Origin: an uncultured Bacteroidales bacterium
Lineage (GTDB): Bacteria > Bacteroidota > Bacteroidia > Bacteroidales > UBA932
Assembly (NCBI GenBank): GCA_900546395.1
Contig: URDD01000001.1
Span: 9,203 to 73,202 of the forward strand
Direction of reading: 5' to 3'
Length of the DNA stretch: 64,000 nucleotides
Shown piece after piece: positions 1-64,000 of this stretch (positions within the stretch are counted from its first letter, which is position 1; each line of letters opens with the position of its first letter). A program made the position numbers and the translations under genes. A model generated the notes under the pieces. It saw only the letters and a list, made by a program, of their open reading frames with translations, did no database searches and was not told where the DNA came from.

Positions 1-235
1 GCAGGAATGAACGTTGCGAAACAGTGTCCTGCTTGTTCATCTTGAACGACAACAACATAGCACCACCTATTCCAAGTGATGCCTCTGGAGTATATGAGGG
101 GCCTCCAAGAATCGAAGCCCATGGTTTGTTCGGATCTCTGGGACGTTTTCGCCTTGCCTGTGTTTCCGGAACGGCAGACAGTACTATTGCTGTCACAGCA
201 AGTACTGTCAATATTCTTTTTTTAAAGTCTGTCAT
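1..235 (-). CDS. Partial gene running off the window edge. Signal-peptide protein, possibly an outer-membrane beta-barrel, with N-terminus MTDFKKRILTVLAVTAIVLSAVPETQARRKRP...SILGGPSYTPEASLGIGGAML. Its ATG overlaps the sulfotransferase stop (ATGA).
   Basis: Reverse-complement reading of bases 1-235 gives an uninterrupted ORF from ATG at 233-235. It has an N-terminal hydrophobic signal-like segment. It is not in the ORF track because no stop codon lies within the window. Confidence 0.45.
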   Translation of the reverse strand, partial: MTDFKKRILTVLAVTAIVLSAVPETQARRKRPRDPNKPWASILGGPSYTPEASLGIGGAMLLSFKMNKQDTVSQRSFL

Positions 236-1332
236 AGGCTGTAGCCCCATTTTTTTAATGCTGCTTCCCAGTTTTCTTCGACAAGCTTTACTGTACGGTC
301 AGAGTAGGAGTATTTGTTTTTTTTGAAGCCTTTGCGTCCGGACAGGTATTTTTCCATTTCAGGACGGGCTTCTTCAAACCCTCCTATCGAAAGTTTTACA
401 TATGTCTCCCGGGTAATGTCAAGAGGTGCTGCCTCAAAGTCTTCAAACTTTATTTCTACAAGCTTTTTTGCAGGAATCAGCCCTTTCTCGCTTTCATAAT
501 TGTCAAACAGTCCTATGTATGTCTCAAGAATGTCTTTTTCCAGCTTTTCATCAGACACGTCCTGAAGTTGAAGGGGCTTGATTGTATTCCTGAAGAAACT
601 TCTGGTAGATTCAAAAACAGTATAAGGATTTCTGACCAAGTATATGAACTTTGCGTCAGGGTACATTTCAAGCAATGTTTTTATGCGTCCTGTGTGAGGA
701 GGATTCTTGCTGAGAAATATATTTTTTCCCTGACAGTGGAGAGATATTTTAATCAGTTTGTCAAGATTGTACTTGAAAGCTTTTCTTTCCTCTTCGCTTA
801 TTTCATTGAAAAGCAGGTATCTTTCTCTGTACAAAGCAGTATTCTCAGGAAAAAACCAGAAGTTGTAGAAAGAGTACGGCATCATATTGACAAGAGCGAA
901 TTCTTCTTCCTGTGGAAGATCAACAGCAAGTTCCAGAGAGTCTGTAGGCCTTCTGGATGGCATGAAAAAAGACATGCACGATTTGAAAAAACCTGATCCG
1001 GAGAGCATAAGGTGAGGAAATACTGTCTGATAGGTAGTGCAGTATCCGAACCTTCTGTCGCAGGAAAAGACATTGTGCATGAATGTAGTACCACTCCTCC
1101 AGTGACCAAGAATGAATACAGGTGCCTGCATCTTGATTTCAGGAAGGCTTTTCCACTTTTTCTCGTTTATGTTGAAAAAAGGATTCAGAATAGCCTGAAT
1201 GCATTTTGTCGTGTTCAGTTTGCCTTTATACTGTCTGTCTATTACAGCTTTTTCGCATAGCGCCTTGAATGTATCCTTGTCCGCCCCTACCAAAGTATTG
1301 ACGGGCAAGGATTCGAATTTCAGTATTCCCAT
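232..1332 (-). CDS. PAPS-dependent sulfotransferase of the cytosolic SULT-like fold
   Basis: Carries a 5'-PSB-like motif GHWRSGTTFMHNV and a 3'-PB-like motif FIYLVRNPYTVFES. It lies immediately downstream of cysN, with 1 nt between the two genes. Confidence 0.75.
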   Translation of the reverse strand: MGILKFESLPVNTLVGADKDTFKALCEKAVIDRQYKGKLNTTKCIQAILNPFFNINEKKWKSLPEIKMQAPVFILGHWRSGTTFMHNVFSCDRRFGYCTTYQTVFPHLMLSGSGFFKSCMSFFMPSRRPTDSLELAVDLPQEEEFALVNMMPYSFYNFWFFPENTALYRERYLLFNEISEEERKAFKYNLDKLIKISLHCQGKNIFLSKNPPHTGRIKTLLEMYPDAKFIYLVRNPYTVFESTRSFFRNTIKPLQLQDVSDEKLEKDILETYIGLFDNYESEKGLIPAKKLVEIKFEDFEAAPLDITRETYVKLSIGGFEEARPEMEKYLSGRKGFKKNKYSYSDRTVKLVEENWEAALKKWGYSL

Positions 1333-1333
1333 A

Positions 1334-2764
1334 TTATTTTATGCATTTTACATTGATGCCGCTCTGTCTGAGATATTCGCATACTTTTTCGATGGCTTCG
1401 GTATGTTCTTCTCCAATTCCTAAATCTTTCAGATTTATTTCAAAAGTTCCTTCATCTTCATTTGAGGCATCGTCGTCAGGGCCTATAATCATTCCTACAG
1501 CTGAAGTAAAGTTTGTTACAGGATCTATAATAATGAAAGACCCTGTAGCTCTGTTTGTTCTGTAGCAGTCATACATAAGAGGACTCGATGATGTCATGGA
1601 TACAAGACCGACTTCATTAAGGAAAAGTCTGTCTGCGTTAAGATGTTCCATTGAGTTTACATCTACCCTGTAGTCTATTTTCCCTATATGGACTCTTGAA
1701 GTGTTTGTTGTCTGCTTGAGAAAGAAAGCCTTGTTCTTATCCATTTTCTCTTCATCCATCCATACAAGCATTGCCTTGAAATTATGTCCTGTGTAAGGCA
1801 GATTGTCGGGCTTTACCAGCATTTCACCTCTGGACAGGTCTATTTCATCTTCCAGGGTGATGGTTACACACTGTGGTGCGAATGCATATTCAAGCTCTCC
1901 GTCATATGTTACAATACTTTTGACTTTTGATTTCTTGCCAGAAGGCAGTGCCATAACTTCGTCACCTTTTCTTATGATTCCGGAAGAGATTTTACCGCTG
2001 AAACCGCGGAAATCAAGGTTCGGACGCAATACGTATTGAACAGGGAATCTGAAGTCTGTCATATTGATATCCTGGTCGATGCTGACATTTTCAAGGAATT
2101 CCATAAGTGAAGGACCTTTGTACCATGGGGTACGGCTGCTTTTTTCAACAACATTGTCTCCGTCCAGTGCAGACAGCGGAATGCACTGCAGGTCAGGTAT
2201 ATGCAATTCGTCAGCTATCTTGCGGTATTCTCCAGTGATTTCTTCAAATCGCTCCTTAGAGAAATCTACCAGATCCATTTTGTTTATTGCAAGCACTATG
2301 TGTCTGATTCCCAAAAGAGAGACCAGGTATGTGTGCCTTCTGGTCTGTGTCACTATACCGTTTCTTGCATCAACAAGAATAATGGCCAGATTTGCAGTCG
2401 AGCCTCCTGTAATCATGTTACGAGTGTACTGCTCATGTCCGGGAGTATCTGCTATAATGAATTTTCTCTTGTTCGTTGAGAAATAACGGTATGCTACATC
2501 TATGGTGATTCCCTGCTCTCTTTCTGCTTTCAGTCCGTCAAGCAGCAGAGCATAGTCAATGTGGTCACCTGCATTTCCCATACGCTTGCTGTCTCTTTCC
2601 AGGGACTGTAACTGATCATCATATAGTTTTTTGCTGTCGAAAAGAAGTCGTCCTATAAGAGTTGACTTTCCGTCATCTACAGAACCGGCTGTAAGCAGGC
2701 GCAGCAAGTCTTTTTTTTCATCCTGCTCAAGATATTCTTCTATGCTGAGTTTCATTGTCTTCAT
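1334..2764 (-). CDS. cysN: Sulfate adenylyltransferase subunit 1 (GTPase CysN)
   Basis: GTPase motifs [23 protein letters not shown] and NKMD. Length 476 aa, with no fused APS-kinase domain. Confidence 0.9.
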
Positions 2765-2781
2765 TGCTTTGAGTTCATTTT

Positions 2782-3693
2782 CTAGAAATAACCTTCTCTT
2801 TTCTTTTGCTCCATGCTACCTTCCTGGTCGAAGTCAATGACTCTGGTAGTACGTTCGCTTTTTGTTGTAAGCATTGTTTCTTCAACAATCTTTTCAATAG
2901 TGTCAGCTTCACTTTCTACAGCACCTGTCAGAGGCCAGCATCCAAGCGTTCTGAATCTTATTTTTTTCATTTGGATCTGATCCCTGTATTTTGCAGGGAG
3001 TCTGTCATCGTCTGCCATAATAAGGTTTCCGTCAATTTCCACTACGGGACGTTCTTTTGCGAAGTACAGAGGCACAATCGGGATGTTTTCATGTCTTATA
3101 TACTGCCAGATATCCAGTTCTGTCCAGTTGCTGAGCGGAAATACCCTTATGCTTTCACCTTCGCGGATCCTGGTGTTGTAGATATCCCAAAGTTCGGGAC
3201 GCTGGTTCTTTGGGTCCCATTGCTGGAATTCGTTTCTGAAAGAAAAAATCCTTTCTTTTGCACGGCTCTTTTCTTCGTCACGTCTGGCTCCGCCGAATGC
3301 TGCATCAAATTTGTACTTTTTCAGAGCGGCAAGCAGTGCTTGTGTCTTCATCAGGTCAGTATGTACCTTGCTTCCGTGGGTAAATGGACCGACACCAGCT
3401 TCAAAGGCTTCTTTGTTATATTCTACAAGTAGATCCCAGCCGTGATCCTTTGCGTACTTGTCACGGAACTCGATCATTTCCTTGAACTTCCATTTTGAAT
3501 CAATGTGCATCAGAGGGAAAGGTACTTTTCCCGGATAGAAAGCTTTTTCAGCAAGTCTTACCATAACGGAGGAATCTTTTCCTATCGAATATAGCATAAC
3601 AGGATTGCGGAATTCAGCTGCTACTTCCCTGATTATATGGATAGACTCGGCTTCCAGAGCCTTAAGATGGCTCAAACTGTAATTTTCTTCCAT
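2782..3693 (-). CDS. cysD: Sulfate adenylyltransferase subunit 2 (CysD)
   Basis: PAPS-reductase-like PP-loop SIGKDSSVM. Length 303 aa, and located between cysN and cysC. Confidence 0.85.
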
Positions 3694-3704
3694 GTTATAT
3701 GTTT

Positions 3705-4310
3705 TTAATAATTATCTTTTATACGCGGCATTGCAACACGCATTATTTCTCTGACACTTTCCTCAAGGCTGAGTTTTCCTGTGTCAATGCTTGTATCCGG
3801 GGCAAGTGGCTCTTCAAAAGGAGCGGATATTCCAGTGAAGTTTTTGATTTCGCCTTTTCTTGCCTTTGCGTACAGTCCTTTTACATCCCGTCTTTCGCAC
3901 TCTTCCAGTGAAGTAGATACGTATATTTCCATAAAATCGTCTTTCCCGATTATGTTGCGGGCCATTTCCCGAAGTTCCCTTGTCGGACTTATAAAGGTCG
4001 CGAGAGTAACTATTCCTGTTTGGGTGAACAGTTTGCACACTTCAGCAATTCGTCTGATATTTTCTACTCTGTCTTCAGCGGAAAAACCTAAATCTGAGTT
4101 CAAGGCAGAACGTACATTGTCTCCGTCAATTATCCTGCAAAGTATTCCTGCAGAGGACAACTCCCTTTCCAGAGCGATAGCGACAGTACTTTTACCTGAG
4201 CCGGACAGTCCGGTAAACCAAAGAGTAAGTCCTTTCTGTCCAAGGAATTCTTCTTTTTCAGAACGGGACTGCATTTTTGAGAATATAGGATAGATATGTT
4301 CCATAGTCAT
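3705..4310 (-). CDS. cysC: Adenylylsulfate (APS) kinase
   Basis: P-loop GLSGSGKST. Length 201 aa. Confidence 0.9.
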
Positions 4311-4311
4311 T

Positions 4312-5874
4312 TTAAAATTTCCAGAATACCGGTATGAGAATCATTGACAATATAAATGCAATAATATTCAGCGGTAATCCGATTCTTGTAAAATCCCTGA
4401 ATTTATAATTTCCGATACCTTGCGCTATCATATTTGTCTGGTAGCCTATCGGTGAGGAAAAACTTGCAGATGCAGCGATGCAGATAGCTATAAAAAAAGG
4501 CATTGGGTTGACATTCAGCTGGGTCGCTGTAGATAATGCGACTGGAAACGCAAAAGCGGCAGCTGCATTGTTGGTTATCAGTTCAGTTATTACATTTGTT
4601 GTAATATATAAAGCAGCGAGGGCAATATGCGGAGATACGTTTCCTCCAGCCAATGCTGTAAGTTTTTCTGCAATAAAGTCAGCTAGGCCTGAATTTGTCA
4701 TAGCCTTGCTTATCGCAAGAGCGCTTGCAATGGTTATGAGTATGTCCCAGGATATGAATTTTGTATATTTCTTGGCAGGAAAGAGATTGAGGGCTGCCAT
4801 TATAACAGTTATGATGCACGCCCAGAAAAACATGTCCATGTTCACAGACGGCAAAAGTGCTCTGATTTTAGGCATTTGACCGAATGTCGCACCGACAATC
4901 ATAAGTGTGAGAAGTCCCAAAGCTGCCCATTTCTTCCATTTGGCGCTTGGGATTTTGTGCGGCTTGCCATTGCTGAGCATAAGGAACTCACTTGATTCTC
5001 CCCAGCTCGTAAAGAAAGAGTCCGGGGCGTCCAATATCAAGGTATCTCCTTCCTTGAATTCTACTGAATTCAGGTCTGAGAGACTTTCTCCTTTTCTTCG
5101 TAGTTCAATTATTCTTGCACCGTATCTTTTTTCGAAATTAAAGTTTGCATACGGAGTGTTGATTCCCCGGAACCTAGGGCCAAGTACCGCTTCTACACGT
5201 AACCTGCCGTTGCTTGACGCAGCCATTTCAGCAGGTGTCTTGTCAGATGGAAGCAGTTTGTTGCCAAGCAGTATAATATATAATATTCCGGTTACGGCTA
5301 TGAATATTCCGACTTTACCAACTTCAAACATACTGAGTCCATTCAGCCCTGCGTCAAGCATCATGCCGTGTACTACCAGATTAGTGGACGTTCCTATAAG
5401 AGTGCACATTCCTCCCAGTATTGCAGAAAAAGAAAGAGGAATCAGGAATTTTTTGACAGGCTGACCGATCTTCGCCGCCCATTCTTTTATAATCGGCACG
5501 AAAATAACTACCAGAGGTGTGTTGTTGAGGAAAGCGGATATTGCAGCTACTGTAGGCATCATACGTATATATCCGTTTTTTATTCCATTTCCGTTTTTTG
5601 CTTTTTTTCCCGGAAGTATTTTGCCTATGACATGACCGAGGGCATCACTTCTTCGTACTCCTTCGCTTACCAGGAAAAGCAGTGCTACTGTAATCATTCC
5701 TTTATTGCTGAATCCGGACAGGAGTTCTTCAGGAGTAAGTATGCCTGTACACATGAACAGTATAGCTACAGACATCATAATGAGCCCCGGCCGCATTACA
5801 TCTGCAACCAGAAGAGCAAGCATTGTAATCAGGGATATAAGTACAATTACGATTTCAACATTCATTATGGTCAC
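4312..5874 (-). CDS. SLC13/DASS-family anion permease with a central TrkA-C (RCK_C) domain. Probable sulfate or PAPS-related transporter.
   Basis: Polytopic hydrophobic protein of 520 aa, with a soluble central segment (EFKEGDTLILDAPDS...) typical of TrkA-C inserts in bacterial SLC13 permeases. It is the first gene of the cys/sulfotransferase operon. Confidence 0.65.
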   Translation of the reverse strand: MTIMNVEIVIVLISLITMLALLVADVMRPGLIMMSVAILFMCTGILTPEELLSGFSNKGMITVALLFLVSEGVRRSDALGHVIGKILPGKKAKNGNGIKNGYIRMMPTVAAISAFLNNTPLVVIFVPIIKEWAAKIGQPVKKFLIPLSFSAILGGMCTLIGTSTNLVVHGMMLDAGLNGLSMFEVGKVGIFIAVTGILYIILLGNKLLPSDKTPAEMAASSNGRLRVEAVLGPRFRGINTPYANFNFEKRYGARIIELRRKGESLSDLNSVEFKEGDTLILDAPDSFFTSWGESSEFLMLSNGKPHKIPSAKWKKWAALGLLTLMIVGATFGQMPKIRALLPSVNMDMFFWACIITVIMAALNLFPAKKYTKFISWDILITIASALAISKAMTNSGLADFIAEKLTALAGGNVSPHIALAALYITTNVITELITNNAAAAFAFPVALSTATQLNVNPMPFFIAICIAASASFSSPIGYQTNMIAQGIGNYKFRDFTRIGLPLNIIAFILSMILIPVFWKF

Positions 5875-6119
5875 ATTATATGTGAGAAAACAGGTTGCTG
5901 TCCGACAGTCTTTCCAAAGGTCGGAATCATATTGGAATTAAAGAACAAATCAATAATCGTGCAAATTACCCTTTCGTCAAGGTATATTATTTGTCAAAAA
6001 ATCGCTATTTGTATCCTCTTTTTCTCCAAAAAGCCAGTAACCAAAGAAAATACAATCATGGGAACGTCAATTGATAGAGGTCCGGTCAAACTTATACCTG
6101 GTATTGATTTATTCTGCGT

Positions 6120-6132
6120 TTTTTGTATCTTT
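6120..6132 (+). promoter_or_regulatory. Candidate Bacteroidetes sigma-A promoter -7 box (TAnnTTTG within TTTTGTATCTTTG) upstream of ftsY
   Basis: TATCTTTG at 6125-6132, 24 nt upstream of the ATG at 6156. The identical 13-mer precedes tRNA-Leu at 19789-19801. Confidence 0.35.
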
Positions 6133-6155
6133 GTGGGGTTAAACTGGTATATATT

Positions 6156-7097
6156 ATGGGTATATTTGACAAGGGAGTTCAGAAGACCAAACGCAGTTTC
6201 TTTGAAAAAATTTCAAGGGCTATTGTCGGCAAATCTAAGGTGGATGACAATTTGCTTGATGCCATTGAGGAAGCTCTGGTAGCGTCAGATATGGGCGTTG
6301 ACACGACCTTGAAGATAATTGACAATCTTGAAGAACGTGTGCACAGAGACAAGTATGTGTCTTTTGACGAACTTCTTGATATGCTCAGGGATGAGATACG
6401 CAAGCTTTTGGATATTACTGATGAAGATTCAGCCTACAGCGGAGAGATTCCATTTGATTTTTCCCAAAAGCCGTATGTAATTATGGTTGTAGGGGTTAAT
6501 GGTGTCGGTAAAACTACTACAATCGGAAAGCTTGCAGCCCTTCTTAAGTCGCGTGGCAAGAAAGTCGTTCTCGGGGCAGCCGACACGTTCAGGGCTGCGG
6601 CTGTAGATCAGCTGACTATATGGGCAGAACGTGCAGGCGTCGATATAGTTAAACAGGAGATGGGGTCAGATCCGGCTTCTGTGGCATATGATACGGTCTC
6701 TTCGGCTGTTGCCAAAGGCGCTGATGTTGTACTTATAGACACAGCGGGACGCCTTCATAACAGAATTGACCTTATGAATGAACTTACAAAGATAAGGAAT
6801 GTCATGAGAAAGGTGATTCCTGATGCTCCAAATGAGGTACTTCTGGTTCTTGACGGTTCTACAGGGCAGAATGCCTATCAGCAGGCGAAGGAGTTCTCAA
6901 AGGCTACGGATGTAACCTCCCTTGCGGTTACAAAACTTGATGGAACGGCGAAAGGAGGCGTGGTTATCGGTATTACTGACCAGTTTAAGGTACCTGTTAA
7001 ATTCGTCGGAATAGGGGAAGGAATTGATGACTTGAAAGTCTTTGATAAGAAAGAGTTTGTAGAGTCCCTGTTCTCTAAGGAAGATTTCAAGTCCTGA
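6156..7097 (+). CDS. ftsY: Signal recognition particle receptor FtsY
   Basis: Motifs GVNGVGKTTTIGKLA and DTAGRLH. Start taken at MGIFDKG, 33 nt downstream of the track ORF start. Confidence 0.9.
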   Translation: MGIFDKGVQKTKRSFFEKISRAIVGKSKVDDNLLDAIEEALVASDMGVDTTLKIIDNLEERVHRDKYVSFDELLDMLRDEIRKLLDITDEDSAYSGEIPFDFSQKPYVIMVVGVNGVGKTTTIGKLAALLKSRGKKVVLGAADTFRAAAVDQLTIWAERAGVDIVKQEMGSDPASVAYDTVSSAVAKGADVVLIDTAGRLHNRIDLMNELTKIRNVMRKVIPDAPNEVLLVLDGSTGQNAYQQAKEFSKATDVTSLAVTKLDGTAKGGVVIGITDQFKVPVKFVGIGEGIDDLKVFDKKEFVESLFSKEDFKS

Positions 7098-7161
7098 GTG
7101 TCATAGAGGCGAGGGTGTCCTGGTTCGTATAAATGGAAATGAAAAATAATAAATATTTAAA

Positions 7162-9651
7162 ATGACGATATCTTATAATTGGCTCAAGGATTATCTTGAG
7201 TGCGATCTCACTGCAGAGCAGGTGGCCGAGGCTCTTACCTCCATCGGTCTTGAGGTCGATTCTCTGGAGCAGATTGAAGAAATTCCCGGCGGACTTGCCG
7301 GAGTCATAGTGGCAGAAGTCGTGGAATGTGTAGAGCATCCTGATTCGGACCATCTTCATATTACGAAGTTGAATACAGGAGAGCCTGAACTGCTTCAGGT
7401 CGTATGCGGAGCTCCGAATGTTGCCGCCGGGCAGAAAGTACTGTTGGCCACAGTCGGAACGAAGTTGGGCGAAGATTTCAAAATAAAGAAATCGAAGATC
7501 AGGGGTGTAGAGTCCTTCGGTATGATTTGCGCCGAGGATGAACTCGGAATAGGCGAGTCTCATGACGGTATAATGGTGCTTGACCAGTCTGCAATACCGG
7601 GAACACCTGCAAAGGACTATCTGCATCTGGCTACAGACTATGTCATAGAAATAGGACTTACCGCCAACAGGGTCGATGCAGCATCGCATATTGGTGTTGC
7701 CAGAGATTTGTATGCCTATCTTAGACTCAATAATATTCCTTGTCGTCTGATGATTCCTGATGTAACTTCATTTAAGGAGGGAACAGAAGGAATGTGTTCA
7801 GAAACGGGTGACCTTAACGGTGCTATTCCTGTGGAGGTATGTGCCCTGGATGGCGCTCCTAGATATTTGGGCATTACAATAAAAGGAGTCAAGGTGGCGC
7901 CTTCTCCGGAATGGTTGCAGAAAAAGCTGCTGTCCATAGGCTTGAAACCTATTAATAATATAGTAGATATAACAAACTTCGTGCAGATGGAAACAGGACA
8001 TCCTCTGCATGCTTTCGATGCCGCTGAAATAGGAGGACGTAAGGTCGTTGTGCGTAGGGCTGCTGAAGGAGAGAAGTTTGTAACTCTTGACGGAATTGAG
8101 AGGACATTGTCGTCAGAAGATCTTATGATAGCAGACATTGAAAAGCCTATGTGTCTTTCAGGTGTCTTCGGAGGTGCCGTTTCCGGAGTAAAGGAAAGTA
8201 CCGCCGATATCTTTCTTGAAAGTGCCTATTTCAATCCGGTATCTATCAGAAAGTCATCCAAGAGACACGGCCTTAAGACAGATGCATCCTTCAGAAATGA
8301 AAGAGGTGCTGATCCGCTCATTCCTGAATATGCCGCCAAGCGTGCTGCCCTTCTTATAGAGGAACTGGCAGGAGGAAAGGTCGTTGGAAAAGTACAGGAG
8401 GTTTATCCTGAAAAGATAGAAAAGAAGGTCGTAGAACTTGATTACGACAGAATAGAGGCTTTTATAGGCAAGAAAATAGGACATGATACTATAGAGAAAA
8501 TACTTGGATTTCTTGCATATGACTTCCTTGAAAGGCGTCAGGATGCAGACGGCAATCCTTCCGGATCACGTGTCGCTGTACCGTCTTATATGGTGGATGT
8601 ATATAGGGAATGTGATGTTGTTGAGGAAGTTCTGAGAATTTACGGATATAATAATATCGAACTTCCGTCAGGGATAAGAATGTCCGTGAATGCCACAGCA
8701 AAGCCAGAGGCGGAAACTGTCAGGAATATCGTTTCAGATTTTCTGGCGGCAAACGGTTTTGTCGAAACGATGAACAATTCCCTTACTAAGGAGGATTACT
8801 ATTCGCAACTCACTACCTTCCCTAAGGAAAAATGTGTGCATATTCTCAATCCGTTGAGTTCTGATCTGAATGTTATGAGGCAGACATTGCTTCTGAATGG
8901 TCTTGAAGTGATTTCATACAACCTTAACAGGCAGATTAACTCTCTTAAAATATTCGAATACGGCTCAGTTTACTCTTTTGATCCGAACGGAGATCCTGCG
9001 TTGTTGGATGCGTATAAAGAAAGTACTGCATATGCTTTGTTCATTACCGGTTCTTGCGAGAAGTCATGGTGTGCGGAACTTCACAAGGGCAGTTATTTTC
9101 AGTTGAAAGGATGTCTTGAACTTCTGTTGAAACGTTTCGGAGCTGACATATATTCATTGGAATATGACGCGGCGCCTTCTGACTTGTTCTCCGAAGGTCT
9201 TGTGTATAAATTGCCTGGTACAGCGGAGTCTCTTGCTGTAATGGGAACTGTTGCCAAGGCACGACTTAAGCAGTTTGATATAAAGCAGCCTGTATTTGCA
9301 GCAGAAATTAACTGGCCGGTTTTATTCGAGCTCGTTAAAAGGAATAGGGTCAAATATAGCGAACTTCCAAAATTCCCTGGCGTACGACGTGACCTTGCTC
9401 TCCTTCTGGACGAAAACGTTGAGTATGCCCAGTTGCGCAAGGCTGCATTCAAGGCAGGTAAGAAACTTATAAAGAGTGTGACCTTGTTTGATGTCTATAG
9501 AGGAGACAAGATTCCTGCAGGCAAGAAGCAGTATGCGATGGGGTTTGTTTTGCAAGATGCTGACAAGACATTGACAGACAATGAAGTTGAGAAAGTAATG
9601 TCTAAACTGCTTTCTGTGTTTGCTTCTGAGTTCGGAGCGTCATTGAGGTAG
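7162..9651 (+). CDS. pheT: Phenylalanine--tRNA ligase beta subunit
   Basis: N-terminus MTISYNWLKDYL, 829 aa. The B3/4, B5 and anticodon-binding-like regions are in the expected order. Confidence 0.9.
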   Translation: MTISYNWLKDYLECDLTAEQVAEALTSIGLEVDSLEQIEEIPGGLAGVIVAEVVECVEHPDSDHLHITKLNTGEPELLQVVCGAPNVAAGQKVLLATVGTKLGEDFKIKKSKIRGVESFGMICAEDELGIGESHDGIMVLDQSAIPGTPAKDYLHLATDYVIEIGLTANRVDAASHIGVARDLYAYLRLNNIPCRLMIPDVTSFKEGTEGMCSETGDLNGAIPVEVCALDGAPRYLGITIKGVKVAPSPEWLQKKLLSIGLKPINNIVDITNFVQMETGHPLHAFDAAEIGGRKVVVRRAAEGEKFVTLDGIERTLSSEDLMIADIEKPMCLSGVFGGAVSGVKESTADIFLESAYFNPVSIRKSSKRHGLKTDASFRNERGADPLIPEYAAKRAALLIEELAGGKVVGKVQEVYPEKIEKKVVELDYDRIEAFIGKKIGHDTIEKILGFLAYDFLERRQDADGNPSGSRVAVPSYMVDVYRECDVVEEVLRIYGYNNIELPSGIRMSVNATAKPEAETVRNIVSDFLAANGFVETMNNSLTKEDYYSQLTTFPKEKCVHILNPLSSDLNVMRQTLLLNGLEVISYNLNRQINSLKIFEYGSVYSFDPNGDPALLDAYKESTAYALFITGSCEKSWCAELHKGSYFQLKGCLELLLKRFGADIYSLEYDAAPSDLFSEGLVYKLPGTAESLAVMGTVAKARLKQFDIKQPVFAAEINWPVLFELVKRNRVKYSELPKFPGVRRDLALLLDENVEYAQLRKAAFKAGKKLIKSVTLFDVYRGDKIPAGKKQYAMGFVLQDADKTLTDNEVEKVMSKLLSVFASEFGASLR

Positions 9652-9660
9652 CTGTTCAAT

Positions 9661-10386
9661 ATGAGGAAAAGTCTCCTTAATATTTTGGCAATGTGCGTTA
9701 TTGTGGCTTTGGCTGTTTCCTGTTCCGGTAAGGCCAGAGTCATTCCGCGCCAGACAATGTCTGAAATATATGCGGAAATGTTCGTTGCAGACCAGTGGCT
9801 GACTTCAGATTACAAGCTGAGGCGGATGGCGGATACTACGCTCATTTATGGAGGTATATTTGAGAAATACGGATATACGGTTGATGATTACCGTCGCAGT
9901 ATGGAGTATTATATGGGAGATCCGGACCGTTATGCCAGGATATTAAAGCAATCTACATTGATAATAGAGGGAAAAATCAGAGACTTGAAGAAGGAAAAGG
10001 AGCGTCTGCAGGCAATTCATGACAGCAAAGTTGCATCAGACAAGTTCATACCGGAAAGACTCTTTTTCCTTTCAGGCCTTGCAAACAGAGACCTGCTGAC
10101 AGTTGACAGTTTATCGTTTTATATCGACTCGACCGGAGGTCAGTACTGTTTTGATGTACAGAAAGGATATGACACATTGTTTGCAGGTCCTCAACTCATT
10201 GTACTTAAGGATACTGTTACGGTTTCAGAGCCTGCAGTGAATGAGGATACATTGTCTTCAGGTCTGAAAATAAATGGAAAGACACTGCCTGCTGTTCAGA
10301 AAATCGAATACAGGAACGTTGTGGCTCCGGATACCAGGAGTGTCAGAGATATGAAACAAATGAAATACGACAGTTCAAGGAAATGA
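9661..10386 (+). CDS. Lipoprotein of unknown function (DUF4296-like)
   Basis: Lipoprotein signal ending ...LAVSCSG. Overlaps the next gene by 4 nt. Confidence 0.5.
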   Translation: MRKSLLNILAMCVIVALAVSCSGKARVIPRQTMSEIYAEMFVADQWLTSDYKLRRMADTTLIYGGIFEKYGYTVDDYRRSMEYYMGDPDRYARILKQSTLIIEGKIRDLKKEKERLQAIHDSKVASDKFIPERLFFLSGLANRDLLTVDSLSFYIDSTGGQYCFDVQKGYDTLFAGPQLIVLKDTVTVSEPAVNEDTLSSGLKINGKTLPAVQKIEYRNVVAPDTRSVRDMKQMKYDSSRK

Positions 10387-11570
10387 ACAGGATAGCAGCT
10401 GAATATTTATATACATTGGAGTCTCCGAATCCGATACGCAACGGTTTTGTTGAATTTGAAGATGACGGGACAATTGTTAGGACAGGAGTTTGCGACAATC
10501 TGGAAAAAGAGAAGAGATTTTATCGGGGGGCCATAGTTCCGGGTTTCATTAACACACATTGTCATATCGAGTTGTCTCATCTTGTCGGAAAATTCCGCAA
10601 AGGGTCTGGAATGGCCGGTTTTATAGACCAGATTAATGCACTGCGCGAGAGTTCTGGAAAAGAAGAGAGGGTGGAATGTATCCGCAAGTGGATGGATATC
10701 CTTTGGAATCAGGGAGTTTCTGCCATGGGAGATATAAGCAATTGTGATGAAAGTTTTTCCGTTAAGGCCATATCACCTTTATATACGAGAACTTTTCTTG
10801 AAGTATTCGGTACGGAGCCACGGGATGTACCTGCTGTAATGGAGTCTGTAAGGGGACTTCAGAAGAGTGCCTCCGGATATGGACTTGATGCGGCTCCTGT
10901 TCCGCATTCCTGCTATACTATGAGCCCTGAACTTCTTACAGCTTCAGCTGCGGATGCTCTAAAATCGGGTTTTCTGTCATATCATTCCCAGGAAAGTCCT
11001 GAAGAGGAAGAAATGATAGCAACAGGAAGCGGAGCTTTGTACGAAAATAGAAAGAAGTTGGGGATGAGTACTCCCCCTGTTACGGGAAGACCATCTCTTA
11101 TGTATTTTATTGATAGACTTAAAGAAGTACATCAGCCTCCTTTTGATGAACATATTTTGCTTGTGCACGAAGTCTGTATGACTGAAGAGGCTGCAGACGC
11201 GGCTAAAGAAGCTATGAATAATCTTTTCATAGCATTGTGTCCGATGTCCAATCTTTTTATTCATAATCAGTTGCCGCCTATTTCAATGATGAGGCGGAAG
11301 GGGTTGAAACTTACCGTAGGTACAGATTCTCTTTCAAGTAACGATACTTTGGATATGGTCAGAGAACTGTACTGCATCCATAAGACCAACCCTGATATAC
11401 AGTTCGGTGAAATCCTTTCCTGGGCTTGCCTCAATGGAGCGGAGTTCCTGGGCAAGTCAGACTTGCTGGGTTCCATTGTACCTGGCAAAAAGCCAGGTCT
11501 GGTTCTGGTTGACAATCTGGATAATGAAGGATGCGTCACTTCAGAAAGCACTTCTTCTAGACTTATTTAA
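10383..11570 (+). CDS. Metal-dependent amidohydrolase superfamily protein (deaminase/chlorohydrolase-like)
   Basis: HxH metal-binding motif PGFINTHCHIELSHL and downstream His/Asp-containing segments. Length 395 aa. Confidence 0.6.
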   Translation: MNRIAAEYLYTLESPNPIRNGFVEFEDDGTIVRTGVCDNLEKEKRFYRGAIVPGFINTHCHIELSHLVGKFRKGSGMAGFIDQINALRESSGKEERVECIRKWMDILWNQGVSAMGDISNCDESFSVKAISPLYTRTFLEVFGTEPRDVPAVMESVRGLQKSASGYGLDAAPVPHSCYTMSPELLTASAADALKSGFLSYHSQESPEEEEMIATGSGALYENRKKLGMSTPPVTGRPSLMYFIDRLKEVHQPPFDEHILLVHEVCMTEEAADAAKEAMNNLFIALCPMSNLFIHNQLPPISMMRRKGLKLTVGTDSLSSNDTLDMVRELYCIHKTNPDIQFGEILSWACLNGAEFLGKSDLLGSIVPGKKPGLVLVDNLDNEGCVTSESTSSRLI

Positions 11571-11579
11571 ATATATTGT

Positions 11580-12338
11580 ATGCTAAGGTTTGAAGATATA
11601 GTTTTCGGTCCGATACACAGCAGGCGGCTGGGCTCTTCATTGGGTGTGAATCTTCTGCCACCTAAAGGGAAGTTGTGTAATTTTGACTGTGTGTATTGTG
11701 AATGCGGATGGAACAGCGACGGAAGAGAAGACTGGAAAATGCCGGATGCATCTGAAGTCAGAGCGGCAATGGAAGAAAAGTTTTCGCAGTTGGCGAATAA
11801 TGGTGTGAAAATTGATTCCATTACATTTTCAGGGAACGGTGAACCTACAATCAATCCTGATTTTCCTGATATTATAGATATTACTCTGGAACTCAGAGAT
11901 AAATATCTGCCAGGAGCTGCAGTTTCAGTATTGTCCAATGCAACTCTTGCTGGACGTAAGGAAATCAGAGAGGCGCTTATGAAAGTAGATAACCCTATTT
12001 TGAAAATAGACGCCCCTACAGATGAAGGAGTTGCAGTAGTGAACAAGCCAGCTTTTCCATATAGTATTGAAGAAACAATAAGTCATTTGTCTGAGTTTGG
12101 AGGGAATTTTGTCCTTCAGACTATGTTTATGAAATGGGAGAGGTCGGATTCTTCGGATTCAGAATGGCTTGCCGGCTGGATGGATATAGTGAGAAGGTTA
12201 AAGCCTCGTGAGATAATGGTCTATACATTGGACAGAGAAGCTCCGCAAAAAGGACTTGAAAAGTTTACAGTCAGTCAGATGACTGATTTTGTCAGACCAC
12301 TGATTGATGAAGGGTATAATATTCAGATAAGAGGATGA
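11580..12338 (+). CDS. Small radical SAM protein
   Basis: CxxxCxxC cluster CNFDCVYCECG near the N-terminus and a glycine-rich GNGEPT motif. Length 252 aa. Its end overlaps the dtd start (ATGA). Confidence 0.65.
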   Translation: MLRFEDIVFGPIHSRRLGSSLGVNLLPPKGKLCNFDCVYCECGWNSDGREDWKMPDASEVRAAMEEKFSQLANNGVKIDSITFSGNGEPTINPDFPDIIDITLELRDKYLPGAAVSVLSNATLAGRKEIREALMKVDNPILKIDAPTDEGVAVVNKPAFPYSIEETISHLSEFGGNFVLQTMFMKWERSDSSDSEWLAGWMDIVRRLKPREIMVYTLDREAPQKGLEKFTVSQMTDFVRPLIDEGYNIQIRG

Positions 12339-12790
12339 GAACAGTTATACAGAGAGTCAGGAGCGCCTCTGTGGAAGTGCCGGAAAGCGGTTACATGGCA
12401 TCAATAGGAACTGGCCTGCTGCTTTTGTCTGCTTTTATAGAAGGAGATACTGAAGATGATTTGCGGTGGGTGGCAAGAAAGGTTGCAGCAATGAGGATAT
12501 TTGATGATACAGACGGCGTAATGAACCTTTCTGTCCGTGATATATGTGGTGATATATTGATTGTCAGTCAGTTTACGCTGTATGCTTCTACAGTCAGAGG
12601 TAACAGACCTTCATATATCAAGGCGGCTAAACCGGATATTTCGGTTCCGCTTTATGAAAGATTTTGTAAATTGGTGGCTGAAGAGCTTGGAAGGGAAATC
12701 AAGACAGGCGTCTTTGGAGCGGATATGAAAGTTTCACTTTTGAATGATGGTCCTGTAACAATATTGGTGGATTCAAAAATAAAAGAATAG
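12335..12790 (+). CDS. dtd: D-aminoacyl-tRNA deacylase
   Basis: MRTVIQRV...SQFTLYA...NDGPVT aligns along its length with E. coli Dtd. Confidence 0.9.
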   Translation: MRTVIQRVRSASVEVPESGYMASIGTGLLLLSAFIEGDTEDDLRWVARKVAAMRIFDDTDGVMNLSVRDICGDILIVSQFTLYASTVRGNRPSYIKAAKPDISVPLYERFCKLVAEELGREIKTGVFGADMKVSLLNDGPVTILVDSKIKE

Positions 12791-12810
12791 ATATTATAAA
12801 TAATTGTATT

Positions 12811-13704
12811 ATGACCGACTATTGTGCAAAATATGGTTATTCTCCTGATAAGGAGGCGATTGACAGGGCTTTGACACTTGTCGCTTCAAATCTGGAGAAT
12901 GTTGTTTCAAGGCAGGTTTTGCTGGACTGCTTTTCCATGATGGATCTTACATCCCTCAGAACCGATGATACACCGGCTTCCATAACGAAACTGGTAGAGA
13001 AAGTAAATGATTTTCAGTCTGAATATCCGGACTTTCCTCTTCCGGCCTCGATTTGTGTCTATCCAAACTTTGCAGAGACTGTCAAAGCACACAAAAAATG
13101 TGATGATGTGCATATTACTGTTGTTGCAGGGTGTTTCCCGTCATCCCAGAGTTTTACGGAAGTAAAAGTAAGAGAATGCGAACTCGCTGTCGAGAAAGGA
13201 GCGGATGAAGTCGATATAGTATTGTCTTTGAGCTCTTTCCTTGAAGGGGACTATGAGTCTGCATCTGACGAAATACGAAAAATCAGAGCTTGTATAGATG
13301 CGCAGGCTGCAAAGCAGGGACGTCAGGTTCATTTGAAAGTCATCCTTGAGACAGGTCTTCTGGTATCTCTTGAATCTGTAGCCCAGGCTTCTTTTCTTGC
13401 AATGGAAGCAGGAGCGGATTTCATAAAGACATCTACTGGAAAAGTCTCTGTAAATGCTACTCCAGCTGTATCGTATGTTATGTGCGAATGTATTCGTGCA
13501 TACTATAAGGCTACCGGAAAGAAAATCGGATTCAAGCCTGCCGGAGGAATTTCTACGGCTCTGGATGCGGTATCATATTATACGATAGTATCTATGATTC
13601 TAGGCAAGGAGTGGCTCAATAAGGATTTTTTCCGTTTTGGAGTCAGCCGTATGGCCAACAATATTATCTCAGAAGTTCTTCAGAAAACAGTAACATATTT
13701 TTAA
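12811..13704 (+). CDS. deoC: Deoxyribose-phosphate aldolase (long DeoC form)
   Basis: MDLTSLRTDDT, ADEVDIV, LKVILETG, ADFIKTSTGK and GFKPAGG match E. coli DeoC, including the Schiff-base lysine. Confidence 0.85.
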   Translation: MTDYCAKYGYSPDKEAIDRALTLVASNLENVVSRQVLLDCFSMMDLTSLRTDDTPASITKLVEKVNDFQSEYPDFPLPASICVYPNFAETVKAHKKCDDVHITVVAGCFPSSQSFTEVKVRECELAVEKGADEVDIVLSLSSFLEGDYESASDEIRKIRACIDAQAAKQGRQVHLKVILETGLLVSLESVAQASFLAMEAGADFIKTSTGKVSVNATPAVSYVMCECIRAYYKATGKKIGFKPAGGISTALDAVSYYTIVSMILGKEWLNKDFFRFGVSRMANNIISEVLQKTVTYF

Positions 13705-13789
13705 AACGCGTATATGACCAAACTGCTTGAAGTCAATGCCAAACACATTTGACAAGCTGCTTGATAGAGCGTTTTAACATTGCTTCAAC

Positions 13790-13821
13790 GGCCTTGCAGA
13801 TATCTGTAAGGCCGTTTTTTT
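13790..13821 (+). terminator. Rho-independent terminator after deoC
   Basis: GGCCTT stem, a 12-nt loop, AAGGCC, then TTTTTTT. Confidence 0.7.
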
Positions 13822-13862
13822 AACTTAAACGTTTATTATTTATAAACACGGATAATCAGCCA

Positions 13863-13870
13863 TACTTTTG
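13863..13870 (+). promoter_or_regulatory. Candidate -7 box TACTTTTG (TAnnTTTG) for the HExxH lipoprotein gene
   Basis: Lies 25 nt upstream of the ATG at 13895 and overlaps the alternative ATG at 13868, which argues for the 13895 start. Confidence 0.3.
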
Positions 13871-13894
13871 TTTTGTAAATTAAAAACAGGAGTT

Positions 13895-15460
13895 ATGGAC
13901 AGATTATTGGGAATGATTCTTATTTTGACGCTGCTTTTTTCTTGTAATAGCAGCGTACTGGAGCCGGATAACGAATTTCCGGACAATGCTCTTGAAGATG
14001 TCGGACATGAGATGATAGTATTGGGGGAAAGGCTGGAAAACCCATATACTACCGAAAATATGACAAAGGCTCTTCAGTCTCTTTATCCTACAAAATCGCG
14101 TGTGGAGCTGTCTCCTACTCATCTGTATGTGAGATTTCTTCCGTTGGAAGAGTCTGATTTTGATTTATTGGACGGTCTTGATTTGTCAGACCATCCGTTG
14201 GATTATAAGATTGTCCGCGATGGTGACTATTATCACGATCCTTCTATAGATGATGATGACGCCACTTGGCAATATGCTGTCGTTCCGCATGATTATGTGT
14301 TTCCAGATGTTTATTATGAACTTATAGATGAGTGCTTCATTAAGGAAACTGGCGGCGTCCCAAGACGTTCCGGAGACATAGACTGGGATGCTGTGGAACG
14401 TGAGTCATACAGGATTACAGGCAATGGGGAAGTAGTGGAGCCGCTTACTAAATCCGGGAAAGTCAATCCTTCCGGAATGATTACAATTTTAGATGAAAAG
14501 GTCAATGGAGGAAAACCTTTCGGACTCTCGGGAGTGCGTATAAGATGCAACAGTTTTGTTAAGTTCTCACATACCTATACTGACAGGGACGGATATTATA
14601 CCATACCTAAAAAGTACTCGTCCAATGTCAGATATCGTATTGTTTTCAAAAATGAGAAAGGATTTGCCATCGGATTTAACAAGCTTCTGGTACCGGCTTC
14701 CACAGCGGCATTGGGACGTCATTCCCCTGAAGGACTTAATTATACTGTAACAGAAAGGTCAGAGCGCAAGCTGTTTACCAGAAGTGTCGTTAACAATGCT
14801 GCATACGATTATATATCAAGATGTTCTTCGGAGGATATGTCTATCACCTTGCCTCCTGACGATTTAAGAATCTGGCTTTTTCAAGGAATGACTGCCAGCA
14901 GTGCGGTTATGCTTCATCATGGAGCAGTAGTTGACAGCAAGGATATAAGTAAGTTTTTAGGAGGCTTTTCAACAGTACTTAGATTTTTTGCTCCTGATTT
15001 GACCCTGGGGATGAAGAATAAGACTGAATATAGTGAAATATACAGCGACGTATGTCATGAGATGGCACATGCCAGTCATTTTGCTCAGGTCGGAACAGAC
15101 TATTGGAACAGATATATAAAATTTATAATAAAAGCATTTGTGTCATCAGGAGGAAATACTTACGGTAACGGAAATGAAACGGATGCCGGCTATTGCGCAG
15201 TCGGTGAAATGTGGGCATACTATCTTGAAAGCCTTATGTATAAGGAGCGCTATGGAGGAAATGTACCGTCATTCGGCAACTCTTTTTGGTTTTCCCCTCA
15301 GATTTTCAGGGCTTTGGATCAGAGAGGTATTAAAAGATCTGACATACTCTTGGCACTTGCGCCGGATGTCTCTGATGTACGTATATTGAGGACGAGGCTA
15401 CTTGCTATGTTTCCGGCAAAAACCGGCATAATCAATCAGGTCTTTAACAGATACAGATAG
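13895..15460 (+). CDS. Putative zinc metallopeptidase lipoprotein with an HExxH motif
   Basis: Lipoprotein signal MDRLLGMILILTLLFSC and the motif VCHEMAHASHF around residue 390. Family not assignable without a search. Confidence 0.5.
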   Translation: MDRLLGMILILTLLFSCNSSVLEPDNEFPDNALEDVGHEMIVLGERLENPYTTENMTKALQSLYPTKSRVELSPTHLYVRFLPLEESDFDLLDGLDLSDHPLDYKIVRDGDYYHDPSIDDDDATWQYAVVPHDYVFPDVYYELIDECFIKETGGVPRRSGDIDWDAVERESYRITGNGEVVEPLTKSGKVNPSGMITILDEKVNGGKPFGLSGVRIRCNSFVKFSHTYTDRDGYYTIPKKYSSNVRYRIVFKNEKGFAIGFNKLLVPASTAALGRHSPEGLNYTVTERSERKLFTRSVVNNAAYDYISRCSSEDMSITLPPDDLRIWLFQGMTASSAVMLHHGAVVDSKDISKFLGGFSTVLRFFAPDLTLGMKNKTEYSEIYSDVCHEMAHASHFAQVGTDYWNRYIKFIIKAFVSSGGNTYGNGNETDAGYCAVGEMWAYYLESLMYKERYGGNVPSFGNSFWFSPQIFRALDQRGIKRSDILLALAPDVSDVRILRTRLLAMFPAKTGIINQVFNRYR

Positions 15461-15505
15461 ACTATGATATTTTAAAAAGGAAGAAGAGAATGATAAGGAG
15501 ATAAT

Positions 15506-16069
15506 ATGGATTGGCGATATATAGGTGTATTCTTGGTGGCGATGCTCCTCGATGGTGGATTTGTTTATGGGCAGAAAATGTCGGTATCTTCAAACCTTGC
15601 AGGATATGCTGCATTGGGAACATTGAATGCTGAATTTGCGTATTCAGTTTCAAGGCACTGGAGTTTGCAGGTAGGGGCAGAATACAATCCCTGGACATTC
15701 AGGAAAGGTATTGCAGGAAAGCAATTCCAGATGAGACGGCAGAGTTATTCGACTTCAGCTAAATACTGGTTCTGGCATTTCGGTTCAGGATGGTGGATAG
15801 AGGGGAAGATTCAGTATCAGGAGTATAATGAGGGAGGTTTGATGAGGAGAAGGACAGAGGAGGGAGACAGGTTCGGTTTAGGGTTTGCCGCAGGATATAC
15901 CTATATGTTGCATCCTAATATAAACATAGATTTCGGTTTGGGATTCTGGGGCGGTTATGCAAAGTATGTGCAGTTCAGATGTCCGTCTTGTGGATTGATG
16001 GAAAGGAAAGGAAATAAAGCATTCATTTTACCGGATGATATTTTAATAGCAATTACATATGTGTTCTGA
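15506..16069 (+). CDS. DUF3575-family small outer-membrane beta-barrel protein (pilus-locus associated)
   Basis: Signal peptide, alternating aromatic/Gly beta-strand pattern (GLGFAAGYTYML, FGLGFWGGYAKY), 187 aa. Confidence 0.55.
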   Translation: MDWRYIGVFLVAMLLDGGFVYGQKMSVSSNLAGYAALGTLNAEFAYSVSRHWSLQVGAEYNPWTFRKGIAGKQFQMRRQSYSTSAKYWFWHFGSGWWIEGKIQYQEYNEGGLMRRRTEEGDRFGLGFAAGYTYMLHPNINIDFGLGFWGGYAKYVQFRCPSCGLMERKGNKAFILPDDILIAITYVF

Positions 16070-17921
16070 TAGAAATATACCTTGTTTGTTTGCATTGCTT
16101 TCCTTAATGATATTATGCTCTTGCTCAGTGTCAAGACGGATTTCCGAGTTAAGAGATTCCGGAAAAAATGTTGTTCTGTCGCTGCCCTCTGATGAAGAGG
16201 AAGAAGATACGGCAAAAACGGATTCAGCAGAATACTTATCGGCTGGAAAATCCGTGATTATGAATGCCGTCTTGGATTCAATTACAGGAGATATGGTAGC
16301 ATCAGATGTAATACGGGCATCTAAAATTACTGCGAGATTCCGGCACGCGGCGGAAAGAAATGGCAAGATTTCTCTTGCCTTTGATGTATCTGTACCTTCT
16401 GAAATGCTGGAATCGTCATGGCGGCTGCGTCTGTTTCCGGTAATGGATATTCTCGGAGACTCACTTTGTCTTGAACCATTGTTTGTTACGGGAGCCGGAT
16501 ACAGGTCCGCTCAGGAGAAAGGCTATCAGAGATACAAGGCTTTTCTGTCATCTATTATAAAGGACAGTACTGACTTCCTTATGTTGCATTCTTTGGAAAT
16601 GTTCATTCAAAGGTACTTTCCGGATACTTATTCAATGAAGACAGATTCTTCATATGTTTCAGCGAAAGAGGAGGAAAATATTTTTGGGGTTTGCAGGAAA
16701 GAAGTGGTGGAACATTATACTAGACAGGGACTTATAAGAAGAAATGAACGAAAGAAAAAGATATCGGAGAAAATGTTGTCAAAAGTAATAGCACCTGTTA
16801 ATAGCAAGGTGAGGCTTGATACAGTTATATGTTCTTCTTCCGGGGAATTGGTTTACAGGTATGTCCAGACTATAGAAAGCCGGCCAGGTCTTAAAAAGAT
16901 ACCAGTAACGGTATCAGGAGGTATTTATGAACTTGGAAGGCAATTATATTCATTTCCTGAACCTGAAAATATAGTTTTTTACATTAGTTCTCTTTCAACC
17001 TTGGCAGATACTGCATCCAAATATGTGCTCAAAGTCATTGAACGTAATGTTTATGAAGACAAGAACGCTGTCATTGATTTCAGTCAGGGTTCGTCTCAGA
17101 TTGATTTGTCACTTGGCAGCAATGAAGAGGAATTCAGTTCAGTCAAGGATTGGGCAGGGAAAATACTATCCAGTGAGAAATATGTGACTGATTCTATAGT
17201 TGTTACAGCTTCGTGTTCTCCTGAAGGTAGATATAGTTTTAACGAATTGCTGTCAAGGTCCAGGGCAGAGGCAGCAATGCTTTTTTTCTCAAATTATTTT
17301 CCTGATATGGATAAACAGGTTTTCAAGGCATCGTATATACCTGAAAATTGGAGCAGACTGAAGAAGATGGTAATTTCAGACAACTATATGTCCCAGGCTT
17401 CGAAAAACACAATATTGTCGTTTGATGCAGTAAAGAGTCCGGATGGCTCAGAAACGAAATTGAAATCTCTTCCGGAGTATGAGTATATAAAGGAATCTCT
17501 CTATCCGGGTTTGAGAAATGTAAAGTTCGGGATATTTATGCATAGGAAGGGTATGCAGAAAGATACTGTACATACGGCTGAAATAGATTCTACTTATATG
17601 GAAGGCATTAAAGCTCTTACATCACTCGATTATAGGAAGGCTGTAGGGCTGCTCGGGAAATATGAAGATTATAATTCTGCATTAGCTTATCTTTCAGCTG
17701 GTTATGATGAAAAGGCCTGGAAGGTAATATCAAAAGTACGGGGTCATACACCAAAATTGGATTATTTGGCAGCACTGGCTTTGTCCAGACTTGGAAAAAT
17801 AGAAAAGGCATATAGGTATTTCAAATATTGCGTTGAGGCAGATCCTTCCATGCTTCACAGAGGAAGACTTGACCCGGAAATGAATGAAGTAGTTGAACAA
17901 TACGAAAATGAAAGATATTGA
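16059..17921 (+). CDS. DUF3868-like protein with a C-terminal TPR-like region
   Basis: Signal/lipobox LCSCS, 620 aa. Its position between the DUF3575 and fimbrillin genes matches Bacteroidales pilus loci. Confidence 0.4.
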   Translation: MCSDRNIPCLFALLSLMILCSCSVSRRISELRDSGKNVVLSLPSDEEEEDTAKTDSAEYLSAGKSVIMNAVLDSITGDMVASDVIRASKITARFRHAAERNGKISLAFDVSVPSEMLESSWRLRLFPVMDILGDSLCLEPLFVTGAGYRSAQEKGYQRYKAFLSSIIKDSTDFLMLHSLEMFIQRYFPDTYSMKTDSSYVSAKEEENIFGVCRKEVVEHYTRQGLIRRNERKKKISEKMLSKVIAPVNSKVRLDTVICSSSGELVYRYVQTIESRPGLKKIPVTVSGGIYELGRQLYSFPEPENIVFYISSLSTLADTASKYVLKVIERNVYEDKNAVIDFSQGSSQIDLSLGSNEEEFSSVKDWAGKILSSEKYVTDSIVVTASCSPEGRYSFNELLSRSRAEAAMLFFSNYFPDMDKQVFKASYIPENWSRLKKMVISDNYMSQASKNTILSFDAVKSPDGSETKLKSLPEYEYIKESLYPGLRNVKFGIFMHRKGMQKDTVHTAEIDSTYMEGIKALTSLDYRKAVGLLGKYEDYNSALAYLSAGYDEKAWKVISKVRGHTPKLDYLAALALSRLGKIEKAYRYFKYCVEADPSMLHRGRLDPEMNEVVEQYENERY

Positions 17922-17945
17922 TGTATAACTCAAATTTTATCGCTT

Positions 17946-18923
17946 ATGAAAAATGTATTTATTATTGCGGCTGCATCTGCTTTGGTATCCGTAGGATGTG
18001 CAAAAGAAAATCTCTGTCAGGAAACAGTCCCGAACAAAACAGTGTCTGTGGATATTTCTGTACCTGTAGCAACAATGACAAAGGTTACAGATCTGTCAGA
18101 TGAGACTAAAGTCAATTCTCTGCAGATATTCTTGTTCAGGGAAAACGGTATGTTGGAAGGGTATAAATCAGTCGCAGCTGCAAATGTAAGTTTTGATTGC
18201 AGTACAGGTATAAAGGATATAGCAGCTGTCGTTAATGCTCCAGAGATTAAGGATGTAAAAACATTCCAGTCCTTAAAAGAACAAATATCGGATTTGAGGG
18301 ATAACTCAGCAGGAGCATTTGTAATGTACGGTACTAAACGGCAGCAGATATCAGAAGCTGCCACTTCTGTAAGTGTCGATGTTTCAAGGCTGGTTTCAAG
18401 AGTTTCCATAACACAGATTACAAATAGTTTCGAGCTTGAACAATACCGTCAGTCAAAGTTTGAACTCAAACGGATTTATCTGGTTAATGTGGCTGGAAAT
18501 AAAGAATATGGAGGAACAGCAGAGGCTACATCCTGGTATAATAAAGGTAAGCTTGATGAGCAAGTTGAGACCCTCCAGCTGATTTCTTCAGGAAATATTG
18601 AAAATTCAGAATTGAACTACAGTTCGGTTTACAATACAGCGCATTATTTTTACTGTTATCCTAATTCGGCTACAGATGAGAATGCGCAGTCTATGAGACA
18701 GAGTCCGACAAGGCTTGTTGTTGAAATGGCAATAGACGGAGCTGTTTATTATTATCCTGTAACTATTCCGGATATAGACAGCAATCATAGTTATAATGTA
18801 AAATTGAATATCAAGAGGCTTGGTTCTTTGGCTCCGGATATTCCTGTTGAATTTGAAACCGCAGGCTTTACAATAAATGTCCAGGACTGGGTGACAGGAT
18901 TCGATAAAGAGGTTACAATATAG
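17946..18923 (+). CDS. Mfa/FimA-like fimbrillin lipoprotein (type V pilus stalk-like)
   Basis: Lipoprotein signal MKNVFIIAAASALVSVGCAKEN, 325 aa, beta-rich. Follows DUF3575 and DUF3868-like genes. Confidence 0.45.
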   Translation: MKNVFIIAAASALVSVGCAKENLCQETVPNKTVSVDISVPVATMTKVTDLSDETKVNSLQIFLFRENGMLEGYKSVAAANVSFDCSTGIKDIAAVVNAPEIKDVKTFQSLKEQISDLRDNSAGAFVMYGTKRQQISEAATSVSVDVSRLVSRVSITQITNSFELEQYRQSKFELKRIYLVNVAGNKEYGGTAEATSWYNKGKLDEQVETLQLISSGNIENSELNYSSVYNTAHYFYCYPNSATDENAQSMRQSPTRLVVEMAIDGAVYYYPVTIPDIDSNHSYNVKLNIKRLGSLAPDIPVEFETAGFTINVQDWVTGFDKEVTI

Positions 18924-18974
18924 GCAGTAAGCATGTCTGTGTTATGATACATGGATATTCTGTCCTGAATTGAG

Positions 18975-19772
18975 ATGAAGATGAATACAAAGACGATAAT
19001 TGGCTTGATTATTTTGCTGCCGGCTTTAACATGCTGTCTTACGGCTTGTTCCGTAAAGGAAAACAGAGCAGAATGCCCATGTTTCCTTATAATGGATTTC
19101 AGTGAGGTCCGGAGTTCGGAAATGAGACATTCAGATGTTGATATAGAAAGTTCGGACGGCTTTTTGTATAACGACAAGATTCCAGCATCGAAGTATGGGG
19201 AAAGACATGTTGTTGCTGTTCCGAGGACTGGCGTTTTCCTGAATGTATCATATGGCAGTGAAAACTGTTTCAGTCCAGGAAACGGCTTCTTAGTGACAGA
19301 TGGACAGAATTTTCCTCCGTTATATTTGTATTCATCTTATCTTGATACAGATGCAGAGGTCGTTGAGTCTAAAGTAAAGATGCATAAGGAACATTGCAGA
19401 ATCAATATCGGAATGAAGGCTGTATCCGGACCGTTTCCTTTTTCTGTTTCCGTAGAAGGGGATATATGCGGTATAGGAATGGACGGCACGCCTGTCTCAG
19501 GGGCCTTCAGCTATTCTCCTGCAATAAATGATGAAGGAACTTGTTACGTCCGTGTCCCGCGTCAGACTTCTTCGTCTCTTATTCTTAAAATTTTGGATAA
19601 AAATGATGTTTTGAGATCATTTTCAATAGGAGAGTATATAATTGAAAGTGGCTATGATTGGACTGCTGAAAGCCTTGAAGATGTTAATGTTGAGATAGAT
19701 TATGCTAAAACGGAAGTCTCGTTTACAGTAAATGATTGGGAAAAAACAGTACATTTTGATGTTGAAATATAG
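18975..19772 (+). CDS. Fimbrial anchor-like (Mfa2/FimB-like) lipoprotein
   Basis: Lipobox LTCCLTAC, 265 aa. Located directly downstream of the fimbrillin gene. Confidence 0.4.
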   Translation: MKMNTKTIIGLIILLPALTCCLTACSVKENRAECPCFLIMDFSEVRSSEMRHSDVDIESSDGFLYNDKIPASKYGERHVVAVPRTGVFLNVSYGSENCFSPGNGFLVTDGQNFPPLYLYSSYLDTDAEVVESKVKMHKEHCRINIGMKAVSGPFPFSVSVEGDICGIGMDGTPVSGAFSYSPAINDEGTCYVRVPRQTSSSLILKILDKNDVLRSFSIGEYIIESGYDWTAESLEDVNVEIDYAKTEVSFTVNDWEKTVHFDVEI

Positions 19773-19788
19773 TTAGGAATTAAAAAAC

Positions 19789-19801
19789 TTTTGTATCTTT
19801 G
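19789..19801 (+). promoter_or_regulatory. Candidate promoter -7 box for tRNA-Leu (TTTTGTATCTTTG)
   Basis: TATCTTTG at 19794-19801, 16 nt before the tRNA 5' end. Confidence 0.4.
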
Positions 19802-19816
19802 CACCACTTTACTGAG

Positions 19817-19900
19817 GCGCAGGTGGCGAAATTGGTAGACGCGCTACTCTCAGGAGGTAGTGCCAGAAATGGCGTGTCAGTTCGACTCTGATCCTGCGCA
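19817..19900 (+). tRNA. tRNA-Leu (anticodon CAG)
   Basis: Manual fold gives acceptor stem GCGCAGG/CCTGCGC and D-arm TGGCGAAATTGGTAGACGC. The anticodon loop is CTCAGGA, there is a long variable arm, and the T-loop is TTCGACT. The sequence is near-identical in its 5' half to E. coli tRNA-Leu(CAG). CCA is not encoded. Confidence 0.85.
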
Positions 19901-19983
19901 CTTTAAAATGATGGCTGTCCTTGTTGGGGCAGCCATTTTTTATTTGTACTTTTACATCAATGTATTTAAAAAGCAAGATACCG

Positions 19984-20919
19984 ATGAAAATAGTTTTTCT
20001 TGATGCAGCTACAATGGGAGCTGATATATCCTTTGAGCCTATAAGCAGGCACGGAGACCTGATATGCTATGATTCTTCAACTGCTGAAGAAGCTCTTGAA
20101 CGTGTTGCGGATTGTGATGTGCTTATTGTTAACAAGGTAAAAGTGACAAAGGAACTGATAGATTCAGCTAAATCCTTGAAACTTATCTGCGAAGCGGCTA
20201 CCGGTGTCAACAATATTGATTTGGAATATGCAGGGTTTAAAGGTATTCCGGTAAAAAATGTAGCTGGATATTCTACTGATTCTGTAGTTCAGACTACATT
20301 TATGCATATATTGTCACTTTGTGGCAAGGCAAGATATTTTGATAATGCGGTGAAAAGTGGGAATTATGCTTCAGCAGGAATGTTTACTGACGTGTCTGTT
20401 CCGTTCAGTGAATTGTCTGGCAAGAAAATAGGAATTGTAGGAATGGGGAAAATCGGCTATGGAGTAGCTAAAGTAGCGTCTGCTTTTGGAATGGATGTTT
20501 CTTATTTTTCTACATCCGGAACTTCTCACTGTACAGATTATCCAAGTGTTTCCCTTGAACAGCTTATGTCTGAGTCTGATATAGTATCCGTTCATGCTCC
20601 TTACAATGAAAGGACTGCATCTCTTATCTGTGAGAAAGAGCTGGCATTGATGAAGCCGTCTGCAATTATAGTAAATATGGGTAGAGGAGGAATCGTTGAT
20701 GAGCAGGCTTTGGCAGATGCCGTAGATTCCGGAGCAATAGCTGGCGCGGCCTTGGATGTATTTGTCAGCGAACCGTTGTCTTTGGACAACCCGTTGATGA
20801 AAGTCGTTCATAAGGAGAGACTTTCATTTTCTCCTCATATTGCATGGGCATCTGTTGAGGCGCGGACCAGACTTATGGAGTGTATTGGCAATAATGTAGC
20901 GACAGCTAATGCAGATTAA
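19984..20919 (+). CDS. D-isomer-specific 2-hydroxyacid dehydrogenase (glycerate dehydrogenase/HprA-like)
   Basis: NAD-binding motif GIVGMGKIGYGVA and a catalytic His region (HIAWAS). Start taken at MKIVFLD. Confidence 0.75.
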   Translation: MKIVFLDAATMGADISFEPISRHGDLICYDSSTAEEALERVADCDVLIVNKVKVTKELIDSAKSLKLICEAATGVNNIDLEYAGFKGIPVKNVAGYSTDSVVQTTFMHILSLCGKARYFDNAVKSGNYASAGMFTDVSVPFSELSGKKIGIVGMGKIGYGVAKVASAFGMDVSYFSTSGTSHCTDYPSVSLEQLMSESDIVSVHAPYNERTASLICEKELALMKPSAIIVNMGRGGIVDEQALADAVDSGAIAGAALDVFVSEPLSLDNPLMKVVHKERLSFSPHIAWASVEARTRLMECIGNNVATANAD

Positions 20920-20970
20920 TCTGGAATTATCCCTATGTAATCTTCTCTCCGTATCCGTGTATTGCAAAAT

Positions 20971-21007
20971 AAGCGGCCGTAAGTCATTGGACTGCGGCCG
21001 CTTTTAG
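20971..21007. terminator. Bidirectional rho-independent terminator between convergent genes
   Basis: Perfect 9-bp stem AAGCGGCCG/CGGCCGCTT, with an A-run before it and a T-run after. Confidence 0.65.
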
Positions 21008-21055
21008 ATGTCATTGATAATAATATTTATGCTTTGATGTGATTGTTTTTAATTG

Positions 21056-21343
21056 TTAGTTCCTTTTTTCCTTTACCCTTACCAACTTGTCTTTAAGGAT
21101 GTCGACGCAGTCAACAAGTGCATCTTCAAAAGTCTTGGCGTTACGCTCTATGACAACGTCATTTCCGGGAATCTGAACGTGAATTTTCACGTTTTTGTTT
21201 TCGTGTTCGGCGAGTAGCGAGAGAGCTACATCGACACCGATGATTTCGTCATAAAACTTTTCAAGTTTTGACACTTTTTTCTCTACGAAGTCAAGCAGCT
21301 TCTGGTCTGCGTTAAACTTGATGGATTGTACTCTAATCTCCAT
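21056..21343 (-). CDS. hpf: Ribosome hibernation promoting factor
   Basis: MEIRVQSIKFNADQKLLDFVEKKVSKLEKF...; 95 aa from the MEIRV start. Confidence 0.85.
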   Translation of the reverse strand: MEIRVQSIKFNADQKLLDFVEKKVSKLEKFYDEIIGVDVALSLLAEHENKNVKIHVQIPGNDVVIERNAKTFEDALVDCVDILKDKLVRVKEKRN

Positions 21344-22421
21344 GTTTACCTCCGCTTTTTGCCCTTGGGTGGGCATTAGTATAAACTTTTTTTAGTTTTG
21401 CGACAGAGTTGTGAGTGTATATCTGGGTTGCGGCCAATGAAGAGTGTCCCAAAAGTTCCTTGATGGAATTTATGTCAGCTCCCTCATTCAGCAGTTCCGT
21501 CGCCAATGTGTGCCTGAGGACATGGGGCGATTTTCGTGCAGTGAAGAGTCCTGTTTCTCCAAGTTCGCGCTTGACTGCCCTGTCAACATAAACGGGATAT
21601 AATGCTTTCCCGCTATAAGTCATCAGCAATGGCGAGTCAGTTCCGTGCATAATGCAACTTGTCGCATCAACTGTTTGTAAATATAGTGAAATTTCTTTAC
21701 AAAGAGACGTTATGACAGGAATTTCTCTTGTTTTATCACCTTTACCCCTTACTTTTATTTGTTGTCTGTGGAAATCAACAGATTCTCTTGTAAGAGAAAT
21801 AAGTTCGCCGCGTCGCATACCTGTTGAGTACAAAATGGAGACAATCAATCTGTCCAGTTTCTTAGTATATATCCATTCTGCAAATCTTTCCGGTTTGTCA
21901 GATATTTCATTCATTGTTGCCAGGACGGAATCTTTTTCTGTAGAATATCCTGGTTTCTCCTTGAATCTTAGATAAGCCTCAATAAACTCTCCAGGAGACA
22001 TTCCCTCTGTATATGATGCGAATATTTCGCTCTCTGACAAGTATTTCTCCATGCTGTCATGTCTGTAGAAAACAGGAAGATTTTTGTCAGTTTTCGGCCT
22101 TTTAACATTGCGGGCGGGGTTATACAATATGATTTTTTTTATCATAAGGTACCTGCAGAATCCGCTAAGGACGGAAATATGAAGGCAGACACTTTTCGGG
22201 TTTAACTTTTTCTTTTCAATCAGATATATTTCGTACCCGCGGACAGTGTCTGTGTTAAGGACATCATTGATATTATTTACAGAAATTTCCTCTCCTGACG
22301 TCCGGTGTATGTAAACAAAGTCGGAAAATGACTGCAGGACATTATAATAAATCTCCTGTGTCCTTTTGGAGTATCTCCGGACACTGGCTATATATTCAAT
22401 ATATGTTTCTATCAGAGTCAT
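21333..22421 (-). CDS. xerC: Tyrosine recombinase, XerC/XerD-like (chromosomal housekeeping type)
   Basis: C-terminal catalytic region HVLRHTLATELL...LLGHSSLAATQIYTH. Packed tightly between the cca and hpf genes. Confidence 0.75.
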   Translation of the reverse strand: MTLIETYIEYIASVRRYSKRTQEIYYNVLQSFSDFVYIHRTSGEEISVNNINDVLNTDTVRGYEIYLIEKKKLNPKSVCLHISVLSGFCRYLMIKKIILYNPARNVKRPKTDKNLPVFYRHDSMEKYLSESEIFASYTEGMSPGEFIEAYLRFKEKPGYSTEKDSVLATMNEISDKPERFAEWIYTKKLDRLIVSILYSTGMRRGELISLTRESVDFHRQQIKVRGKGDKTREIPVITSLCKEISLYLQTVDATSCIMHGTDSPLLMTYSGKALYPVYVDRAVKRELGETGLFTARKSPHVLRHTLATELLNEGADINSIKELLGHSSLAATQIYTHNSVAKLKKVYTNAHPRAKSGGKHGD

Positions 22422-23933
22422 TTATTTTGCTTGCAGACCGATTTCTGCTGCTTTACTGCGCATAAGTCTGTCTGCCTGACCGAAATCATTCTCTATAATA
22501 CCGTCAAGTATAGCGTTTTTTACAAATTCCTTAAGGATGCCAATTTCGTGGCACGGCGGTATTCCGAATACTTCCATTACATATTCTCCGGTTATAGGAT
22601 TCTTGAAATTCCGGATGGCATCTTTTGCTTCTACATCAGCAAGTTTTTGCTGGACAAGTTCGAAATTCTGTTTAAGCCGTTCAACTTTGCGTATGTTCTT
22701 GGATGTTATGTCCGCATTGCACAGAAGCATAAGGTCATCTATGTCATTCCCCGCGTCAAACAGCAATCTGCGTACTGCAGAGTCAGTAACTTCTTCTGTA
22801 ACTAGAGCTATGGGTCTCAGGTGAAGATTGACCATCTTTTGTACATACTTCATTTTCTCATTGAGAGGAAGCTTCATCTGCTGGAACATCTTTGGAATCA
22901 TTCTGGCACCGACGACTTCATGTCCGTGGAATGTCCATCCTGTCTGTGGCGCAAACCGTTTTGTTGCAGGTTTCCCTATGTCGTGAAGTAATGCGGCCCA
23001 GCGAAGCCACAAGTATGGTTCAGTTCTCGGTACGGTGATTTCTTGTCCATCTTCAAACTCATGGTTGTATAGAACTCCCCTGGATATCATATCTGCTTCT
23101 CCTGCAGCAAGATTGTCAAGGACCTCAAGAGTATGGCTGAAATTTTCTTTATGCCCTTTGCCATCGACAGTTTCCGTGCCTTTGAGTTTTACAAGTTGAG
23201 GCATGATGTAATCCATCAGGCCTGTTTCATCCAAAAGACGGAACCCGATAGAAGGTTTTGAACAAACCAGTATCTTATTAAGCTCTTCAGTTATTCTCTC
23301 TTTGGACAGGATTGACATCCTTTCACGGTTTCTTCGTATGGAATCAAGAGATTCGGGAACTATTCTGAACATCAGTTGCGGTGTGCTGAGTTTTGTCGCA
23401 AATCTGATGGCACGTATCATTCTCAGTGGATCATCACTATAAGTAGTGTCTGGATCCAGCGGTGTGCGTATGATTCCTGAGGCAAGGTCTCTTATACCTC
23501 CGAACGGATCTACAAGTGCGCCAAAGTCTTCTTTCTGAAGGCTGAATGCCATAGCATTAATTGTAAAATCACGCCTTAGCTGGTCATCTTCCAATGTCCC
23601 GTTTTCGACTATCGGCTTTCTGGAATCTCTTCTGTAAGATTCTTTTCGCGCACCGACAAATTCAATCTCCACTCCCTTGAATTTCAGCATGGCAGTACCG
23701 AAATTCTTGAAAACTGAAACATTACTTTTTACTGCGGCTCCAACTGCTTCTGCCAGTTCGATGCCGCTGCCTTCTACTACGATATCTATGTCTTTGCTTG
23801 GTCTGCCGAGAAAGCAGTCCCTGACATAGCCTCCTATGACAAAAGCTCTGACACCGAGATTCTCAGCGGTTTGTGAGACTATCTTGAAAATTTTATGATC
23901 CAGGAAACCCTGTGTTATTGTGGCGTTGCTCAT
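22422..23933 (-). CDS. cca: CCA-adding tRNA nucleotidyltransferase with an HD domain
   Basis: GGYVRDCFLGRPSKDIDIVVEG polymerase-beta motif, 503 aa, with a C-terminal HD region. Confidence 0.85.
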   Translation of the reverse strand: MSNATITQGFLDHKIFKIVSQTAENLGVRAFVIGGYVRDCFLGRPSKDIDIVVEGSGIELAEAVGAAVKSNVSVFKNFGTAMLKFKGVEIEFVGARKESYRRDSRKPIVENGTLEDDQLRRDFTINAMAFSLQKEDFGALVDPFGGIRDLASGIIRTPLDPDTTYSDDPLRMIRAIRFATKLSTPQLMFRIVPESLDSIRRNRERMSILSKERITEELNKILVCSKPSIGFRLLDETGLMDYIMPQLVKLKGTETVDGKGHKENFSHTLEVLDNLAAGEADMISRGVLYNHEFEDGQEITVPRTEPYLWLRWAALLHDIGKPATKRFAPQTGWTFHGHEVVGARMIPKMFQQMKLPLNEKMKYVQKMVNLHLRPIALVTEEVTDSAVRRLLFDAGNDIDDLMLLCNADITSKNIRKVERLKQNFELVQQKLADVEAKDAIRNFKNPITGEYVMEVFGIPPCHEIGILKEFVKNAILDGIIENDFGQADRLMRSKAAEIGLQAK

Positions 23934-23934
23934 T

Positions 23935-24339
23935 TTACTTTAACATCTTTTCATAATCGGGAGCTGAACTTACAGGTTTGTATCTCCCGTCTTTTTTTTC
24001 AAATATGAATGTCTTGACCCCGTTGGTTATAATTATATATTTGACATCCAATACCATATTATATCTTACGGCTTGCTCCAGAACTGCAGTGCTGATAGGT
24101 ATTTCAGGTCTTTTGCATTCTACCACAGCCAGGGGTTTTGCTGCCCTGTCATATATGATTATATCTGCCCTGAACTGTTTTTCCCCCAATTTGAAACTCA
24201 CCTCGCTCATCATCATGTGTTTGGGAACAGACATTTGCCTGTTCAGCAAGTCTATGAACCACTGTCTGACTTTTTCTTCAGGAGTGAGTGAAACCTCCTT
24301 TTTTCTGAGTGGGTCCCAAATTGTACAAGTTTCTTTCAT
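23935..24339 (-). CDS. Small PD-(D/E)xK-fold protein, type I restriction enzyme R N-terminal-like
   Basis: Core motif ADIIIYD...LAVVECKRPE (D...E-x-K), 134 aa. Its ATG overlaps the aroK stop (ATGA) and its stop abuts the cca start. Confidence 0.5.
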   Translation of the reverse strand: MKETCTIWDPLRKKEVSLTPEEKVRQWFIDLLNRQMSVPKHMMMSEVSFKLGEKQFRADIIIYDRAAKPLAVVECKRPEIPISTAVLEQAVRYNMVLDVKYIIITNGVKTFIFEKKDGRYKPVSSAPDYEKMLK

Positions 24340-24884
24340 ATTATCCCGGTAATCACATTGCATATATCGAGGGCTATTTCGTCAACGGTTTTGCCGTCTG
24401 TTTCAACAGTTACGCAGGAGCATGCTTCATACGTACCGACTCTGTCTTTCAATATGGAACATATCCTTTGTCTCAGTTCAGGAATATTACTTGCTGATAC
24501 TGAAATTAAGGGCCTTTTTCTATAATCCTTTTCCAGATTGCGGACCAAAGTATCTGTCTGAGCTTTCAGATAAATGCATTTTGTTTCTGTACTGACTATT
24601 TTCCGGCATTTTCCAGTCGTTAGAGTACCTCCTCCGAGAGATAATATAGTCAGACCGTCATTTTTTCCGGATTTATATTCTGATATAATTTCCGATAAAG
24701 CGTCATATTCCTTTTCCCTGAATCCGGGTTCCCCGTATAATTCGAAAACTTCCGGAATCTTCATATTTGCCATGTCTTCAATATAGGAATCAAGGTCAAT
24801 GAATTCGCAGGATAGCAGTTCGGAAAGTTTTTTCCCGACACTGCTTTTCCCGCATCCCATAAATCCTGTCAGTGAAATTATCAT
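24336..24884 (-). CDS. aroK: Shikimate kinase
   Basis: P-loop LTGFMGCGKSSVG, 182 aa. Confidence 0.85.
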   Translation of the reverse strand: MIISLTGFMGCGKSSVGKKLSELLSCEFIDLDSYIEDMANMKIPEVFELYGEPGFREKEYDALSEIISEYKSGKNDGLTILSLGGGTLTTGKCRKIVSTETKCIYLKAQTDTLVRNLEKDYRKRPLISVSASNIPELRQRICSILKDRVGTYEACSCVTVETDGKTVDEIALDICNVITGII

Positions 24885-24914
24885 AGGCGCTATATGGCAA
24901 ATATCAGGAATTTA

Positions 24915-27599
24915 TCAGAATAAACTAAGCTGTTCATCATCATTGCCGCTATCTTTAATGTCGTTTTCCGGCAATTCAGCCTGAACTTCATTCTCCTGTT
25001 CTTCGTCATCATCAAAGTGAAGAGGCTCTCCGAAGTGAAGCTCCTTTATTTCAAACTGGCTGGCTCTTTTTCCCTTAGCCTGGATTCCTTTCTTTCCTAT
25101 GAAACTCTCTGCATCGATCGTTTCGCCTTCGCGGTGCTCATGTTTTCCCCCGAATGTTATCTCTATCTGCGGATGTTTGTCATCGCTGATTGCCACGAAG
25201 TATGATCCTTTTGCATCAGTTATGAAGCTTTGAGGATTGTTGTCGCTGACATCAAATGAAAATCTCTTTATATAGAAGCAATTGACAGATCCGTCAAAGT
25301 ATATTGCAGTATAGGTCTTTTCCGGATTGAGCTTTTCTATTTTCAGAAGATTTTCCTGATATCTGTTGCTCAAATCGAAGGAAGTGGTATAATATGTACC
25401 GTCCTGGAATATCGCCAGTATATGCTCATCCGAATCAAACTGTCCCAGGTAGAGTCCTCTTCCGTCTTCATTCAGCCTGTTGATATCAGTGTCGAACCAT
25501 ACATCTTTTCCTCCTATGGTTGAAACGCCTTTGGATTTGAGCCCGATTTTCTGTATAGGATTTTTTGATACCAGATTTCCTCTGGACGACCGTCCCTTTA
25601 TGGCAAGTTGCGAAAAGTCATACTCAAGAGATGATTTCTTGAGTTTCGGTCTTGGCCTGAGATTTATCCTTACAGTTTCTGCTTCGGCATTACCGTTTGC
25701 AGTAAACCATAGTACTGCAGAGCCTGGTGTCCCCATAGTAAGGTCATATTCCTTATCTCTGGTAATACTTGTCACCGCAAATCTTTTTGCGTATGTCACA
25801 CTGCTCTTTCCGTCCCTGTAGATGGCATTGTATATGGTTCTGGAATCATTTCTGTCGAAAATTCCTACATAAAGCAGATCCTTTCCGAAGAAAGCCTTGT
25901 CACTTACCTTGGTTACACTATATATTCCGTCTTTGCGGAAGACTATTATTTCAGACAAGTCAGAACATTCGCATACAAACTCCGCATTATCTTCCTTTTT
26001 GAGATTGATTCCGACAAATCCCTCTGAAAGATTTGCATATAGTTTGGCATTGTTGTTTACGACTCTTGTCGCTGTAATAGATTCGAAGTTCGTGATTTCA
26101 GTAACTCTGGGATATTCTGCCCCGTATTTCTTTTTCAGGTTTTTGAAGTATGCAATGGTGAATTCAGTAAGATGGGACAGATGGTTCGAGACTTCTTCAA
26201 TTTCGTCTTCTATACCCCTCAGTTTTTCATCCATAGCCTTGGTGTCGAATTTCGATATCTTTCTTACAGGCTTTTCCACAAGTTTTGTGATATCTTCCAT
26301 CGCAATTTCCCGTTTTAGAAGAGCCTGGTATTTTCTCATTTCATCGAAGACTTCATTCAGCTGGTCCTCCCAGGTGCGGGAGTCTCCTTCGAGGATTTTA
26401 TACACCCTGTTTTCGAAAAATATTTTCTCAAGAGAACCGTAATGCCAGTCATTTTCCAGTTCATCGAGTCTGATCTGAAGTTCTTGTCCCAAAAGATCCT
26501 TAGTATGCATTGTATCATACTTGAGAATATCTTCCACATTCAGGAATTGAGGCTTGTTATCTACTATGACACAGGCATTTGGCGAGATTGATACTTCGCA
26601 GTCGGTAAAAGCGTACAGAGCATCGATTGTCTTGTCTGGAGAGACATCGTTTGGAAGATGAATTACCAGATTTGCCTGTTTGGTAGTGAGATCGTCGATT
26701 TTCTTAATCTTGATTTTGCCTTTATCCTTTGCTTTCAGGATAGACTCCACTACGATATGAGTTGTCTTGCCAAACGGAATTTCTGTAATTGCAATCGTAT
26801 TTTTATCGATTTTCTCAATCTTTGCCCTTACTTTAACAGTTCCTCCGCGCTGGCCTTTGTTGTACTTTGAGCAGTCAGCATATCCTCCGGTAGGAAAATC
26901 TGGAAAAATCTCAAAATCCCTGCCTTGAAGTATGGCGACAGATGCATCAAGCAACTCATTGAAGTTGTGTGGCAGAATCTTGGAGGCAAGTCCTACGGCA
27001 ATTCCTTCCGCTCCCTGGGCAAGAAGTAGCGGAAACTTTACAGGAAGTTCTACGGGTTCAAGATTTCTGCCATCGTATGATGTCATCCAATTGGTTATTT
27101 TTGGATTGAAAACAACCTCTTTGGCAAATTTTGACAACCTTGCCTCGATATATCTGGCAGCTGCATTTGAGTCGCCGGTAATAATGTTACCCCAGTTACC
27201 CTGGCAGTCAATAAGCAGATTTTTCTGACCGAGCTGTACCAGTGCTCCAAGTATGGACGAGTCTCCGTGTGGATGGAACTGCATGGCTTCACCCACAAGG
27301 TTTGCAACCTTAGTATAATGTCCGTCGTCTTTGCGGTACATTGCATGCAGAACTCTGCGCTGTACCGGTTTAAGTCCGTCGATTATATGAGGAACGGCCC
27401 TTTGTAGAATGACATAAGAGGAGTAGTCCAGAAACCACTCCTTGAACATTCCTGAAAGTTTGTATTTTCTGCTGTTTTCATTTAGAAGCCTGTCAAATTT
27501 TCCGGACGACGGTGTCCCTTCTTCGACAGGTGCTTCGTTGAAATCATCTTCCTGTTCTTCAACAGGAAGATCCATATCGTCCATATCCATCTCTTTCAC
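24915..27599 (-). CDS. parC: DNA topoisomerase IV subunit A (type IIA GyrA/ParC family)
   Basis: YSSYVILQRAVPHIIDGLKPVQRRVLHAM and the active-site tyrosine region, 894 aa. Both termini are acidic. Confidence 0.8.
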   Translation of the reverse strand: MKEMDMDDMDLPVEEQEDDFNEAPVEEGTPSSGKFDRLLNENSRKYKLSGMFKEWFLDYSSYVILQRAVPHIIDGLKPVQRRVLHAMYRKDDGHYTKVANLVGEAMQFHPHGDSSILGALVQLGQKNLLIDCQGNWGNIITGDSNAAARYIEARLSKFAKEVVFNPKITNWMTSYDGRNLEPVELPVKFPLLLAQGAEGIAVGLASKILPHNFNELLDASVAILQGRDFEIFPDFPTGGYADCSKYNKGQRGGTVKVRAKIEKIDKNTIAITEIPFGKTTHIVVESILKAKDKGKIKIKKIDDLTTKQANLVIHLPNDVSPDKTIDALYAFTDCEVSISPNACVIVDNKPQFLNVEDILKYDTMHTKDLLGQELQIRLDELENDWHYGSLEKIFFENRVYKILEGDSRTWEDQLNEVFDEMRKYQALLKREIAMEDITKLVEKPVRKISKFDTKAMDEKLRGIEDEIEEVSNHLSHLTEFTIAYFKNLKKKYGAEYPRVTEITNFESITATRVVNNNAKLYANLSEGFVGINLKKEDNAEFVCECSDLSEIIVFRKDGIYSVTKVSDKAFFGKDLLYVGIFDRNDSRTIYNAIYRDGKSSVTYAKRFAVTSITRDKEYDLTMGTPGSAVLWFTANGNAEAETVRINLRPRPKLKKSSLEYDFSQLAIKGRSSRGNLVSKNPIQKIGLKSKGVSTIGGKDVWFDTDINRLNEDGRGLYLGQFDSDEHILAIFQDGTYYTTSFDLSNRYQENLLKIEKLNPEKTYTAIYFDGSVNCFYIKRFSFDVSDNNPQSFITDAKGSYFVAISDDKHPQIEITFGGKHEHREGETIDAESFIGKKGIQAKGKRASQFEIKELHFGEPLHFDDDEEQENEVQAELPENDIKDSGNDDEQLSLF

Positions 27600-27608
27600 A
27601 AAAAAGTT

Positions 27609-28499
27609 TTAGTATTCGTAACCGAACTTCTTGAGTTCCCTTTTGTTTTCCCTCCAGTCCTGATCTACTTTTACAAAAAGTCTGAGGAATACTTTTTTCT
27701 GGAAGAAGTCTTCCATTTCGATTCTCGCTTGGGTGCCGACCTTCTTCAGCGCAGCTCCGCCCTTTCCTATTATGATGCCTTTCTGGGAATTACGCATTAC
27801 ATAGATGACAGCACTTATATCATATCTGTCATCGCCCTCTTTGAACTCTTCTACACTTACTTCGCAGCAATAAGGAATTTCCTGGCTGTAGTTCAGTAAA
27901 ATCTTCTCTCTGATTATCTCAGAGGCAAAAAATCTCAGGTTCTTGTCGGTAAAGACATCTTTGTCATACCAGGCAGGAGCTACTGGCAGGTGGCTCAGAA
28001 TTGCATCGAACACATTGTCAAGGTTGAACCGTTCCTGTGCTGAAACAGGGAAAATGACAGCCTGGGGAAGATGTCCTTTCCACCAGGCTATCAAATCATT
28101 GACCTGTTCCTGAGTGCTGATGTCAATCTTGTTGATAACCAATATGACAGGGCATTCTATTTTTTTGAGTTTTTCTATATACTCGGCATTCTTGTCCCCG
28201 GTTTCAACAGTGTCAGTCACATACAGGATTATGTCGGCATCTCCTATCGCGGTTTCAACAAAATCCATCATGCTTTTCTGCAGTCTGTAGTTAGGTTTCA
28301 GGATACCGGGTGTATCGGAATAGACTATTTGGTAGTCTTCTCCGTTTACAATTCCCATTATCCTGTGTCTTGTAGTCTGTGCCTTTGCTGTCACTATGGA
28401 CAACTTTTCTCCTACGAGTGCATTCATTAAAGTGGATTTGCCGACATTAGGATTTCCTATTATGTTGACAAATCCTGCACGATGTCTGTTTTCGCTCAT
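27609..28499 (-). CDS. era: GTPase Era
   Basis: G1 motif GNPNVGKSTLMN and a C-terminal KH domain. Start taken at MSENRHRAG, whose ATG overlaps the stop of the upstream rluB-like gene. Confidence 0.85.
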   Translation of the reverse strand: MSENRHRAGFVNIIGNPNVGKSTLMNALVGEKLSIVTAKAQTTRHRIMGIVNGEDYQIVYSDTPGILKPNYRLQKSMMDFVETAIGDADIILYVTDTVETGDKNAEYIEKLKKIECPVILVINKIDISTQEQVNDLIAWWKGHLPQAVIFPVSAQERFNLDNVFDAILSHLPVAPAWYDKDVFTDKNLRFFASEIIREKILLNYSQEIPYCCEVSVEEFKEGDDRYDISAVIYVMRNSQKGIIIGKGGAALKKVGTQARIEMEDFFQKKVFLRLFVKVDQDWRENKRELKKFGYEY

Positions 28500-28500
28500 A

Positions 28501-29856
28501 TTATACGTATGCTCCCATTTTAAGAACGTTGGTCTCTCCTGTAGAAAGGTATCTCCAGGCTCCTCTTTTAAGTCCTTTTTTTGTAAGACCTGCAAAATAT
28601 ACTCTGTCAAGGGCTTTTACGGTATATCCGAGTGATTCGAATATTCTCCTTACAATTCTGTTCTTTCCCGAGTGGATTTCTATTCCGAGCTTTCTGCGGT
28701 CATTATCGTCTATGTATTCAAGTTCGTCTGCTGCAATCACTCCGTCGGCAAGTTCAATCCCGCTTAAGATATGATCGAAGTCTTCCTGTCTGAGTTCCTT
28801 GTCCAGACTTACCTGGTAAATCTTTTTCTTGTCGTATGAAGGATGAGTAAGCTTTTCAGCTATTTCACCGTCGTTGGTGAACATAAGCACTCCGGTAGTG
28901 TTCTTGTCAAGCCTTCCAACAGGGAATACTCTGGCGTCACATCCTTTCAGCAAATCCATGACTGTCTTTTCGGCGTGCGGGTCGCTGGCTGTAGTTACAA
29001 AACCCTTCGGTTTGTTCATTACTATATATACTTTCTCTTCTCCTTTAAGTCTTTCGCCATTGAAACGTATGTCATCGTTCTTGATGTTGACTTTAGTTCC
29101 GAGTTCGGTTACGACCTCACCGTTCACTGTTACGACTCCGGCAAGTATGAGGTTATCAGCTTCACGTCTTGAGCAAACACCTGAGTTTGCTATGAATTTA
29201 TTGAGTCTTACCTCTTCCTTAACCGGTATGTTTATCATATCATTGTCAGAAAAACTGTTGTCATTCAACTGAGGCTTTCTGTTAATCATACGGTTTATCC
29301 CCAATGTCGCGCTGTCCGGCTGGCGTCTTGTACCAGGCTTTCCTGCAGGAGTCCCGAATTTCCTTCCTCTGTTTTCGAAACTTCTCCTTCCGCCATCATT
29401 GAACGACCTCCTTGATGATGGTCTTCCTTCGCCGAAACTTCTTCTCTGGTCATTACCATAAGAATTTGTCCTTCCTTCTCCTTCACCGAAACTTCTTCCT
29501 GACGGCTTTCTGCCTCCGAAGCTCTTTCCACCTTCACCATAACTTCTGTTCTGGCCATAGTTCCGGCCACCTTCACCATAACTTCTTCCTGAGCCGTAGT
29601 TTCTACGTTCAGAGTAGCCTGAATTTCTCCTGTCTGACGATCCGTAGCTGCTCCTTTCTCCTGAAAAAGAAGTCCTTCTGCGCTCAGAATAAGACGCCCC
29701 TCCTTCAGCAGTGCCTGAAACGCCGCTTTTTCTGTGACGTAGTTTCCTTCCTGCCTGAGAGTATTCTCCTGTGTAGCTCTTCTCCTGATGTCTTTCATTT
29801 CCGTAGTCTCTACGGTTTTCGCGGCTTTCGTAGCCGTTTCTTCTGTAATTTTCCAT
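28501..29856 (-). CDS. rluB: RluB/Rsu-family pseudouridine synthase with a long R/G/S/Y-rich N-terminal low-complexity extension
   Basis: S4 domain (VCSRREADNLILAG) followed by the catalytic motif GRLDKNTTGVLMFTNDG. The first ~190 aa are SYGEGG/RRSF-type repeats. Confidence 0.75.
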   Translation of the reverse strand: MENYRRNGYESRENRRDYGNERHQEKSYTGEYSQAGRKLRHRKSGVSGTAEGGASYSERRRTSFSGERSSYGSSDRRNSGYSERRNYGSGRSYGEGGRNYGQNRSYGEGGKSFGGRKPSGRSFGEGEGRTNSYGNDQRRSFGEGRPSSRRSFNDGGRRSFENRGRKFGTPAGKPGTRRQPDSATLGINRMINRKPQLNDNSFSDNDMINIPVKEEVRLNKFIANSGVCSRREADNLILAGVVTVNGEVVTELGTKVNIKNDDIRFNGERLKGEEKVYIVMNKPKGFVTTASDPHAEKTVMDLLKGCDARVFPVGRLDKNTTGVLMFTNDGEIAEKLTHPSYDKKKIYQVSLDKELRQEDFDHILSGIELADGVIAADELEYIDDNDRRKLGIEIHSGKNRIVRRIFESLGYTVKALDRVYFAGLTKKGLKRGAWRYLSTGETNVLKMGAYV

Positions 29857-29950
29857 TGTTTCTGAACCCTTCCCGGGCTTGATAAAATTGTTTATGATAA
29901 TGGATGGCTCACGCCATCGGTGTTTATAGTTTTTGCCGTTTGCAGGCTAA

Positions 29951-30736
29951 TTATTTTTTTAAATTGAATTTGTATGTAATAGTACCTTCCTGTACCGGAG
30001 GGGCAGAACTGCTCATATTGAATCTTGATTCAAGAGCGGCCTTTTTTGCTGCCTCCCACAGTGTCTTGTCAGTTACCGTCGTTCCTTGTATCCCCGGCAC
30101 CGCTTCAAGTACCTTGCCATATTGGTCAACTTTGATACGAACTACTACAATACCTGAGTTCTGAACAGAATATACCGGGTTAGGTAGAGCGCCCAATACT
30201 GTTCTTCCGGAGAGTTTGGCATTAGGCCTTCCGTCAGTATTTCCGGTTTTTGTGTTTCCTTGTGCATGACCTGCCTTCAGTGCATCGCTTACCTTGTGAG
30301 CGGTCTGTGCCGCAAGCGTATCTTTGTTTGTCTTGTTGTCGGCTGAATGGAACAAGGCCCGCTTGTCAATTTCCTTTTTACGGGGAGGCTGAGGGGTCTC
30401 TACATCTCCGAAATCATCGTTTATGGATTCAGGAGCTTCATTGGCCTTGGTGCCTTTATGCTGAGCTTCTGATGCCTGGACGAGTTTTATGTCCTTTGTC
30501 GGGTCTGCTTTTACAGCTCTCGGCTGGGTTCCTGTCCTGACCTGTTCTGGCTTGAATGTCTCACTGTCAGAAAAGTCTATCAGGATGGACTGCTCCTGAG
30601 GCGGAGGATATATGTATTTAAGTCCGCTAACTGCTCCGGCCCCCAATATACAAACATGCACAGCCACCGTAACTGTGATGCCTGTGATTCTAGCCAGTCT
30701 TTCCTGCCGTGCGCGTTCGTATTTGTAATGTTCCAT
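29951..30736 (-). CDS. tonB: Energy transducer TonB
   Basis: N-terminal TM segment, a Pro/Gln/Lys-rich linker and a C-terminal TonB domain. Located downstream of exbB and exbD. Confidence 0.75.
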   Translation of the reverse strand: MEHYKYERARQERLARITGITVTVAVHVCILGAGAVSGLKYIYPPPQEQSILIDFSDSETFKPEQVRTGTQPRAVKADPTKDIKLVQASEAQHKGTKANEAPESINDDFGDVETPQPPRKKEIDKRALFHSADNKTNKDTLAAQTAHKVSDALKAGHAQGNTKTGNTDGRPNAKLSGRTVLGALPNPVYSVQNSGIVVVRIKVDQYGKVLEAVPGIQGTTVTDKTLWEAAKKAALESRFNMSSSAPPVQEGTITYKFNLKK

Positions 30737-30742
30737 ACCTTT

Positions 30743-31156
30743 TTATTCCGGTGATGTGGCCAGAATTACTTTATAGTGGTTTCTTTTGGCTATATTCATA
30801 ACTTGGACAACTTCCTTGATAGGGACGCTTTCGTCAGCATAGATTGAAAATGTAGGGTCTTCCTCAGTCTGCAGCAATCCTACCAATTCATCTTCTATCT
30901 TATCAAAGCGGACAGGAGTCTTATCTCCGTTTATGTGATAGGAGAAAGTGTCAGTATCCTGATAGTGCTTGATGGAAACGCTGACTGTCGCTTTGGCAGA
31001 TACCTGTCCTGTACTTTTAGGCAGCAGAAGTTTCAATGCATTCGGATTTACAAGAGTAGAAGTCACCAGGAAGAAAATCAGCAATAGAAACACAATGTCC
31101 GTCATAGAAGACATTGAGAATCCTGAATCAACCTTTGTATTTCTTTTGATTGCCAT
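30743..31156 (-). CDS. exbD: Biopolymer transport protein ExbD/TolR
   Basis: 137 aa, single N-terminal TM segment (IVFLLLIFFLV). Confidence 0.8.
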   Translation of the reverse strand: MAIKRNTKVDSGFSMSSMTDIVFLLLIFFLVTSTLVNPNALKLLLPKSTGQVSAKATVSVSIKHYQDTDTFSYHINGDKTPVRFDKIEDELVGLLQTEEDPTFSIYADESVPIKEVVQVMNIAKRNHYKVILATSPE

Positions 31157-31171
31157 ATTGTGCTTGCCTTG

Positions 31172-31879
31172 TTATTTGGACGAATCTGCCGGTTCGTGCA
31201 GGAGGTCCATAAAGTCTATAGTGGTGCTTTCCATCTTGAATACCAGATCTGAAATCCTGGAAGTGAGGTAGTTGTATCCGAAGTAGGCAAGGATGCCGAC
31301 AATAAGTCCTCCGACAGTGGTTACCATCGCTGTATAGATTCCTCCTGAAAGGAGGGTTATATCAATGTTATTCCCTGCGTTTGACATATTGAAAAATGCC
31401 TGGATCATACCCATCACTGTGCCAAGGAATCCGATCATCGGTGCGCCTCCGGCTATGGTTGCAAGCATTGGAAGGCCTTTTTCGAGTCTTGCCACTTCTA
31501 CATTGCCCATGTTTTCTACTGCTGTCTGGATGTCCTGCAAAGGCCTTCCAATGCGCTCTATCCCTTTCTCTACAAGTCTGGCAATAGGAGAGTCGTATTT
31601 CTGGCAAAGGTCTAAGGCGGACTTTATTTTGCCGTCATGAATCAGACTGTGGATGTCTTTCATGAAGTTTTTGTCTATCATGCTGGCTTTGCGTATCATC
31701 CAGAATTTTTTTCCGAAAATGTAGATTGCAAGGATAGAAAGAGCCAGAAGGACAAGCATCAGCCATCCTCCTTTGGCTGCCATCTTGATAAGAGAAAAAG
31801 TTACCTCCTGCTGCTGCGGAAGCATATCTCCAGCTACTGCAGCTGTATCGATGCTGGATTGTAAAAGATTGAAAAGCAT
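31172..31879 (-). CDS. exbB: MotA/TolQ/ExbB proton channel protein
   Basis: 235 aa with three TM segments and the conserved C-terminal channel region. Confidence 0.8.
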   Translation of the reverse strand: MLFNLLQSSIDTAAVAGDMLPQQQEVTFSLIKMAAKGGWLMLVLLALSILAIYIFGKKFWMIRKASMIDKNFMKDIHSLIHDGKIKSALDLCQKYDSPIARLVEKGIERIGRPLQDIQTAVENMGNVEVARLEKGLPMLATIAGGAPMIGFLGTVMGMIQAFFNMSNAGNNIDITLLSGGIYTAMVTTVGGLIVGILAYFGYNYLTSRISDLVFKMESTTIDFMDLLHEPADSSK

Positions 31880-31984
31880 TGTTTTTATCTTGTATTATAT
31901 AAATTTATATTCAATAATAACTGCAAAAATAGATAAAAATTTGGAATTATTGATACCTGTCCTTTTGCAATTTCAATGTACGTT

Positions 31985-32761
31985 CTAATAGGTGACTTCA
32001 CTCAGGAATAACGCGTTCCCGGGGACTGATTCTCCTGCATCGGAACGTTTTCCTGACAAAATAAGATTTTCAAACCATTCGTAGTCTCTTTTCCCGCGTC
32101 CGACATCCACAAGTGAGCCGACAACAGCCCTAACCATGTTTCTGAGAAATCTGTCAGCCCTTATGGTAAACACGATATAGTCCCCTTCTTTGGCCGGGAA
32201 TCCCATTTCAGATACATGGACCGGAGAGTATGCTTTCCATTCAGCGTGCGAAACAGAGCAGATCGAAGTTTTATTGTTTCCTCCTGTTTTTTCAAAGCAG
32301 CTGAAGTCGTGGCATCCGAGCAGCAGCGATGCGGCTTGGTTCATTCTGTCGATATCCAGGGGGTAGCGGCAGTACCAGGAGAAATTTTCCATAAACGGAT
32401 CTTTTTTTCTGTGGATGAAATAATGGTATTCTCTGGATTTGGCTGAAAATCTTGCATGAAATTCAGTAGTGGTTTGAGCTATCTCGTGAATGATGATGGA
32501 TTTAGGTAGGATGGCATTCAATTTGTAAGCAAGTTTTTCTGCGTCGGGGACGGTCACGGGGTTTTCTATGTCGAAGTGGGCTATATAATTGACTGCATTG
32601 ACACCTGTATCTGTCCTTCCGGCTCCAGTTACTGTAGTTTCGGATTCCAGAAGCACTGAAAGTGCCTTCTGGAGCTCTTCTTGGATGCTTTTCTGCTGTT
32701 TTTGGATCTGCCATCCGAAAAAATATGAGCCGTTATATGAAAGCCGAATAGAATATCGCAT
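31985..32761 (-). CDS. truA: tRNA pseudouridine(38-40) synthase
   Basis: MRYSIRLSYNGSYFFGWQIQ... with GAGRTDTGVNA containing the catalytic Asp. Confidence 0.85.
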   Translation of the reverse strand: MRYSIRLSYNGSYFFGWQIQKQQKSIQEELQKALSVLLESETTVTGAGRTDTGVNAVNYIAHFDIENPVTVPDAEKLAYKLNAILPKSIIIHEIAQTTTEFHARFSAKSREYHYFIHRKKDPFMENFSWYCRYPLDIDRMNQAASLLLGCHDFSCFEKTGGNNKTSICSVSHAEWKAYSPVHVSEMGFPAKEGDYIVFTIRADRFLRNMVRAVVGSLVDVGRGKRDYEWFENLILSGKRSDAGESVPGNALFLSEVTY

Positions 32762-32782
32762 ACTTTGTAATGTGAAAATTTG

Positions 32783-32790
32783 TAACTTTG
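32783..32790 (+). promoter_or_regulatory. Candidate -7 box TAACTTTG for the moxR/Bat operon
   Basis: TAnnTTTG match 46 nt upstream of the moxR ATG, in the divergent truA/moxR intergenic region. Confidence 0.3.
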
Positions 32791-32835
32791 GGAGATTTTG
32801 TTTTGCAAAAATATTAAAAATTAAGACATAATTAT

Positions 32836-33828
32836 ATGGAGAGCGTGAACATTAAAGAACTAAATGACCGTATCCAGAAGGAAAGTTCGTTTGTCGATAT
32901 TCTCACAATGGAGATGGGAAAGGTGATTGTGGGGCAGAAATCTCTTGTCGAGAATCTTCTTATCGGACTTCTTGCAAATGGGCATATTCTTCTGGAAGGT
33001 GTTCCTGGATTAGCCAAGACGCTGGCTATAAATACACTTGCTTCGGCAGTCGATGCTAAGTTCAGTAGAATCCAGTTTACCCCCGACTTGTTGCCGGCTG
33101 ATGTTATCGGAACGTTGATTTATTCTCAGAAAAGCGAACAGTTCCAGATAAGAAAAGGTCCGGTTTTCGCCAATTTCGTTCTGGCAGATGAGATTAACCG
33201 TTCGCCTGCAAAGGTACAGTCAGCCTTGCTTGAGGCTATGCAGGAAAGGCAGGTGACTATTGGTGACGAGACTTTCAAGCTTCCTGAGCCATTTCTTGTA
33301 ATGGCTACACAGAACCCTATAGAGCAGGAGGGTACATATCCTCTTCCAGAGGCTCAGGTTGACCGTTTTATGCTGAAGGTGGTTGTGGATTACCCGAAAA
33401 AGGAAGAAGAGAGGATGATTGTCCGTATGAATAATACAGGCGAGTTTCCGAAAGCTTCTCCGATTCTTAAACCGGAAGATATCGTGCGTGCAAGGCAGGT
33501 CGTGAGAGATGTTTATATGGATGAAAAGATAGAGAGGTATATAGTGGATATCGTATATGCGACCCGAACTCCTCAGGATTATAATCTGTCCAAGCTCTCC
33601 AGCCTTATTTCTTATGGAGCTTCTCCTCGTGCCAGCATTTCTCTTTCAATGGCTTCAAAGGCATATGCTTTTATAAAGAGGAGAGGATATGTCATACCTG
33701 AAGATGTGAGGGCTGTCTGCAATGAGGTGCTTCGTCACAGGATAGGGTTGACATACGAGGCTGAGGCCGAAAATGTAACGACAGAGAATATTATAGCTGA
33801 AATAATAAATGCGGTAGAGGTTCCATAA
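32836..33828 (+). CDS. moxR: MoxR-family AAA+ ATPase (first gene of the Bat operon)
   Basis: Walker A motif LLEGVPGLAKT, 330 aa. Confidence 0.85.
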   Translation: MESVNIKELNDRIQKESSFVDILTMEMGKVIVGQKSLVENLLIGLLANGHILLEGVPGLAKTLAINTLASAVDAKFSRIQFTPDLLPADVIGTLIYSQKSEQFQIRKGPVFANFVLADEINRSPAKVQSALLEAMQERQVTIGDETFKLPEPFLVMATQNPIEQEGTYPLPEAQVDRFMLKVVVDYPKKEEERMIVRMNNTGEFPKASPILKPEDIVRARQVVRDVYMDEKIERYIVDIVYATRTPQDYNLSKLSSLISYGASPRASISLSMASKAYAFIKRRGYVIPEDVRAVCNEVLRHRIGLTYEAEAENVTTENIIAEIINAVEVP

Positions 33829-34718
33829 TGGAAAACAGAAGTGCAAATGACTTGCTCAAGAAAGTCAGGAAGATTGAGATAAAGACACGGGCTCTTTCAC
33901 ACCAGATTTTTGCCGGTGAGTATCATTCTGCCTTCAAGGGACGCGGAATGGCTTTCAGTGAGGTGCGTGAATATCAGTTCGGAGATGATGTCAGAAATAT
34001 GGACTGGAATGTCACTGCCAGATTGAGATCTCCGTATGTGAAGGTTTTTGAGGAAGAGAGGGAGCTGACAGTGGTTTTGCTGATAGATGTCAGCAGATCC
34101 GGTCTTTTCGGAACATCAGGAATGACCAAGAAGGATCTTATAGCCGAGATTGCGGCTGTACTGTCTTTCTCGGCCATTATCAATAACGATAAGGTGGGTG
34201 CACTCTTCTTTAGCGATAAAGTTGAAAAATTTATTCCTCCAAAGAAGGGAAGAAGCCATCTGCTTCATATAATACGTGAGATAATAGAACTGCAGCCCTC
34301 TTCTGACAGAACAGATATCAGCGAGGCTCTGCGTTATCTGACAAATGCCATAAAGAAAAGATGTACGGCGTTTGTCCTGTCTGATATGCTGGATGTATGT
34401 AAAGACGGATCTCCGAAATATGAGGATGCCTTGAAGGTGGCAGCGAACCGTCACGATTTGTCTGTCATAGAAGTATATGATCCCAGGGAGAGGACGTTAC
34501 CTGATGTAGGACTTGTTCATATAAAGGATTCTGAAACAGGTGAATCCGCCTGGGTCAACACATCCGGAAAAAAGACAAGGAAAATGTATGAAGAGTGGTT
34601 CGAAGCTGTTTCCCAGTCTGCGACGCGGCTCTTCAATAAATATAGCATTGACAATGTAAGTATATCCACAGACGAGGATTATGTCAAAGGACTTATGGCT
34701 TTTTTCAAAAAAAGATGA
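33828..34718 (+). CDS. DUF58-domain protein (MoxR partner)
   Basis: 296 aa. Its start shares one nucleotide with the moxR stop (TAATG), and the moxR-DUF58 pairing is conserved. Confidence 0.7.
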   Translation: MENRSANDLLKKVRKIEIKTRALSHQIFAGEYHSAFKGRGMAFSEVREYQFGDDVRNMDWNVTARLRSPYVKVFEEERELTVVLLIDVSRSGLFGTSGMTKKDLIAEIAAVLSFSAIINNDKVGALFFSDKVEKFIPPKKGRSHLLHIIREIIELQPSSDRTDISEALRYLTNAIKKRCTAFVLSDMLDVCKDGSPKYEDALKVAANRHDLSVIEVYDPRERTLPDVGLVHIKDSETGESAWVNTSGKKTRKMYEEWFEAVSQSATRLFNKYSIDNVSISTDEDYVKGLMAFFKKR

Positions 34719-35768
34719 TTGTCAACAAGAATTGAGATTATGAACTTTTTTTCATATTTGGCGGCTACGCTTTGTATTATAGCGGGGTTTATTCCTGCAA
34801 GGGCAGGAAACAGTGGTTTGAAAACACCGGGAAGTTCATTCCTGGAGCAGCTTCAGGAAAGGGATTCTATTCTTGTTGCAGATCAGTTGAAGTATGGATT
34901 CCGTCTGGAAAATGTGCCCGAAGGGACCGGATTTGCCCTGCCTGATTTTTCAAAAGGCTTCCGTGACAGTGTCGAGGTAGTATCTCCAATGCGCATAGAT
35001 ACACTGGCATTCAGGAAAGGAAGGAAAGGCGCTCCCGGAACTTATGATCTGGAGGGAAGTATGGTTATCACTTCTTTTGATGAAGGACAATATTCTCTTC
35101 CTGCTTTGTCTGTGTTGATGCATTCTGCAGATGGTGTTACAGATACTCTTATATTTGAACCTAAGTCAATGACAGTCAAGTCAATGCCTGTGGATACAGC
35201 ATCTTTTAAGGTGCACGATATAAAAGGGCAGGTGCGTTATCCCCTGACTTTTAGAGAATTGCTTCCATATATACTTTTGGCAGTATTTTTATCTCTGATT
35301 GTATTTTTTATAGTAAGGTATATCCGTAAGCGCATGGCTGGAGGTTCTGGCAGCAATATGAAAAAGGAGCCGGCTCATATAGTGGCTTTAAGAAAGCTGG
35401 ATCATTTTAGATGTAACAAATTATGGGGTCAGGACAAGCAGAAGTTCTTTTATTCAGGTGTGACTGATGCGCTCAGAGAGTATATGGTTTCCCGTTACGG
35501 CATTTCCGCAATGGAAATGACTACAAAGGAGATTTTTGACAGGCTTGTAGGAAAAGAAATTCCAGCAGACCTTTATGTTGAAGTCAAGGAACTTTTTGAG
35601 AGGGCTGATTTTGTCAAGTTTGCCAAGTATGTGGCAAGTGAAGAGGAAAATGCATCAGCAGTGCCTGCTGCCGTACGTTTCGTTACACAGACATATCAGG
35701 CAGAGCTTGATTCGGAGGCTGATGACAGAGCAGCCTCAGGAGACCAGACAGTTGAAACTAAACAGTGA
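34719..35768 (+). CDS. Bat-operon transmembrane protein of unknown function
   Basis: Signal peptide and a mid-protein TM segment (LLPYILLAVFLSLIVFFIV). Located between the DUF58 gene and batA. Confidence 0.5.
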   Translation: MSTRIEIMNFFSYLAATLCIIAGFIPARAGNSGLKTPGSSFLEQLQERDSILVADQLKYGFRLENVPEGTGFALPDFSKGFRDSVEVVSPMRIDTLAFRKGRKGAPGTYDLEGSMVITSFDEGQYSLPALSVLMHSADGVTDTLIFEPKSMTVKSMPVDTASFKVHDIKGQVRYPLTFRELLPYILLAVFLSLIVFFIVRYIRKRMAGGSGSNMKKEPAHIVALRKLDHFRCNKLWGQDKQKFFYSGVTDALREYMVSRYGISAMEMTTKEIFDRLVGKEIPADLYVEVKELFERADFVKFAKYVASEEENASAVPAAVRFVTQTYQAELDSEADDRAASGDQTVETKQ

Positions 35769-35775
35769 ATAGACG

Positions 35776-36762
35776 ATGTTTTTTGAATATCCTGAAATAT
35801 TGTGGCTGGAGATAGTGCCAGTATTGCTTATACTGCATTATCTGTATATTGAGATTAGAGAGCGCAGGCCTCACTTGAGAGTTTCGGTTTCTATACCATG
35901 GAAGCTTTCGGGAGGCTCTGTTCTTACTTGGGTCAGACATTTGCCTTTTGTCTTGAGAACTTTGGCGATAATTATGATAATAATAGCCATTGCTCGTCCA
36001 AGATCTTCTGAAAAAATGGATAAGGTTGATACCGAAGGTATAGACATAATGCTTACGATGGACGTTTCCACAAGTATGCTTGCCAGGGATTTCAAGCCGG
36101 ACAGGATCAGTGCAGCAAAGGATATTGCAATAGAATTCATTTCGCAGCGCCCTTCTGACAGAATAGGCATTGTTGTTTTTGCTGGAGAAAGTTATACCCA
36201 GTGTCCTCTCACTACAGACAGGTCTACACTTATAAATCTTATGAAAGAAGTGCAGACGGATCTTATTGAGGACGGTACCGCTATAGGAAATGGTCTTGCC
36301 ACAGCCGTAGCCAGACTTAAGGATTCTGATGCAAAGAGCAGGGTGGTGATATTGCTTACGGACGGAGTAAACAACAGAGGGGAGATTACTCCGCAGATGG
36401 CTTCGGAAATAGCAAAGACTTATGGCGTAAGGGTATATACTATAGGTGTCGGGGCCATGGGAACAGCGCCGTATCCTGTAATGACGCCATGGGGTGTGGA
36501 TATCCAGAATGTGCGTGTGGAAATTGATGAGAAACTGCTTGAAGAAATAGCGTCAATGACTGGCGGAAAATATTTCCGTGCGACTGACAATACCAAGCTT
36601 ATGGAGATTTACAGTGAAATCAACAAGATGGAGAAGGCGCGTACAACTATTGACAGTTTCCCTATTTATAAGGAATTGTTTTCTATTTATGCTCTGATTG
36701 CACTTGCCGCACTTCTTATGGAGTTGATTGTAAGGTTGTTTGTAATAAAAAGACTGCCATAA
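35776..36762 (+). CDS. batA: Aerotolerance protein BatA (TM anchor plus VWA domain)
   Basis: N-terminal TM segments, then a VWA domain with a MIDAS motif (DVSTSM). Confidence 0.8.
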   Translation: MFFEYPEILWLEIVPVLLILHYLYIEIRERRPHLRVSVSIPWKLSGGSVLTWVRHLPFVLRTLAIIMIIIAIARPRSSEKMDKVDTEGIDIMLTMDVSTSMLARDFKPDRISAAKDIAIEFISQRPSDRIGIVVFAGESYTQCPLTTDRSTLINLMKEVQTDLIEDGTAIGNGLATAVARLKDSDAKSRVVILLTDGVNNRGEITPQMASEIAKTYGVRVYTIGVGAMGTAPYPVMTPWGVDIQNVRVEIDEKLLEEIASMTGGKYFRATDNTKLMEIYSEINKMEKARTTIDSFPIYKELFSIYALIALAALLMELIVRLFVIKRLP

Positions 36763-36780
36763 CTGCAGGAGGAAGATGAT

Positions 36781-37782
36781 ATGATAAATTTTGCACAGGC
36801 GCAATATCTGTTTTTAATATTGCTTATTCCGTTATTCTTCGTATTGCAGGCAATAATGCTGCATCAGAAGAAGAAAAATATCCGTAAGTTCGGTGATGCT
36901 GAACTTGTACGTAAACTTATGCCGTCTTACTCAAAGTCAAAAGGTTGGGCAAGGGTAACTCTGTTTTCTATAGGCTTTTTCTTTTTTGTCATAGGACTTT
37001 CAAGACCTCAGATTGGTGCGAAACTGAAGGAGCATGAAGCTAAAGGCGTGGAAATAATGCTTGCGCTTGATGTTTCCAACTCAATGTTAGCAGAAGACTA
37101 TTCTCCAAACAGGCTGGATAGGGCCAAACTGGCGATTTCAAGGCTGGTAGATAAACTGAGGGATGATAGGATAGGTCTTATTGTTTTTGCAGGAACATCA
37201 TTTGTCCAGTTGCCTGTGACTACTGACTATGTTTCTGCAAAAATGTTTTTAAGTTCTATATCTAATGAATCCATACCAGTGCAGGGAACGGCTATAGGTG
37301 ATGCAATCAATACTGCAATTAGAAGTTTTAGTGCGCAAAGCGAGAAAAGCCGGGCAATAATTATAATTACAGATGGAGAGAATCATGAAGATGACCCGGT
37401 TGAGGCAGCCAAAAAGGCAGCAGAAGCAGGAATACGCGTTTTTACTATAGGCGTCGGGTCTCCTGAAGGAAAGCCGATTCCTTTTAATGGAGAACTGATG
37501 AAAGACAAAAATGGTGAAATCGTCGTTACAAGACTGGATGAAGAAGTGCTTAAAAAAGTAGCAGAGGCTGGAAACGGAGTTTATGTCAGGGCAGGGAACA
37601 GCGAATTCGGTCTGGCTCCTGTGGTTCAGAGCATCAAGAGGATGGATGAGGAAAAATTCAGTTCAGTTGTTTTCGAGGAGTTTGATGAGCAATATATGTA
37701 TTTCTTTGCCATTGCCTTGTTGTTCTTTGTAATAGAGATGCTTGTCGGAGAGAGAAAATCAAAAAAGCATTTGTTTAGCTGA
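36781..37782 (+). CDS. batB: Aerotolerance protein BatB (TM anchor plus VWA domain)
   Basis: VWA domain with a MIDAS motif (DVSNSM), plus N- and C-terminal TM segments. Confidence 0.8.
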   Translation: MINFAQAQYLFLILLIPLFFVLQAIMLHQKKKNIRKFGDAELVRKLMPSYSKSKGWARVTLFSIGFFFFVIGLSRPQIGAKLKEHEAKGVEIMLALDVSNSMLAEDYSPNRLDRAKLAISRLVDKLRDDRIGLIVFAGTSFVQLPVTTDYVSAKMFLSSISNESIPVQGTAIGDAINTAIRSFSAQSEKSRAIIIITDGENHEDDPVEAAKKAAEAGIRVFTIGVGSPEGKPIPFNGELMKDKNGEIVVTRLDEEVLKKVAEAGNGVYVRAGNSEFGLAPVVQSIKRMDEEKFSSVVFEEFDEQYMYFFAIALLFFVIEMLVGERKSKKHLFS

Positions 37783-37815
37783 AATATTTATCATTGATAT
37801 CGGGGGTTTTGAAAA

Positions 37816-38559
37816 ATGAAAAAATCTGGATACATATTGGCTTGTTTGTTTGTTGCGGTCTTGTTTTGTCAGGCACTTTCTGCTCGACAGCTTCCAGACA
37901 GGAAAGATGTAAGAAGAGGCAATAGGGATTTCAAGAAAGAAAATTATAAGGAGGCTGAAATTGACTACAGGAAAGCCTTGGTAAAGGACTCTACATCTTT
38001 TGCAGCCAATTATAATTTGGGAAATGCTTTATATAAGATGAATGATTTCCAGCAGGCCGGAAAGGCTTATGCTGCCTTGAAGGCTTCAACTGCAGATAAT
38101 CCCTTTGCATCCGATTTGTATTACAACATGGGAAATGTTTCTGTCCAGGCCAAAGACTGGCAGTCTGCTGTAGATGCCTATAAACAGGCTCTTTTGAGGA
38201 ATCCTTCTGACCTTGATGCCAAGGAGAATTATATTTATGCCAGGAAAATGCTTGAGAATCAGCAGAATCAGGATAAAAACAATCAGAATGACAAGAACAA
38301 TCAGGACAATAACGACAATCAGAACAAGGACCAGCAGGATAATAAGGACAATCAGGATAACAAGGATGATAACAGGAATCAGGACAAAGAGCAGAACAAG
38401 CAGAATTCCCAGCCGCAGCAGTCTGAGTCAAAAATAACGCCGCAGGCAGCTCAGCAGATGCTTCAGGCGATTCAGGCAAAGGAAAAAGAGACTCAGGAAA
38501 AAGTTAAGAAAGAAAAGGCTCAAGCCCTGAAATCAAGACAGAAGGAAAAGAATTGGTAG
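37816..38559 (+). CDS. batC: Aerotolerance protein BatC (TPR) with an N/Q/D/K-rich low-complexity insert
   Basis: Signal peptide and TPR-like repeats, followed by the run QQNQDKNNQNDKNNQDNNDNQNKDQQDNKDNQDNKDDNRNQDKEQNKQNSQPQQ. Confidence 0.75.
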   Translation: MKKSGYILACLFVAVLFCQALSARQLPDRKDVRRGNRDFKKENYKEAEIDYRKALVKDSTSFAANYNLGNALYKMNDFQQAGKAYAALKASTADNPFASDLYYNMGNVSVQAKDWQSAVDAYKQALLRNPSDLDAKENYIYARKMLENQQNQDKNNQNDKNNQDNNDNQNKDQQDNKDNQDNKDDNRNQDKEQNKQNSQPQQSESKITPQAAQQMLQAIQAKEKETQEKVKKEKAQALKSRQKEKNW

Positions 38560-38563
38560 TATT

Positions 38564-41224
38564 ATGATGAAAAGACTTTTTGCATTTATAATTTGTTTCT
38601 TTGCCGTCATCGGAATAATGTCGGCTCAGAGTACATTGAGGGTTGAGGCGCCGAATGTAGTGGCAGCCGATGAACAGTTTACTGTGACTTTCATAATAGA
38701 AGGGGAGAATTCACCCTCTGAATTCCAGTGGAGTCAGGGAAGCGACTTCCAGCTCGTCTGGGGACCACAGACAGGTAGATCCACGAGCGTCCAGATTATA
38801 AATGGCAAAAGGACGAAATCATCACAGTTCACCTATACGTACATACTGATGCCAAAGCAGTCTGGATCATATACATTGCCCGCTGCTACAGCAAAGGTGA
38901 AAGGAGAGACTTTATCATCTTCTGAACTTGCCATTGAAGTGGTGGCAGATGCAACTTCGTCTGGCGGCAATGCCTCACAGTCATCGGGAGTGTCAAAATC
39001 TTCGGCAGAAAGCATGTCGGCCATATCGGAAGATGACTTGTTCCTGAAACTCACTCTTGACCGTACAAAGGTGGTTGTTGGCGAGCCTGTAACTGCCACT
39101 CTCAAACTTTACCAGAGAGTAAACATAGCTGGTTTTGAAGATGCCCGCTTTCCGGCATTCAACGGTTTTTGGAGTCAGGAAGTATCTGCTCCTACCAATA
39201 TTGAGTTCAAGCGGGAAAGCTATGATGGGAAGATCTATAATACCGCTGTTTTGAGAAGTTATATGCTGATACCTCAGCAGACAGGGGATATTACAGTTGA
39301 TCCTGCTGAATTGGTATGTCTTGTAAATATCAGAGTGGCATCCAGTGGCGGAGTAAGCATATTTGACGGATTTTTCGATGATTACAGGACTATAAGAAAG
39401 AGAGTAACGACTCCTTCCCAGACTATTCATGTTTCAGCCCTTCCGTCCGGGGCTCCTGCTTCTTTTGGTGGCGGAGTGGGGGATTTCAACCTGAAGGTCC
39501 GTATGAGCAAGGACTCCCTTACTACTCATGAAGCTTCCTCACTGATTGTTACTGTTTCAGGAAAAGGAAATGTGTCTTTGCTTAATGCTCCAAAAGTAAA
39601 GTTTCCTGCTGATTTTGAAGTATATGATACTAAAATATCGGAGAAAATGACGCCAGGTTCCGGAGGAACGTCAGGAAGCAAGATTTATGAATTTCCGTTC
39701 ATTCCAAGGAGTCACGGCAGCTTTACAATAGATCCGGTACAGTACAGCTATTATGATATAAATTCAGGGAAATATGTCACCCTTTCCTCTGAACCTTTGT
39801 CGGTTATAGTAAATAAAGGGAAAAGTCAGGATTCACCTGTTTCAGGTATAAACGTTCCTTCAATAAACAGGCAAGGTGTCAAGAGTCTGGGAGAAGATAT
39901 CAGATATGTTCATACAAAACTGCCTTCATTCTCATCTAAGGGAGAGTTTTTCATTTCATCTGCTACATTTAAAATACTCGCTGCTCTTATTTTGCTGGCA
40001 GGAGTTGCTGCCTGGTTCATCTTCCGGAATATGGAGAGACGTAGGGCAGATGTGGCCGGGATGAAGACACGCAAGGCCACTAAGATGGCTTTGAAGCGAC
40101 TTAAACTTGCAGATACTTATTTGAGACAGAATCTTTATACCGCGTTTTATGAAGAGCTGCATAAGGCTGTTGTCGGATTTGTTTCTGATAAACTGAATAT
40201 GTCTGTTGCAGACTTTTCAAAAGAAAATATTTCTGAAAAACTTTTAGACAGTGGAGTTGATTCTTCATTGGTCGAATCCCTTATAGGCATCTTGGATGCA
40301 TGTGAGTTCGCTCGTTACTCTCCGGATTCTGGAAATGAGGCCATGCAGAGACATTATCAGGAGGCCGTTGACGTGATTTCATCAATAGATTCAAGTATGA
40401 AGCCCAACAGGAAAATCTTTGATAGTATGAAAGGTAAAAGAAATAACAATATAACTAATGCAGGCGTGCTCCTAATTACATTCATGCTGGCATTCCCTTA
40501 TATTTCTTCAGCATCTGTGGATTCTTACGTGGATTCGCTCTGGACTAAAGCTACCGAATCCTATGCTTCAGGAGATTGGAAGTCTGCTTTGGATACATAT
40601 AGGTCAATAGATAAAATGGGGCTTGAATCTGCTGCTCTGTACTGCAATATAGGAAGTGCTTATTTCAAGTCTGACGAAGTGCCGCAGGCAATACTTTATT
40701 TTGAAAAAGCATTGAAAATTGATCCGTCCTATACGGATGCAAGATATAATCTTGAGGTAGCGACTTCTGTTATTCAGGATAAGATTGATCCTGTTCCTGA
40801 ATTTATTCTGGCAAGTTGGACAAAATCTCTTTGTTATATGCTTGATTCGGATGCCTGGGCTGTTTCTGCTCTTATATTCTTGAGTCTGACAGTTGCATTT
40901 GTCCTTATGTTCTTCTTGTCTGCATCAGTGCCAGCCAGAAAGACAGGTTTCGCACTGTCTTTGATTTTCATATTATTTTCAGCCGGGGCTTTTTCCTTTT
41001 CTGTATGGCAGAAAAACGAATATATACGAGCCGATAGTGCGATAATAATGGTTCCTGTTTCATCCGTGAAGAGTTCGCCTTCTGAAGACGGATCCAAGGA
41101 TTTGTTTATTCTTCATGAAGGGACTAAGGTCAATATCCTTGATTCGGTAGGGGAGTGGCGCAATATTGAGTTGGCTGACGGACGTCAGGGGTGGATTCGC
41201 ACTTCTGATATGGAAGTAATATAG
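38564..41224 (+). CDS. batD: BatD-BatE fusion protein (BatD-like N-terminal ~600 aa; C-terminal TPR and SH3b-like, as in BatE)
   Basis: Single 886-aa ORF. It has a signal peptide and a mid-protein TM segment (ILAALILLAGVAAWFIF). A TPR-like segment (YCNIGSAYFK...EKALKIDPSY) follows, with an SH3b-like region at the end (GEWRNIELADGRQGWIRTSDMEVI). Confidence 0.65.
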   Translation: MMKRLFAFIICFFAVIGIMSAQSTLRVEAPNVVAADEQFTVTFIIEGENSPSEFQWSQGSDFQLVWGPQTGRSTSVQIINGKRTKSSQFTYTYILMPKQSGSYTLPAATAKVKGETLSSSELAIEVVADATSSGGNASQSSGVSKSSAESMSAISEDDLFLKLTLDRTKVVVGEPVTATLKLYQRVNIAGFEDARFPAFNGFWSQEVSAPTNIEFKRESYDGKIYNTAVLRSYMLIPQQTGDITVDPAELVCLVNIRVASSGGVSIFDGFFDDYRTIRKRVTTPSQTIHVSALPSGAPASFGGGVGDFNLKVRMSKDSLTTHEASSLIVTVSGKGNVSLLNAPKVKFPADFEVYDTKISEKMTPGSGGTSGSKIYEFPFIPRSHGSFTIDPVQYSYYDINSGKYVTLSSEPLSVIVNKGKSQDSPVSGINVPSINRQGVKSLGEDIRYVHTKLPSFSSKGEFFISSATFKILAALILLAGVAAWFIFRNMERRRADVAGMKTRKATKMALKRLKLADTYLRQNLYTAFYEELHKAVVGFVSDKLNMSVADFSKENISEKLLDSGVDSSLVESLIGILDACEFARYSPDSGNEAMQRHYQEAVDVISSIDSSMKPNRKIFDSMKGKRNNNITNAGVLLITFMLAFPYISSASVDSYVDSLWTKATESYASGDWKSALDTYRSIDKMGLESAALYCNIGSAYFKSDEVPQAILYFEKALKIDPSYTDARYNLEVATSVIQDKIDPVPEFILASWTKSLCYMLDSDAWAVSALIFLSLTVAFVLMFFLSASVPARKTGFALSLIFILFSAGAFSFSVWQKNEYIRADSAIIMVPVSSVKSSPSEDGSKDLFILHEGTKVNILDSVGEWRNIELADGRQGWIRTSDMEVI

Positions 41225-41410
41225 AAGTCACTTCAAGCATTACGTACCTCAGAGTGGGCTTTTCCGTACCGAATGGCCTTTGAATGCCGTTTGGTACCGC
41301 AGAGGCCTATTTCCCGTACCGAACGCTGTCTGACGGCATCCTTTCAGTCAGCCTGTTTTTGTTTTTTTACACCGCCGAGCCGGACTTGCCTGGGCGAAGG
41401 AGAGTGAAAA

Positions 41411-41442
41411 CAAAAAACGCCTGACTTTCGTCAGGCGCGTTT
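41411..41442. terminator. Bidirectional rho-independent terminator
   Basis: AAAAAA, then 8-bp stem CGCCTGAC / loop TTTC / GTCAGGCG, then CGTTTT. Serves batD on the plus strand and tRNA-Arg on the minus strand. Confidence 0.65.
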
Positions 41443-41447
41443 TGCAG

Positions 41448-41521
41448 GTGATCTGGTTGGGATTCGAACCCAAGACCCACAGCTTAGAAGGCTGTTGCTC
41501 TATCCAGCTGAGCTACCAGAC
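41448..41521 (-). tRNA. tRNA-Arg (anticodon TCT)
   Basis: Reverse complement is GGTCTGGTAGCTCAGCTGGATAGAGCAACAGCCTTCTAAGCTGTGGGTCTTGGGTTCGAATCCCAACCAGATCA. It folds as a cloverleaf with anticodon loop CTTCTAA and T-loop TTCGAAT, and is close to E. coli tRNA-Arg(UCU). Confidence 0.85.
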
Positions 41522-41603
41522 CGATCCGTATTTAGCTTTGCTCTTTTAGCCATGGGAGCGTAAGCGGATGCAAAGATACAAAAAAATATTTTAATGTCAA
41601 TAA

Positions 41604-42572
41604 TTAATTGATGTTTTTAGTCTTTGCCACTGCTTTTGATGCTATTTCTATGCCTATTACGAGGCTGAAGCCTATCAGAGCAAACAGGACTGCACCTCCG
41701 ATGTGCATATTTACCTGTCCTGCAAACATGGCCGCAATATCTGAGCCTTCTTCTGCAATAGCTTGCGCTTCAGGGAATTGTGACAATATTACCGCCTCCA
41801 TATTGCTCCATGGCCAAACTTTTACCAGTGAGCCGATTATAAATCCTGCAAGAACCAGCAGAGTTGGCCTGTGATATTTGCTCAGCAGCCAGTGCAGGAA
41901 TTTGGAAAAAGCTACTATACCTATTGCCGCACCTACTGCAAATACAACCAGCGTTATGAAATCAATGGCTTCCCCTTTTCCTGAAACTATGTCGGCAATA
42001 GTACTCATCATATATTCGTATTTGCCAAGGATAAGAAGAATGAAACTTCCTGAAATTCCTGGTAGTATCATTGCACATATGGCTATCGCGCCGCACAGGA
42101 AGATGAACCAGAGTCCGTCAGGCGTAGTGGTAGGGGATAAAGTGCATATTATTACACCAAGTGCTATTCCGGCAATGAGAGTGATTATGTCTTTTGCTTT
42201 CCATCCGCTGATTCCGCGGAGTATGAAAATGGAGGATGCGACTATCAGTCCGAAGAAAAATGCCCAGGTCTGGATCGGGTGGAAATTAAGCAGATACTGC
42301 ATCAGTTTTGCCAGGGACATTATACTTATAAGTATTCCTATAATCAGTGAGAATAGAAAATTTCCGTTTATGTGCTTCCAGAATTGTTTGATTTTACCTG
42401 TAAACAGAAGTTTGAGTGCCTCTGCATTAATGGCGTTGATAGAGCCTACCAGATCTTCATAGATACCTGTCATGAAGGCTATTGTCCCTCCGGAGACTCC
42501 CGGAATTACGTCTGCGGCACCCATACATATTCCTTTTATGGTGACCATCAGATAATTGAAGAAATTTTTCAT
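41604..42572 (-). CDS. DUF368-family integral membrane protein
   Basis: Polytopic hydrophobic protein of 322 aa. Repeated GxSGGT/GISGS segments are characteristic of DUF368. Confidence 0.5.
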   Translation of the reverse strand: MKNFFNYLMVTIKGICMGAADVIPGVSGGTIAFMTGIYEDLVGSINAINAEALKLLFTGKIKQFWKHINGNFLFSLIIGILISIMSLAKLMQYLLNFHPIQTWAFFFGLIVASSIFILRGISGWKAKDIITLIAGIALGVIICTLSPTTTPDGLWFIFLCGAIAICAMILPGISGSFILLILGKYEYMMSTIADIVSGKGEAIDFITLVVFAVGAAIGIVAFSKFLHWLLSKYHRPTLLVLAGFIIGSLVKVWPWSNMEAVILSQFPEAQAIAEEGSDIAAMFAGQVNMHIGGAVLFALIGFSLVIGIEIASKAVAKTKNIN

Positions 42573-42598
42573 TTGCTGTTATTGTACTTTTTGTTATA

Positions 42599-43132
42599 TT
42601 ATCTTATACTTTCAAGAATACTTGTGACTGTGGCGAACAAATCAGAAATACCTTTATCAGTATCGGATGAAGCATTGACCACTATGTCATATTTATCGCA
42701 GGCAGATGTCTCGCATCCAATCTTGAATGTTGCAGGGAATGCAGCTGATAAAAATTTTACCGTAAAGTCACATCGTTTCGTCAGGCATATGAACAAATCT
42801 TTCTTTCTGGAGAGAAATTTTTCCGATTTTTCCTTAGATAAGCCTCCGAGCCAGTTCAGGTCATTCCTTGCAATCAGGTTTTCCTCTTTAGCGGCAGAAA
42901 TACTTGTATTCCTGGCTTTTGATGTACTCAGGTATATAATTTCAAGTTCGATATTGTGCTCCTTGAAATAGTCAAGTACGAGTTTTTCTGCTTCGGGGAA
43001 TTCTCCGCATCCTGCATTTATTAGTACGGCGGCACTATGGATGGACTTGATAGGTCTCATCCCGGTTTCAATGCTTGAAGCAGATTTCTTCAGACACTTT
43101 TTCCTGAATATGTTCTTAAATGTCTCAAACAT
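42599..43132 (-). CDS. Hypothetical protein
   Basis: ORF with no recognisable motifs. Start moved to MFETFKNIF to avoid an 80-nt overlap with the upstream kinase gene. Confidence 0.3.
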   Translation of the reverse strand: MFETFKNIFRKKCLKKSASSIETGMRPIKSIHSAAVLINAGCGEFPEAEKLVLDYFKEHNIELEIIYLSTSKARNTSISAAKEENLIARNDLNWLGGLSKEKSEKFLSRKKDLFICLTKRCDFTVKFLSAAFPATFKIGCETSACDKYDIVVNASSDTDKGISDLFATVTSILESIR

Positions 43133-43157
43133 AATATAGAGTCCCGTAAGTATAGGC

Positions 43158-44156
43158 TTAATTAGAATTGGCGGCGATAAGTTCCCGTATCTCCTGCTTT
43201 GCCGCTTTCCAGCGCGGGATGTCAATCTTTGTACCAATGACTTCCACGACTTTTGCTGCGATTATGGACCCTACTTCCCCGCATACTTTGAGCGGCATTC
43301 CGAGTGAGTGTGCATAAAGGAATCCAGCTGCGTATGTGTCTCCGGCTCCCGTAGCGTCAATAGTGTCTGCCGGCCATGCTTCTATGAAGTGATACTCATC
43401 TCCGCTCTTGAGCATTGATCCGTCTTTCCCTATCTTTACGACTGCAATGTCGCAGTGTCGTGCGAGTTCATCAAGTGCCTCGCGTGGTTCCAGTCTGGTG
43501 AAAGCCTTGGCTTCGCTTTCGTTGGCAAAGACAATATCTACATATTTATCTACAATGTCATGTAGAAAAGCTTCATTTGATTCCACTACATTGTAAGAAG
43601 CCATATCCAGCGAAATGATGCATCCTGCTTCTTTTGCCATCTCAACTGCTTTACGGATAAGACTTTGGTTCTGGACCAGATATCCTTCGATATGGAAATA
43701 GTCATAGCCCTGAAAATATTCCGGCTTCAAGTCATCCGGGCAAAGCTCGAGGGCTGCTCCGAGATACACCGCGAAAGTCCTTTCCGCATTAGGTGCAGTA
43801 ATGAAAACCATTGCCCTTCCGGACGAATTTACGCCTTTGAACAATGTGGAGCGTATGCCGTATTGTTCCTGGTCACTTCTGAACAGGTGGCCGAGCTCGT
43901 CATCTCCGACTTTTCCGATGAATCCTGATTCCATGCCGAATATGGCTGTGCCTGTTATAGTGTTTGCGGCAGAGCCTCCTGCCACATACTGGACACCCAT
44001 AGGTTTGAGAGTCTGCCATATCTTGTCTCCTGTGGCCATATCCACGTGCTGCATGCTTCCTTTCGGAAGATGGAACTGTTTCAGAAAAGTATCATCCGGA
44101 AGCACCGCCAGGATGTCAGTCAGTGCGTTTCCCATTCCCAATATCGATTTCATCAA
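43158..44156 (-). CDS. PfkB-family carbohydrate/nucleoside kinase
   Basis: C-terminal motif DTIDATGAGDTYAAGFLYA and an N-terminal GG dipeptide region (AGGSAANT). Confidence 0.75.
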   Translation of the reverse strand: MMKSILGMGNALTDILAVLPDDTFLKQFHLPKGSMQHVDMATGDKIWQTLKPMGVQYVAGGSAANTITGTAIFGMESGFIGKVGDDELGHLFRSDQEQYGIRSTLFKGVNSSGRAMVFITAPNAERTFAVYLGAALELCPDDLKPEYFQGYDYFHIEGYLVQNQSLIRKAVEMAKEAGCIISLDMASYNVVESNEAFLHDIVDKYVDIVFANESEAKAFTRLEPREALDELARHCDIAVVKIGKDGSMLKSGDEYHFIEAWPADTIDATGAGDTYAAGFLYAHSLGMPLKVCGEVGSIIAAKVVEVIGTKIDIPRWKAAKQEIRELIAANSN

Positions 44157-44195
44157 AAATCTGTTTTAATGCAAGTTAAACAACTCACAAAGATA

Positions 44196-44235
44196 AGAAG
44201 CTGTTTAAAAATATTCAAAAATTTAAACAGCTTCT
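44196..44235. promoter_or_regulatory. Perfect 14-bp inverted repeat (AGAAGCTGTTTAAA-N12-TTTAAACAGCTTCT) in a divergent intergenic region
   Basis: Arms read directly at 44196-44209 and 44222-44235. No adjacent T-run on either strand, so an operator is more likely than a terminator. Confidence 0.35.
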
Positions 44236-44366
44236 AAGAAAATTAACGATAATTGGGATTTTCCCCGTTTTGTAATAAATTTGTATCTGGGATAATGCCG
44301 TATGCTTGTTTCCCTGTTAGAATTGGCATATATCAAGGCATCGATTCTCTTTAAAACGGACCGGAT

Positions 44367-45386
44367 ATGAATGTTTCCAAATTTTTGAGATATATATTTT
44401 CCCTGTCAGTAGCAGTTGTCTTGCTATGGTTTTCATTCAGGGAGGTGAAGTGGGATGATTTTATTTCAGGACTCAGATCATGCAGGTGGGAGTTCATCCT
44501 TCTTTCCATGGCGGCAAGCATAGCGGCATTTTATCTCAGGGGCTTGAGATGGCGGCAGACGCTCCTGCCTATAGATCCTACGACCACTCGCCTGACGACG
44601 TTCAATGCGGTGAATATCGGGTATATTGCAAATTTTGTATTTCCCCGCATAGGTGAATTTGTAAGATGCGGGTTCATAACTAAGAATTCTGCTTCTTCGG
44701 ACCGGAGGGGTGAAAAACTGGCCTCATATGACAAGGTCCTTGGTACCGTTGTTCTGGAAAGGAGCTGGGATATGGTGAGCATGTTTTTCTTCTTGATTCT
44801 TCTTCTTGTATTCGGATGGAAAAGGTTCGGGGAATTTTTCGTTGAGAAAATGTGGATTCCGCTCGAGCAGTCCCTCAATTTCAGCCTTTGGTGGATTGCT
44901 GTTGTGTTGCTGGCTTTGGTGGCAATTCTGGTAGGGCTTGTTTCGGGATTCAGACAGAAAAACCAGTTCTGCGGAAAGATATGCAGTCTGGCTTCAGGAC
45001 TTTATCAGGGAGTAATAAGTTGTTTCAGGATGCCGGACAAGTGGCTTTTCTTTGCATATACGGCATTGATATGGGGACTCTACTGGCTTATGAGCGCTTC
45101 TACGATGTGGGCCCTTCCGGAACTTGACCGGCTCGGAATCGTAGATGCGCTGTTCCTTATGATAGCCGGAAGTCTCGGGTGGCTTGTACCTGTGCCTGGA
45201 GGCTTCGGCGCTTTTCATTTTGTAGTCTCAATGGCTCTGAGCACCATATATGGCATACCGTTCGAGCTGGGAATCATTTTCGCTACGCTTTCGCATGAAT
45301 CACAGGCTATTACGATGGCGCTGTGCGGAGGCTGGTCATATCTTTATGAAACACTCAGAACGAGCAGAAAAACGATACGAAAATAG
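44367..45386 (+). CDS. Lysylphosphatidylglycerol-synthase-TM-domain-like (flippase-like) membrane protein
   Basis: 339 aa with about 8 predicted TM segments. The N-terminal region has the basic residues typical of the family. Confidence 0.45.
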   Translation: MNVSKFLRYIFSLSVAVVLLWFSFREVKWDDFISGLRSCRWEFILLSMAASIAAFYLRGLRWRQTLLPIDPTTTRLTTFNAVNIGYIANFVFPRIGEFVRCGFITKNSASSDRRGEKLASYDKVLGTVVLERSWDMVSMFFFLILLLVFGWKRFGEFFVEKMWIPLEQSLNFSLWWIAVVLLALVAILVGLVSGFRQKNQFCGKICSLASGLYQGVISCFRMPDKWLFFAYTALIWGLYWLMSASTMWALPELDRLGIVDALFLMIAGSLGWLVPVPGGFGAFHFVVSMALSTIYGIPFELGIIFATLSHESQAITMALCGGWSYLYETLRTSRKTIRK

Positions 45387-45990
45387 GAACGCTGACATCT
45401 GTCAAAACTCCGTTTATTATAGCAATTGGTAGAACTCTGTCTCCTGAAGCCTTGAGAATGACAGGAAGAGCAACATCAATTGATGTAACACCGGCGGAGG
45501 TTATAGGAGCCAAAGGTCCGAACCATTTGGCTATTAGAGGAGTACAAGTCAGTGTCGTTATTTCTCTGAAAACATTTGTCATAAGGGCTACTGTGGCGAG
45601 CTCTGCTGCCAGCTGGACTCCGGCGGTCGCTTCCTTGTATTCGGAAATCAGAACTGACGAAAGCGAGTAATATCCGAAGCCGCTTCCTACTGCCATACAG
45701 TCAAATACATTCCATTTGGCCAGCAGGAAACTGGCTGCAGCTGAAAATGACAACGTTCCGACTATTGTCGCAAGCGGAACAAGAAGTATTCTCGGCCTTA
45801 TGCTTTTTATTATATTCTTCAAGTCAGGATTACAGCCTAAACTGACACCAACAAGGAACATCAGCACATAAAGAATATACATGGCTATATCATTGCCGAC
45901 AGTCCCCCATTGTCTCAAATCTACCAGTCCTGTCCATCCGGCAATGCAGCCGATGATGAAAATACCTACTACAATCAAACTTCCTTTCAT
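45355..45990 (-). CDS. LysO/DUF340-family membrane protein (large subunit)
   Basis: 211 aa hydrophobic protein. Forms a two-gene pair with a 102-aa membrane protein, overlapping it by 4 nt. Confidence 0.4.
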   Translation of the reverse strand: MKGSLIVVGIFIIGCIAGWTGLVDLRQWGTVGNDIAMYILYVLMFLVGVSLGCNPDLKNIIKSIRPRILLVPLATIVGTLSFSAAASFLLAKWNVFDCMAVGSGFGYYSLSSVLISEYKEATAGVQLAAELATVALMTNVFREITTLTCTPLIAKWFGPLAPITSAGVTSIDVALPVILKASGDRVLPIAIINGVLTDVSVPIFVSFFCSF

Positions 45991-46295
45991 ACCTGCTTAT
46001 CCTTAAAAAAGAATTTATATACCAATAATGCGAATATCGCACTGCCCAATATACCTGCCATTGCGAGCACCAGGGCCTGAAGTCCTATCCCTGAAAGATT
46101 CTTTATGATTTCTTCATCTGTTCCTATTTTTGCTCCAAGGACAAACAGCATGGCATATATCGTTAAAGATATTGCCTTTCCGGTGTGGGACAGAAATTTT
46201 ACTTTCTTAAGCAGAAAGCCAAGACCTATCCCTATAAACATGGTCAATATTATAGATAGCATACCGTAATTTTTTTGAGGCTGCAAAAGTACCAA
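45987..46295 (-). CDS. LysO/DUF340-family small membrane protein
   Basis: 102 aa with three TM segments. Translationally coupled to the downstream 211-aa gene. Confidence 0.4.
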   Translation of the reverse strand: MVLLQPQKNYGMLSIILTMFIGIGLGFLLKKVKFLSHTGKAISLTIYAMLFVLGAKIGTDEEIIKNLSGIGLQALVLAMAGILGSAIFALLVYKFFFKDKQV

Positions 46296-46452
46296 TAAAA
46301 TTATGATGACGAAAATTTAAACAAAGTCCGGATAATACCTGCTTAAAGAAATTCTGACGATTTTATTTGCAGCTATTAAAAAACAAATTATATTCGCAGT
46401 GTATTAGTGATGTAATATGCTGCTTAGTTTACAGATGATATAGCATAAAAGG

Positions 46453-49047
46453 ATGAGACGGATTGTGTTTTTTATTACAGCCATACTTTTTGTGGCGGAA
46501 ATGTCTAATTATGCGGAAGCTCGCTCTTCCGAAAGAAAATATTCCAGCAGAGTTTCGGGAGATAAAATTACTGCATTGAAAGGGAAAGTTCTTTCAGGGT
46601 CGTCTCCTCTTGAATTTGTTACTGTCGCGCTTTCAGACTCCAGCGGTACTGTGATAGCGGGCGCTACTACAGATTCGGCAGGTGTTTATCATATAGGATT
46701 CCCTTCCAGTGCAGGAGATTCCGGATATTTGAAACTTATTTTTTCACTTGTCGGTTATAAGGACAAAGTTATGTTTTTCCCTGATTCCGGTATTTCCGGT
46801 CCGTGGAGTGCAGATATTGTAAGTTTTGCTTCTTTAGAGGGTGGAGTTGCGGTGGTTTCTCCTGTGTCATTGGAAGAAGACGCCCAGATGCTTTCCAGTG
46901 CCGTTGTGGCCGGAAAGAGGTCTCTGATAGAACATCAGTTTGACAGGCTGGTCCTGAATGTGTCGGAACTCGCTGTAGCTCAGACAGGTGACGCGTTGGA
47001 TGTGTTGAAAAGTTCTCCTGGAGTCACTGTTGACAAGGACGGGAATGTGAAACTTAACGGCTCCACTGTTGCCGTATGGATTGACGGAAGGCCGTCCAAT
47101 ATGTCAGGATCTGATTTAGAGGCTTTTCTTAAGGGCAGCGAAGGCTCTTCCATTGAAAAGGTGGAGCTTATAACCAATCCGTCCGCAAAGTATGATGCAG
47201 AGGGAAGCGGAGGTATCATCAATATAAAGACGCGCAAGGCATTTATGAAAGGATTCAGCGGTTCGCTGAGGGCAAATTACGGAATGAGATTCTCTCCGAG
47301 AACTGTTTATTCCGGAGACTTTTCCGCAAATCTTATGTACAGGACTGACAAGACCAATACATCTTTCCAATACAACCCTTCTTATGGAGAGTATGTCTAT
47401 GGTGCTGATGAATGGAAAACATATGGTCCTGAAAACAGGATGCAGCAGGAAAGCAGCTCAATGAGCAAGACTGCCTACAATTCCCATCAGATACGCCTTG
47501 GAAATGACTGGAACATTTCCCCGAAAGATGTGTTGGGAGTGATTTTTACTACTACGGTTACTCCGGACAACAGGACATACTACATCGCTCCCAATATAAT
47601 TAAGGACTATATTGCAAGTGAGTCTGGAAGCAGGCTCCCGTACAGCGAGCTTTCCGGGCAGAATAAATCCGTTTCCAAAAATGACTACTATTCGTTGAAT
47701 GTAAATTATACCAGGACATTCGACCAGTCAAAGAGTCAGGAGCTTACTCTCAATGCCGATTATTGGAGGAACGGAAGCAGAAGCGAGAGAATTTTCAGAA
47801 ACGAATATACTTTCATTTCACCCGAAGCAGCGGCGGCAGGTGTTGCAAGTGAGGGGTTTGACGACAATATGCGCAGGATTCTGGACTTGTACTCTTTCAA
47901 GGCGGATTATTCACAGTCATTCTGGAAGCAGACAGGCAGGGTAGAGGCCGGAGTGAAGGCTGCCTGGTCATCTACCAGAAACCGTTACGGCAAATACGGT
48001 TATGACTTTTCTGCTGGAGAATTGGATAAAGATGCCCAGCGCAATGACTTTGACTATGACGAGCAAGTGTATGCAGCCTATGTCAATGTAGCGAAAATGT
48101 TCTCTCCCAAATGGAATGCGCAGATCGGCCTTAGAGGAGAATATACTCTTCAGGACGGAGACTGGCTTATGACTTCATCAGACGGGCGCAAGAGCCACAA
48201 GGAATATTTCGATGTGTTCCCGAGTGCATTTGTCAGCTATCTCCCTTCTCAGAAAGTAGTTCTCACGGCCAATTATTCATACAGGATAAGCAGACCTAAG
48301 TACTGGCAGCTCAACCCTTTCCGTGAATATTCTTCCGGAACTCTCTATACGCAGGGAAATATGGAACTTGAGCCTTCCTATAACCACAACGTATCCATGA
48401 CAGCTGTACTTTTCAGCCGGCTTTCACTTACGGCAGGGTATAGCAGGACAAAGAATTTCAGTGATGTCCAGACTCCTATGGTGGATGAGAACGGAGTGAT
48501 GGGGCTTGTCTTTTCCAATGCCGGAAACTATCAGATGGGGTATTTTTCAGCCTCGCTCTCTGAGCTTCCTCTTACCAAATGGTGGAATCTTACAGTCAGT
48601 GCCAATTACGGATATTCCGAGTTCAGAGCGTACAAGTCCGCTGCTACAGATGCTTTCGGCGGATCTTTCAACAACAGCGGGCACTCTTTCAATGCCTATC
48701 TCGCCACGACATTCTTCCTTCCGAAAAATTTCAAGTTAGGTGCTGACGGCTGGGTTATGACACCTATGTCAATGGGTTATTTCGATATGAAGGCAATGGG
48801 AATCCTCAATATGAGCCTTATCAAGACCATTTGGGACGGGAAGGGAACTATATCATTGTATCTTAATGATATACTTGACACCGGATCTACGGATATGCTT
48901 ATAAAGAACAATGGTAAAGTGACCTATTCCCTTAGTCAGAAAATGTCAACGAGAGGCTTCCGTATAGGTTTTGCCTGGAGGTTCGGAACTGCATCCCAGC
49001 AGAGCCGCCGCAATGTCGGGAAACTGGATGAAGAATCCCGCCTTTGA
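46453..49047 (+). CDS. TonB-dependent receptor / outer-membrane beta-barrel protein with a CarboxypepD_reg-like N-domain
   Basis: Signal peptide, a CarboxypepD_reg-like stretch (GKVLSGSSPLEFVTVALSDSSGTVIAGATTDSAGVY), a plug-like region and a long barrel with aromatic-rich strands. Confidence 0.65.
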   Translation: MRRIVFFITAILFVAEMSNYAEARSSERKYSSRVSGDKITALKGKVLSGSSPLEFVTVALSDSSGTVIAGATTDSAGVYHIGFPSSAGDSGYLKLIFSLVGYKDKVMFFPDSGISGPWSADIVSFASLEGGVAVVSPVSLEEDAQMLSSAVVAGKRSLIEHQFDRLVLNVSELAVAQTGDALDVLKSSPGVTVDKDGNVKLNGSTVAVWIDGRPSNMSGSDLEAFLKGSEGSSIEKVELITNPSAKYDAEGSGGIINIKTRKAFMKGFSGSLRANYGMRFSPRTVYSGDFSANLMYRTDKTNTSFQYNPSYGEYVYGADEWKTYGPENRMQQESSSMSKTAYNSHQIRLGNDWNISPKDVLGVIFTTTVTPDNRTYYIAPNIIKDYIASESGSRLPYSELSGQNKSVSKNDYYSLNVNYTRTFDQSKSQELTLNADYWRNGSRSERIFRNEYTFISPEAAAAGVASEGFDDNMRRILDLYSFKADYSQSFWKQTGRVEAGVKAAWSSTRNRYGKYGYDFSAGELDKDAQRNDFDYDEQVYAAYVNVAKMFSPKWNAQIGLRGEYTLQDGDWLMTSSDGRKSHKEYFDVFPSAFVSYLPSQKVVLTANYSYRISRPKYWQLNPFREYSSGTLYTQGNMELEPSYNHNVSMTAVLFSRLSLTAGYSRTKNFSDVQTPMVDENGVMGLVFSNAGNYQMGYFSASLSELPLTKWWNLTVSANYGYSEFRAYKSAATDAFGGSFNNSGHSFNAYLATTFFLPKNFKLGADGWVMTPMSMGYFDMKAMGILNMSLIKTIWDGKGTISLYLNDILDTGSTDMLIKNNGKVTYSLSQKMSTRGFRIGFAWRFGTASQQSRRNVGKLDEESRL

Positions 49048-49067
49048 CGGCTCTGTAACGAATCTCC

Positions 49068-50624
49068 TTATAACCAGTCTAGAGGCTGAAACCAAGTGAA
49101 CCACCGTCCCCATTCGCGTGGGGGATCACTATGGGCATAACAAAGAAATTGTTGTACTTCAGGTGAAACCTGACCTAGACCATCTCCACTCATTCCCGCA
49201 TTGATTATGCCTTTCCGGAGGTCGCCTTGTATAACGTCCCCTTTTGTGAACGTGATACCATCTATTGATTCCCAAATACGAATCCTGCTGTTGTCAGTAT
49301 TTCGTCTTTCAGCATGTATGGCAATGAATTTTTGGCTCTTCTGAATAAACTTGACATCCGTATGGTCTGGATTGAAGATGTCACTCTTATCGAGTGCAAT
49401 TCCTCTGTATTCAAGATGCATAGGCCAGTTTTCATCATTTGCTGAGGCTGTTGAAACTCGCGTTGTCGTACCTTGTCGATTCTGTTCTGCAACAAAATCA
49501 TTGTAAGAATAATATAGATAGACAATATCATCCTTAACAACTATACAAGGTTCTCCTGCACCGAAAACTTTACCTTCATATCCAGCTACTGGTTTGTAAT
49601 CAATTACCGGTTGCGGATTATCTCCCCATCTGTCACCGCTCCATTTTTCCCATGGTCCAACTGGTGTTTTGCTTCTTGCAATATAAAGGTCATTGTCATA
49701 GCCGTTAGGCTCTTCTGTTGATGTGTATGCTATGTAATACCATCCGCCCCATTTTGCGACTCCGGGGTCGCAGACAGAAAAAGCGTCTCGTTTCCCGTCT
49801 GAAGGGAGCAGGGCATCTGTTTCATCACTCCATGTCTTACCCCCGTCTTCTGAATGACGCCAAGTTATCTTGTCCCAAAAATAATTTCCGGATCCGTTGG
49901 ATGTAATGCGACAACGGAACTGTCCTTCAACAGGCTTTCCATCAATGAATGAGACAGCATTTGTGCTTGCTGAAGAGCCGTTTTCAAGAGATTTCCATAT
50001 TCCAGACTTGTCACTTCCTTCACTCATAACCCAAAGATAGCTTCCTGCCGGAAAAGTCTCTCTATAGTTTTCTTTTTCACTTCGGTAAATACTGAGCCAT
50101 GAATTGTCAGTATAGTCGGTGAATTTTTTCATTGCAATTGCATTACCGCTGATGCTGGTCGCATAATCAGTATCCCATTTGTAGATTTTTAGAGTGAAAC
50201 TTTCTGTGGAACTGCCCCAGGAGGGACATTGAAGTGATATGAATCCGAAATCCTCATTAGAAGTAAATTTCTGTGCAAAGATACTTGTTTTTCCAAGTTG
50301 GCAAGCAGACTGTGCATCTGATACTGGAATGTTTATGTTGTTCCCATAATAATCACCTGGTGTTGCAAGCCAAATGTCAATTGAGTTGTCTTCGTTAATG
50401 ATGATTGACGGACCATATCTGTAATTAGGTCCAGTATAAATATCCCACCCTTCCCGTGCTATAGGATAAACATCCTCCGACTCCTGTGGAATTGTATCTC
50501 CTATTGTCTTGTCCTCCAGCTCGCATCCTGTTGCAGCATATAAGACAGAAAAAGCCAGAATGACTACCTTGAAATTCTTAGTCAAATTGGTCATATTTAA
50601 ATCGTTTTTTAATTTACTTACCAT
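49068..50624 (-). CDS. BNR/Asp-box beta-propeller protein, probably a glycoside hydrolase (family undetermined)
   Basis: Lipoprotein-like signal ending ...AATGC and a canonical Asp-box SEDGGKTW. Last gene of the PUL. Confidence 0.45.
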   Translation of the reverse strand: MVSKLKNDLNMTNLTKNFKVVILAFSVLYAATGCELEDKTIGDTIPQESEDVYPIAREGWDIYTGPNYRYGPSIIINEDNSIDIWLATPGDYYGNNINIPVSDAQSACQLGKTSIFAQKFTSNEDFGFISLQCPSWGSSTESFTLKIYKWDTDYATSISGNAIAMKKFTDYTDNSWLSIYRSEKENYRETFPAGSYLWVMSEGSDKSGIWKSLENGSSASTNAVSFIDGKPVEGQFRCRITSNGSGNYFWDKITWRHSEDGGKTWSDETDALLPSDGKRDAFSVCDPGVAKWGGWYYIAYTSTEEPNGYDNDLYIARSKTPVGPWEKWSGDRWGDNPQPVIDYKPVAGYEGKVFGAGEPCIVVKDDIVYLYYSYNDFVAEQNRQGTTTRVSTASANDENWPMHLEYRGIALDKSDIFNPDHTDVKFIQKSQKFIAIHAERRNTDNSRIRIWESIDGITFTKGDVIQGDLRKGIINAGMSGDGLGQVSPEVQQFLCYAHSDPPREWGRWFTWFQPLDWL

Positions 50625-53600
50625 ATAGCTTGACAGAGATCTTACCTTGTTTTGGAGAGAAACTATATGTTTTGTCTCCCGAAGCCAAATGTTCGGTAAC
50701 AGTTACCTTCAGTTTTTCATTCAAAGTACGGAAGACCCTGATGTCAAAATCTGAACCGAATGCCCGGATATGTTTGAGGGACATCTCATTCCATCCTGAT
50801 GGTAAAGTGACGTTCATAGTAAAACTGCGCAATCCTGTCGGGCGAATGCCGAAAAGTCCTTCAGTTATGACTCTGCAATATAGGCCGCTTTCTGCTGACA
50901 GATGTCTCTGAGAACCTTCTGGCCAGGCTTCGACGGCATATGGAACATGGTCACCAAGAAGACGTCTCTGAGATAGACGATGAAGAATTTCAAGGGCCTT
51001 GTCTGTATTACCTGTATAAAATATACCTCTAAGTGCATATAGTGTGGCTCTATCCCAAAATACATCGCTTCCCTGTTCAGTGAGGCAGCCGTTTTCAGTC
51101 ATCAGTTCCGGCCCTGTTAATGCCGATGAAGTGCCAATGGCACGATTGTCAATTCCTGCAATAAGCGGCATACATATCCAAGAGCGTAGAAGTGTGTTAC
51201 CTTTGTAGTACCGGTATGTGTCATAGCCGGAGAGATTGCCTCCGAAATATTTTTCCATATTGGATGCCATTTCTTTTGCTCTTTGCATATATTCCTTAGT
51301 CACATAATGACATGCACCTATTTCATTTCCGAGATATGATGCCGAAATAAGGGCATCGTAATATAGTGTCGAAGTGCATAGGTTTGCATCACCGGACTCA
51401 AAGCGGTTCTCAAGTTCATCTGTGTCGGAGGCTACGACTCCAACTTCGTTGATTTTGCGGCGGCAAAATTCCAGACACCATTGAATCAGACGCCAAAGAT
51501 CTTTCCCTTCCTCTTTATTGCCTTGAGCGAGAGCATAGCGTGAGGCCCCGTATGCAATCATAGCGGCATCTCCTCTGTCTCCGCATCCGTCCCATATGTC
51601 GTCTCCTTCTGCAATTATGGAACTTGGAATCGGCCTGTATTCAGAATTCATAAAACGCGCAAAGTGTCGGAATGAATTAAGTGCCGATTCGGTTCCGTTG
51701 GCATTTCCGAGATAAGGAAAGAAAGGGTTTATATATTCGGCCTGGTCATTTGCCCAAACCGCTGCATAATAACTCTCTCCTCCGGGACTGTGCATCAGCC
51801 CTCCCTTTGTGCGGAAGATACTCTCTGTAGCCCGGATTTTGGACATGCGGAACATTTCATTTATTACTGAGTCGGGCGTTTCAAGAATGAGGTTAGCTCC
51901 AAGTCTGGACACAAATTTCTGACGTGCATGGAATTCGGTGTCTACATCTGGATGCAATGGGGATTCGGCAGGAATTTTCCGTGTCACAGGTTTTGAACCT
52001 GCGAGCAGAGGTGATGTTACTGTTCCGCCCTCACGATAAGCCTGATAGACAACAGTGAAACATCGTTCTGTTCCAGGTGCCATCCATGCTGTCCCGTCTC
52101 CGTGTATTTCAGCCCGTACAAGGTATTTCCCGTCTACACCGGCATAATAGTCGGTAGAGGCGCTCTGGCAAAACTCTGGTACTGTCACCAGGAGATTGTC
52201 TCCAGTAATATTTTTCAGGACAAACCTCTCATAGACTGCGGGGAGAGTGGTGGAAGGAAATATAGTGCGGGTCATTTGTATACAGGCTGTTTCTGCGGCA
52301 TCTGCACTGATGTTGATGTTGTCGTTGGCTTTTGACCAATAACTTGTCATTTCTACCATTCCGTTAATCTTTACACTTTTTGCCTGTTCCCGAATAAGAC
52401 TTCTTCCGTTTACGGCAAGAAGTGAAGGTATGTCTGTTGCAATACGGAAGTTCATAGACGCGTGAGTGTTATTTGGAATCATACGCAACATCGGAAAAAC
52501 GAGGGATTTTTCACTATGGAATGTACGGTCGGAATCAACGCCCCACCGAAGTACGCAAGATACCATTTCTCCACTCATCTCAATATGGTCTTCGTGCGGC
52601 AGCCCCTCGGACGTTTTCCAGAGTATACCGTTGCCATCTGTTCCTATAGTCCAACGCGTTTTCTTTTCCTCTTTTGCATCAGGTTGCAAACCGTAAAGTC
52701 TGTTGTTGTTTTCAGTTTTGTAGGTTGGCAGAGATGGATCTGAAATTTCAGCATCGACACTCTCTTTTGAGCCTCTCATTACATTCTGTTCTATGAAATC
52801 CACCTGTTTATTGACTGTTTGGGGCATATAGCCGGCAACAGCGTGATTGATTCCTGGGAAACGGTAGAATCTGCAACTTGTTCCGGCATCATTCAATGAT
52901 TTTTGAATCTGGCAGGGCCCGAAGAATGATGCAGTCTCAGATTTGATAATATCATAAGGCACTAGTTCGTCTTCACTGCCGTGGAACATCATTATAGGAC
53001 AAGGCATTTCAGCATAACAGAGTGCTCCATCAGCAATAACTGCTCCGGCAAATGCCATAATTCCTTTATAGTTGAATCCGGATGGAAGTACGGACGTCAT
53101 CAGGCTTCTGTTACAGATTTCCAATTCAGCCTGCTGTGCTGTGATTGCACCGGCAGAAGATCCTGACAAAATAAGATTGTCAGGATTGATACCTAAGGAT
53201 TTTCCGTTTTCTATGAGATAAACTGTTGCGGAAAACAAATCTTCTACAGCAATGTCGATTGCATTCTTCAGACGTCGGGCAAACTCTGAAATTGAAATAC
53301 CGAATACATTCTTGAGTCCCAGACGGTAGTCTATTGTTATCATCCGGTAGCCTTTTGCGTTCATTTCACGAAACCAAGGGCGGAGCCAGACTTCTTCTCT
53401 AGAGCCTTCTTTGAATCCGCCGCCGAATATATGGATTATGGTAGGACGTTGCTTGCCGTCTTTGCTAACTGACATCTCAGCATCCGGTTCATATATGTCC
53501 ATATACAATGAGCAAGTATCCCTGTCCGCATATTTCAGTGTAGTGTCCGGCTCCATTTTCTGTGCAAAAAGATGCGCTGACGAAAATATCGTCAGGAAAA

Positions 53601-53625
53601 CAATGATTAAATTTTTGGGGTTCAT
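50614..53625 (-). CDS. Two-domain enzyme: N-terminal alpha/beta-hydrolase carbohydrate esterase plus a large C-terminal glycoside-hydrolase-like (alpha/alpha)6-type region
   Basis: Oxyanion-hole motif HIFGGGF and nucleophile elbow GSSAG in the first ~300 aa. The C-terminal ~650 aa is Trp/Tyr-rich, resembling six-hairpin GHs; family not assignable. Signal peptide present. Confidence 0.5.
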   Translation of the reverse strand: MNPKNLIIVFLTIFSSAHLFAQKMEPDTTLKYADRDTCSLYMDIYEPDAEMSVSKDGKQRPTIIHIFGGGFKEGSREEVWLRPWFREMNAKGYRMITIDYRLGLKNVFGISISEFARRLKNAIDIAVEDLFSATVYLIENGKSLGINPDNLILSGSSAGAITAQQAELEICNRSLMTSVLPSGFNYKGIMAFAGAVIADGALCYAEMPCPIMMFHGSEDELVPYDIIKSETASFFGPCQIQKSLNDAGTSCRFYRFPGINHAVAGYMPQTVNKQVDFIEQNVMRGSKESVDAEISDPSLPTYKTENNNRLYGLQPDAKEEKKTRWTIGTDGNGILWKTSEGLPHEDHIEMSGEMVSCVLRWGVDSDRTFHSEKSLVFPMLRMIPNNTHASMNFRIATDIPSLLAVNGRSLIREQAKSVKINGMVEMTSYWSKANDNINISADAAETACIQMTRTIFPSTTLPAVYERFVLKNITGDNLLVTVPEFCQSASTDYYAGVDGKYLVRAEIHGDGTAWMAPGTERCFTVVYQAYREGGTVTSPLLAGSKPVTRKIPAESPLHPDVDTEFHARQKFVSRLGANLILETPDSVINEMFRMSKIRATESIFRTKGGLMHSPGGESYYAAVWANDQAEYINPFFPYLGNANGTESALNSFRHFARFMNSEYRPIPSSIIAEGDDIWDGCGDRGDAAMIAYGASRYALAQGNKEEGKDLWRLIQWCLEFCRRKINEVGVVASDTDELENRFESGDANLCTSTLYYDALISASYLGNEIGACHYVTKEYMQRAKEMASNMEKYFGGNLSGYDTYRYYKGNTLLRSWICMPLIAGIDNRAIGTSSALTGPELMTENGCLTEQGSDVFWDRATLYALRGIFYTGNTDKALEILHRLSQRRLLGDHVPYAVEAWPEGSQRHLSAESGLYCRVITEGLFGIRPTGLRSFTMNVTLPSGWNEMSLKHIRAFGSDFDIRVFRTLNEKLKVTVTEHLASGDKTYSFSPKQGKISVKLYGK

Positions 53626-53628
53626 AAA

Positions 53629-55476
53629 CTACCTCCTTTCAAAATACGGGTTAGGTGAATTCTTGACAATTAGTCCGGAATCGTCTTGGACATTCGGACA
53701 CTTGTGCAGACTGATTGTTGCATCGGACTTCCATTGGGAGAAATCATTGCCGGAAATTTTCACTTCACCGCAAGACTGAAGATCAATCACCGAAAGTCCT
53801 GGAAAAAGCGGTTTGTACGTTCCAGAGTCAATGAATTTGTTGTCAGAGATTTCCATTGATTTTACACTTCTTGCATATATGAGCTGACTGTCGAATGTAC
53901 TTATATAGTTGTTGCAGAAGACAACGTTGTTGTGGTAAAAGAAATCATTTCCTTTGACTGGAATTACGGGATCGACCATAAGGACGGGCATCGGTCCGTT
54001 TCCTCCTATGGCGAGGTCCTCAAAACGGTTGTTCCTTATAATAATATTCCGTGTCGGTCCGGATTCGTACCAGAAGTTTGCGTCTCCGCTTATGTTTATT
54101 CCTGACATCTGTGACATAAAGTTGCAATTTTCAACCACTACATCGCCCAAAGTAGAAAGCAGCAGGCTTCTGGCTCGGTTGTATCGTACAGTACAGCCAC
54201 GTATGATGGCTGAAGCATTGCAGGAGATATTCTCGATTGCAAGTCCCGAAGGTGCATCTGTTTCAGTAAGATTAAGGTCTGTTTCAATAATATAAGTTTT
54301 TCTGTCAGAGCGATCGATACTGACTAATTTCCCAACTCCAACAGGTTTGAGTGTCGATTTGTCAACAAACCGTATGATATCTCCAGGTTCGGCAAAATGG
54401 TTTCCTTCTTGCTGGAAATGGCCAAAGGAAGCCCGAACAATATAAGGCGAGACAAGTGTATCTGCCAGCATATAAATTCCGTGAATGTTGGTGGCGTCAT
54501 CAAGCATGCTCTCAAATTGACAATTTTCCAATGTAATCATACCTTTGCAATTTACAAAATGTGTAGCGTCGGCAGATGATGTTACCATCCTTGACGAATT
54601 TTTATGGGCGGCAGTAGAGAACTCCCTTACTTTAATGTCGGATGAGTATTCTGCTATAAGTGACATTCCTCCGCTACGATATACGTGTATTTGTTCCAAA
54701 GTGACATTTTTTGAACAAAGTACGGCTATTGCAGGATAGAGGCGGTTGAGTCTTGTAGGTCCTTTATCGTCCCAAATACTTCCTACCGGAGGTACATCCC
54801 GGGCACTTAGCCGGGTAAACTCGATGATACCCGGCTCAATTTCACGCGCCTTCATTTCTCCTGACCAATACCAGTGGTCATAAGCGGCAGTGTCATACCA
54901 CGGACGATGTGTAGAAGGATTGAATACGATGCTCTCCCCCATAGGATATTCCCAATCATAGCCGCTGAAAAGAAGGCGGTCGCCGTCTATTCTATATTTA
55001 TTGTCGGGAAATACCTTGACAATGAAACTTCTTTCTGCCGGATTATTGGACAAAACTTCAGCCTCGAAGGTCCATGGGTAATCATAATCTATAGATATCC
55101 CTTTGATTTCAATATTTTCAGATTCTTTCAGTGCGAATGGCATCATAGATCCATGAAACATAAAGTCAGTGTTTTCTCCGACTATACTAACATTTTTCAT
55201 ATTCTTAAGAAGGAACCCTACTCTTTTTTCGCCGCTGTCATTATTGGAGACATTAATAAATTTGACATCGGCTTTTTCAGGAAAGAAAGGATATGTACCA
55301 TTCCCGAAGCGAATTGTAACATTCCCCTTCGGGTGAGCTTTCAATATGTCTGTGACAATAGGAGTATAATCGGCCACTGATGCATCATACGTAATATCTA
55401 TAGTTGTATGGCATCCGGCAAGAAATGAACCGGCAATAACGGCAAGTGTCAGGTTCTTAAAGTATTTTACAATCAT
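53629..55476 (-). CDS. Right-handed parallel beta-helix (pectin-lyase-fold) protein, probable polysaccharide lyase or hydrolase
   Basis: Lipoprotein signal ...LAGCH. Repeated N/G-rich coil-like segments (IIRNNRFEDLAIGGNG, SGINISGDANFW) are typical of beta-helix repeats. Confidence 0.4.
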   Translation of the reverse strand: MIVKYFKNLTLAVIAGSFLAGCHTTIDITYDASVADYTPIVTDILKAHPKGNVTIRFGNGTYPFFPEKADVKFINVSNNDSGEKRVGFLLKNMKNVSIVGENTDFMFHGSMMPFALKESENIEIKGISIDYDYPWTFEAEVLSNNPAERSFIVKVFPDNKYRIDGDRLLFSGYDWEYPMGESIVFNPSTHRPWYDTAAYDHWYWSGEMKAREIEPGIIEFTRLSARDVPPVGSIWDDKGPTRLNRLYPAIAVLCSKNVTLEQIHVYRSGGMSLIAEYSSDIKVREFSTAAHKNSSRMVTSSADATHFVNCKGMITLENCQFESMLDDATNIHGIYMLADTLVSPYIVRASFGHFQQEGNHFAEPGDIIRFVDKSTLKPVGVGKLVSIDRSDRKTYIIETDLNLTETDAPSGLAIENISCNASAIIRGCTVRYNRARSLLLSTLGDVVVENCNFMSQMSGINISGDANFWYESGPTRNIIIRNNRFEDLAIGGNGPMPVLMVDPVIPVKGNDFFYHNNVVFCNNYISTFDSQLIYARSVKSMEISDNKFIDSGTYKPLFPGLSVIDLQSCGEVKISGNDFSQWKSDATISLHKCPNVQDDSGLIVKNSPNPYFERR

Positions 55477-56585
55477 ATCTGTTTTTTGAATTTAATCCAA
55501 CAATAAGCAATGTCTCTTATCCCATTGTTATCCTGATTGTGGGACCAGTATAGTTTTACATATTCACCGCCGACCAAATCGCCTTCAGAGCCTATGAGGT
55601 TCGGATACCAGGCAGGAAAATCGTTCCCCAGTATTTTCATTGGGGTATCCCACTTGATTCCGTCATTACTGAAAGAAATGTAGATGCTCTTGGTCCAGCT
55701 TCCATACACCATTACCCATTTTTCGAGAAACTTGTTCCACATTACAGACGGATTCGCTCCTGCTACACGGCGGAGGTTGGCGATTGCGACGTTTGGGCCT
55801 CCAAGTCCGGTTTGCGGATTGCGGGCTTCTAAAGTAAAGTCTTTGCCGTCCCACTTTTTCCAGGATCCCGGAGAACCTTTTCTGTCTTGTGACATAGCCA
55901 TGCAAAGAGCATTTGTACCAATGGTTGACTTGGCCTGATAGTAGCAGATGTAACGGGAATTCACATCATCCCATATGACACAGGCATCTCCAAGACCTCC
56001 CCATTCCGGTTCGGACGGTTTTGCCGTTTCGTCGGCAATAATTTGTTGAGGGTCGTGCCATGTCTCACCGAAATCGTCAGAATATACGACGCCTATTGAT
56101 TTGTAGGCAGTTCCGTCTCCTGGCCAATGGCTTTCCGCATGAAAAAAACCGACATAATGTCCTGTTTTGTCGAGTGGGAAAATACCTATAAACCACGATC
56201 CACCGTCATTGAATCCGTCAATACTTGAAAACTGCTTTCCCCATACCCTGCTTTCATCTGTAAGAAGAGAAATATGGTCTTCGGGAAATGGGGTCTTGGA
56301 TGTCGTGAGCGCATCAGTAGCTTCGCTCCAGAACAGCTGCCATTTCTGCTCTTTCTCTACCGGGATAAGCTTTCCGTCAGGCCAATAGTGGCGCATAAAT
56401 ATTCCTTCCGGTTGTTCGATAATCTGTGTGTCCCCTTTTGCGATAAACTCGTTTATATCTGTCCATTCGATATCTGGAACAGTTTCTGGAGTAACAGTGT
56501 CCAAATCGGATTCCTTATGACAAGAAAATGTAATCATTAAAGCAGGAACAGCTGCTATGATAGCTTTGTGATAACTTATTTCCAT
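55473..56585 (-). CDS. BNR/Asp-box beta-propeller protein (sialidase-like fold, family undetermined)
   Basis: Asp-box SDDFGETW and a lipoprotein signal ...ITFSC, 370 aa. ATGA overlap with the downstream beta-helix gene. Confidence 0.45.
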   Translation of the reverse strand: MEISYHKAIIAAVPALMITFSCHKESDLDTVTPETVPDIEWTDINEFIAKGDTQIIEQPEGIFMRHYWPDGKLIPVEKEQKWQLFWSEATDALTTSKTPFPEDHISLLTDESRVWGKQFSSIDGFNDGGSWFIGIFPLDKTGHYVGFFHAESHWPGDGTAYKSIGVVYSDDFGETWHDPQQIIADETAKPSEPEWGGLGDACVIWDDVNSRYICYYQAKSTIGTNALCMAMSQDRKGSPGSWKKWDGKDFTLEARNPQTGLGGPNVAIANLRRVAGANPSVMWNKFLEKWVMVYGSWTKSIYISFSNDGIKWDTPMKILGNDFPAWYPNLIGSEGDLVGGEYVKLYWSHNQDNNGIRDIAYCWIKFKKQI

Positions 56586-58201
56586 AGAGGGTTCTGTTCA
56601 ATTGCTCCGTTTGATGAATCTATTACAGACTGCGGAATAGGGAAGATGGAGTGCTTCTCTTTGCAGTTATCTCTGTATGGGTCATAATATTGAGTCCAAT
56701 AGTCATCATTTAAAAGGACATCGTGATAGACTTGCTGAAGATGACCGAAACGTACAAGATCGGCCCAACGGTGTCCTTCGAATGCAAGTTCCCAATGTCT
56801 TTCATCAAGAATCTGGGCGAGAATTGGATCAAGATCTCCATAAGGATTAGGGTAGGAGAGTTCTCCCTGCTTGAGGTCTATAGAAGCATCTGGTTCGAAA
56901 ACAGGCTTTCCGTATCCGCGCCTGCGTACTTGGTTCAAACCTTCCCAGGCATCGGCTGAAATGCTTCCGGTAGCTCGGTACTCAGCTTCAGGGAGCATCA
57001 GAAGTACATCCGCATAACGGATAATTGGGAAGTTTATGGCGTTGTTCCATTCGACCCAGTTGGATCCTCTTATACTACGGTCAAGCGAATGGCGGAATTT
57101 GTAGATGAAGTAACTTCTTTCGTAAGTTACTTCACCGGAAACAGGGTCTTTGTAGATGATAGTTCCTACACCGTCTTTTGAAACTATGTAGCCTTCTTTG
57201 TTTATGCTTGTCTTTCTGATGTCCAGATCATCCCACCTGTCATACATATCAGAGAAAGTCCTTATCTGGGTTGTATAAAGTTTTTCTGTGTTGGGAAGCC
57301 CTTCGTTTGTTCCGACTTGTCCTCCGTAGCGGTTGTTGCTTACTGTATTGTCGAACTCGACATCGAAAATGTATTCGCTATTATGTTCGTGCATTCCGTC
57401 AAACTGGGAAAAATAATCATTGACAAGAGAAAACCTGCCACTGTTTATGACAGTCCTGCAGGCCTCGGCAGCCTTTGATGCCGCCTTGTTGTCGTTGAGT
57501 GGCTCTCCTGACATTTGTAGCCAGGCCCTGGCTTTGAGTGCCGTAGCTGCAAGTCTGTAAGCATGGCCGATAGTGTTGGTCTCTGGGAGAAGTTTTTCCG
57601 CAGTCGAGTAGTCTTTGATAACCTGTTCATAAACTTGGGACAGTGTAGCTTTGTGGGTTTCCAATTTAGATAAATCTGTTGTTTCATTCAGTACAAGAGG
57701 TACCTCACCATAGTAACGTGCAAGCTGGAAGTAGAACCAGGCGCGTAGAAAGTGTGCCTCACCGAGAATTCGGGAGCGGTCTGAATCGGAAACATCGCTG
57801 CCAGTGTACGAATTAAGCCGGTCAATGACAATGTTGGCTCTTTGAATTCCAAGATATTGCATATACCATACTTTTTCTACAAAAAGGTTTTCCGGTGTAT
57901 AGGTGTAGTTCCCGAGCATATCTTCTCCGTTATTTGAGCCTCCTGCAATCCAGGCTTCGTCAGTCCCGATACGTCCCCAATAAAGAAAACCGAGAAAATA
58001 GTTGCCGTAACGATGTTGAGTCGGCCATTCTGTTGATCCGAAAGTGTAATAAACCCCTGTAAGTGCCATATCGAAGTCTGATGCACTTTGGAAGAAATTG
58101 TTGGTTGTTATATTGCTCTCTACCTTTGTCTCAAGAAAGTCACAGGATGAGACTGCCGTAAGGAGTGCTATTCCACATATTATGGATAAGTATCTGTTCA
58201 T
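56576..58201 (-). CDS. susD: SusD/RagB-family nutrient-binding outer-membrane lipoprotein
   Basis: Lipoprotein signal ...AVSSC, TPR-like helical N-region, 541 aa. Directly downstream of SusC. Confidence 0.8.
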   Translation of the reverse strand: MNRYLSIICGIALLTAVSSCDFLETKVESNITTNNFFQSASDFDMALTGVYYTFGSTEWPTQHRYGNYFLGFLYWGRIGTDEAWIAGGSNNGEDMLGNYTYTPENLFVEKVWYMQYLGIQRANIVIDRLNSYTGSDVSDSDRSRILGEAHFLRAWFYFQLARYYGEVPLVLNETTDLSKLETHKATLSQVYEQVIKDYSTAEKLLPETNTIGHAYRLAATALKARAWLQMSGEPLNDNKAASKAAEACRTVINSGRFSLVNDYFSQFDGMHEHNSEYIFDVEFDNTVSNNRYGGQVGTNEGLPNTEKLYTTQIRTFSDMYDRWDDLDIRKTSINKEGYIVSKDGVGTIIYKDPVSGEVTYERSYFIYKFRHSLDRSIRGSNWVEWNNAINFPIIRYADVLLMLPEAEYRATGSISADAWEGLNQVRRRGYGKPVFEPDASIDLKQGELSYPNPYGDLDPILAQILDERHWELAFEGHRWADLVRFGHLQQVYHDVLLNDDYWTQYYDPYRDNCKEKHSIFPIPQSVIDSSNGAIEQNPLWK

Positions 58202-58225
58202 TTGAATTTTCTCCTTTTTGAATGT

Positions 58226-61200
58226 CTATTTGAATGAGATGTTCACTCCGAATGTAAAAGTTCTTGCGTGAGGGAAGTTGCCGTAGTCGAATCCTTGGGA
58301 AAGAATCGCAGAAGCGGAGTTCTGGCTTATTCCGACTTCCGGGTCATATCCGGAGTATTTTGTAAATGTGTAAATGTTGTCTGCCGAGACATAGAATTTG
58401 CACATATCTACATGTTTCGAGCGCCTGAGCAGTTTAGGGGGAAGCGAGTATGTCAGACGCGCAGTTGAAAACCTGAGAAAAGAGGCATCTTCAACATGAG
58501 CGGAAGATACTAGTTTCGTAGGAATCTGAGAATAGTAAAGTGGGTCATCAGTCTGATTGTCCAGACTCCATCTTTGCATCCAACGTCCTATCTGGTTCGA
58601 TCCGTCTCCTGTATAAGAGGCAGTCATTACGTAGTTTGCGTTATACATATCATTGCCGATCGAATATTGGAATCCGAGATATAGGTTGAAAGCTTTCCAG
58701 TTGAAAGTGCTTGAGAAAGCACCATATATGACAGGGAGAAAATTTCCTATAACTTCACGGTCTTTATCATCAATTTTTTTACTGCCATCTATATCTGCAA
58801 GTTTTATGGAACCTGGCTGTTCCCCTACTCCCTGGCTTGGTATGCCTGGTCTAAGGGTGTATATAGTGTTGCCCGTAGTCCCGATAGAAGCATCGAATTC
58901 ATCAATTTGGTAAATGCCGGCAGCTCTGTAGCCATAGAGTTCGCCTATGCTTCCTCCCTCGCGGAGAATAACAGCGCTTTGGTCATTAAGACAGCTGATG
59001 CCCAGATAGATAGGAGCTCCGCTTTGACCCAGTTTGAGAATTTTAGATTTGTTGTGTGTCATATTTACATCAAAACTCCATTGGAAATTCCTTTTGTCAA
59101 CAAGCAAGGTATTCAAAGATAATTCTATGCCTGAATTGCGGATACTGCCGATATTCTACCATGCTTTGGTATAGCCGGAAATATTGAGTACCGGAGCCTC
59201 AAGAAGAAGGTCTCGGGTAGTTTTGTTGTAGAGGTCGATGTCAATATGCAGTCTTTCATTCCACATTCCGAATTCTATTCCAAAGTTATATTCCAGAGTC
59301 TTTTCCCAGGAAAGGTTCTCATTGGCGAGAGTTACTGGTGATTGACCTATACTGACGTCAGTCCCGAATGCAGTATTTGTGTTGTACAGTTGGGAAAAAG
59401 AGCCGGCTGTAGGTACATTGGAGTTTCCTACTTCTCCGATTGAAGCCCTGAATTTAAGAGTGCTGATTGTACGGCTGTTTTCAAGGAAGGATTCCTGTTT
59501 GGCATTCCAGGCAAAAGCGCCTGAGTAGAATGATCCCCATTTATTTTTTACAAAAGCCGATGTCCCGTCCCGTCGGAAGGTAAATGTTGCAATATAGCGG
59601 TCATCATATGCATAATTTGTCCTGAAAATAAATGACATCATAGAGGCTTTGCCTGTAGATGAATATGAAGTGAAATTCTTAGCCATCTGGAGGTTGTTGT
59701 AGCCTAAGGTTTCATTGTCAAAGGCAGACGCCTCAGTGGAAGTGTAATAACTTCTGGAGCCCTGTTCCGTCAAACCACCCATAATGTTCAGACGATGTTT
59801 TTCAGCAAATGTAGGTGACCAGGTTAGAGTATTCTCGTTTATCCATCCGAAACTTGAGATGTTGGCCATACAAGCCTGGCCTTGGTATAATTGTCCTCTT
59901 GGAGTGCTTTTTGGATAATATTGCTTTTCCTCAAGAGAATAATTGTCAAATCCTCCTGTAATTTTGAGAACGAGATCAGGGATGATGGTGTACTGAATAT
60001 AGGAATTTGCAATGGTACGGCTGAGAATCTTCTTCATCTTGATATCGTTAGCCATTGTTACAGGATTTTGTTTGTTGGAGTTGATATGAGACTCGATTAC
60101 AGTTTCCGGCACACCGGCTCTACGGAAATATGTCTGTGTGTCTGTGTCTGTAAGGTCAAATGGTTGGGAAATGAGTGCATCCATTATAGTTCCTATTGCT
60201 GTCCCGTTTCCTCCGGATGTCGGTACTCCGTCATCGACAATGCGACTGTAATTCAGATCAACTCCGATTTTCAGATTGTCTGTGAAATTATGGTCAATAT
60301 TCACTTTTCCGGTGAGCTTGTTCCAATTGGTACAGATGATGATGGATTTGTTCTGCATATAAGATGCACTGACAAGGAAATTTGTTTTGTTATTGGAGTT
60401 CTGTAATGATAGATTATGGCTCTGGATAAATCCGGTACGGTAGATTTCATCCTGCCAGTCTTTTGCTTTTATCTTACTAAAGTCAAAATTCCGAAGATTT
60501 CCGTCAGTATCAGAGAAGAGAAGGTATGATGGGGTTTTTTCATTCATCATAGTGGCATATCCCTTAAAGTCAAGCATCTCAAGTTTTCTTGGAAGTTGTT
60601 GGAAACTGGCGTAGCCGCTGTACTGAATACGGCCTGAGGCTCCTCGTCCCTTCTTGGTTGTAATCATTATTACTCCGTTGGCGCCTCTGTTTCCGTATAT
60701 TGCTGTAGAGGAAGCATCTTTGAGGACTTCAATTGAAGCAATGTCCTCCGTGTTGATCATCGCCAGTGAACTCATTTGCGAATCCATTCCTGCCATACCC
60801 ATTCCAGAGGATGTGGAAACATCTCCTAGAGGAAAGCCGTCTACAACTATAAGAGGGGAAGTCGAGCCAGAAAGAGAGGCTGCTCCGCGGATGAGCATTT
60901 TGGAAGCAGCACCTGGCTGGCCGCTGGTAGCTGAGACCATAAGACCTGCAACGCCTCCCTTTAGGGCATCATCTACAGAAAACATAACTTTATTCTCAAG
61001 TCTTTCCGGATTTATAGATGCCACACTTCCTGTCAAGTCCTGTCTTCTGGCAGTTCCATATCCGATTACGACTGAATTTTCGAGAATCTCGGAATCCGGG
61101 TCTAGTATGAAATCCAGAACCGTCTTTCCGTTAATTGGAATTTGCTTGTCTTGATATCCGATAAAAGATGCAGTCAGGATTGACTCTCGTGATTTGACTT

Positions 61201-61384
61201 GGATTGTGTATTTTCCGTCATCATCAGTTGTCGCTCCATTGGTCGTCCCTTTCTCATATATATTTGTCCAAGGAATCGGATTTCCTTGACTGTCTGTTAC
61301 CTTTCCGGTAATTGTTATTTGCTGAGCAAAAGTAAGGGTTCCCACTGATGCCCATAGCATCAGTGAGACAATAAAGTTTTTCAT
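58226..61384 (-). pseudogene. susC: SusC/RagA-family TonB-dependent transporter interrupted by one in-frame TAG at 59156-59158. The upstream part (742 codons) and downstream part (296 codons) are in the same frame.
   Basis: N-terminus shows a signal peptide, a CarboxypepD_reg region (ITITGKVTDSQGNPIPWTNI) and a TonB box/plug (VVIGYGTARRQDLTGSV). Translation across the stop reads ...GYTKAW*NIGSIRNSGIELSLNTLLVDKRNF... and continues to a typical C-terminal barrel ending ...GVNISFK. Confidence 0.6.
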
Positions 61385-61399
61385 AAGTGTTTTTATTAG

Positions 61400-62749
61400 T
61401 TAGTCTTCAATTTCGTCTATCCTGAAATTGTCCAGATAAAAAGTCGCGTCATAACCATTGCACCTTACAGAAATAAAGCAATTCCTGAATACGTGTCCGT
61501 TCTCATATCCTTCGACATTGAGTGTAAATTCATCAGACAGAGTCTGCCACTCACTTTTAATGAGATTTGTGAAATGGAGATCGCTGAAGTCCTCCTTCGT
61601 TGCTTCAAGTTTTGTATATCGGAACTCATGCAAGGTCTTGTCTCCACTTGTCTGTGATACATAGTCCTCAGGATAATAGTCTTTCCAGCTTTCAGCAGTA
61701 TAAAGATCTCTTAACGGATCATACAGGCCTTCTGGCGGTGTGCAGCAATAAATCCAGGCTATTTCCATAACGGCTCCAAGTTCTCCCTTGTTCATTTCCC
61801 CGATGGACGGAATCTCTTTCAGAATCTCGACATTTTCTATGGTAGGGGCAGATGCTTTTATGTCAAATGACATTTTATATTTTTTACCAACTTCCATAGA
61901 AGCATTGTTGCTCCAGTTGTTTCGTGGAAAAAGATCAATGAATCCATGTAAAGACTCTTGTCCGGCGATTGGCATATATGTATATGCGGAAGCATCTATC
62001 CTAATGCTTTTGGAGGAATTGCAGCCTCCGTCGACAATTACGGCTTTTGATGGCTGATCCCCGTCTTTGGCATAGCAGATATATGCATTTCGAGCGTCGT
62101 TACCCTCAAAACCAAATACGTCAAACCCGAAATCAGTGTCTTTTTTCAGAAGTGGATAATTGCCGGCAATTATAGACGTTTCTACAATTTTTTTTGCACC
62201 GTCGCTTGCGCGTGTGATCTCACAGGTGATCTTGACGTCATCGATTTGGCTGTTCCACGTAACTTTTGGAGAAACCTCTGTTGAAGTGGCTGGTGTACCA
62301 CCTTGGAATGTCCAGCTATATGATGTTGGATTCCCGATGACATTCTCAAGAGAAAAAGTAATTTCCGAGCCATTCTTAGCGCAACCTTTCGGTGTAAGAC
62401 CTGTAGTTTTTATGTCAGCTGACAGATTCTCGAGAACATTTACCTTTATGTCAGCCTGTTCCTGTGATCCGTCTTTGAATTTGACAACAAGTTTAACGCT
62501 CTTTTCTCCGCTCCCTGTGAAAACGACATCAACAATGGCGGACGTAGAGGTTGAAGGTTCGCCGTCCTCAAAAGTCCATTCACGGGAAGAAACTCCCAAA
62601 GAAAGATCTTCAAATTTTACACTTTGCCCGGATATAGCCTCATTCGGAGCTTTGTACGTAAATTCCTTTATTGTTTCCTCTGTCTGTTTGTTGCAAGAAA
62701 ACACAAGGAAAAGACAGCCTAAAGCAGCTGCAGTAAAAAATCTTTTCAT
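61400..62749 (-). CDS. Surface lipoprotein with two PKD-like domains (first gene of the PUL structural operon)
   Basis: Lipoprotein signal MKRFFTAAALGCLFLVFSC. Two repeats carry the W-x-F-x-D/G-G motif (SSREWTFEDGEPST; SYSWTFQGGTPATS). Confidence 0.5.
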   Translation of the reverse strand: MKRFFTAAALGCLFLVFSCNKQTEETIKEFTYKAPNEAISGQSVKFEDLSLGVSSREWTFEDGEPSTSTSAIVDVVFTGSGEKSVKLVVKFKDGSQEQADIKVNVLENLSADIKTTGLTPKGCAKNGSEITFSLENVIGNPTSYSWTFQGGTPATSTEVSPKVTWNSQIDDVKITCEITRASDGAKKIVETSIIAGNYPLLKKDTDFGFDVFGFEGNDARNAYICYAKDGDQPSKAVIVDGGCNSSKSIRIDASAYTYMPIAGQESLHGFIDLFPRNNWSNNASMEVGKKYKMSFDIKASAPTIENVEILKEIPSIGEMNKGELGAVMEIAWIYCCTPPEGLYDPLRDLYTAESWKDYYPEDYVSQTSGDKTLHEFRYTKLEATKEDFSDLHFTNLIKSEWQTLSDEFTLNVEGYENGHVFRNCFISVRCNGYDATFYLDNFRIDEIED

Positions 62750-62842
62750 ACAAATGTTATTAGTTTTATTGTGTGTTTTAAAAATTGTGAAACATCCTTT
62801 TTCTGCGTGTTCCCAGCGCAATATTAGCTATAAAAATGTACT

Positions 62843-62863
62843 GAACGATTTCACAAATCGTTC
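62843..62863. promoter_or_regulatory. Perfect 9-bp inverted repeat GAACGATTT-CAC-AAATCGTTC between the HTCS gene and the PUL structural operon
   Basis: Read directly. Lies in the 119-nt gap between the HTCS stop (62869) and the lipoprotein ATG (62749). Confidence 0.3.
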
Positions 62864-62868
62864 ATATT

Positions 62869-64000
62869 TTAGCAATTTTCAAAAAAACTACTTTTGTACT
62901 TTTTCGGATGGATGCCGAACTCAGCAGCAAAAATTTTGGAAAAATAGGATATGTTGTTGAATCCGACAGCGTACATAACTTCAGTTATAGTCAATCCGGA
63001 ATCGGAGCAAAGAAGCTGCGCGGCCCTTTTAAGACGAATGCTGCGAAGGAATTGAATGGCAGACATTCCGGTTATTGACTTGATTTTTCTGTAGAGCTGA
63101 GGACGTGAATAACCTATACTCTGGCACAAATCATCGACCCCGTAATCAGGATCAGAGATATGTTCTTCTATGTTGTCAATGCAGTTGCGTATGAATTTCT
63201 CATCAACCGGTGTAGCTGTTATAGCTGATGGTTCCAGTTTTATGTCAGTACGGAATGACTGCCTGATACATTTGCGTTGTCGTATAAGATTCTCGATTCT
63301 GGAAATCAAAAGTTCTGCATGGAATGGTTTTGTTATATAATCATCGGCCATCATCTGGTATCCCTCCATTTTATATACAGGAAGATCCCGTGCGGAAATG
63401 AGAATGACGGGAATATGGGATGTCACTTTGTTTTCCTTGATTTTCTGACAAAGTTCAAGACCGTTCATTTTAGGCATTACGATGTCGCTCAGAACGATGT
63501 CGGGCTGTTCGGAAATTGTATCTTCGTAACCCTTGGAACCATCTTCTGCTGTAATTGTATTGTATCGGGTGGAAAGAAGTTGAACCAGATATTCGCGGAG
63601 TTCGGAATTGTCATCAACAATCAGTACCAGATGCTCTCGTTCAGGACCTCCTGTTCCTGTCGAATTGTAAGTTTTGAACTCTGCGACAGGGTCGTAATTT
63701 GAAATATGGTCGCTGTTCTCATAGTTTTTGTCGATATCCGATGAGGAGAACTGGGAGCATCCGTATGGCAGAAAAACAAAGAATGAGGTCAGTCCTCCAG
63801 GTACAGACTCCGCCCAGATTTGCCCTGAGTGAGATAGTACAGCAGACTGGCTGATTGAAAGGCCTATACCCATTCCTCCTCTGCTGTTGTTCTTGCCTTG
63901 ACGGAATCTGTCGAAAATATACGGCAGATCCTCCGGAAGAATTCCTATTCCGATGTTCGATACCTTGAATTCTACTCCATTCCGTCCGTCTTTATCTGTT
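62869..64000 (-). CDS. Hybrid two-component system sensor kinase/response regulator, C-terminal portion only (HATPase end, REC, AraC-type HTH). The gene continues beyond the window.
   Basis: REC domain LVLIVDDNSELREYL...DIVLSDIVMPKMNGLEL and an AraC HTH (GYSRPQLYRKIKSITGMSAIQFLRSIRLKRAAQLL). The frame is open to the window edge. Confidence 0.75.
   Translation of the reverse strand, partial: TDKDGRNGVEFKVSNIGIGILPEDLPYIFDRFRQGKNNSRGGMGIGLSISQSAVLSHSGQIWAESVPGGLTSFFVFLPYGCSQFSSSDIDKNYENSDHISNYDPVAEFKTYNSTGTGGPEREHLVLIVDDNSELREYLVQLLSTRYNTITAEDGSKGYEDTISEQPDIVLSDIVMPKMNGLELCQKIKENKVTSHIPVILISARDLPVYKMEGYQMMADDYITKPFHAELLISRIENLIRQRKCIRQSFRTDIKLEPSAITATPVDEKFIRNCIDNIEEHISDPDYGVDDLCQSIGYSRPQLYRKIKSITGMSAIQFLRSIRLKRAAQLLCSDSGLTITEVMYAVGFNNISYFSKIFAAEFGIHPKKYKSSFFENC

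Follow-up and report, generated by a model that had tools for sequence, protein, structure and literature searches.

At the left edge of the window, our term for the whole 64-kb stretch of DNA analyzed here, genes for the synthesis of PAPS stand next to a gene for a PAPS-dependent sulfotransferase. This raises the question of what the PAPS is spent on and, if it is spent on sulfotransfer, which acceptor receives the sulfonate. Bacterial steroid sulfonation shifts host cholesterol and cholesterol-sulfate pools (PMC9417993), and bile-acid derivatives are reported to act differently on the immune system once sulfonated (PMC13449962). We conclude that this locus, from an uncultured relative of Candidatus Cryptobacteroides within the Bacteroidales, is probably orthologous to BT0412-BT0416, the cluster with which Bacteroides sulfonates cholesterol and other steroids. 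The Bacteroides cluster is already known and widespread, and the present locus is a new copy of it from an uncultured gut Bacteroidales member; the picture of how the sulfonation system works is left unchanged by it.

A packed operon with a recurrent gene order

Five consecutive open reading frames on the minus strand (5874..4312, 4310..3705, 3693..2782, 2764..1334 and 1332..232 in the ORF listing) encode a permease, CysC, CysD, CysN and a sulfotransferase. An initial annotation had described these five packed genes, and the ORF map and HMM searches confirm their identity and arrangement. It had also put every gap at 12 nt or less. The gaps measured from the permease to the sulfotransferase are 1, 11, 17 and 1 nt, and the 17 nt between cysD and cysN exceed that bound. 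The sulfotransferase gene begins 1 nt past the cysN stop codon, and the adjacency of these two genes is kept in most sampled lineages. To place the arrangement in a wider setting, we sampled sulfotransferase (SULT) genes from genomes and metagenomes and clustered them at 90% identity into 25 lineages, 18 of which keep the order permease-cysC-cysD-cysN-SULT. Since the same gene order recurs in these lineages, the packing is not due to chance.

A scan revealed no terminator-like site in the gaps separating the operon genes, and we infer that the genes are co-transcribed. Upstream of the permease, a 257-nt intergenic region (5866..6122) reaches to the divergently transcribed ftsY and is presumed to be the promoter region of the operon. 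The sole TAnnTTTG motif in this region lies 229 nt upstream of the permease ATG. Counts from the sigma-70 promoter/terminator scan were near shuffle expectation, the sigma-70 model being uninformative for Bacteroidota, and an Rfam search of window positions 1-7000 returned no match, neither a riboswitch nor a leader.

Presumed sulfate uptake and PAPS synthesis

The permease gene (4312..5865, minus strand), a homolog of BT0412, encodes an anion permease of the CitMHS/DASS type in the ion-transporter superfamily, as identified from Pfam, NCBIfam and alignment. It matches Pfam CitMHS (E 3e-59), Na_sulph_symp (E 5e-20) and TIGR00785 DASS (E 1e-30). The reading frame yields 520 aa from a GTG at 5874 and 517 aa from an ATG at 5865; the ATG is favored by the public gene call (517 aa) and by the alignment to the B. 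thetaiotaomicron-type permease, which begins at Met4 of the longer ORF, and the protein probably starts at 5865. Its earlier description as an SLC13/TrkA-C permease stands for the anion permease part; TrkA_C is matched only below threshold, at 18 bits (E 0.0026) where the gathering score is 27. We infer that the protein is a sulfate importer.

The cysC gene (3705..4310, minus strand) encodes an adenylyl-sulfate (APS) kinase of 201 aa (PF01583, E 1.5e-63; NF003013, 240.6 bits against a cutoff of 163). The two subunits of sulfate adenylyltransferase follow, the small subunit of 303 aa from cysD (2782..3693, minus strand; NF009214 equivalog, 500.7 bits against a cutoff of 413) and the GTPase subunit of 476 aa from cysN (1334..2764, minus strand; NF003478 equivalog, 704.6 bits against a cutoff of 590). 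The 303-aa protein also matches the PAPS_reduct Pfam family and was considered as a candidate CysH. This assignment was rejected, as CysH models score 35-50 bits against cutoffs of at least 154 and the CysD equivalog model passes.

CysD, CysN and CysC from the window are equivalogs of the enterobacterial assimilatory enzymes. In contrast to the enterobacterial cysDNC/cysH/cysJI genes, the window operon contains neither a PAPS reductase nor a sulfite reductase gene, and a sulfotransferase replaces the reductive branch. We found no cysH, cysI/J or sir in about 74 kb of annotated ORFs and called genes, made up of the window, toward whose end (around 59156-61384) the annotation came from Pfam, and 10 kb past its left edge; the earlier observation that cysH and cysIJ are not adjacent thus extends over this whole range. 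As the operon comes without a gene for a PAPS or sulfite reductase, its PAPS would be used for sulfotransfer and not for cysteine synthesis.

The sulfotransferase belongs to the Sulfotransfer_3 family

The last of the five genes (232..1332, minus strand) encodes a PAPS-dependent sulfotransferase of 366 aa, a homolog of BT0416/BtSULT in the Sulfotransfer_3 family (PF13469, E 3e-32), in which no signal peptide was found. Its loops GHWRSGTT (residues 76-83) and RNPYTVFES (residues 234-242) align with the corresponding loops of Stf1 and Stf9, and we read them as the putative PAPS-binding 5'-PSB and 3'-PB loops. Most residues of both loops are invariant among 37 homologs, including H77-T83, R234 and S242.

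We further characterized the relatedness to other sulfotransferases via the AF2 model of the protein (pLDDT 89). In Foldseek searches the nearest solved folds are the mycobacterial enzymes Stf9 (PDB 2z6v) and Stf1 (PDB 2zq5), with E values of ~1e-10 and TMq of 0.64-0.72, followed by TPSTs. By sequence, the best match in the PDB has an E value of 6e-9. Sequence alignment reveals a 5'-PSB-like loop GxxR[ST]GTT, a KNP.H motif and the 3'-PB region to be common to Stf1, Stf9 and the window enzyme. However, the mycobacterial proteins are only 15-16% identical to it and differ in genomic context and presumed acceptors, and they are not orthologs. The mammalian cytosolic enzymes SULT2B1b and SULT2A1 (Sulfotransfer_1) share the overall fold class and the expected chemistry, PAPS-dependent sterol 3-O-sulfonation, but SULT2A1 structures reach a TMq of only 0.33-0.36 at 11-13% identity. 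The Sulfotransfer_1 model (PF00685) scores 21.8 bits on the window enzyme, just under its gathering score of 22. The enzyme would be a functional analog of mammalian steroid SULTs and is not a member of their family. The term "SULT-fold" used in the initial annotation is to be taken in the sense of the Sulfotransfer_3/mycobacterial Stf-like branch, and not in that of the mammalian cytosolic SULT family.

Comparison with the Bacteroides thetaiotaomicron cluster

BtSULT, the product of BT0416, is reportedly also the subject of a paper by Yao et al. from 2022, cited in PMC13449962. Heterologous expression, an in vitro assay and a knockout have shown that BT0416 sulfonates cholesterol with PAPS as the donor (Le et al. 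2022, PMC9417993), and the PAPS genes BT0411-BT0415 adjoin it (PMC9417993). It is reported to take DHEA, pregnenolone, calcifediol and isoalloLCA as well (PMC13449962). For B. thetaiotaomicron, Sat and APS kinase have been reported, but no enzymes that would process PAPS or APS onward (PMC11610557).

To obtain a reference locus, we searched with the gene-specific parts of the published cloning primers for BT0416 (PMC9417993, Supplementary Table 1). Two loci, L001 and L002, contain perfect matches to the primers, which delimit a 368-aa gene whose protein is 99% identical to that of a third locus, L006, from a MAG labeled B. thetaiotaomicron. These loci stand in for B. thetaiotaomicron VPI-5482, which is absent from the ten genome matches to a 26-nt primer fragment. 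The gene order of this proxy locus is cysQ-permease-cysC-cysD-cysN-SULT. Together with the literature, it verifies what the initial annotation had stated, namely the BT0412-BT0416 gene order and the link to steroid sulfonation.

Alignment of the window sulfotransferase to the BT0416 proxy gave 60% identity and 76% positives (residues 1-366 against 1-368, E 7e-154), with unrelated sulfotransferase-fold enzymes far more distant. The neighboring genes are collinear, with identities to their proxy counterparts of 59% for the permease (full length, 517 aa), 69% for CysC (against the L001 protein in the BT0413 position), 88% for CysD and 71% for CysN. Thus, the window locus and the BT0412-BT0416 cluster share an identically arranged, co-directional set of five genes that ends in a Sulfotransfer_3 enzyme of ~367 aa. 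The loops read as PAPS-binding are kept, and in both cases no reductive sulfate-assimilation genes lie alongside. The hosts differ, as the window locus comes from an uncultured Cryptobacteroides-like Bacteroidales bacterium.

The two ends of the cluster are more variable. The loci of Bacteroides, Parabacteroides and Coprobacter have cysQ, the PAP phosphatase gene equivalent to BT0411, whereas the window locus has ftsY upstream instead. A tblastn search with L001 CysQ (E <= 1e-3) against the window and the source scaffold (L011) found no cysQ, neither in the 64 kb nor in the adjoining 10 kb. Adjacent cysQ is also missing in several other lineages (L014, L019, L020 and L025), so it looks like an accessory rather than a core feature of the cluster. 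On the 3' side of the sulfotransferase gene, Bacteroides, Parabacteroides and Coprobacter have a gene for a PCMD-domain protein, and the window locus has one for a POTRA-less Omp85-type barrel. A literature search for BT0417, the downstream PCMD gene, returned no relevant paper on its role. The comparison shows that the core of the cluster is permease-cysC-cysD-cysN-SULT and that cysQ, PCMD and the Omp85-type barrel are variable accessories. The same core order now extends into uncultured Cryptobacteroides-like Bacteroidales. This division into core and accessories aids the annotation of metagenomes and the choice of divergent enzymes for studies of substrate scope.

The window enzyme falls in a sister clade of BT0416

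We calculated a distance-based NJ tree from 27 representative sulfotransferases, midpoint-rooted and without outgroup or support values, in which the window enzyme groups with those of five other loci (L014, L018, L019, L025 and L067) as sister to the BT0416 clade. With a Ca. Cryptobacteroides avicola-type protein it shares 72% identity, while identities between the two clades are 51-61%. No characterized enzyme is among the sequences sampled from its clade.

The same residue is present in at least 95% of the sequences of both clades at 102 of the 366 positions. Outside the loops read as PAPS-binding, the motifs RPTD, LPQEEEFAL and NMMPY are kept in both. Only 12 positions discriminate between the clades (for example D126S, N132S and G203K), all of them outside these loops, and the changes are mostly conservative (I/V, F/Y, K/R and T/S).

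An Omp85-type barrel gene overlaps the sulfotransferase gene

A sixth co-directional gene is cut by the left edge of the window, which contains its first 78 codons (1..235, minus strand). Its ATG overlaps the sulfotransferase stop codon in an ATGA at window position 235 (junction CTATGACAG). The complete gene, at 11098-12249 of the source scaffold L011, encodes a POTRA-less Omp85-type outer-membrane barrel of 383 aa that matches PF01103 (E 4e-10) and NF047779 Omp85_fam. The N-terminus resembles a signal peptide, and the C-terminus reads ...NMTEAF. The AF2 model (pLDDT 76) has ~16 strands, with the barrels of TamA and BamA as best fold matches. We considered the barrel as an exclusive partner of the sulfotransferase and rejected this, as two homologs of 61-62% identity stand alone and have neither cys nor SULT genes closer than 9 kb. 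The one plus-strand terminator-like site from the scan falls within the barrel gene.

Proposed pathway and alternative readings

In the pathway that we propose, the CitMHS/DASS permease would bring in sulfate, which CysD/CysN, acting as a GTP-driven ATP sulfurylase, would convert to APS. CysC would phosphorylate APS to PAPS, from which the cytoplasmic Sulfotransfer_3 enzyme would transfer the sulfonate to a hydroxyl acceptor. Orthology with BtSULT makes cholesterol-like steroids whose A/B rings are flat the most probable acceptors, through their 3-OH. The specificity could differ from that of BT0416 because of the 60% identity and the placement in a sister clade.

Could the operon instead belong to ordinary sulfate assimilation? 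A PAPS reductase encoded elsewhere would then lead to cysteine synthesis, and the sulfotransferase would be an unrelated neighbor. CysD, CysN and CysC are canonical assimilatory enzymes, and the inspected part of the genome amounts to about 74 kb. We nevertheless consider this reading very improbable, given the lack of cysH, cysI/J and sir in the window and the 10 kb beyond, the start of the sulfotransferase gene 1 nt past the cysN stop in a widely kept adjacency, and the reported lack of enzymes for further PAPS or APS use in B. thetaiotaomicron (PMC11610557). A reading in which APS or PAPS is mainly released to feed sulfite-respiring neighbors, with sulfotransfer as a side activity, seems barely credible to us. 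Such cross-feeding has been hypothesized for B. thetaiotaomicron and Bilophila (PMC11610557), but it is still hypothetical even for B. thetaiotaomicron. No nucleotide exporter is evident, and the conserved, translationally packed sulfotransferase gene argues for sulfotransfer as the selected function.

If sulfotransfer is what the PAPS serves, the sister clade might still use the same machinery on another acceptor, which would not be a host steroid. Candidates are endogenous lipids or glycolipids of the envelope, hydroxy fatty acids and other small molecules from the diet or the host, with the barrel serving the substrate or product. The window enzyme does lie outside the BT0416 clade at 60% identity, 12 positions including D126S, N132S and G203K discriminate the clades, and the accessory genes differ (Omp85-type barrel versus PCMD, with cysQ missing). 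Recent literature also emphasizes how little is known about the range of substrates that SULTs of gut bacteria accept, and ErSULT, another Sulfotransfer_3 enzyme, sulfonates hydroxy fatty acids (PMC13449962). However, the synteny with the characterized cluster is strict, and the 102 positions conserved at 95% or more in both clades include RPTD, LPQEEEFAL and NMMPY. Furthermore, the discriminating changes are mostly conservative, and the stand-alone homologs of the barrel (61-62% identity) indicate that it is not specific to SULT loci. We regard this reading as unlikely, albeit with appreciable weight, and favor a cluster orthologous to BT0412-BT0416 that acts on steroids. It is doubtful that the cluster of the sister clade recruited the translationally coupled barrel as a dedicated outer-membrane component, for import of the hydrophobic acceptor or export of the sulfated product through that membrane, or else that the clade sulfonates a different, new acceptor. 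If either reading is true, bacterial sulfonation would gain a so far uncharacterized step in the envelope or a new class of substrates. With regard to a coupled barrel, other loci have a PCMD-domain secreted protein in its place, or both.

Organization of the proposed sulfotransferase operon

Five successive minus-strand ORFs extend from 5874 down to 232. They encode a CitMHS/Na_sulph_symp (DASS-type) permease (5874..4312) and the APS kinase CysC (4310..3705), both assigned by curated HMMs, followed by CysD (3693..2782; 500.7 bits, equivalog cutoff 413), CysN (2764..1334; 704.6 bits, cutoff 590) and a 366-aa Sulfotransfer_3 protein (1332..232; E 3e-32), referred to here as the window SULT. The initial annotation had described five packed genes with gaps of 12 nt or less. 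Read directly, the junctions measure 1, 11, 17 and 1 nt in gene order, so the five genes and three of the gaps hold but cysD-cysN is wider. Antisense ORFs listed across the operon were discarded as spurious. The PAPS_reduct Pfam match of CysD does not denote a reductase, because CysH models reach just 35-50 bits. For the permease, the ATG at 5865 is the most probable start, giving 517 aa; both the public gene call and the alignment with its Bacteroides counterpart point to this codon. The initial annotation had called it an SLC13/TrkA-C protein. Its central loop (residues about 243-280) gives just a sub-threshold TrkA_C (RCK_C) match, with E 0.0026 and a score of 18 bits where the gathering score is 27, and is possibly a degenerate regulatory domain.

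An ENA metagenome scaffold (PETE17-1_SAMN04329779 scaffold_91, 114 kb; locus L011) carries the exact window SULT sequence and supplies 10 kb past the left edge of the window. It completes a sixth co-directional gene, encoding an Omp85-type barrel of 383 aa (minus strand, 11098-12249 in L011), of which 78 codons lie inside the window (1-235). The gene starts at 235, its ATG overlapping the SULT TGA (ATGA). The protein has a signal-peptide-like N-terminus, ends in ...NMTEAF and matches Pfam Omp85 and NCBIfam Omp85_fam. The AF2 model (pLDDT 76) lacks a POTRA domain, has about 16 strands and most resembles the TamA and BamA barrels in structure comparisons. On its 3' side in L011 lie an opposite-strand hypothetical gene and then ribosomal protein genes, infC and thrS, whilst divergent ftsY and pheT lie upstream of the permease. 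The nearest named SULT relatives are from Candidatus Cryptobacteroides excrementipullorum and Ca. C. avicola (cluster representatives 72% and 71% identical), from which we judge the host to be an uncultured Bacteroidales bacterium of the Candidatus Cryptobacteroides neighbourhood.

Relationship to the B. thetaiotaomicron cholesterol sulfotransferase

Le et al. 2022 (PMC9417993) demonstrated conversion of cholesterol into cholesterol sulfate by BT_0416 (BtSULT) expressed in E. coli, by the enzyme supplied with PAPS in vitro, and by B. thetaiotaomicron itself, which loses this activity when the gene is knocked out. The adjoining Bt_0411-Bt_0415 are putative PAPS genes, with BT_0412 the proposed sulfate importer, and identical clusters occur in B. 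ovatus and B. fragilis (PMC9417993). The cluster in a B. dorei study comprises a PAP dephosphorylase, a Na+/sulfate symporter, APS kinase, sulfate adenylyltransferase and the cholesterol sulfotransferase. In a 2026 publication, the group behind the name BtSULT assigns the enzyme to Pfam Sulfotransfer_3 and gives its scope as steroids with flat A/B rings, among them cholesterol, DHEA, calcifediol, pregnenolone and isoalloLCA (PMC13449962).

We located a BT0416 proxy through the gene-specific parts of the cloning primers (Le et al., Supplementary Table 1). These translate to MGLLEFNKLPINTL and ...DFALKQWNYNL*, and the window SULT has similar termini, MGILKFESLPVNTL and ...EAALKKWGYSL. A 26-nt primer fragment retrieved ten Bacteroides loci from the species-representative genome collection. 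Both full primers match loci L001 and L002 exactly, bounding a 368-aa gene, and the SULT of a MAG labelled B. thetaiotaomicron (L006) is 99% identical to this protein. The order in L001 is cysQ-like (274 aa, Inositol_P), permease (517), cysC (201), cysD (302), cysN (487) and SULT (368). The window proteins are collinear with this proxy and align across their full lengths, with identities of 59% for the permease, 69% for CysC, 88% for CysD, 71% for CysN and 60% for the SULT (76% positives, E 7e-154). This bears out the match in gene order to BT0412-BT0416 given in the initial annotation. The window locus differs from the B. thetaiotaomicron-type cluster in having no adjacent cysQ, and in having the barrel 3' of the SULT where Bacteroides has a PCMD gene.

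Structure and motifs of the window SULT

The best sequence matches among solved structures are mycobacterial Stf1 and Stf9 (E 6e-9 and 4e-4), so the window SULT clearly aligns better to the BT0416 proxy than to unrelated SULT-fold enzymes, the comparison that the initial annotation had set as a refutation test. Its AF2 model is confident (pLDDT 89). In Foldseek comparisons Stf1 and Stf9 show 15-16% identity and TMq 0.64-0.72, followed by tyrosylprotein sulfotransferases, whereas human steroid SULT2A1 entries reach a TMq of only 0.33-0.36. GHWRSGTT (76-83) aligns with the GLVRTGTT (Stf1) and GMPRTGTT (Stf9) loops, KNPPH (209-213) corresponds in the alignment to KNPSH/KMPSH, and RNPYTVFES (234-242) to the Arg-containing stretch that comes next. 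From the general features of the fold, we take these segments to be the PAPS-binding loops, which contact the 5'-phosphosulfate and the 3'-phosphate. The loop residues are mostly invariant in 37 homologues, including H77-T83, K209-T214, R234 and S242, as are RPTD (128-131) and PQEEEFAL (140-147). The window SULT has no signal peptide, as would suit a PAPS-using enzyme of the cytoplasm.

Conservation of the cluster and its accessory genes

A protein search with the window SULT returned 3109 homologous clusters. A metagenome scan gave at least 600 matching stretches; 580 of those listed encode a relative and 80 were kept. All cluster proteins were searched by tblastn over 102 loci, whose SULTs form 25 lineages at 90% identity. 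Eighteen of the 25 sampled lineages keep the order permease-cysC-cysD-cysN-SULT, and two (L018, L067) have cysC-PCMD-SULT. In one (L033-L035) cysD is followed by the SULT about 600 nt on and cysN was not detected, one (L037) lacks the permease, and the contig of another (L053) is too short to judge. No cys genes were detected upstream of the SULT within the 3-7 kb of sequence present in L031 and the L040 lineage (including L047 and L048). The SULTs of L033-L035, L031, L040, L047 and L048 are 56-58% identical to the window protein and 79-82% to the BT0416 proxy.

The cluster begins with cysQ in Bacteroides, Parabacteroides and Coprobacter, where the gene directly 3' of the SULT, at the BT0417 position, is a PCMD gene (L012 10135-11088; L016 10125-11081; L006 5886-6857). 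It encodes a conserved PCMD-domain protein (PF13201) of about 318 aa with a hydrophobic N-terminus; a literature search found no paper mentioning BT0417. The window, two Cryptobacteroides-like loci (L014/L015) and L019 have the barrel 3' of the SULT and no cysQ. L018 carries PCMD (6992-7984) 5' of the SULT and the barrel 3' of it; in L014/L015, L018 and L019 the barrel gene is arranged relative to the SULT as in the window. In L067, as in L018, PCMD sits between cysC and the SULT. In L039/43/46/57 cysQ is preceded by a barrel gene whose stop overlaps the cysQ start; the encoded barrel is 35-37% identical and shares the C-terminal FNMTEAF. The association is recurrent but not exclusive, because two homologues 61-62% identical (L103, L104) are stand-alone genes in unrelated contexts. 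Known since 2022, this system is widespread among gut Bacteroidales; the window locus adds an uncultured lineage with variant accessories. Our literature search found no mention of linkage between the cluster and cell-envelope proteins (Omp85-type barrel, PCMD), and this recurrent linkage is the sole feature that might be new.

Proposed function and alternative readings

From established family roles and the characterised Bacteroides cluster, sulfate would be imported and activated to APS and then PAPS, which the last enzyme would use for O-sulfonation. We hold with high confidence that the locus is a BtSULT-type dedicated PAPS-plus-sulfotransferase operon. A plain assimilatory sulfate-activation operon is very improbable: public gene calls with Pfam labels and our own Pfam scan, covering the window except for a few short stretches plus 10 kb to its left (roughly 74 kb), revealed housekeeping genes, a fimbrial cluster, a Bat/MoxR operon and a SusC/SusD locus, but no PAPS/APS reductase or sulfite reductase gene. 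The initial annotation had noted no such gene adjacent to the operon, and this now extends past the left edge. B. thetaiotaomicron itself is reported to encode Sat and APS kinase without enzymes for onward PAPS/APS use (PMC11610557).

The main rival to a steroid acceptor is a different acceptor in the clade of the window SULT. A neighbour-joining tree of 27 representative SULTs has two clades, one with the BT0416 proxy, Parabacteroides and Coprobacter (67-99% identical to the proxy) and a sister with the window, Cryptobacteroides-type, L019, L025, L018 and L067 sequences; identity between the clades is 51-61%. Across 183 aligned sequences, 102 positions show one residue shared by at least 95% of the members of each clade, and just 12 positions discriminate the clades, mostly by conservative changes. 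We read the window SULT as orthologous to the BT0416-clade enzymes, with a probable, though unproven, conservation of acceptor class. We lean towards cholesterol-like steroids as the acceptor and regard another acceptor as rather unlikely; the combined reading, a BtSULT-type operon acting on cholesterol-like steroids, is likely.

Other loci in the window

An envelope or fimbrial gene cluster (13868-19772, plus strand) encodes a DUF3575 protein and gives a weak match to P_gingi_FimA; for several of its members Pfam returned nothing. A phage-integrase-family (tyrosine recombinase) gene (21333-22421, minus strand) lies 1 nt from a CCA-adding/poly(A) polymerase family gene. A Bat/MoxR-type operon (32836-41224, plus strand) encodes a MoxR AAA ATPase, DUF58 and VWA-domain proteins, a TPR protein and an 886-aa BatD. 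Finally, the minus strand carries a polysaccharide-utilisation-type locus at 49068-63873. Its genes encode a SusC-like TonB-dependent receptor at 59156-61384, a SusD-like protein at 56576-58201, a GLAA-B beta-barrel/beta-helix protein at 53629-55476 and a 1003-aa BD-FAE/carboxylesterase protein at 50614-53625, together with a PKD-domain protein and a response-regulator/AraC protein reaching the window end.

Follow-up and report, generated by a model that had tools for sequence, protein, structure and literature searches.

The window analysed here, a 64-kb stretch of DNA, contains a polysaccharide utilisation locus (PUL) in which the gene for a SusC/RagA-family TonB-dependent transporter is split by an amber codon, at a position where related genes carry a glutamine codon. 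We consider it probable that a recent nonsense mutation, Q743*, has disabled the SusC of this PUL. The presence of the stop, the ancestral codon, the recency of the change, its reproducibility across assemblies and the use of TAG as a regular terminator in the window are all shown by the sequence comparisons, and they are presented below together with the predicted consequences for the protein and the locus.

Table 1. Coordinates of the interrupted susC gene, its parts and the surrounding PUL genes (positions in the window).
Feature	Position	Strand	Remarks
Full-length frame of SusC/RagA-family TonB-dependent transporter, interrupted at codon 743	58226..61384	-	1052 codons
Premature amber codon TAG, codon 743	59158..59156	-	ancestral CAG (Gln)
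N-terminal ORF, 742 aa	59156..61384	-	signal peptide, carboxypeptidase-regulatory-like domain, plug, ~15 of 22 barrel strands
309 open codons 3' of the stop	59155..58226	-	barrel strands ~16-22 and C-terminal strand
Hybrid two-component system (HTCS) regulator, C-terminal part	62869..64000	-	1302 aa in public records; runs off the window
PKD-domain protein	61400..62749	-	449 aa in public records; directly upstream of SusC
SusD-family partner lipoprotein, 541 aa	56576..58201	-	intact; Pfam SusD_RagB, SusD-like_3
370-aa protein, function unknown	55473..56585	-	weak sub-threshold DUF4185 / sialidase-like matches
GH110-family alpha-1,3-galactosidase, 615 aa	53629..55476	-	PDB 9beh, 9i4f; Pfam
1003-aa protein	50614..53625	-	N-terminal carboxylesterase (BD-FAE/COesterase) domain and large C-terminal domain
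518-aa protein, function unknown	49068..50624	-	last gene of the same-strand cluster

An in-frame TAG within a SusC/RagA gene

The SusC frame starts with an ATG at 61384 and ends at its natural TAG stop at 58228..58226. Around the internal stop the minus strand reads GGC TAT ACC AAA GCA TGG TAG AAT ATC GGC AGT ATC CGC AAT, and the codons that follow are TCA GGC ATA GAA TTA TCT TTG (minus strand, within 59260..59050). Translation across the stop gives GYTKAW*NIGSIRN, and the longer read of 59260..59050 on the same strand is GYTKAW*NIGSIRNSGIELSL. An earlier note on this DNA had described a single in-frame TAG that splits SusC at 59150-59165; translation confirms this and fixes the codon itself (Table 1). 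The change at codon 743 is C>T on the coding strand, corresponding to G>A on the plus strand at 59158. The same note had the downstream ORF start 13 codons past the stop, which is correct, but at an ATG, whereas the start codon of this 296-aa ORF (58226..59116) is a TTG at 59116. The first ATG past the stop lies 31 codons downstream, at 59062, which is where a 278-aa fragment starts in public gene calls.

The earlier claim that the sequence beyond the stop is a continuation of the same SusC barrel is borne out by profile searches. In the NCBIfam SusC/RagA model TIGR04056 (981 positions, cut-off 368.25 bits), the N-terminal ORF aligns with positions 1-703 (586.5 bits) and the C-terminal remainder with positions 706-981 (206.4 bits), while an intact allele from the same species (P0001) covers positions 1-981 with 809.7 bits. 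Since the two ORFs match consecutive parts of one SusC/RagA model, their continuity reflects homology and not chance. The TIGR04057 SusC/RagA signature (cut-off 46.2 bits) is found at residues 214-244 with 62-64 bits, Pfam identifies CarboxypepD_reg and Plug domains (Plug E-value 6.6e-19), and the homologues of known structure include the SusC protein 8aa4 (6e-129) and RagA, 6sli (5e-86).

The family model, the plug signature and the adjoining gene for a SusD-family lipoprotein within a PUL all point to the same family, but an uninterrupted 22-strand barrel complete with its C-terminal strand is not encoded by this copy, in which the stop falls at about strand 16 of 22. The gene is a SusC/RagA member by descent, but not an intact coding sequence. 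When compared with SusC/RagA transporters from PULs of Bacteroidota (the levan SusCD BT1762/1763, PDB 6ZAZ/5T3R; 8AA4; and P. gingivalis RagA, 6SLI), it resembles them in its N-terminal carboxypeptidase-regulatory-like domain, plug and 22-strand barrel, and its locus resembles theirs in the adjoining SusD gene, the HTCS regulator and the glycoside hydrolase genes. In contrast to these systems, the present copy has a stop at codon 743, and its SusC gene is preceded by a PKD-domain gene. An AlphaFold model of the intact allele displays 22 long strands after the plug, of which residues 741-763 form approximately the 16th (mean pLDDT 65, moderate); the C-terminal strand consists of residues 1041-1051, and F1051 is nearly invariant.

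The surroundings of the stop contain no repeats, inverted repeats, homopolymers or simple-sequence tracts. Programmed switching at the stop was considered and rejected, given a site without repeats and promoter and terminator scans that remained at background level.

Ancestral codon and age of the change

A search with the read-through protein identified an intact protein of 1052 aa (P0001, see above) that is 100% identical except at residue 743, which is Gln. The comparison with orthologues suggested in the earlier note was carried out at both the DNA and the protein level. Among 29 loci fetched, the site motif was found in 24 (2 from the same species and 22 from other species, with 73-88% protein identity), and the codon at the site is CAG in every one of them. 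Gln occupies this column in 117 of 119 homologues, down to ~50% identity, and the site is located within the invariant motif W-Q-N-x-G-x-x-x-N-x-G-x-E. A scan of GTDB species representatives gave 27 loci, the closest of which have 87-88% protein identity and none of which is conspecific; these relatives are uncultured gut Bacteroidales MAGs, among them Candidatus Cryptobacteroides.

CAG is also present in conspecific contigs from four other samples (ERZ1740196, ERZ27313364, ERZ1740097 and Logan SRR8114115), whose identity to the window is 99.8-99.9% over 6.5-11.8 kb and which encode the intact 1052-aa protein P0001. In the four conspecific contigs as well as in the 24 loci, the interrupted gene is thus matched by a sense codon that is one nucleotide away from a stop, as expected for a nonsense pseudogene. 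The presence of CAG both in related loci and in conspecific contigs indicates a single C>T transition that gave rise to Q743*. TAG at this site was found neither in the 24 loci and 119 homologues nor in two scans of JGI metagenomes, one with the exact 47-nt context allowing C or T at the site and one with the codon-degenerate pattern K-A-W-TAG-N-I-G-S-I-R-N; both scans were empty. No split version of the transporter exists among the more than 119 homologues, and the others of comparable length are all intact.

The SusC gene of the window differs from those of the conspecific CAG contigs only by the stop and at two synonymous sites. With just two synonymous changes besides the stop, and no secondary decay, the event is recent. 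When 26 variants were polarised with outgroups, ~3-5 non-synonymous and 3-4 synonymous changes could be assigned unambiguously to the lineage of the window; these are too few for a conclusion on relaxed selection acting on the whole PUL.

Reproducibility, alternative explanations and consequences

The window corresponds to positions 12368..76367 of a 114,109-base scaffold in ENA (ERZ28619411, PETE17-1_SAMN04329779_METAG-scaffold_91), which carries the TAG as well and on which the genes are called as 742 and 278 aa. The same pair of calls is found on contig k141_103204 (32,329 b) of a separate MEGAHIT-style assembly, ERZ27290398, which likewise carries the TAG; a second contig of this assembly, k141_69058, shows 100% identity with the window across 13,877 b. 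The same haplotype is found on the Logan contig of SRR2992899, possibly the run from which ERZ28619411 and ERZ27290398 were assembled. Cluster look-ups placed the 742-aa and 278-aa products on 3 contigs from NCBI and ENA, while look-ups of the exact products (the 742-aa and 278-aa proteins and the PKD and esterase proteins of the window) returned no record. Thus, T is found at the site in three assemblies. Apart from one 6-site patch that is private to the window, these are mutually identical over 14-23 kb, which makes it most likely that they derive from one sample, probably SAMN04329779. That different assemblies reproduce the TAG argues against an assembler artefact. The earlier note had proposed to take a sense codon in the orthologues as the mark of a base-call error; this does not follow, since the orthologues do have CAG, yet the TAG is present in two other public assemblies of the same strain, which speaks for a real mutation. 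Judged from these sequence comparisons, the TAG is likely to be a real mutation rather than an error in the consensus.

The opposing explanation is that the organism has CAG, and that a base was miscalled in a metagenome of low coverage and then passed on to all assemblies built from one set of reads. The TAG assemblies may indeed share a read set, as they are mutually identical (0 differences in 13.9 kb; only the 6-site patch in 23 kb), and the conspecific contigs from other samples have a coverage of just 3.8-6.7x according to their names. Furthermore, a patch of six transversions at 51443-51526 in the window, absent from public records, suggests that local errors exist in this sequence. This patch, however, is private to the window's version and the TAG is not. 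T is present in all three assemblies, at least one of which was produced by a different assembler (MEGAHIT k141 naming), the other ORFs that were checked in the 64-kb window show no apparent disruption, and substitution errors are rare in short-read consensus sequences. A consensus error therefore seems unlikely. The alternative that the TAG is real but is read as Gln by a chromosomal or phage suppressor tRNA(CUA), so that full-length wild-type SusC is made, would leave the strain with a functional SusC, and would provide a case of a chromosomal gene dependent on, or rescued by, amber suppression in gut Bacteroidales. The ancestral residue is the one that is inserted in known TAG-to-Gln recodings, and the downstream frame is fully open and undamaged; but CAG>TAG is also the likeliest one-step route to TAG, and because it requires a single C>T change, the identity of the residue is expected by chance and lends no weight to recoding. 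The genetic code 15 (TAG-to-Gln) phages of Bacteroidales, which encode a suppressor tRNA(CUA), are alike in the TAG and the expected Gln, but the present case differs from them in that it involves a bacterial chromosome, a regular terminator, a single internal TAG and a window devoid of a suppressor tRNA. In this window, TAG serves as a regular terminator: the 53 non-overlapping likely genes end in TAA (24), TGA (15) or TAG (14, including the premature one), so that 13 other likely genes are terminated by TAG. The natural end of SusC is among these, and the product length at this terminator agrees with that of the closest full-length homologues (1052 aa). The window does not display the pattern of a recoded genome, in which TAG would be rare as a terminator and common within genes. 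Read-through of TAG would also fuse SusC with SusD, GH110 with the esterase, and PheT with its neighbour, in frame and with no further stop in between. The only tRNAs encoded in the 64-kb window are tRNA-Leu(CAG) and tRNA-Arg(TCT), with no tRNA(CUA) among them, no other gene of the window has an internal TAG, and a TAG at this site is absent from the loci, homologues and JGI scans described above. Decoding of the amber codon as Gln is thus very improbable, be it constitutive, by a suppressor tRNA encoded elsewhere in the genome, or conditional, by that of a TAG-recoded phage. The ranking in the earlier note of a recent mutation or an error above suppression agrees with the ancestral CAG, the recency of the change and the use of TAG as a terminator.

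If, as we think, the TAG is a recent nonsense mutation, it would have arisen by a spontaneous C>T change that converted the conserved Gln-743 codon from CAG to TAG in one strain of an uncultured gut Bacteroidales species. Translation would then end at the start of approximately the 16th of 22 barrel strands, leaving a product of 742 residues. Outer-membrane barrels need their C-terminal strand for BAM-dependent insertion. With this strand and the last ~7 strands missing, a closed barrel cannot form, and the product would presumably be degraded. The downstream ORF of 278-296 codons, if translated at all, would remain in the cytoplasm; its sequence includes no signal peptide, and a piece made separately should thus be unable to reach the outer membrane. 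That the N-terminal 742 residues and a C-terminal fragment translated on its own nevertheless assemble into one barrel, as a transporter in two pieces, is hardly conceivable. Both pieces are undamaged, and possible starts exist 13 (TTG) and 31 (ATG) codons past the stop; however, a C-terminal piece without a signal peptide has no means of crossing the inner membrane, the 13-31 residues between the stop and the restart, which include the invariant N-x-G...N-x-G-x-E motif, would be missing, and the homologues mentioned above offer no precedent for a split form. Following the nonsense mutation, the SusC/SusD import step would be lost or reduced to the trace level allowed by read-through, and expression of the downstream susD and enzyme genes might be lowered by polarity. 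The allele is most likely a null allele. Near-cognate misreading by tRNA-Gln inserts Gln, and basal misreading of UAG in this manner could yield trace amounts of wild-type protein; the allele could therefore be slightly leaky, although not functional.

A real mutation might in addition be adaptive, with loss of SusC selected in the host, e.g., as an escape from a phage or colicin-like toxin that uses it as a receptor, or as a cost saving when the alpha-galactosylated substrate is absent. In Bacteroides fragilis, SusC/SusD-family genes are enriched among those that evolve in parallel within individual persons (PMC9393564), and are thus among the known targets of this process. As in other strain-level nonsense pseudogenes and in the within-host evolution of SusC/SusD, one nucleotide in an importer separates near-identical strains, and the allele is the consensus in its sample, i.e. 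at least common in that population. The cases in gut Bacteroides differ, though, since here there is one event in one sample, which does not amount to parallelism or demonstrate selection: no parallel hits at this gene occur in other strains. Moreover, the pressure reported for B. fragilis favours altered forms of the protein and not specifically its loss, and a segregating nonsense mutation that is neutral or mildly deleterious fits the data equally well. An adaptive origin is for these reasons rather doubtful.

The gene is most likely an ordinary strain-specific pseudogene, and public records already show it as two separate gene calls. For annotation, the two ORFs are best joined and marked as a single disrupted SusC gene, and a functional copy of this PUL should not be attributed to the strain. 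A real mutation would be a minor instance of how strains of a gut Bacteroidales species vary in glycan uptake; the disruption of SusC has no bearing on any open mechanistic question.

Gene content of the locus and other features of the window

The locus is a typical PUL, with the whole cluster on the minus strand (Table 1). The part of the HTCS regulator that lies in the window contains Response_reg and HTH_AraC domains, and the full-length public call contains Y_Y_Y, HATPase_c and Response_reg. The SusD gene is located 24 nt downstream of SusC in the same frame, and its protein is identical in conspecific contigs. The GH110 gene matches GH110A (PDB 9beh) at 2e-84 and an alpha-1,3-galactosidase (9i4f) at 7e-70, and displays the GLAA-B beta-barrel and Beta_helix domains of Pfam. 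Members of the GH110 family act on alpha-galactosyl epitopes, e.g., structures of the blood-group B type. As the PUL encodes such an alpha-1,3-galactosidase, its predicted target is probably an alpha-galactosylated glycan; GH110 suggests alpha-1,3-galactosylated targets, for instance alpha-Gal epitopes, epitopes resembling blood group B, or galactans from algae or plants.

The genes for the PKD-domain protein, SusC and SusD share one reading frame, with a single stop and a short spacer between neighbours. The homologues in the database include one PKD-SusC fusion product (P0092, 1465 aa), which represents either a real fusion or a lost stop codon. The C-terminal region (~670 aa) of the 1003-aa protein, for which there is no Pfam family, occurs as a stand-alone "hypothetical protein" in Alistipes (58% identity), where it is very common and found on hundreds of contigs.

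It is within this 1003-aa gene (53625..50614, minus strand) that the six-site patch is located. Between the window and the two public versions of the scaffold there are six differences within 84 bp (codons 700-728), at positions 51443, 51467, 51491, 51499, 51506 and 51526, and none elsewhere in 23 kb. All six are complementary-base transversions, and five are non-synonymous (A707G, E709D, P712R, Y720F and D728V), affecting residues of the 1003-aa protein that show little or no variation among 120 homologues. Mutagenesis of the DGR type was rejected, as no template-like repeat was found in the window. The patch is probably a local artefact of the window's version, or else a hypermutated stretch, and it is unrelated to the TAG, which is shared by all versions.

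Elsewhere, the window encodes housekeeping functions, including PheT, FtsY, Era, RluB, a topoisomerase subunit and sulfate-assimilation genes. As an explanation, general decay of the assembly was rejected: the overlapping pairs of ORFs at 27.6-29.9 kb and at 42.6-44.2 kb represent separate, intact genes and not frameshifts. A tyrosine-recombinase gene of the phage-integrase family (21333-22421, minus strand) adjoins the gene for a ribosome hibernation factor. The window and one further contig (L039) have an intact copy (362 aa), but in a conspecific contig (L041, 11153-12231) the gene is split into 262 and 96 aa, which is a further strain-level disruption within the same species. In four other ENA assemblies (L043-L046), the gene order of positions 1-20400 of the window is shared and the DNA is only ~95% identical, suggesting that a sister lineage close to the species boundary is frequent in this data collection.
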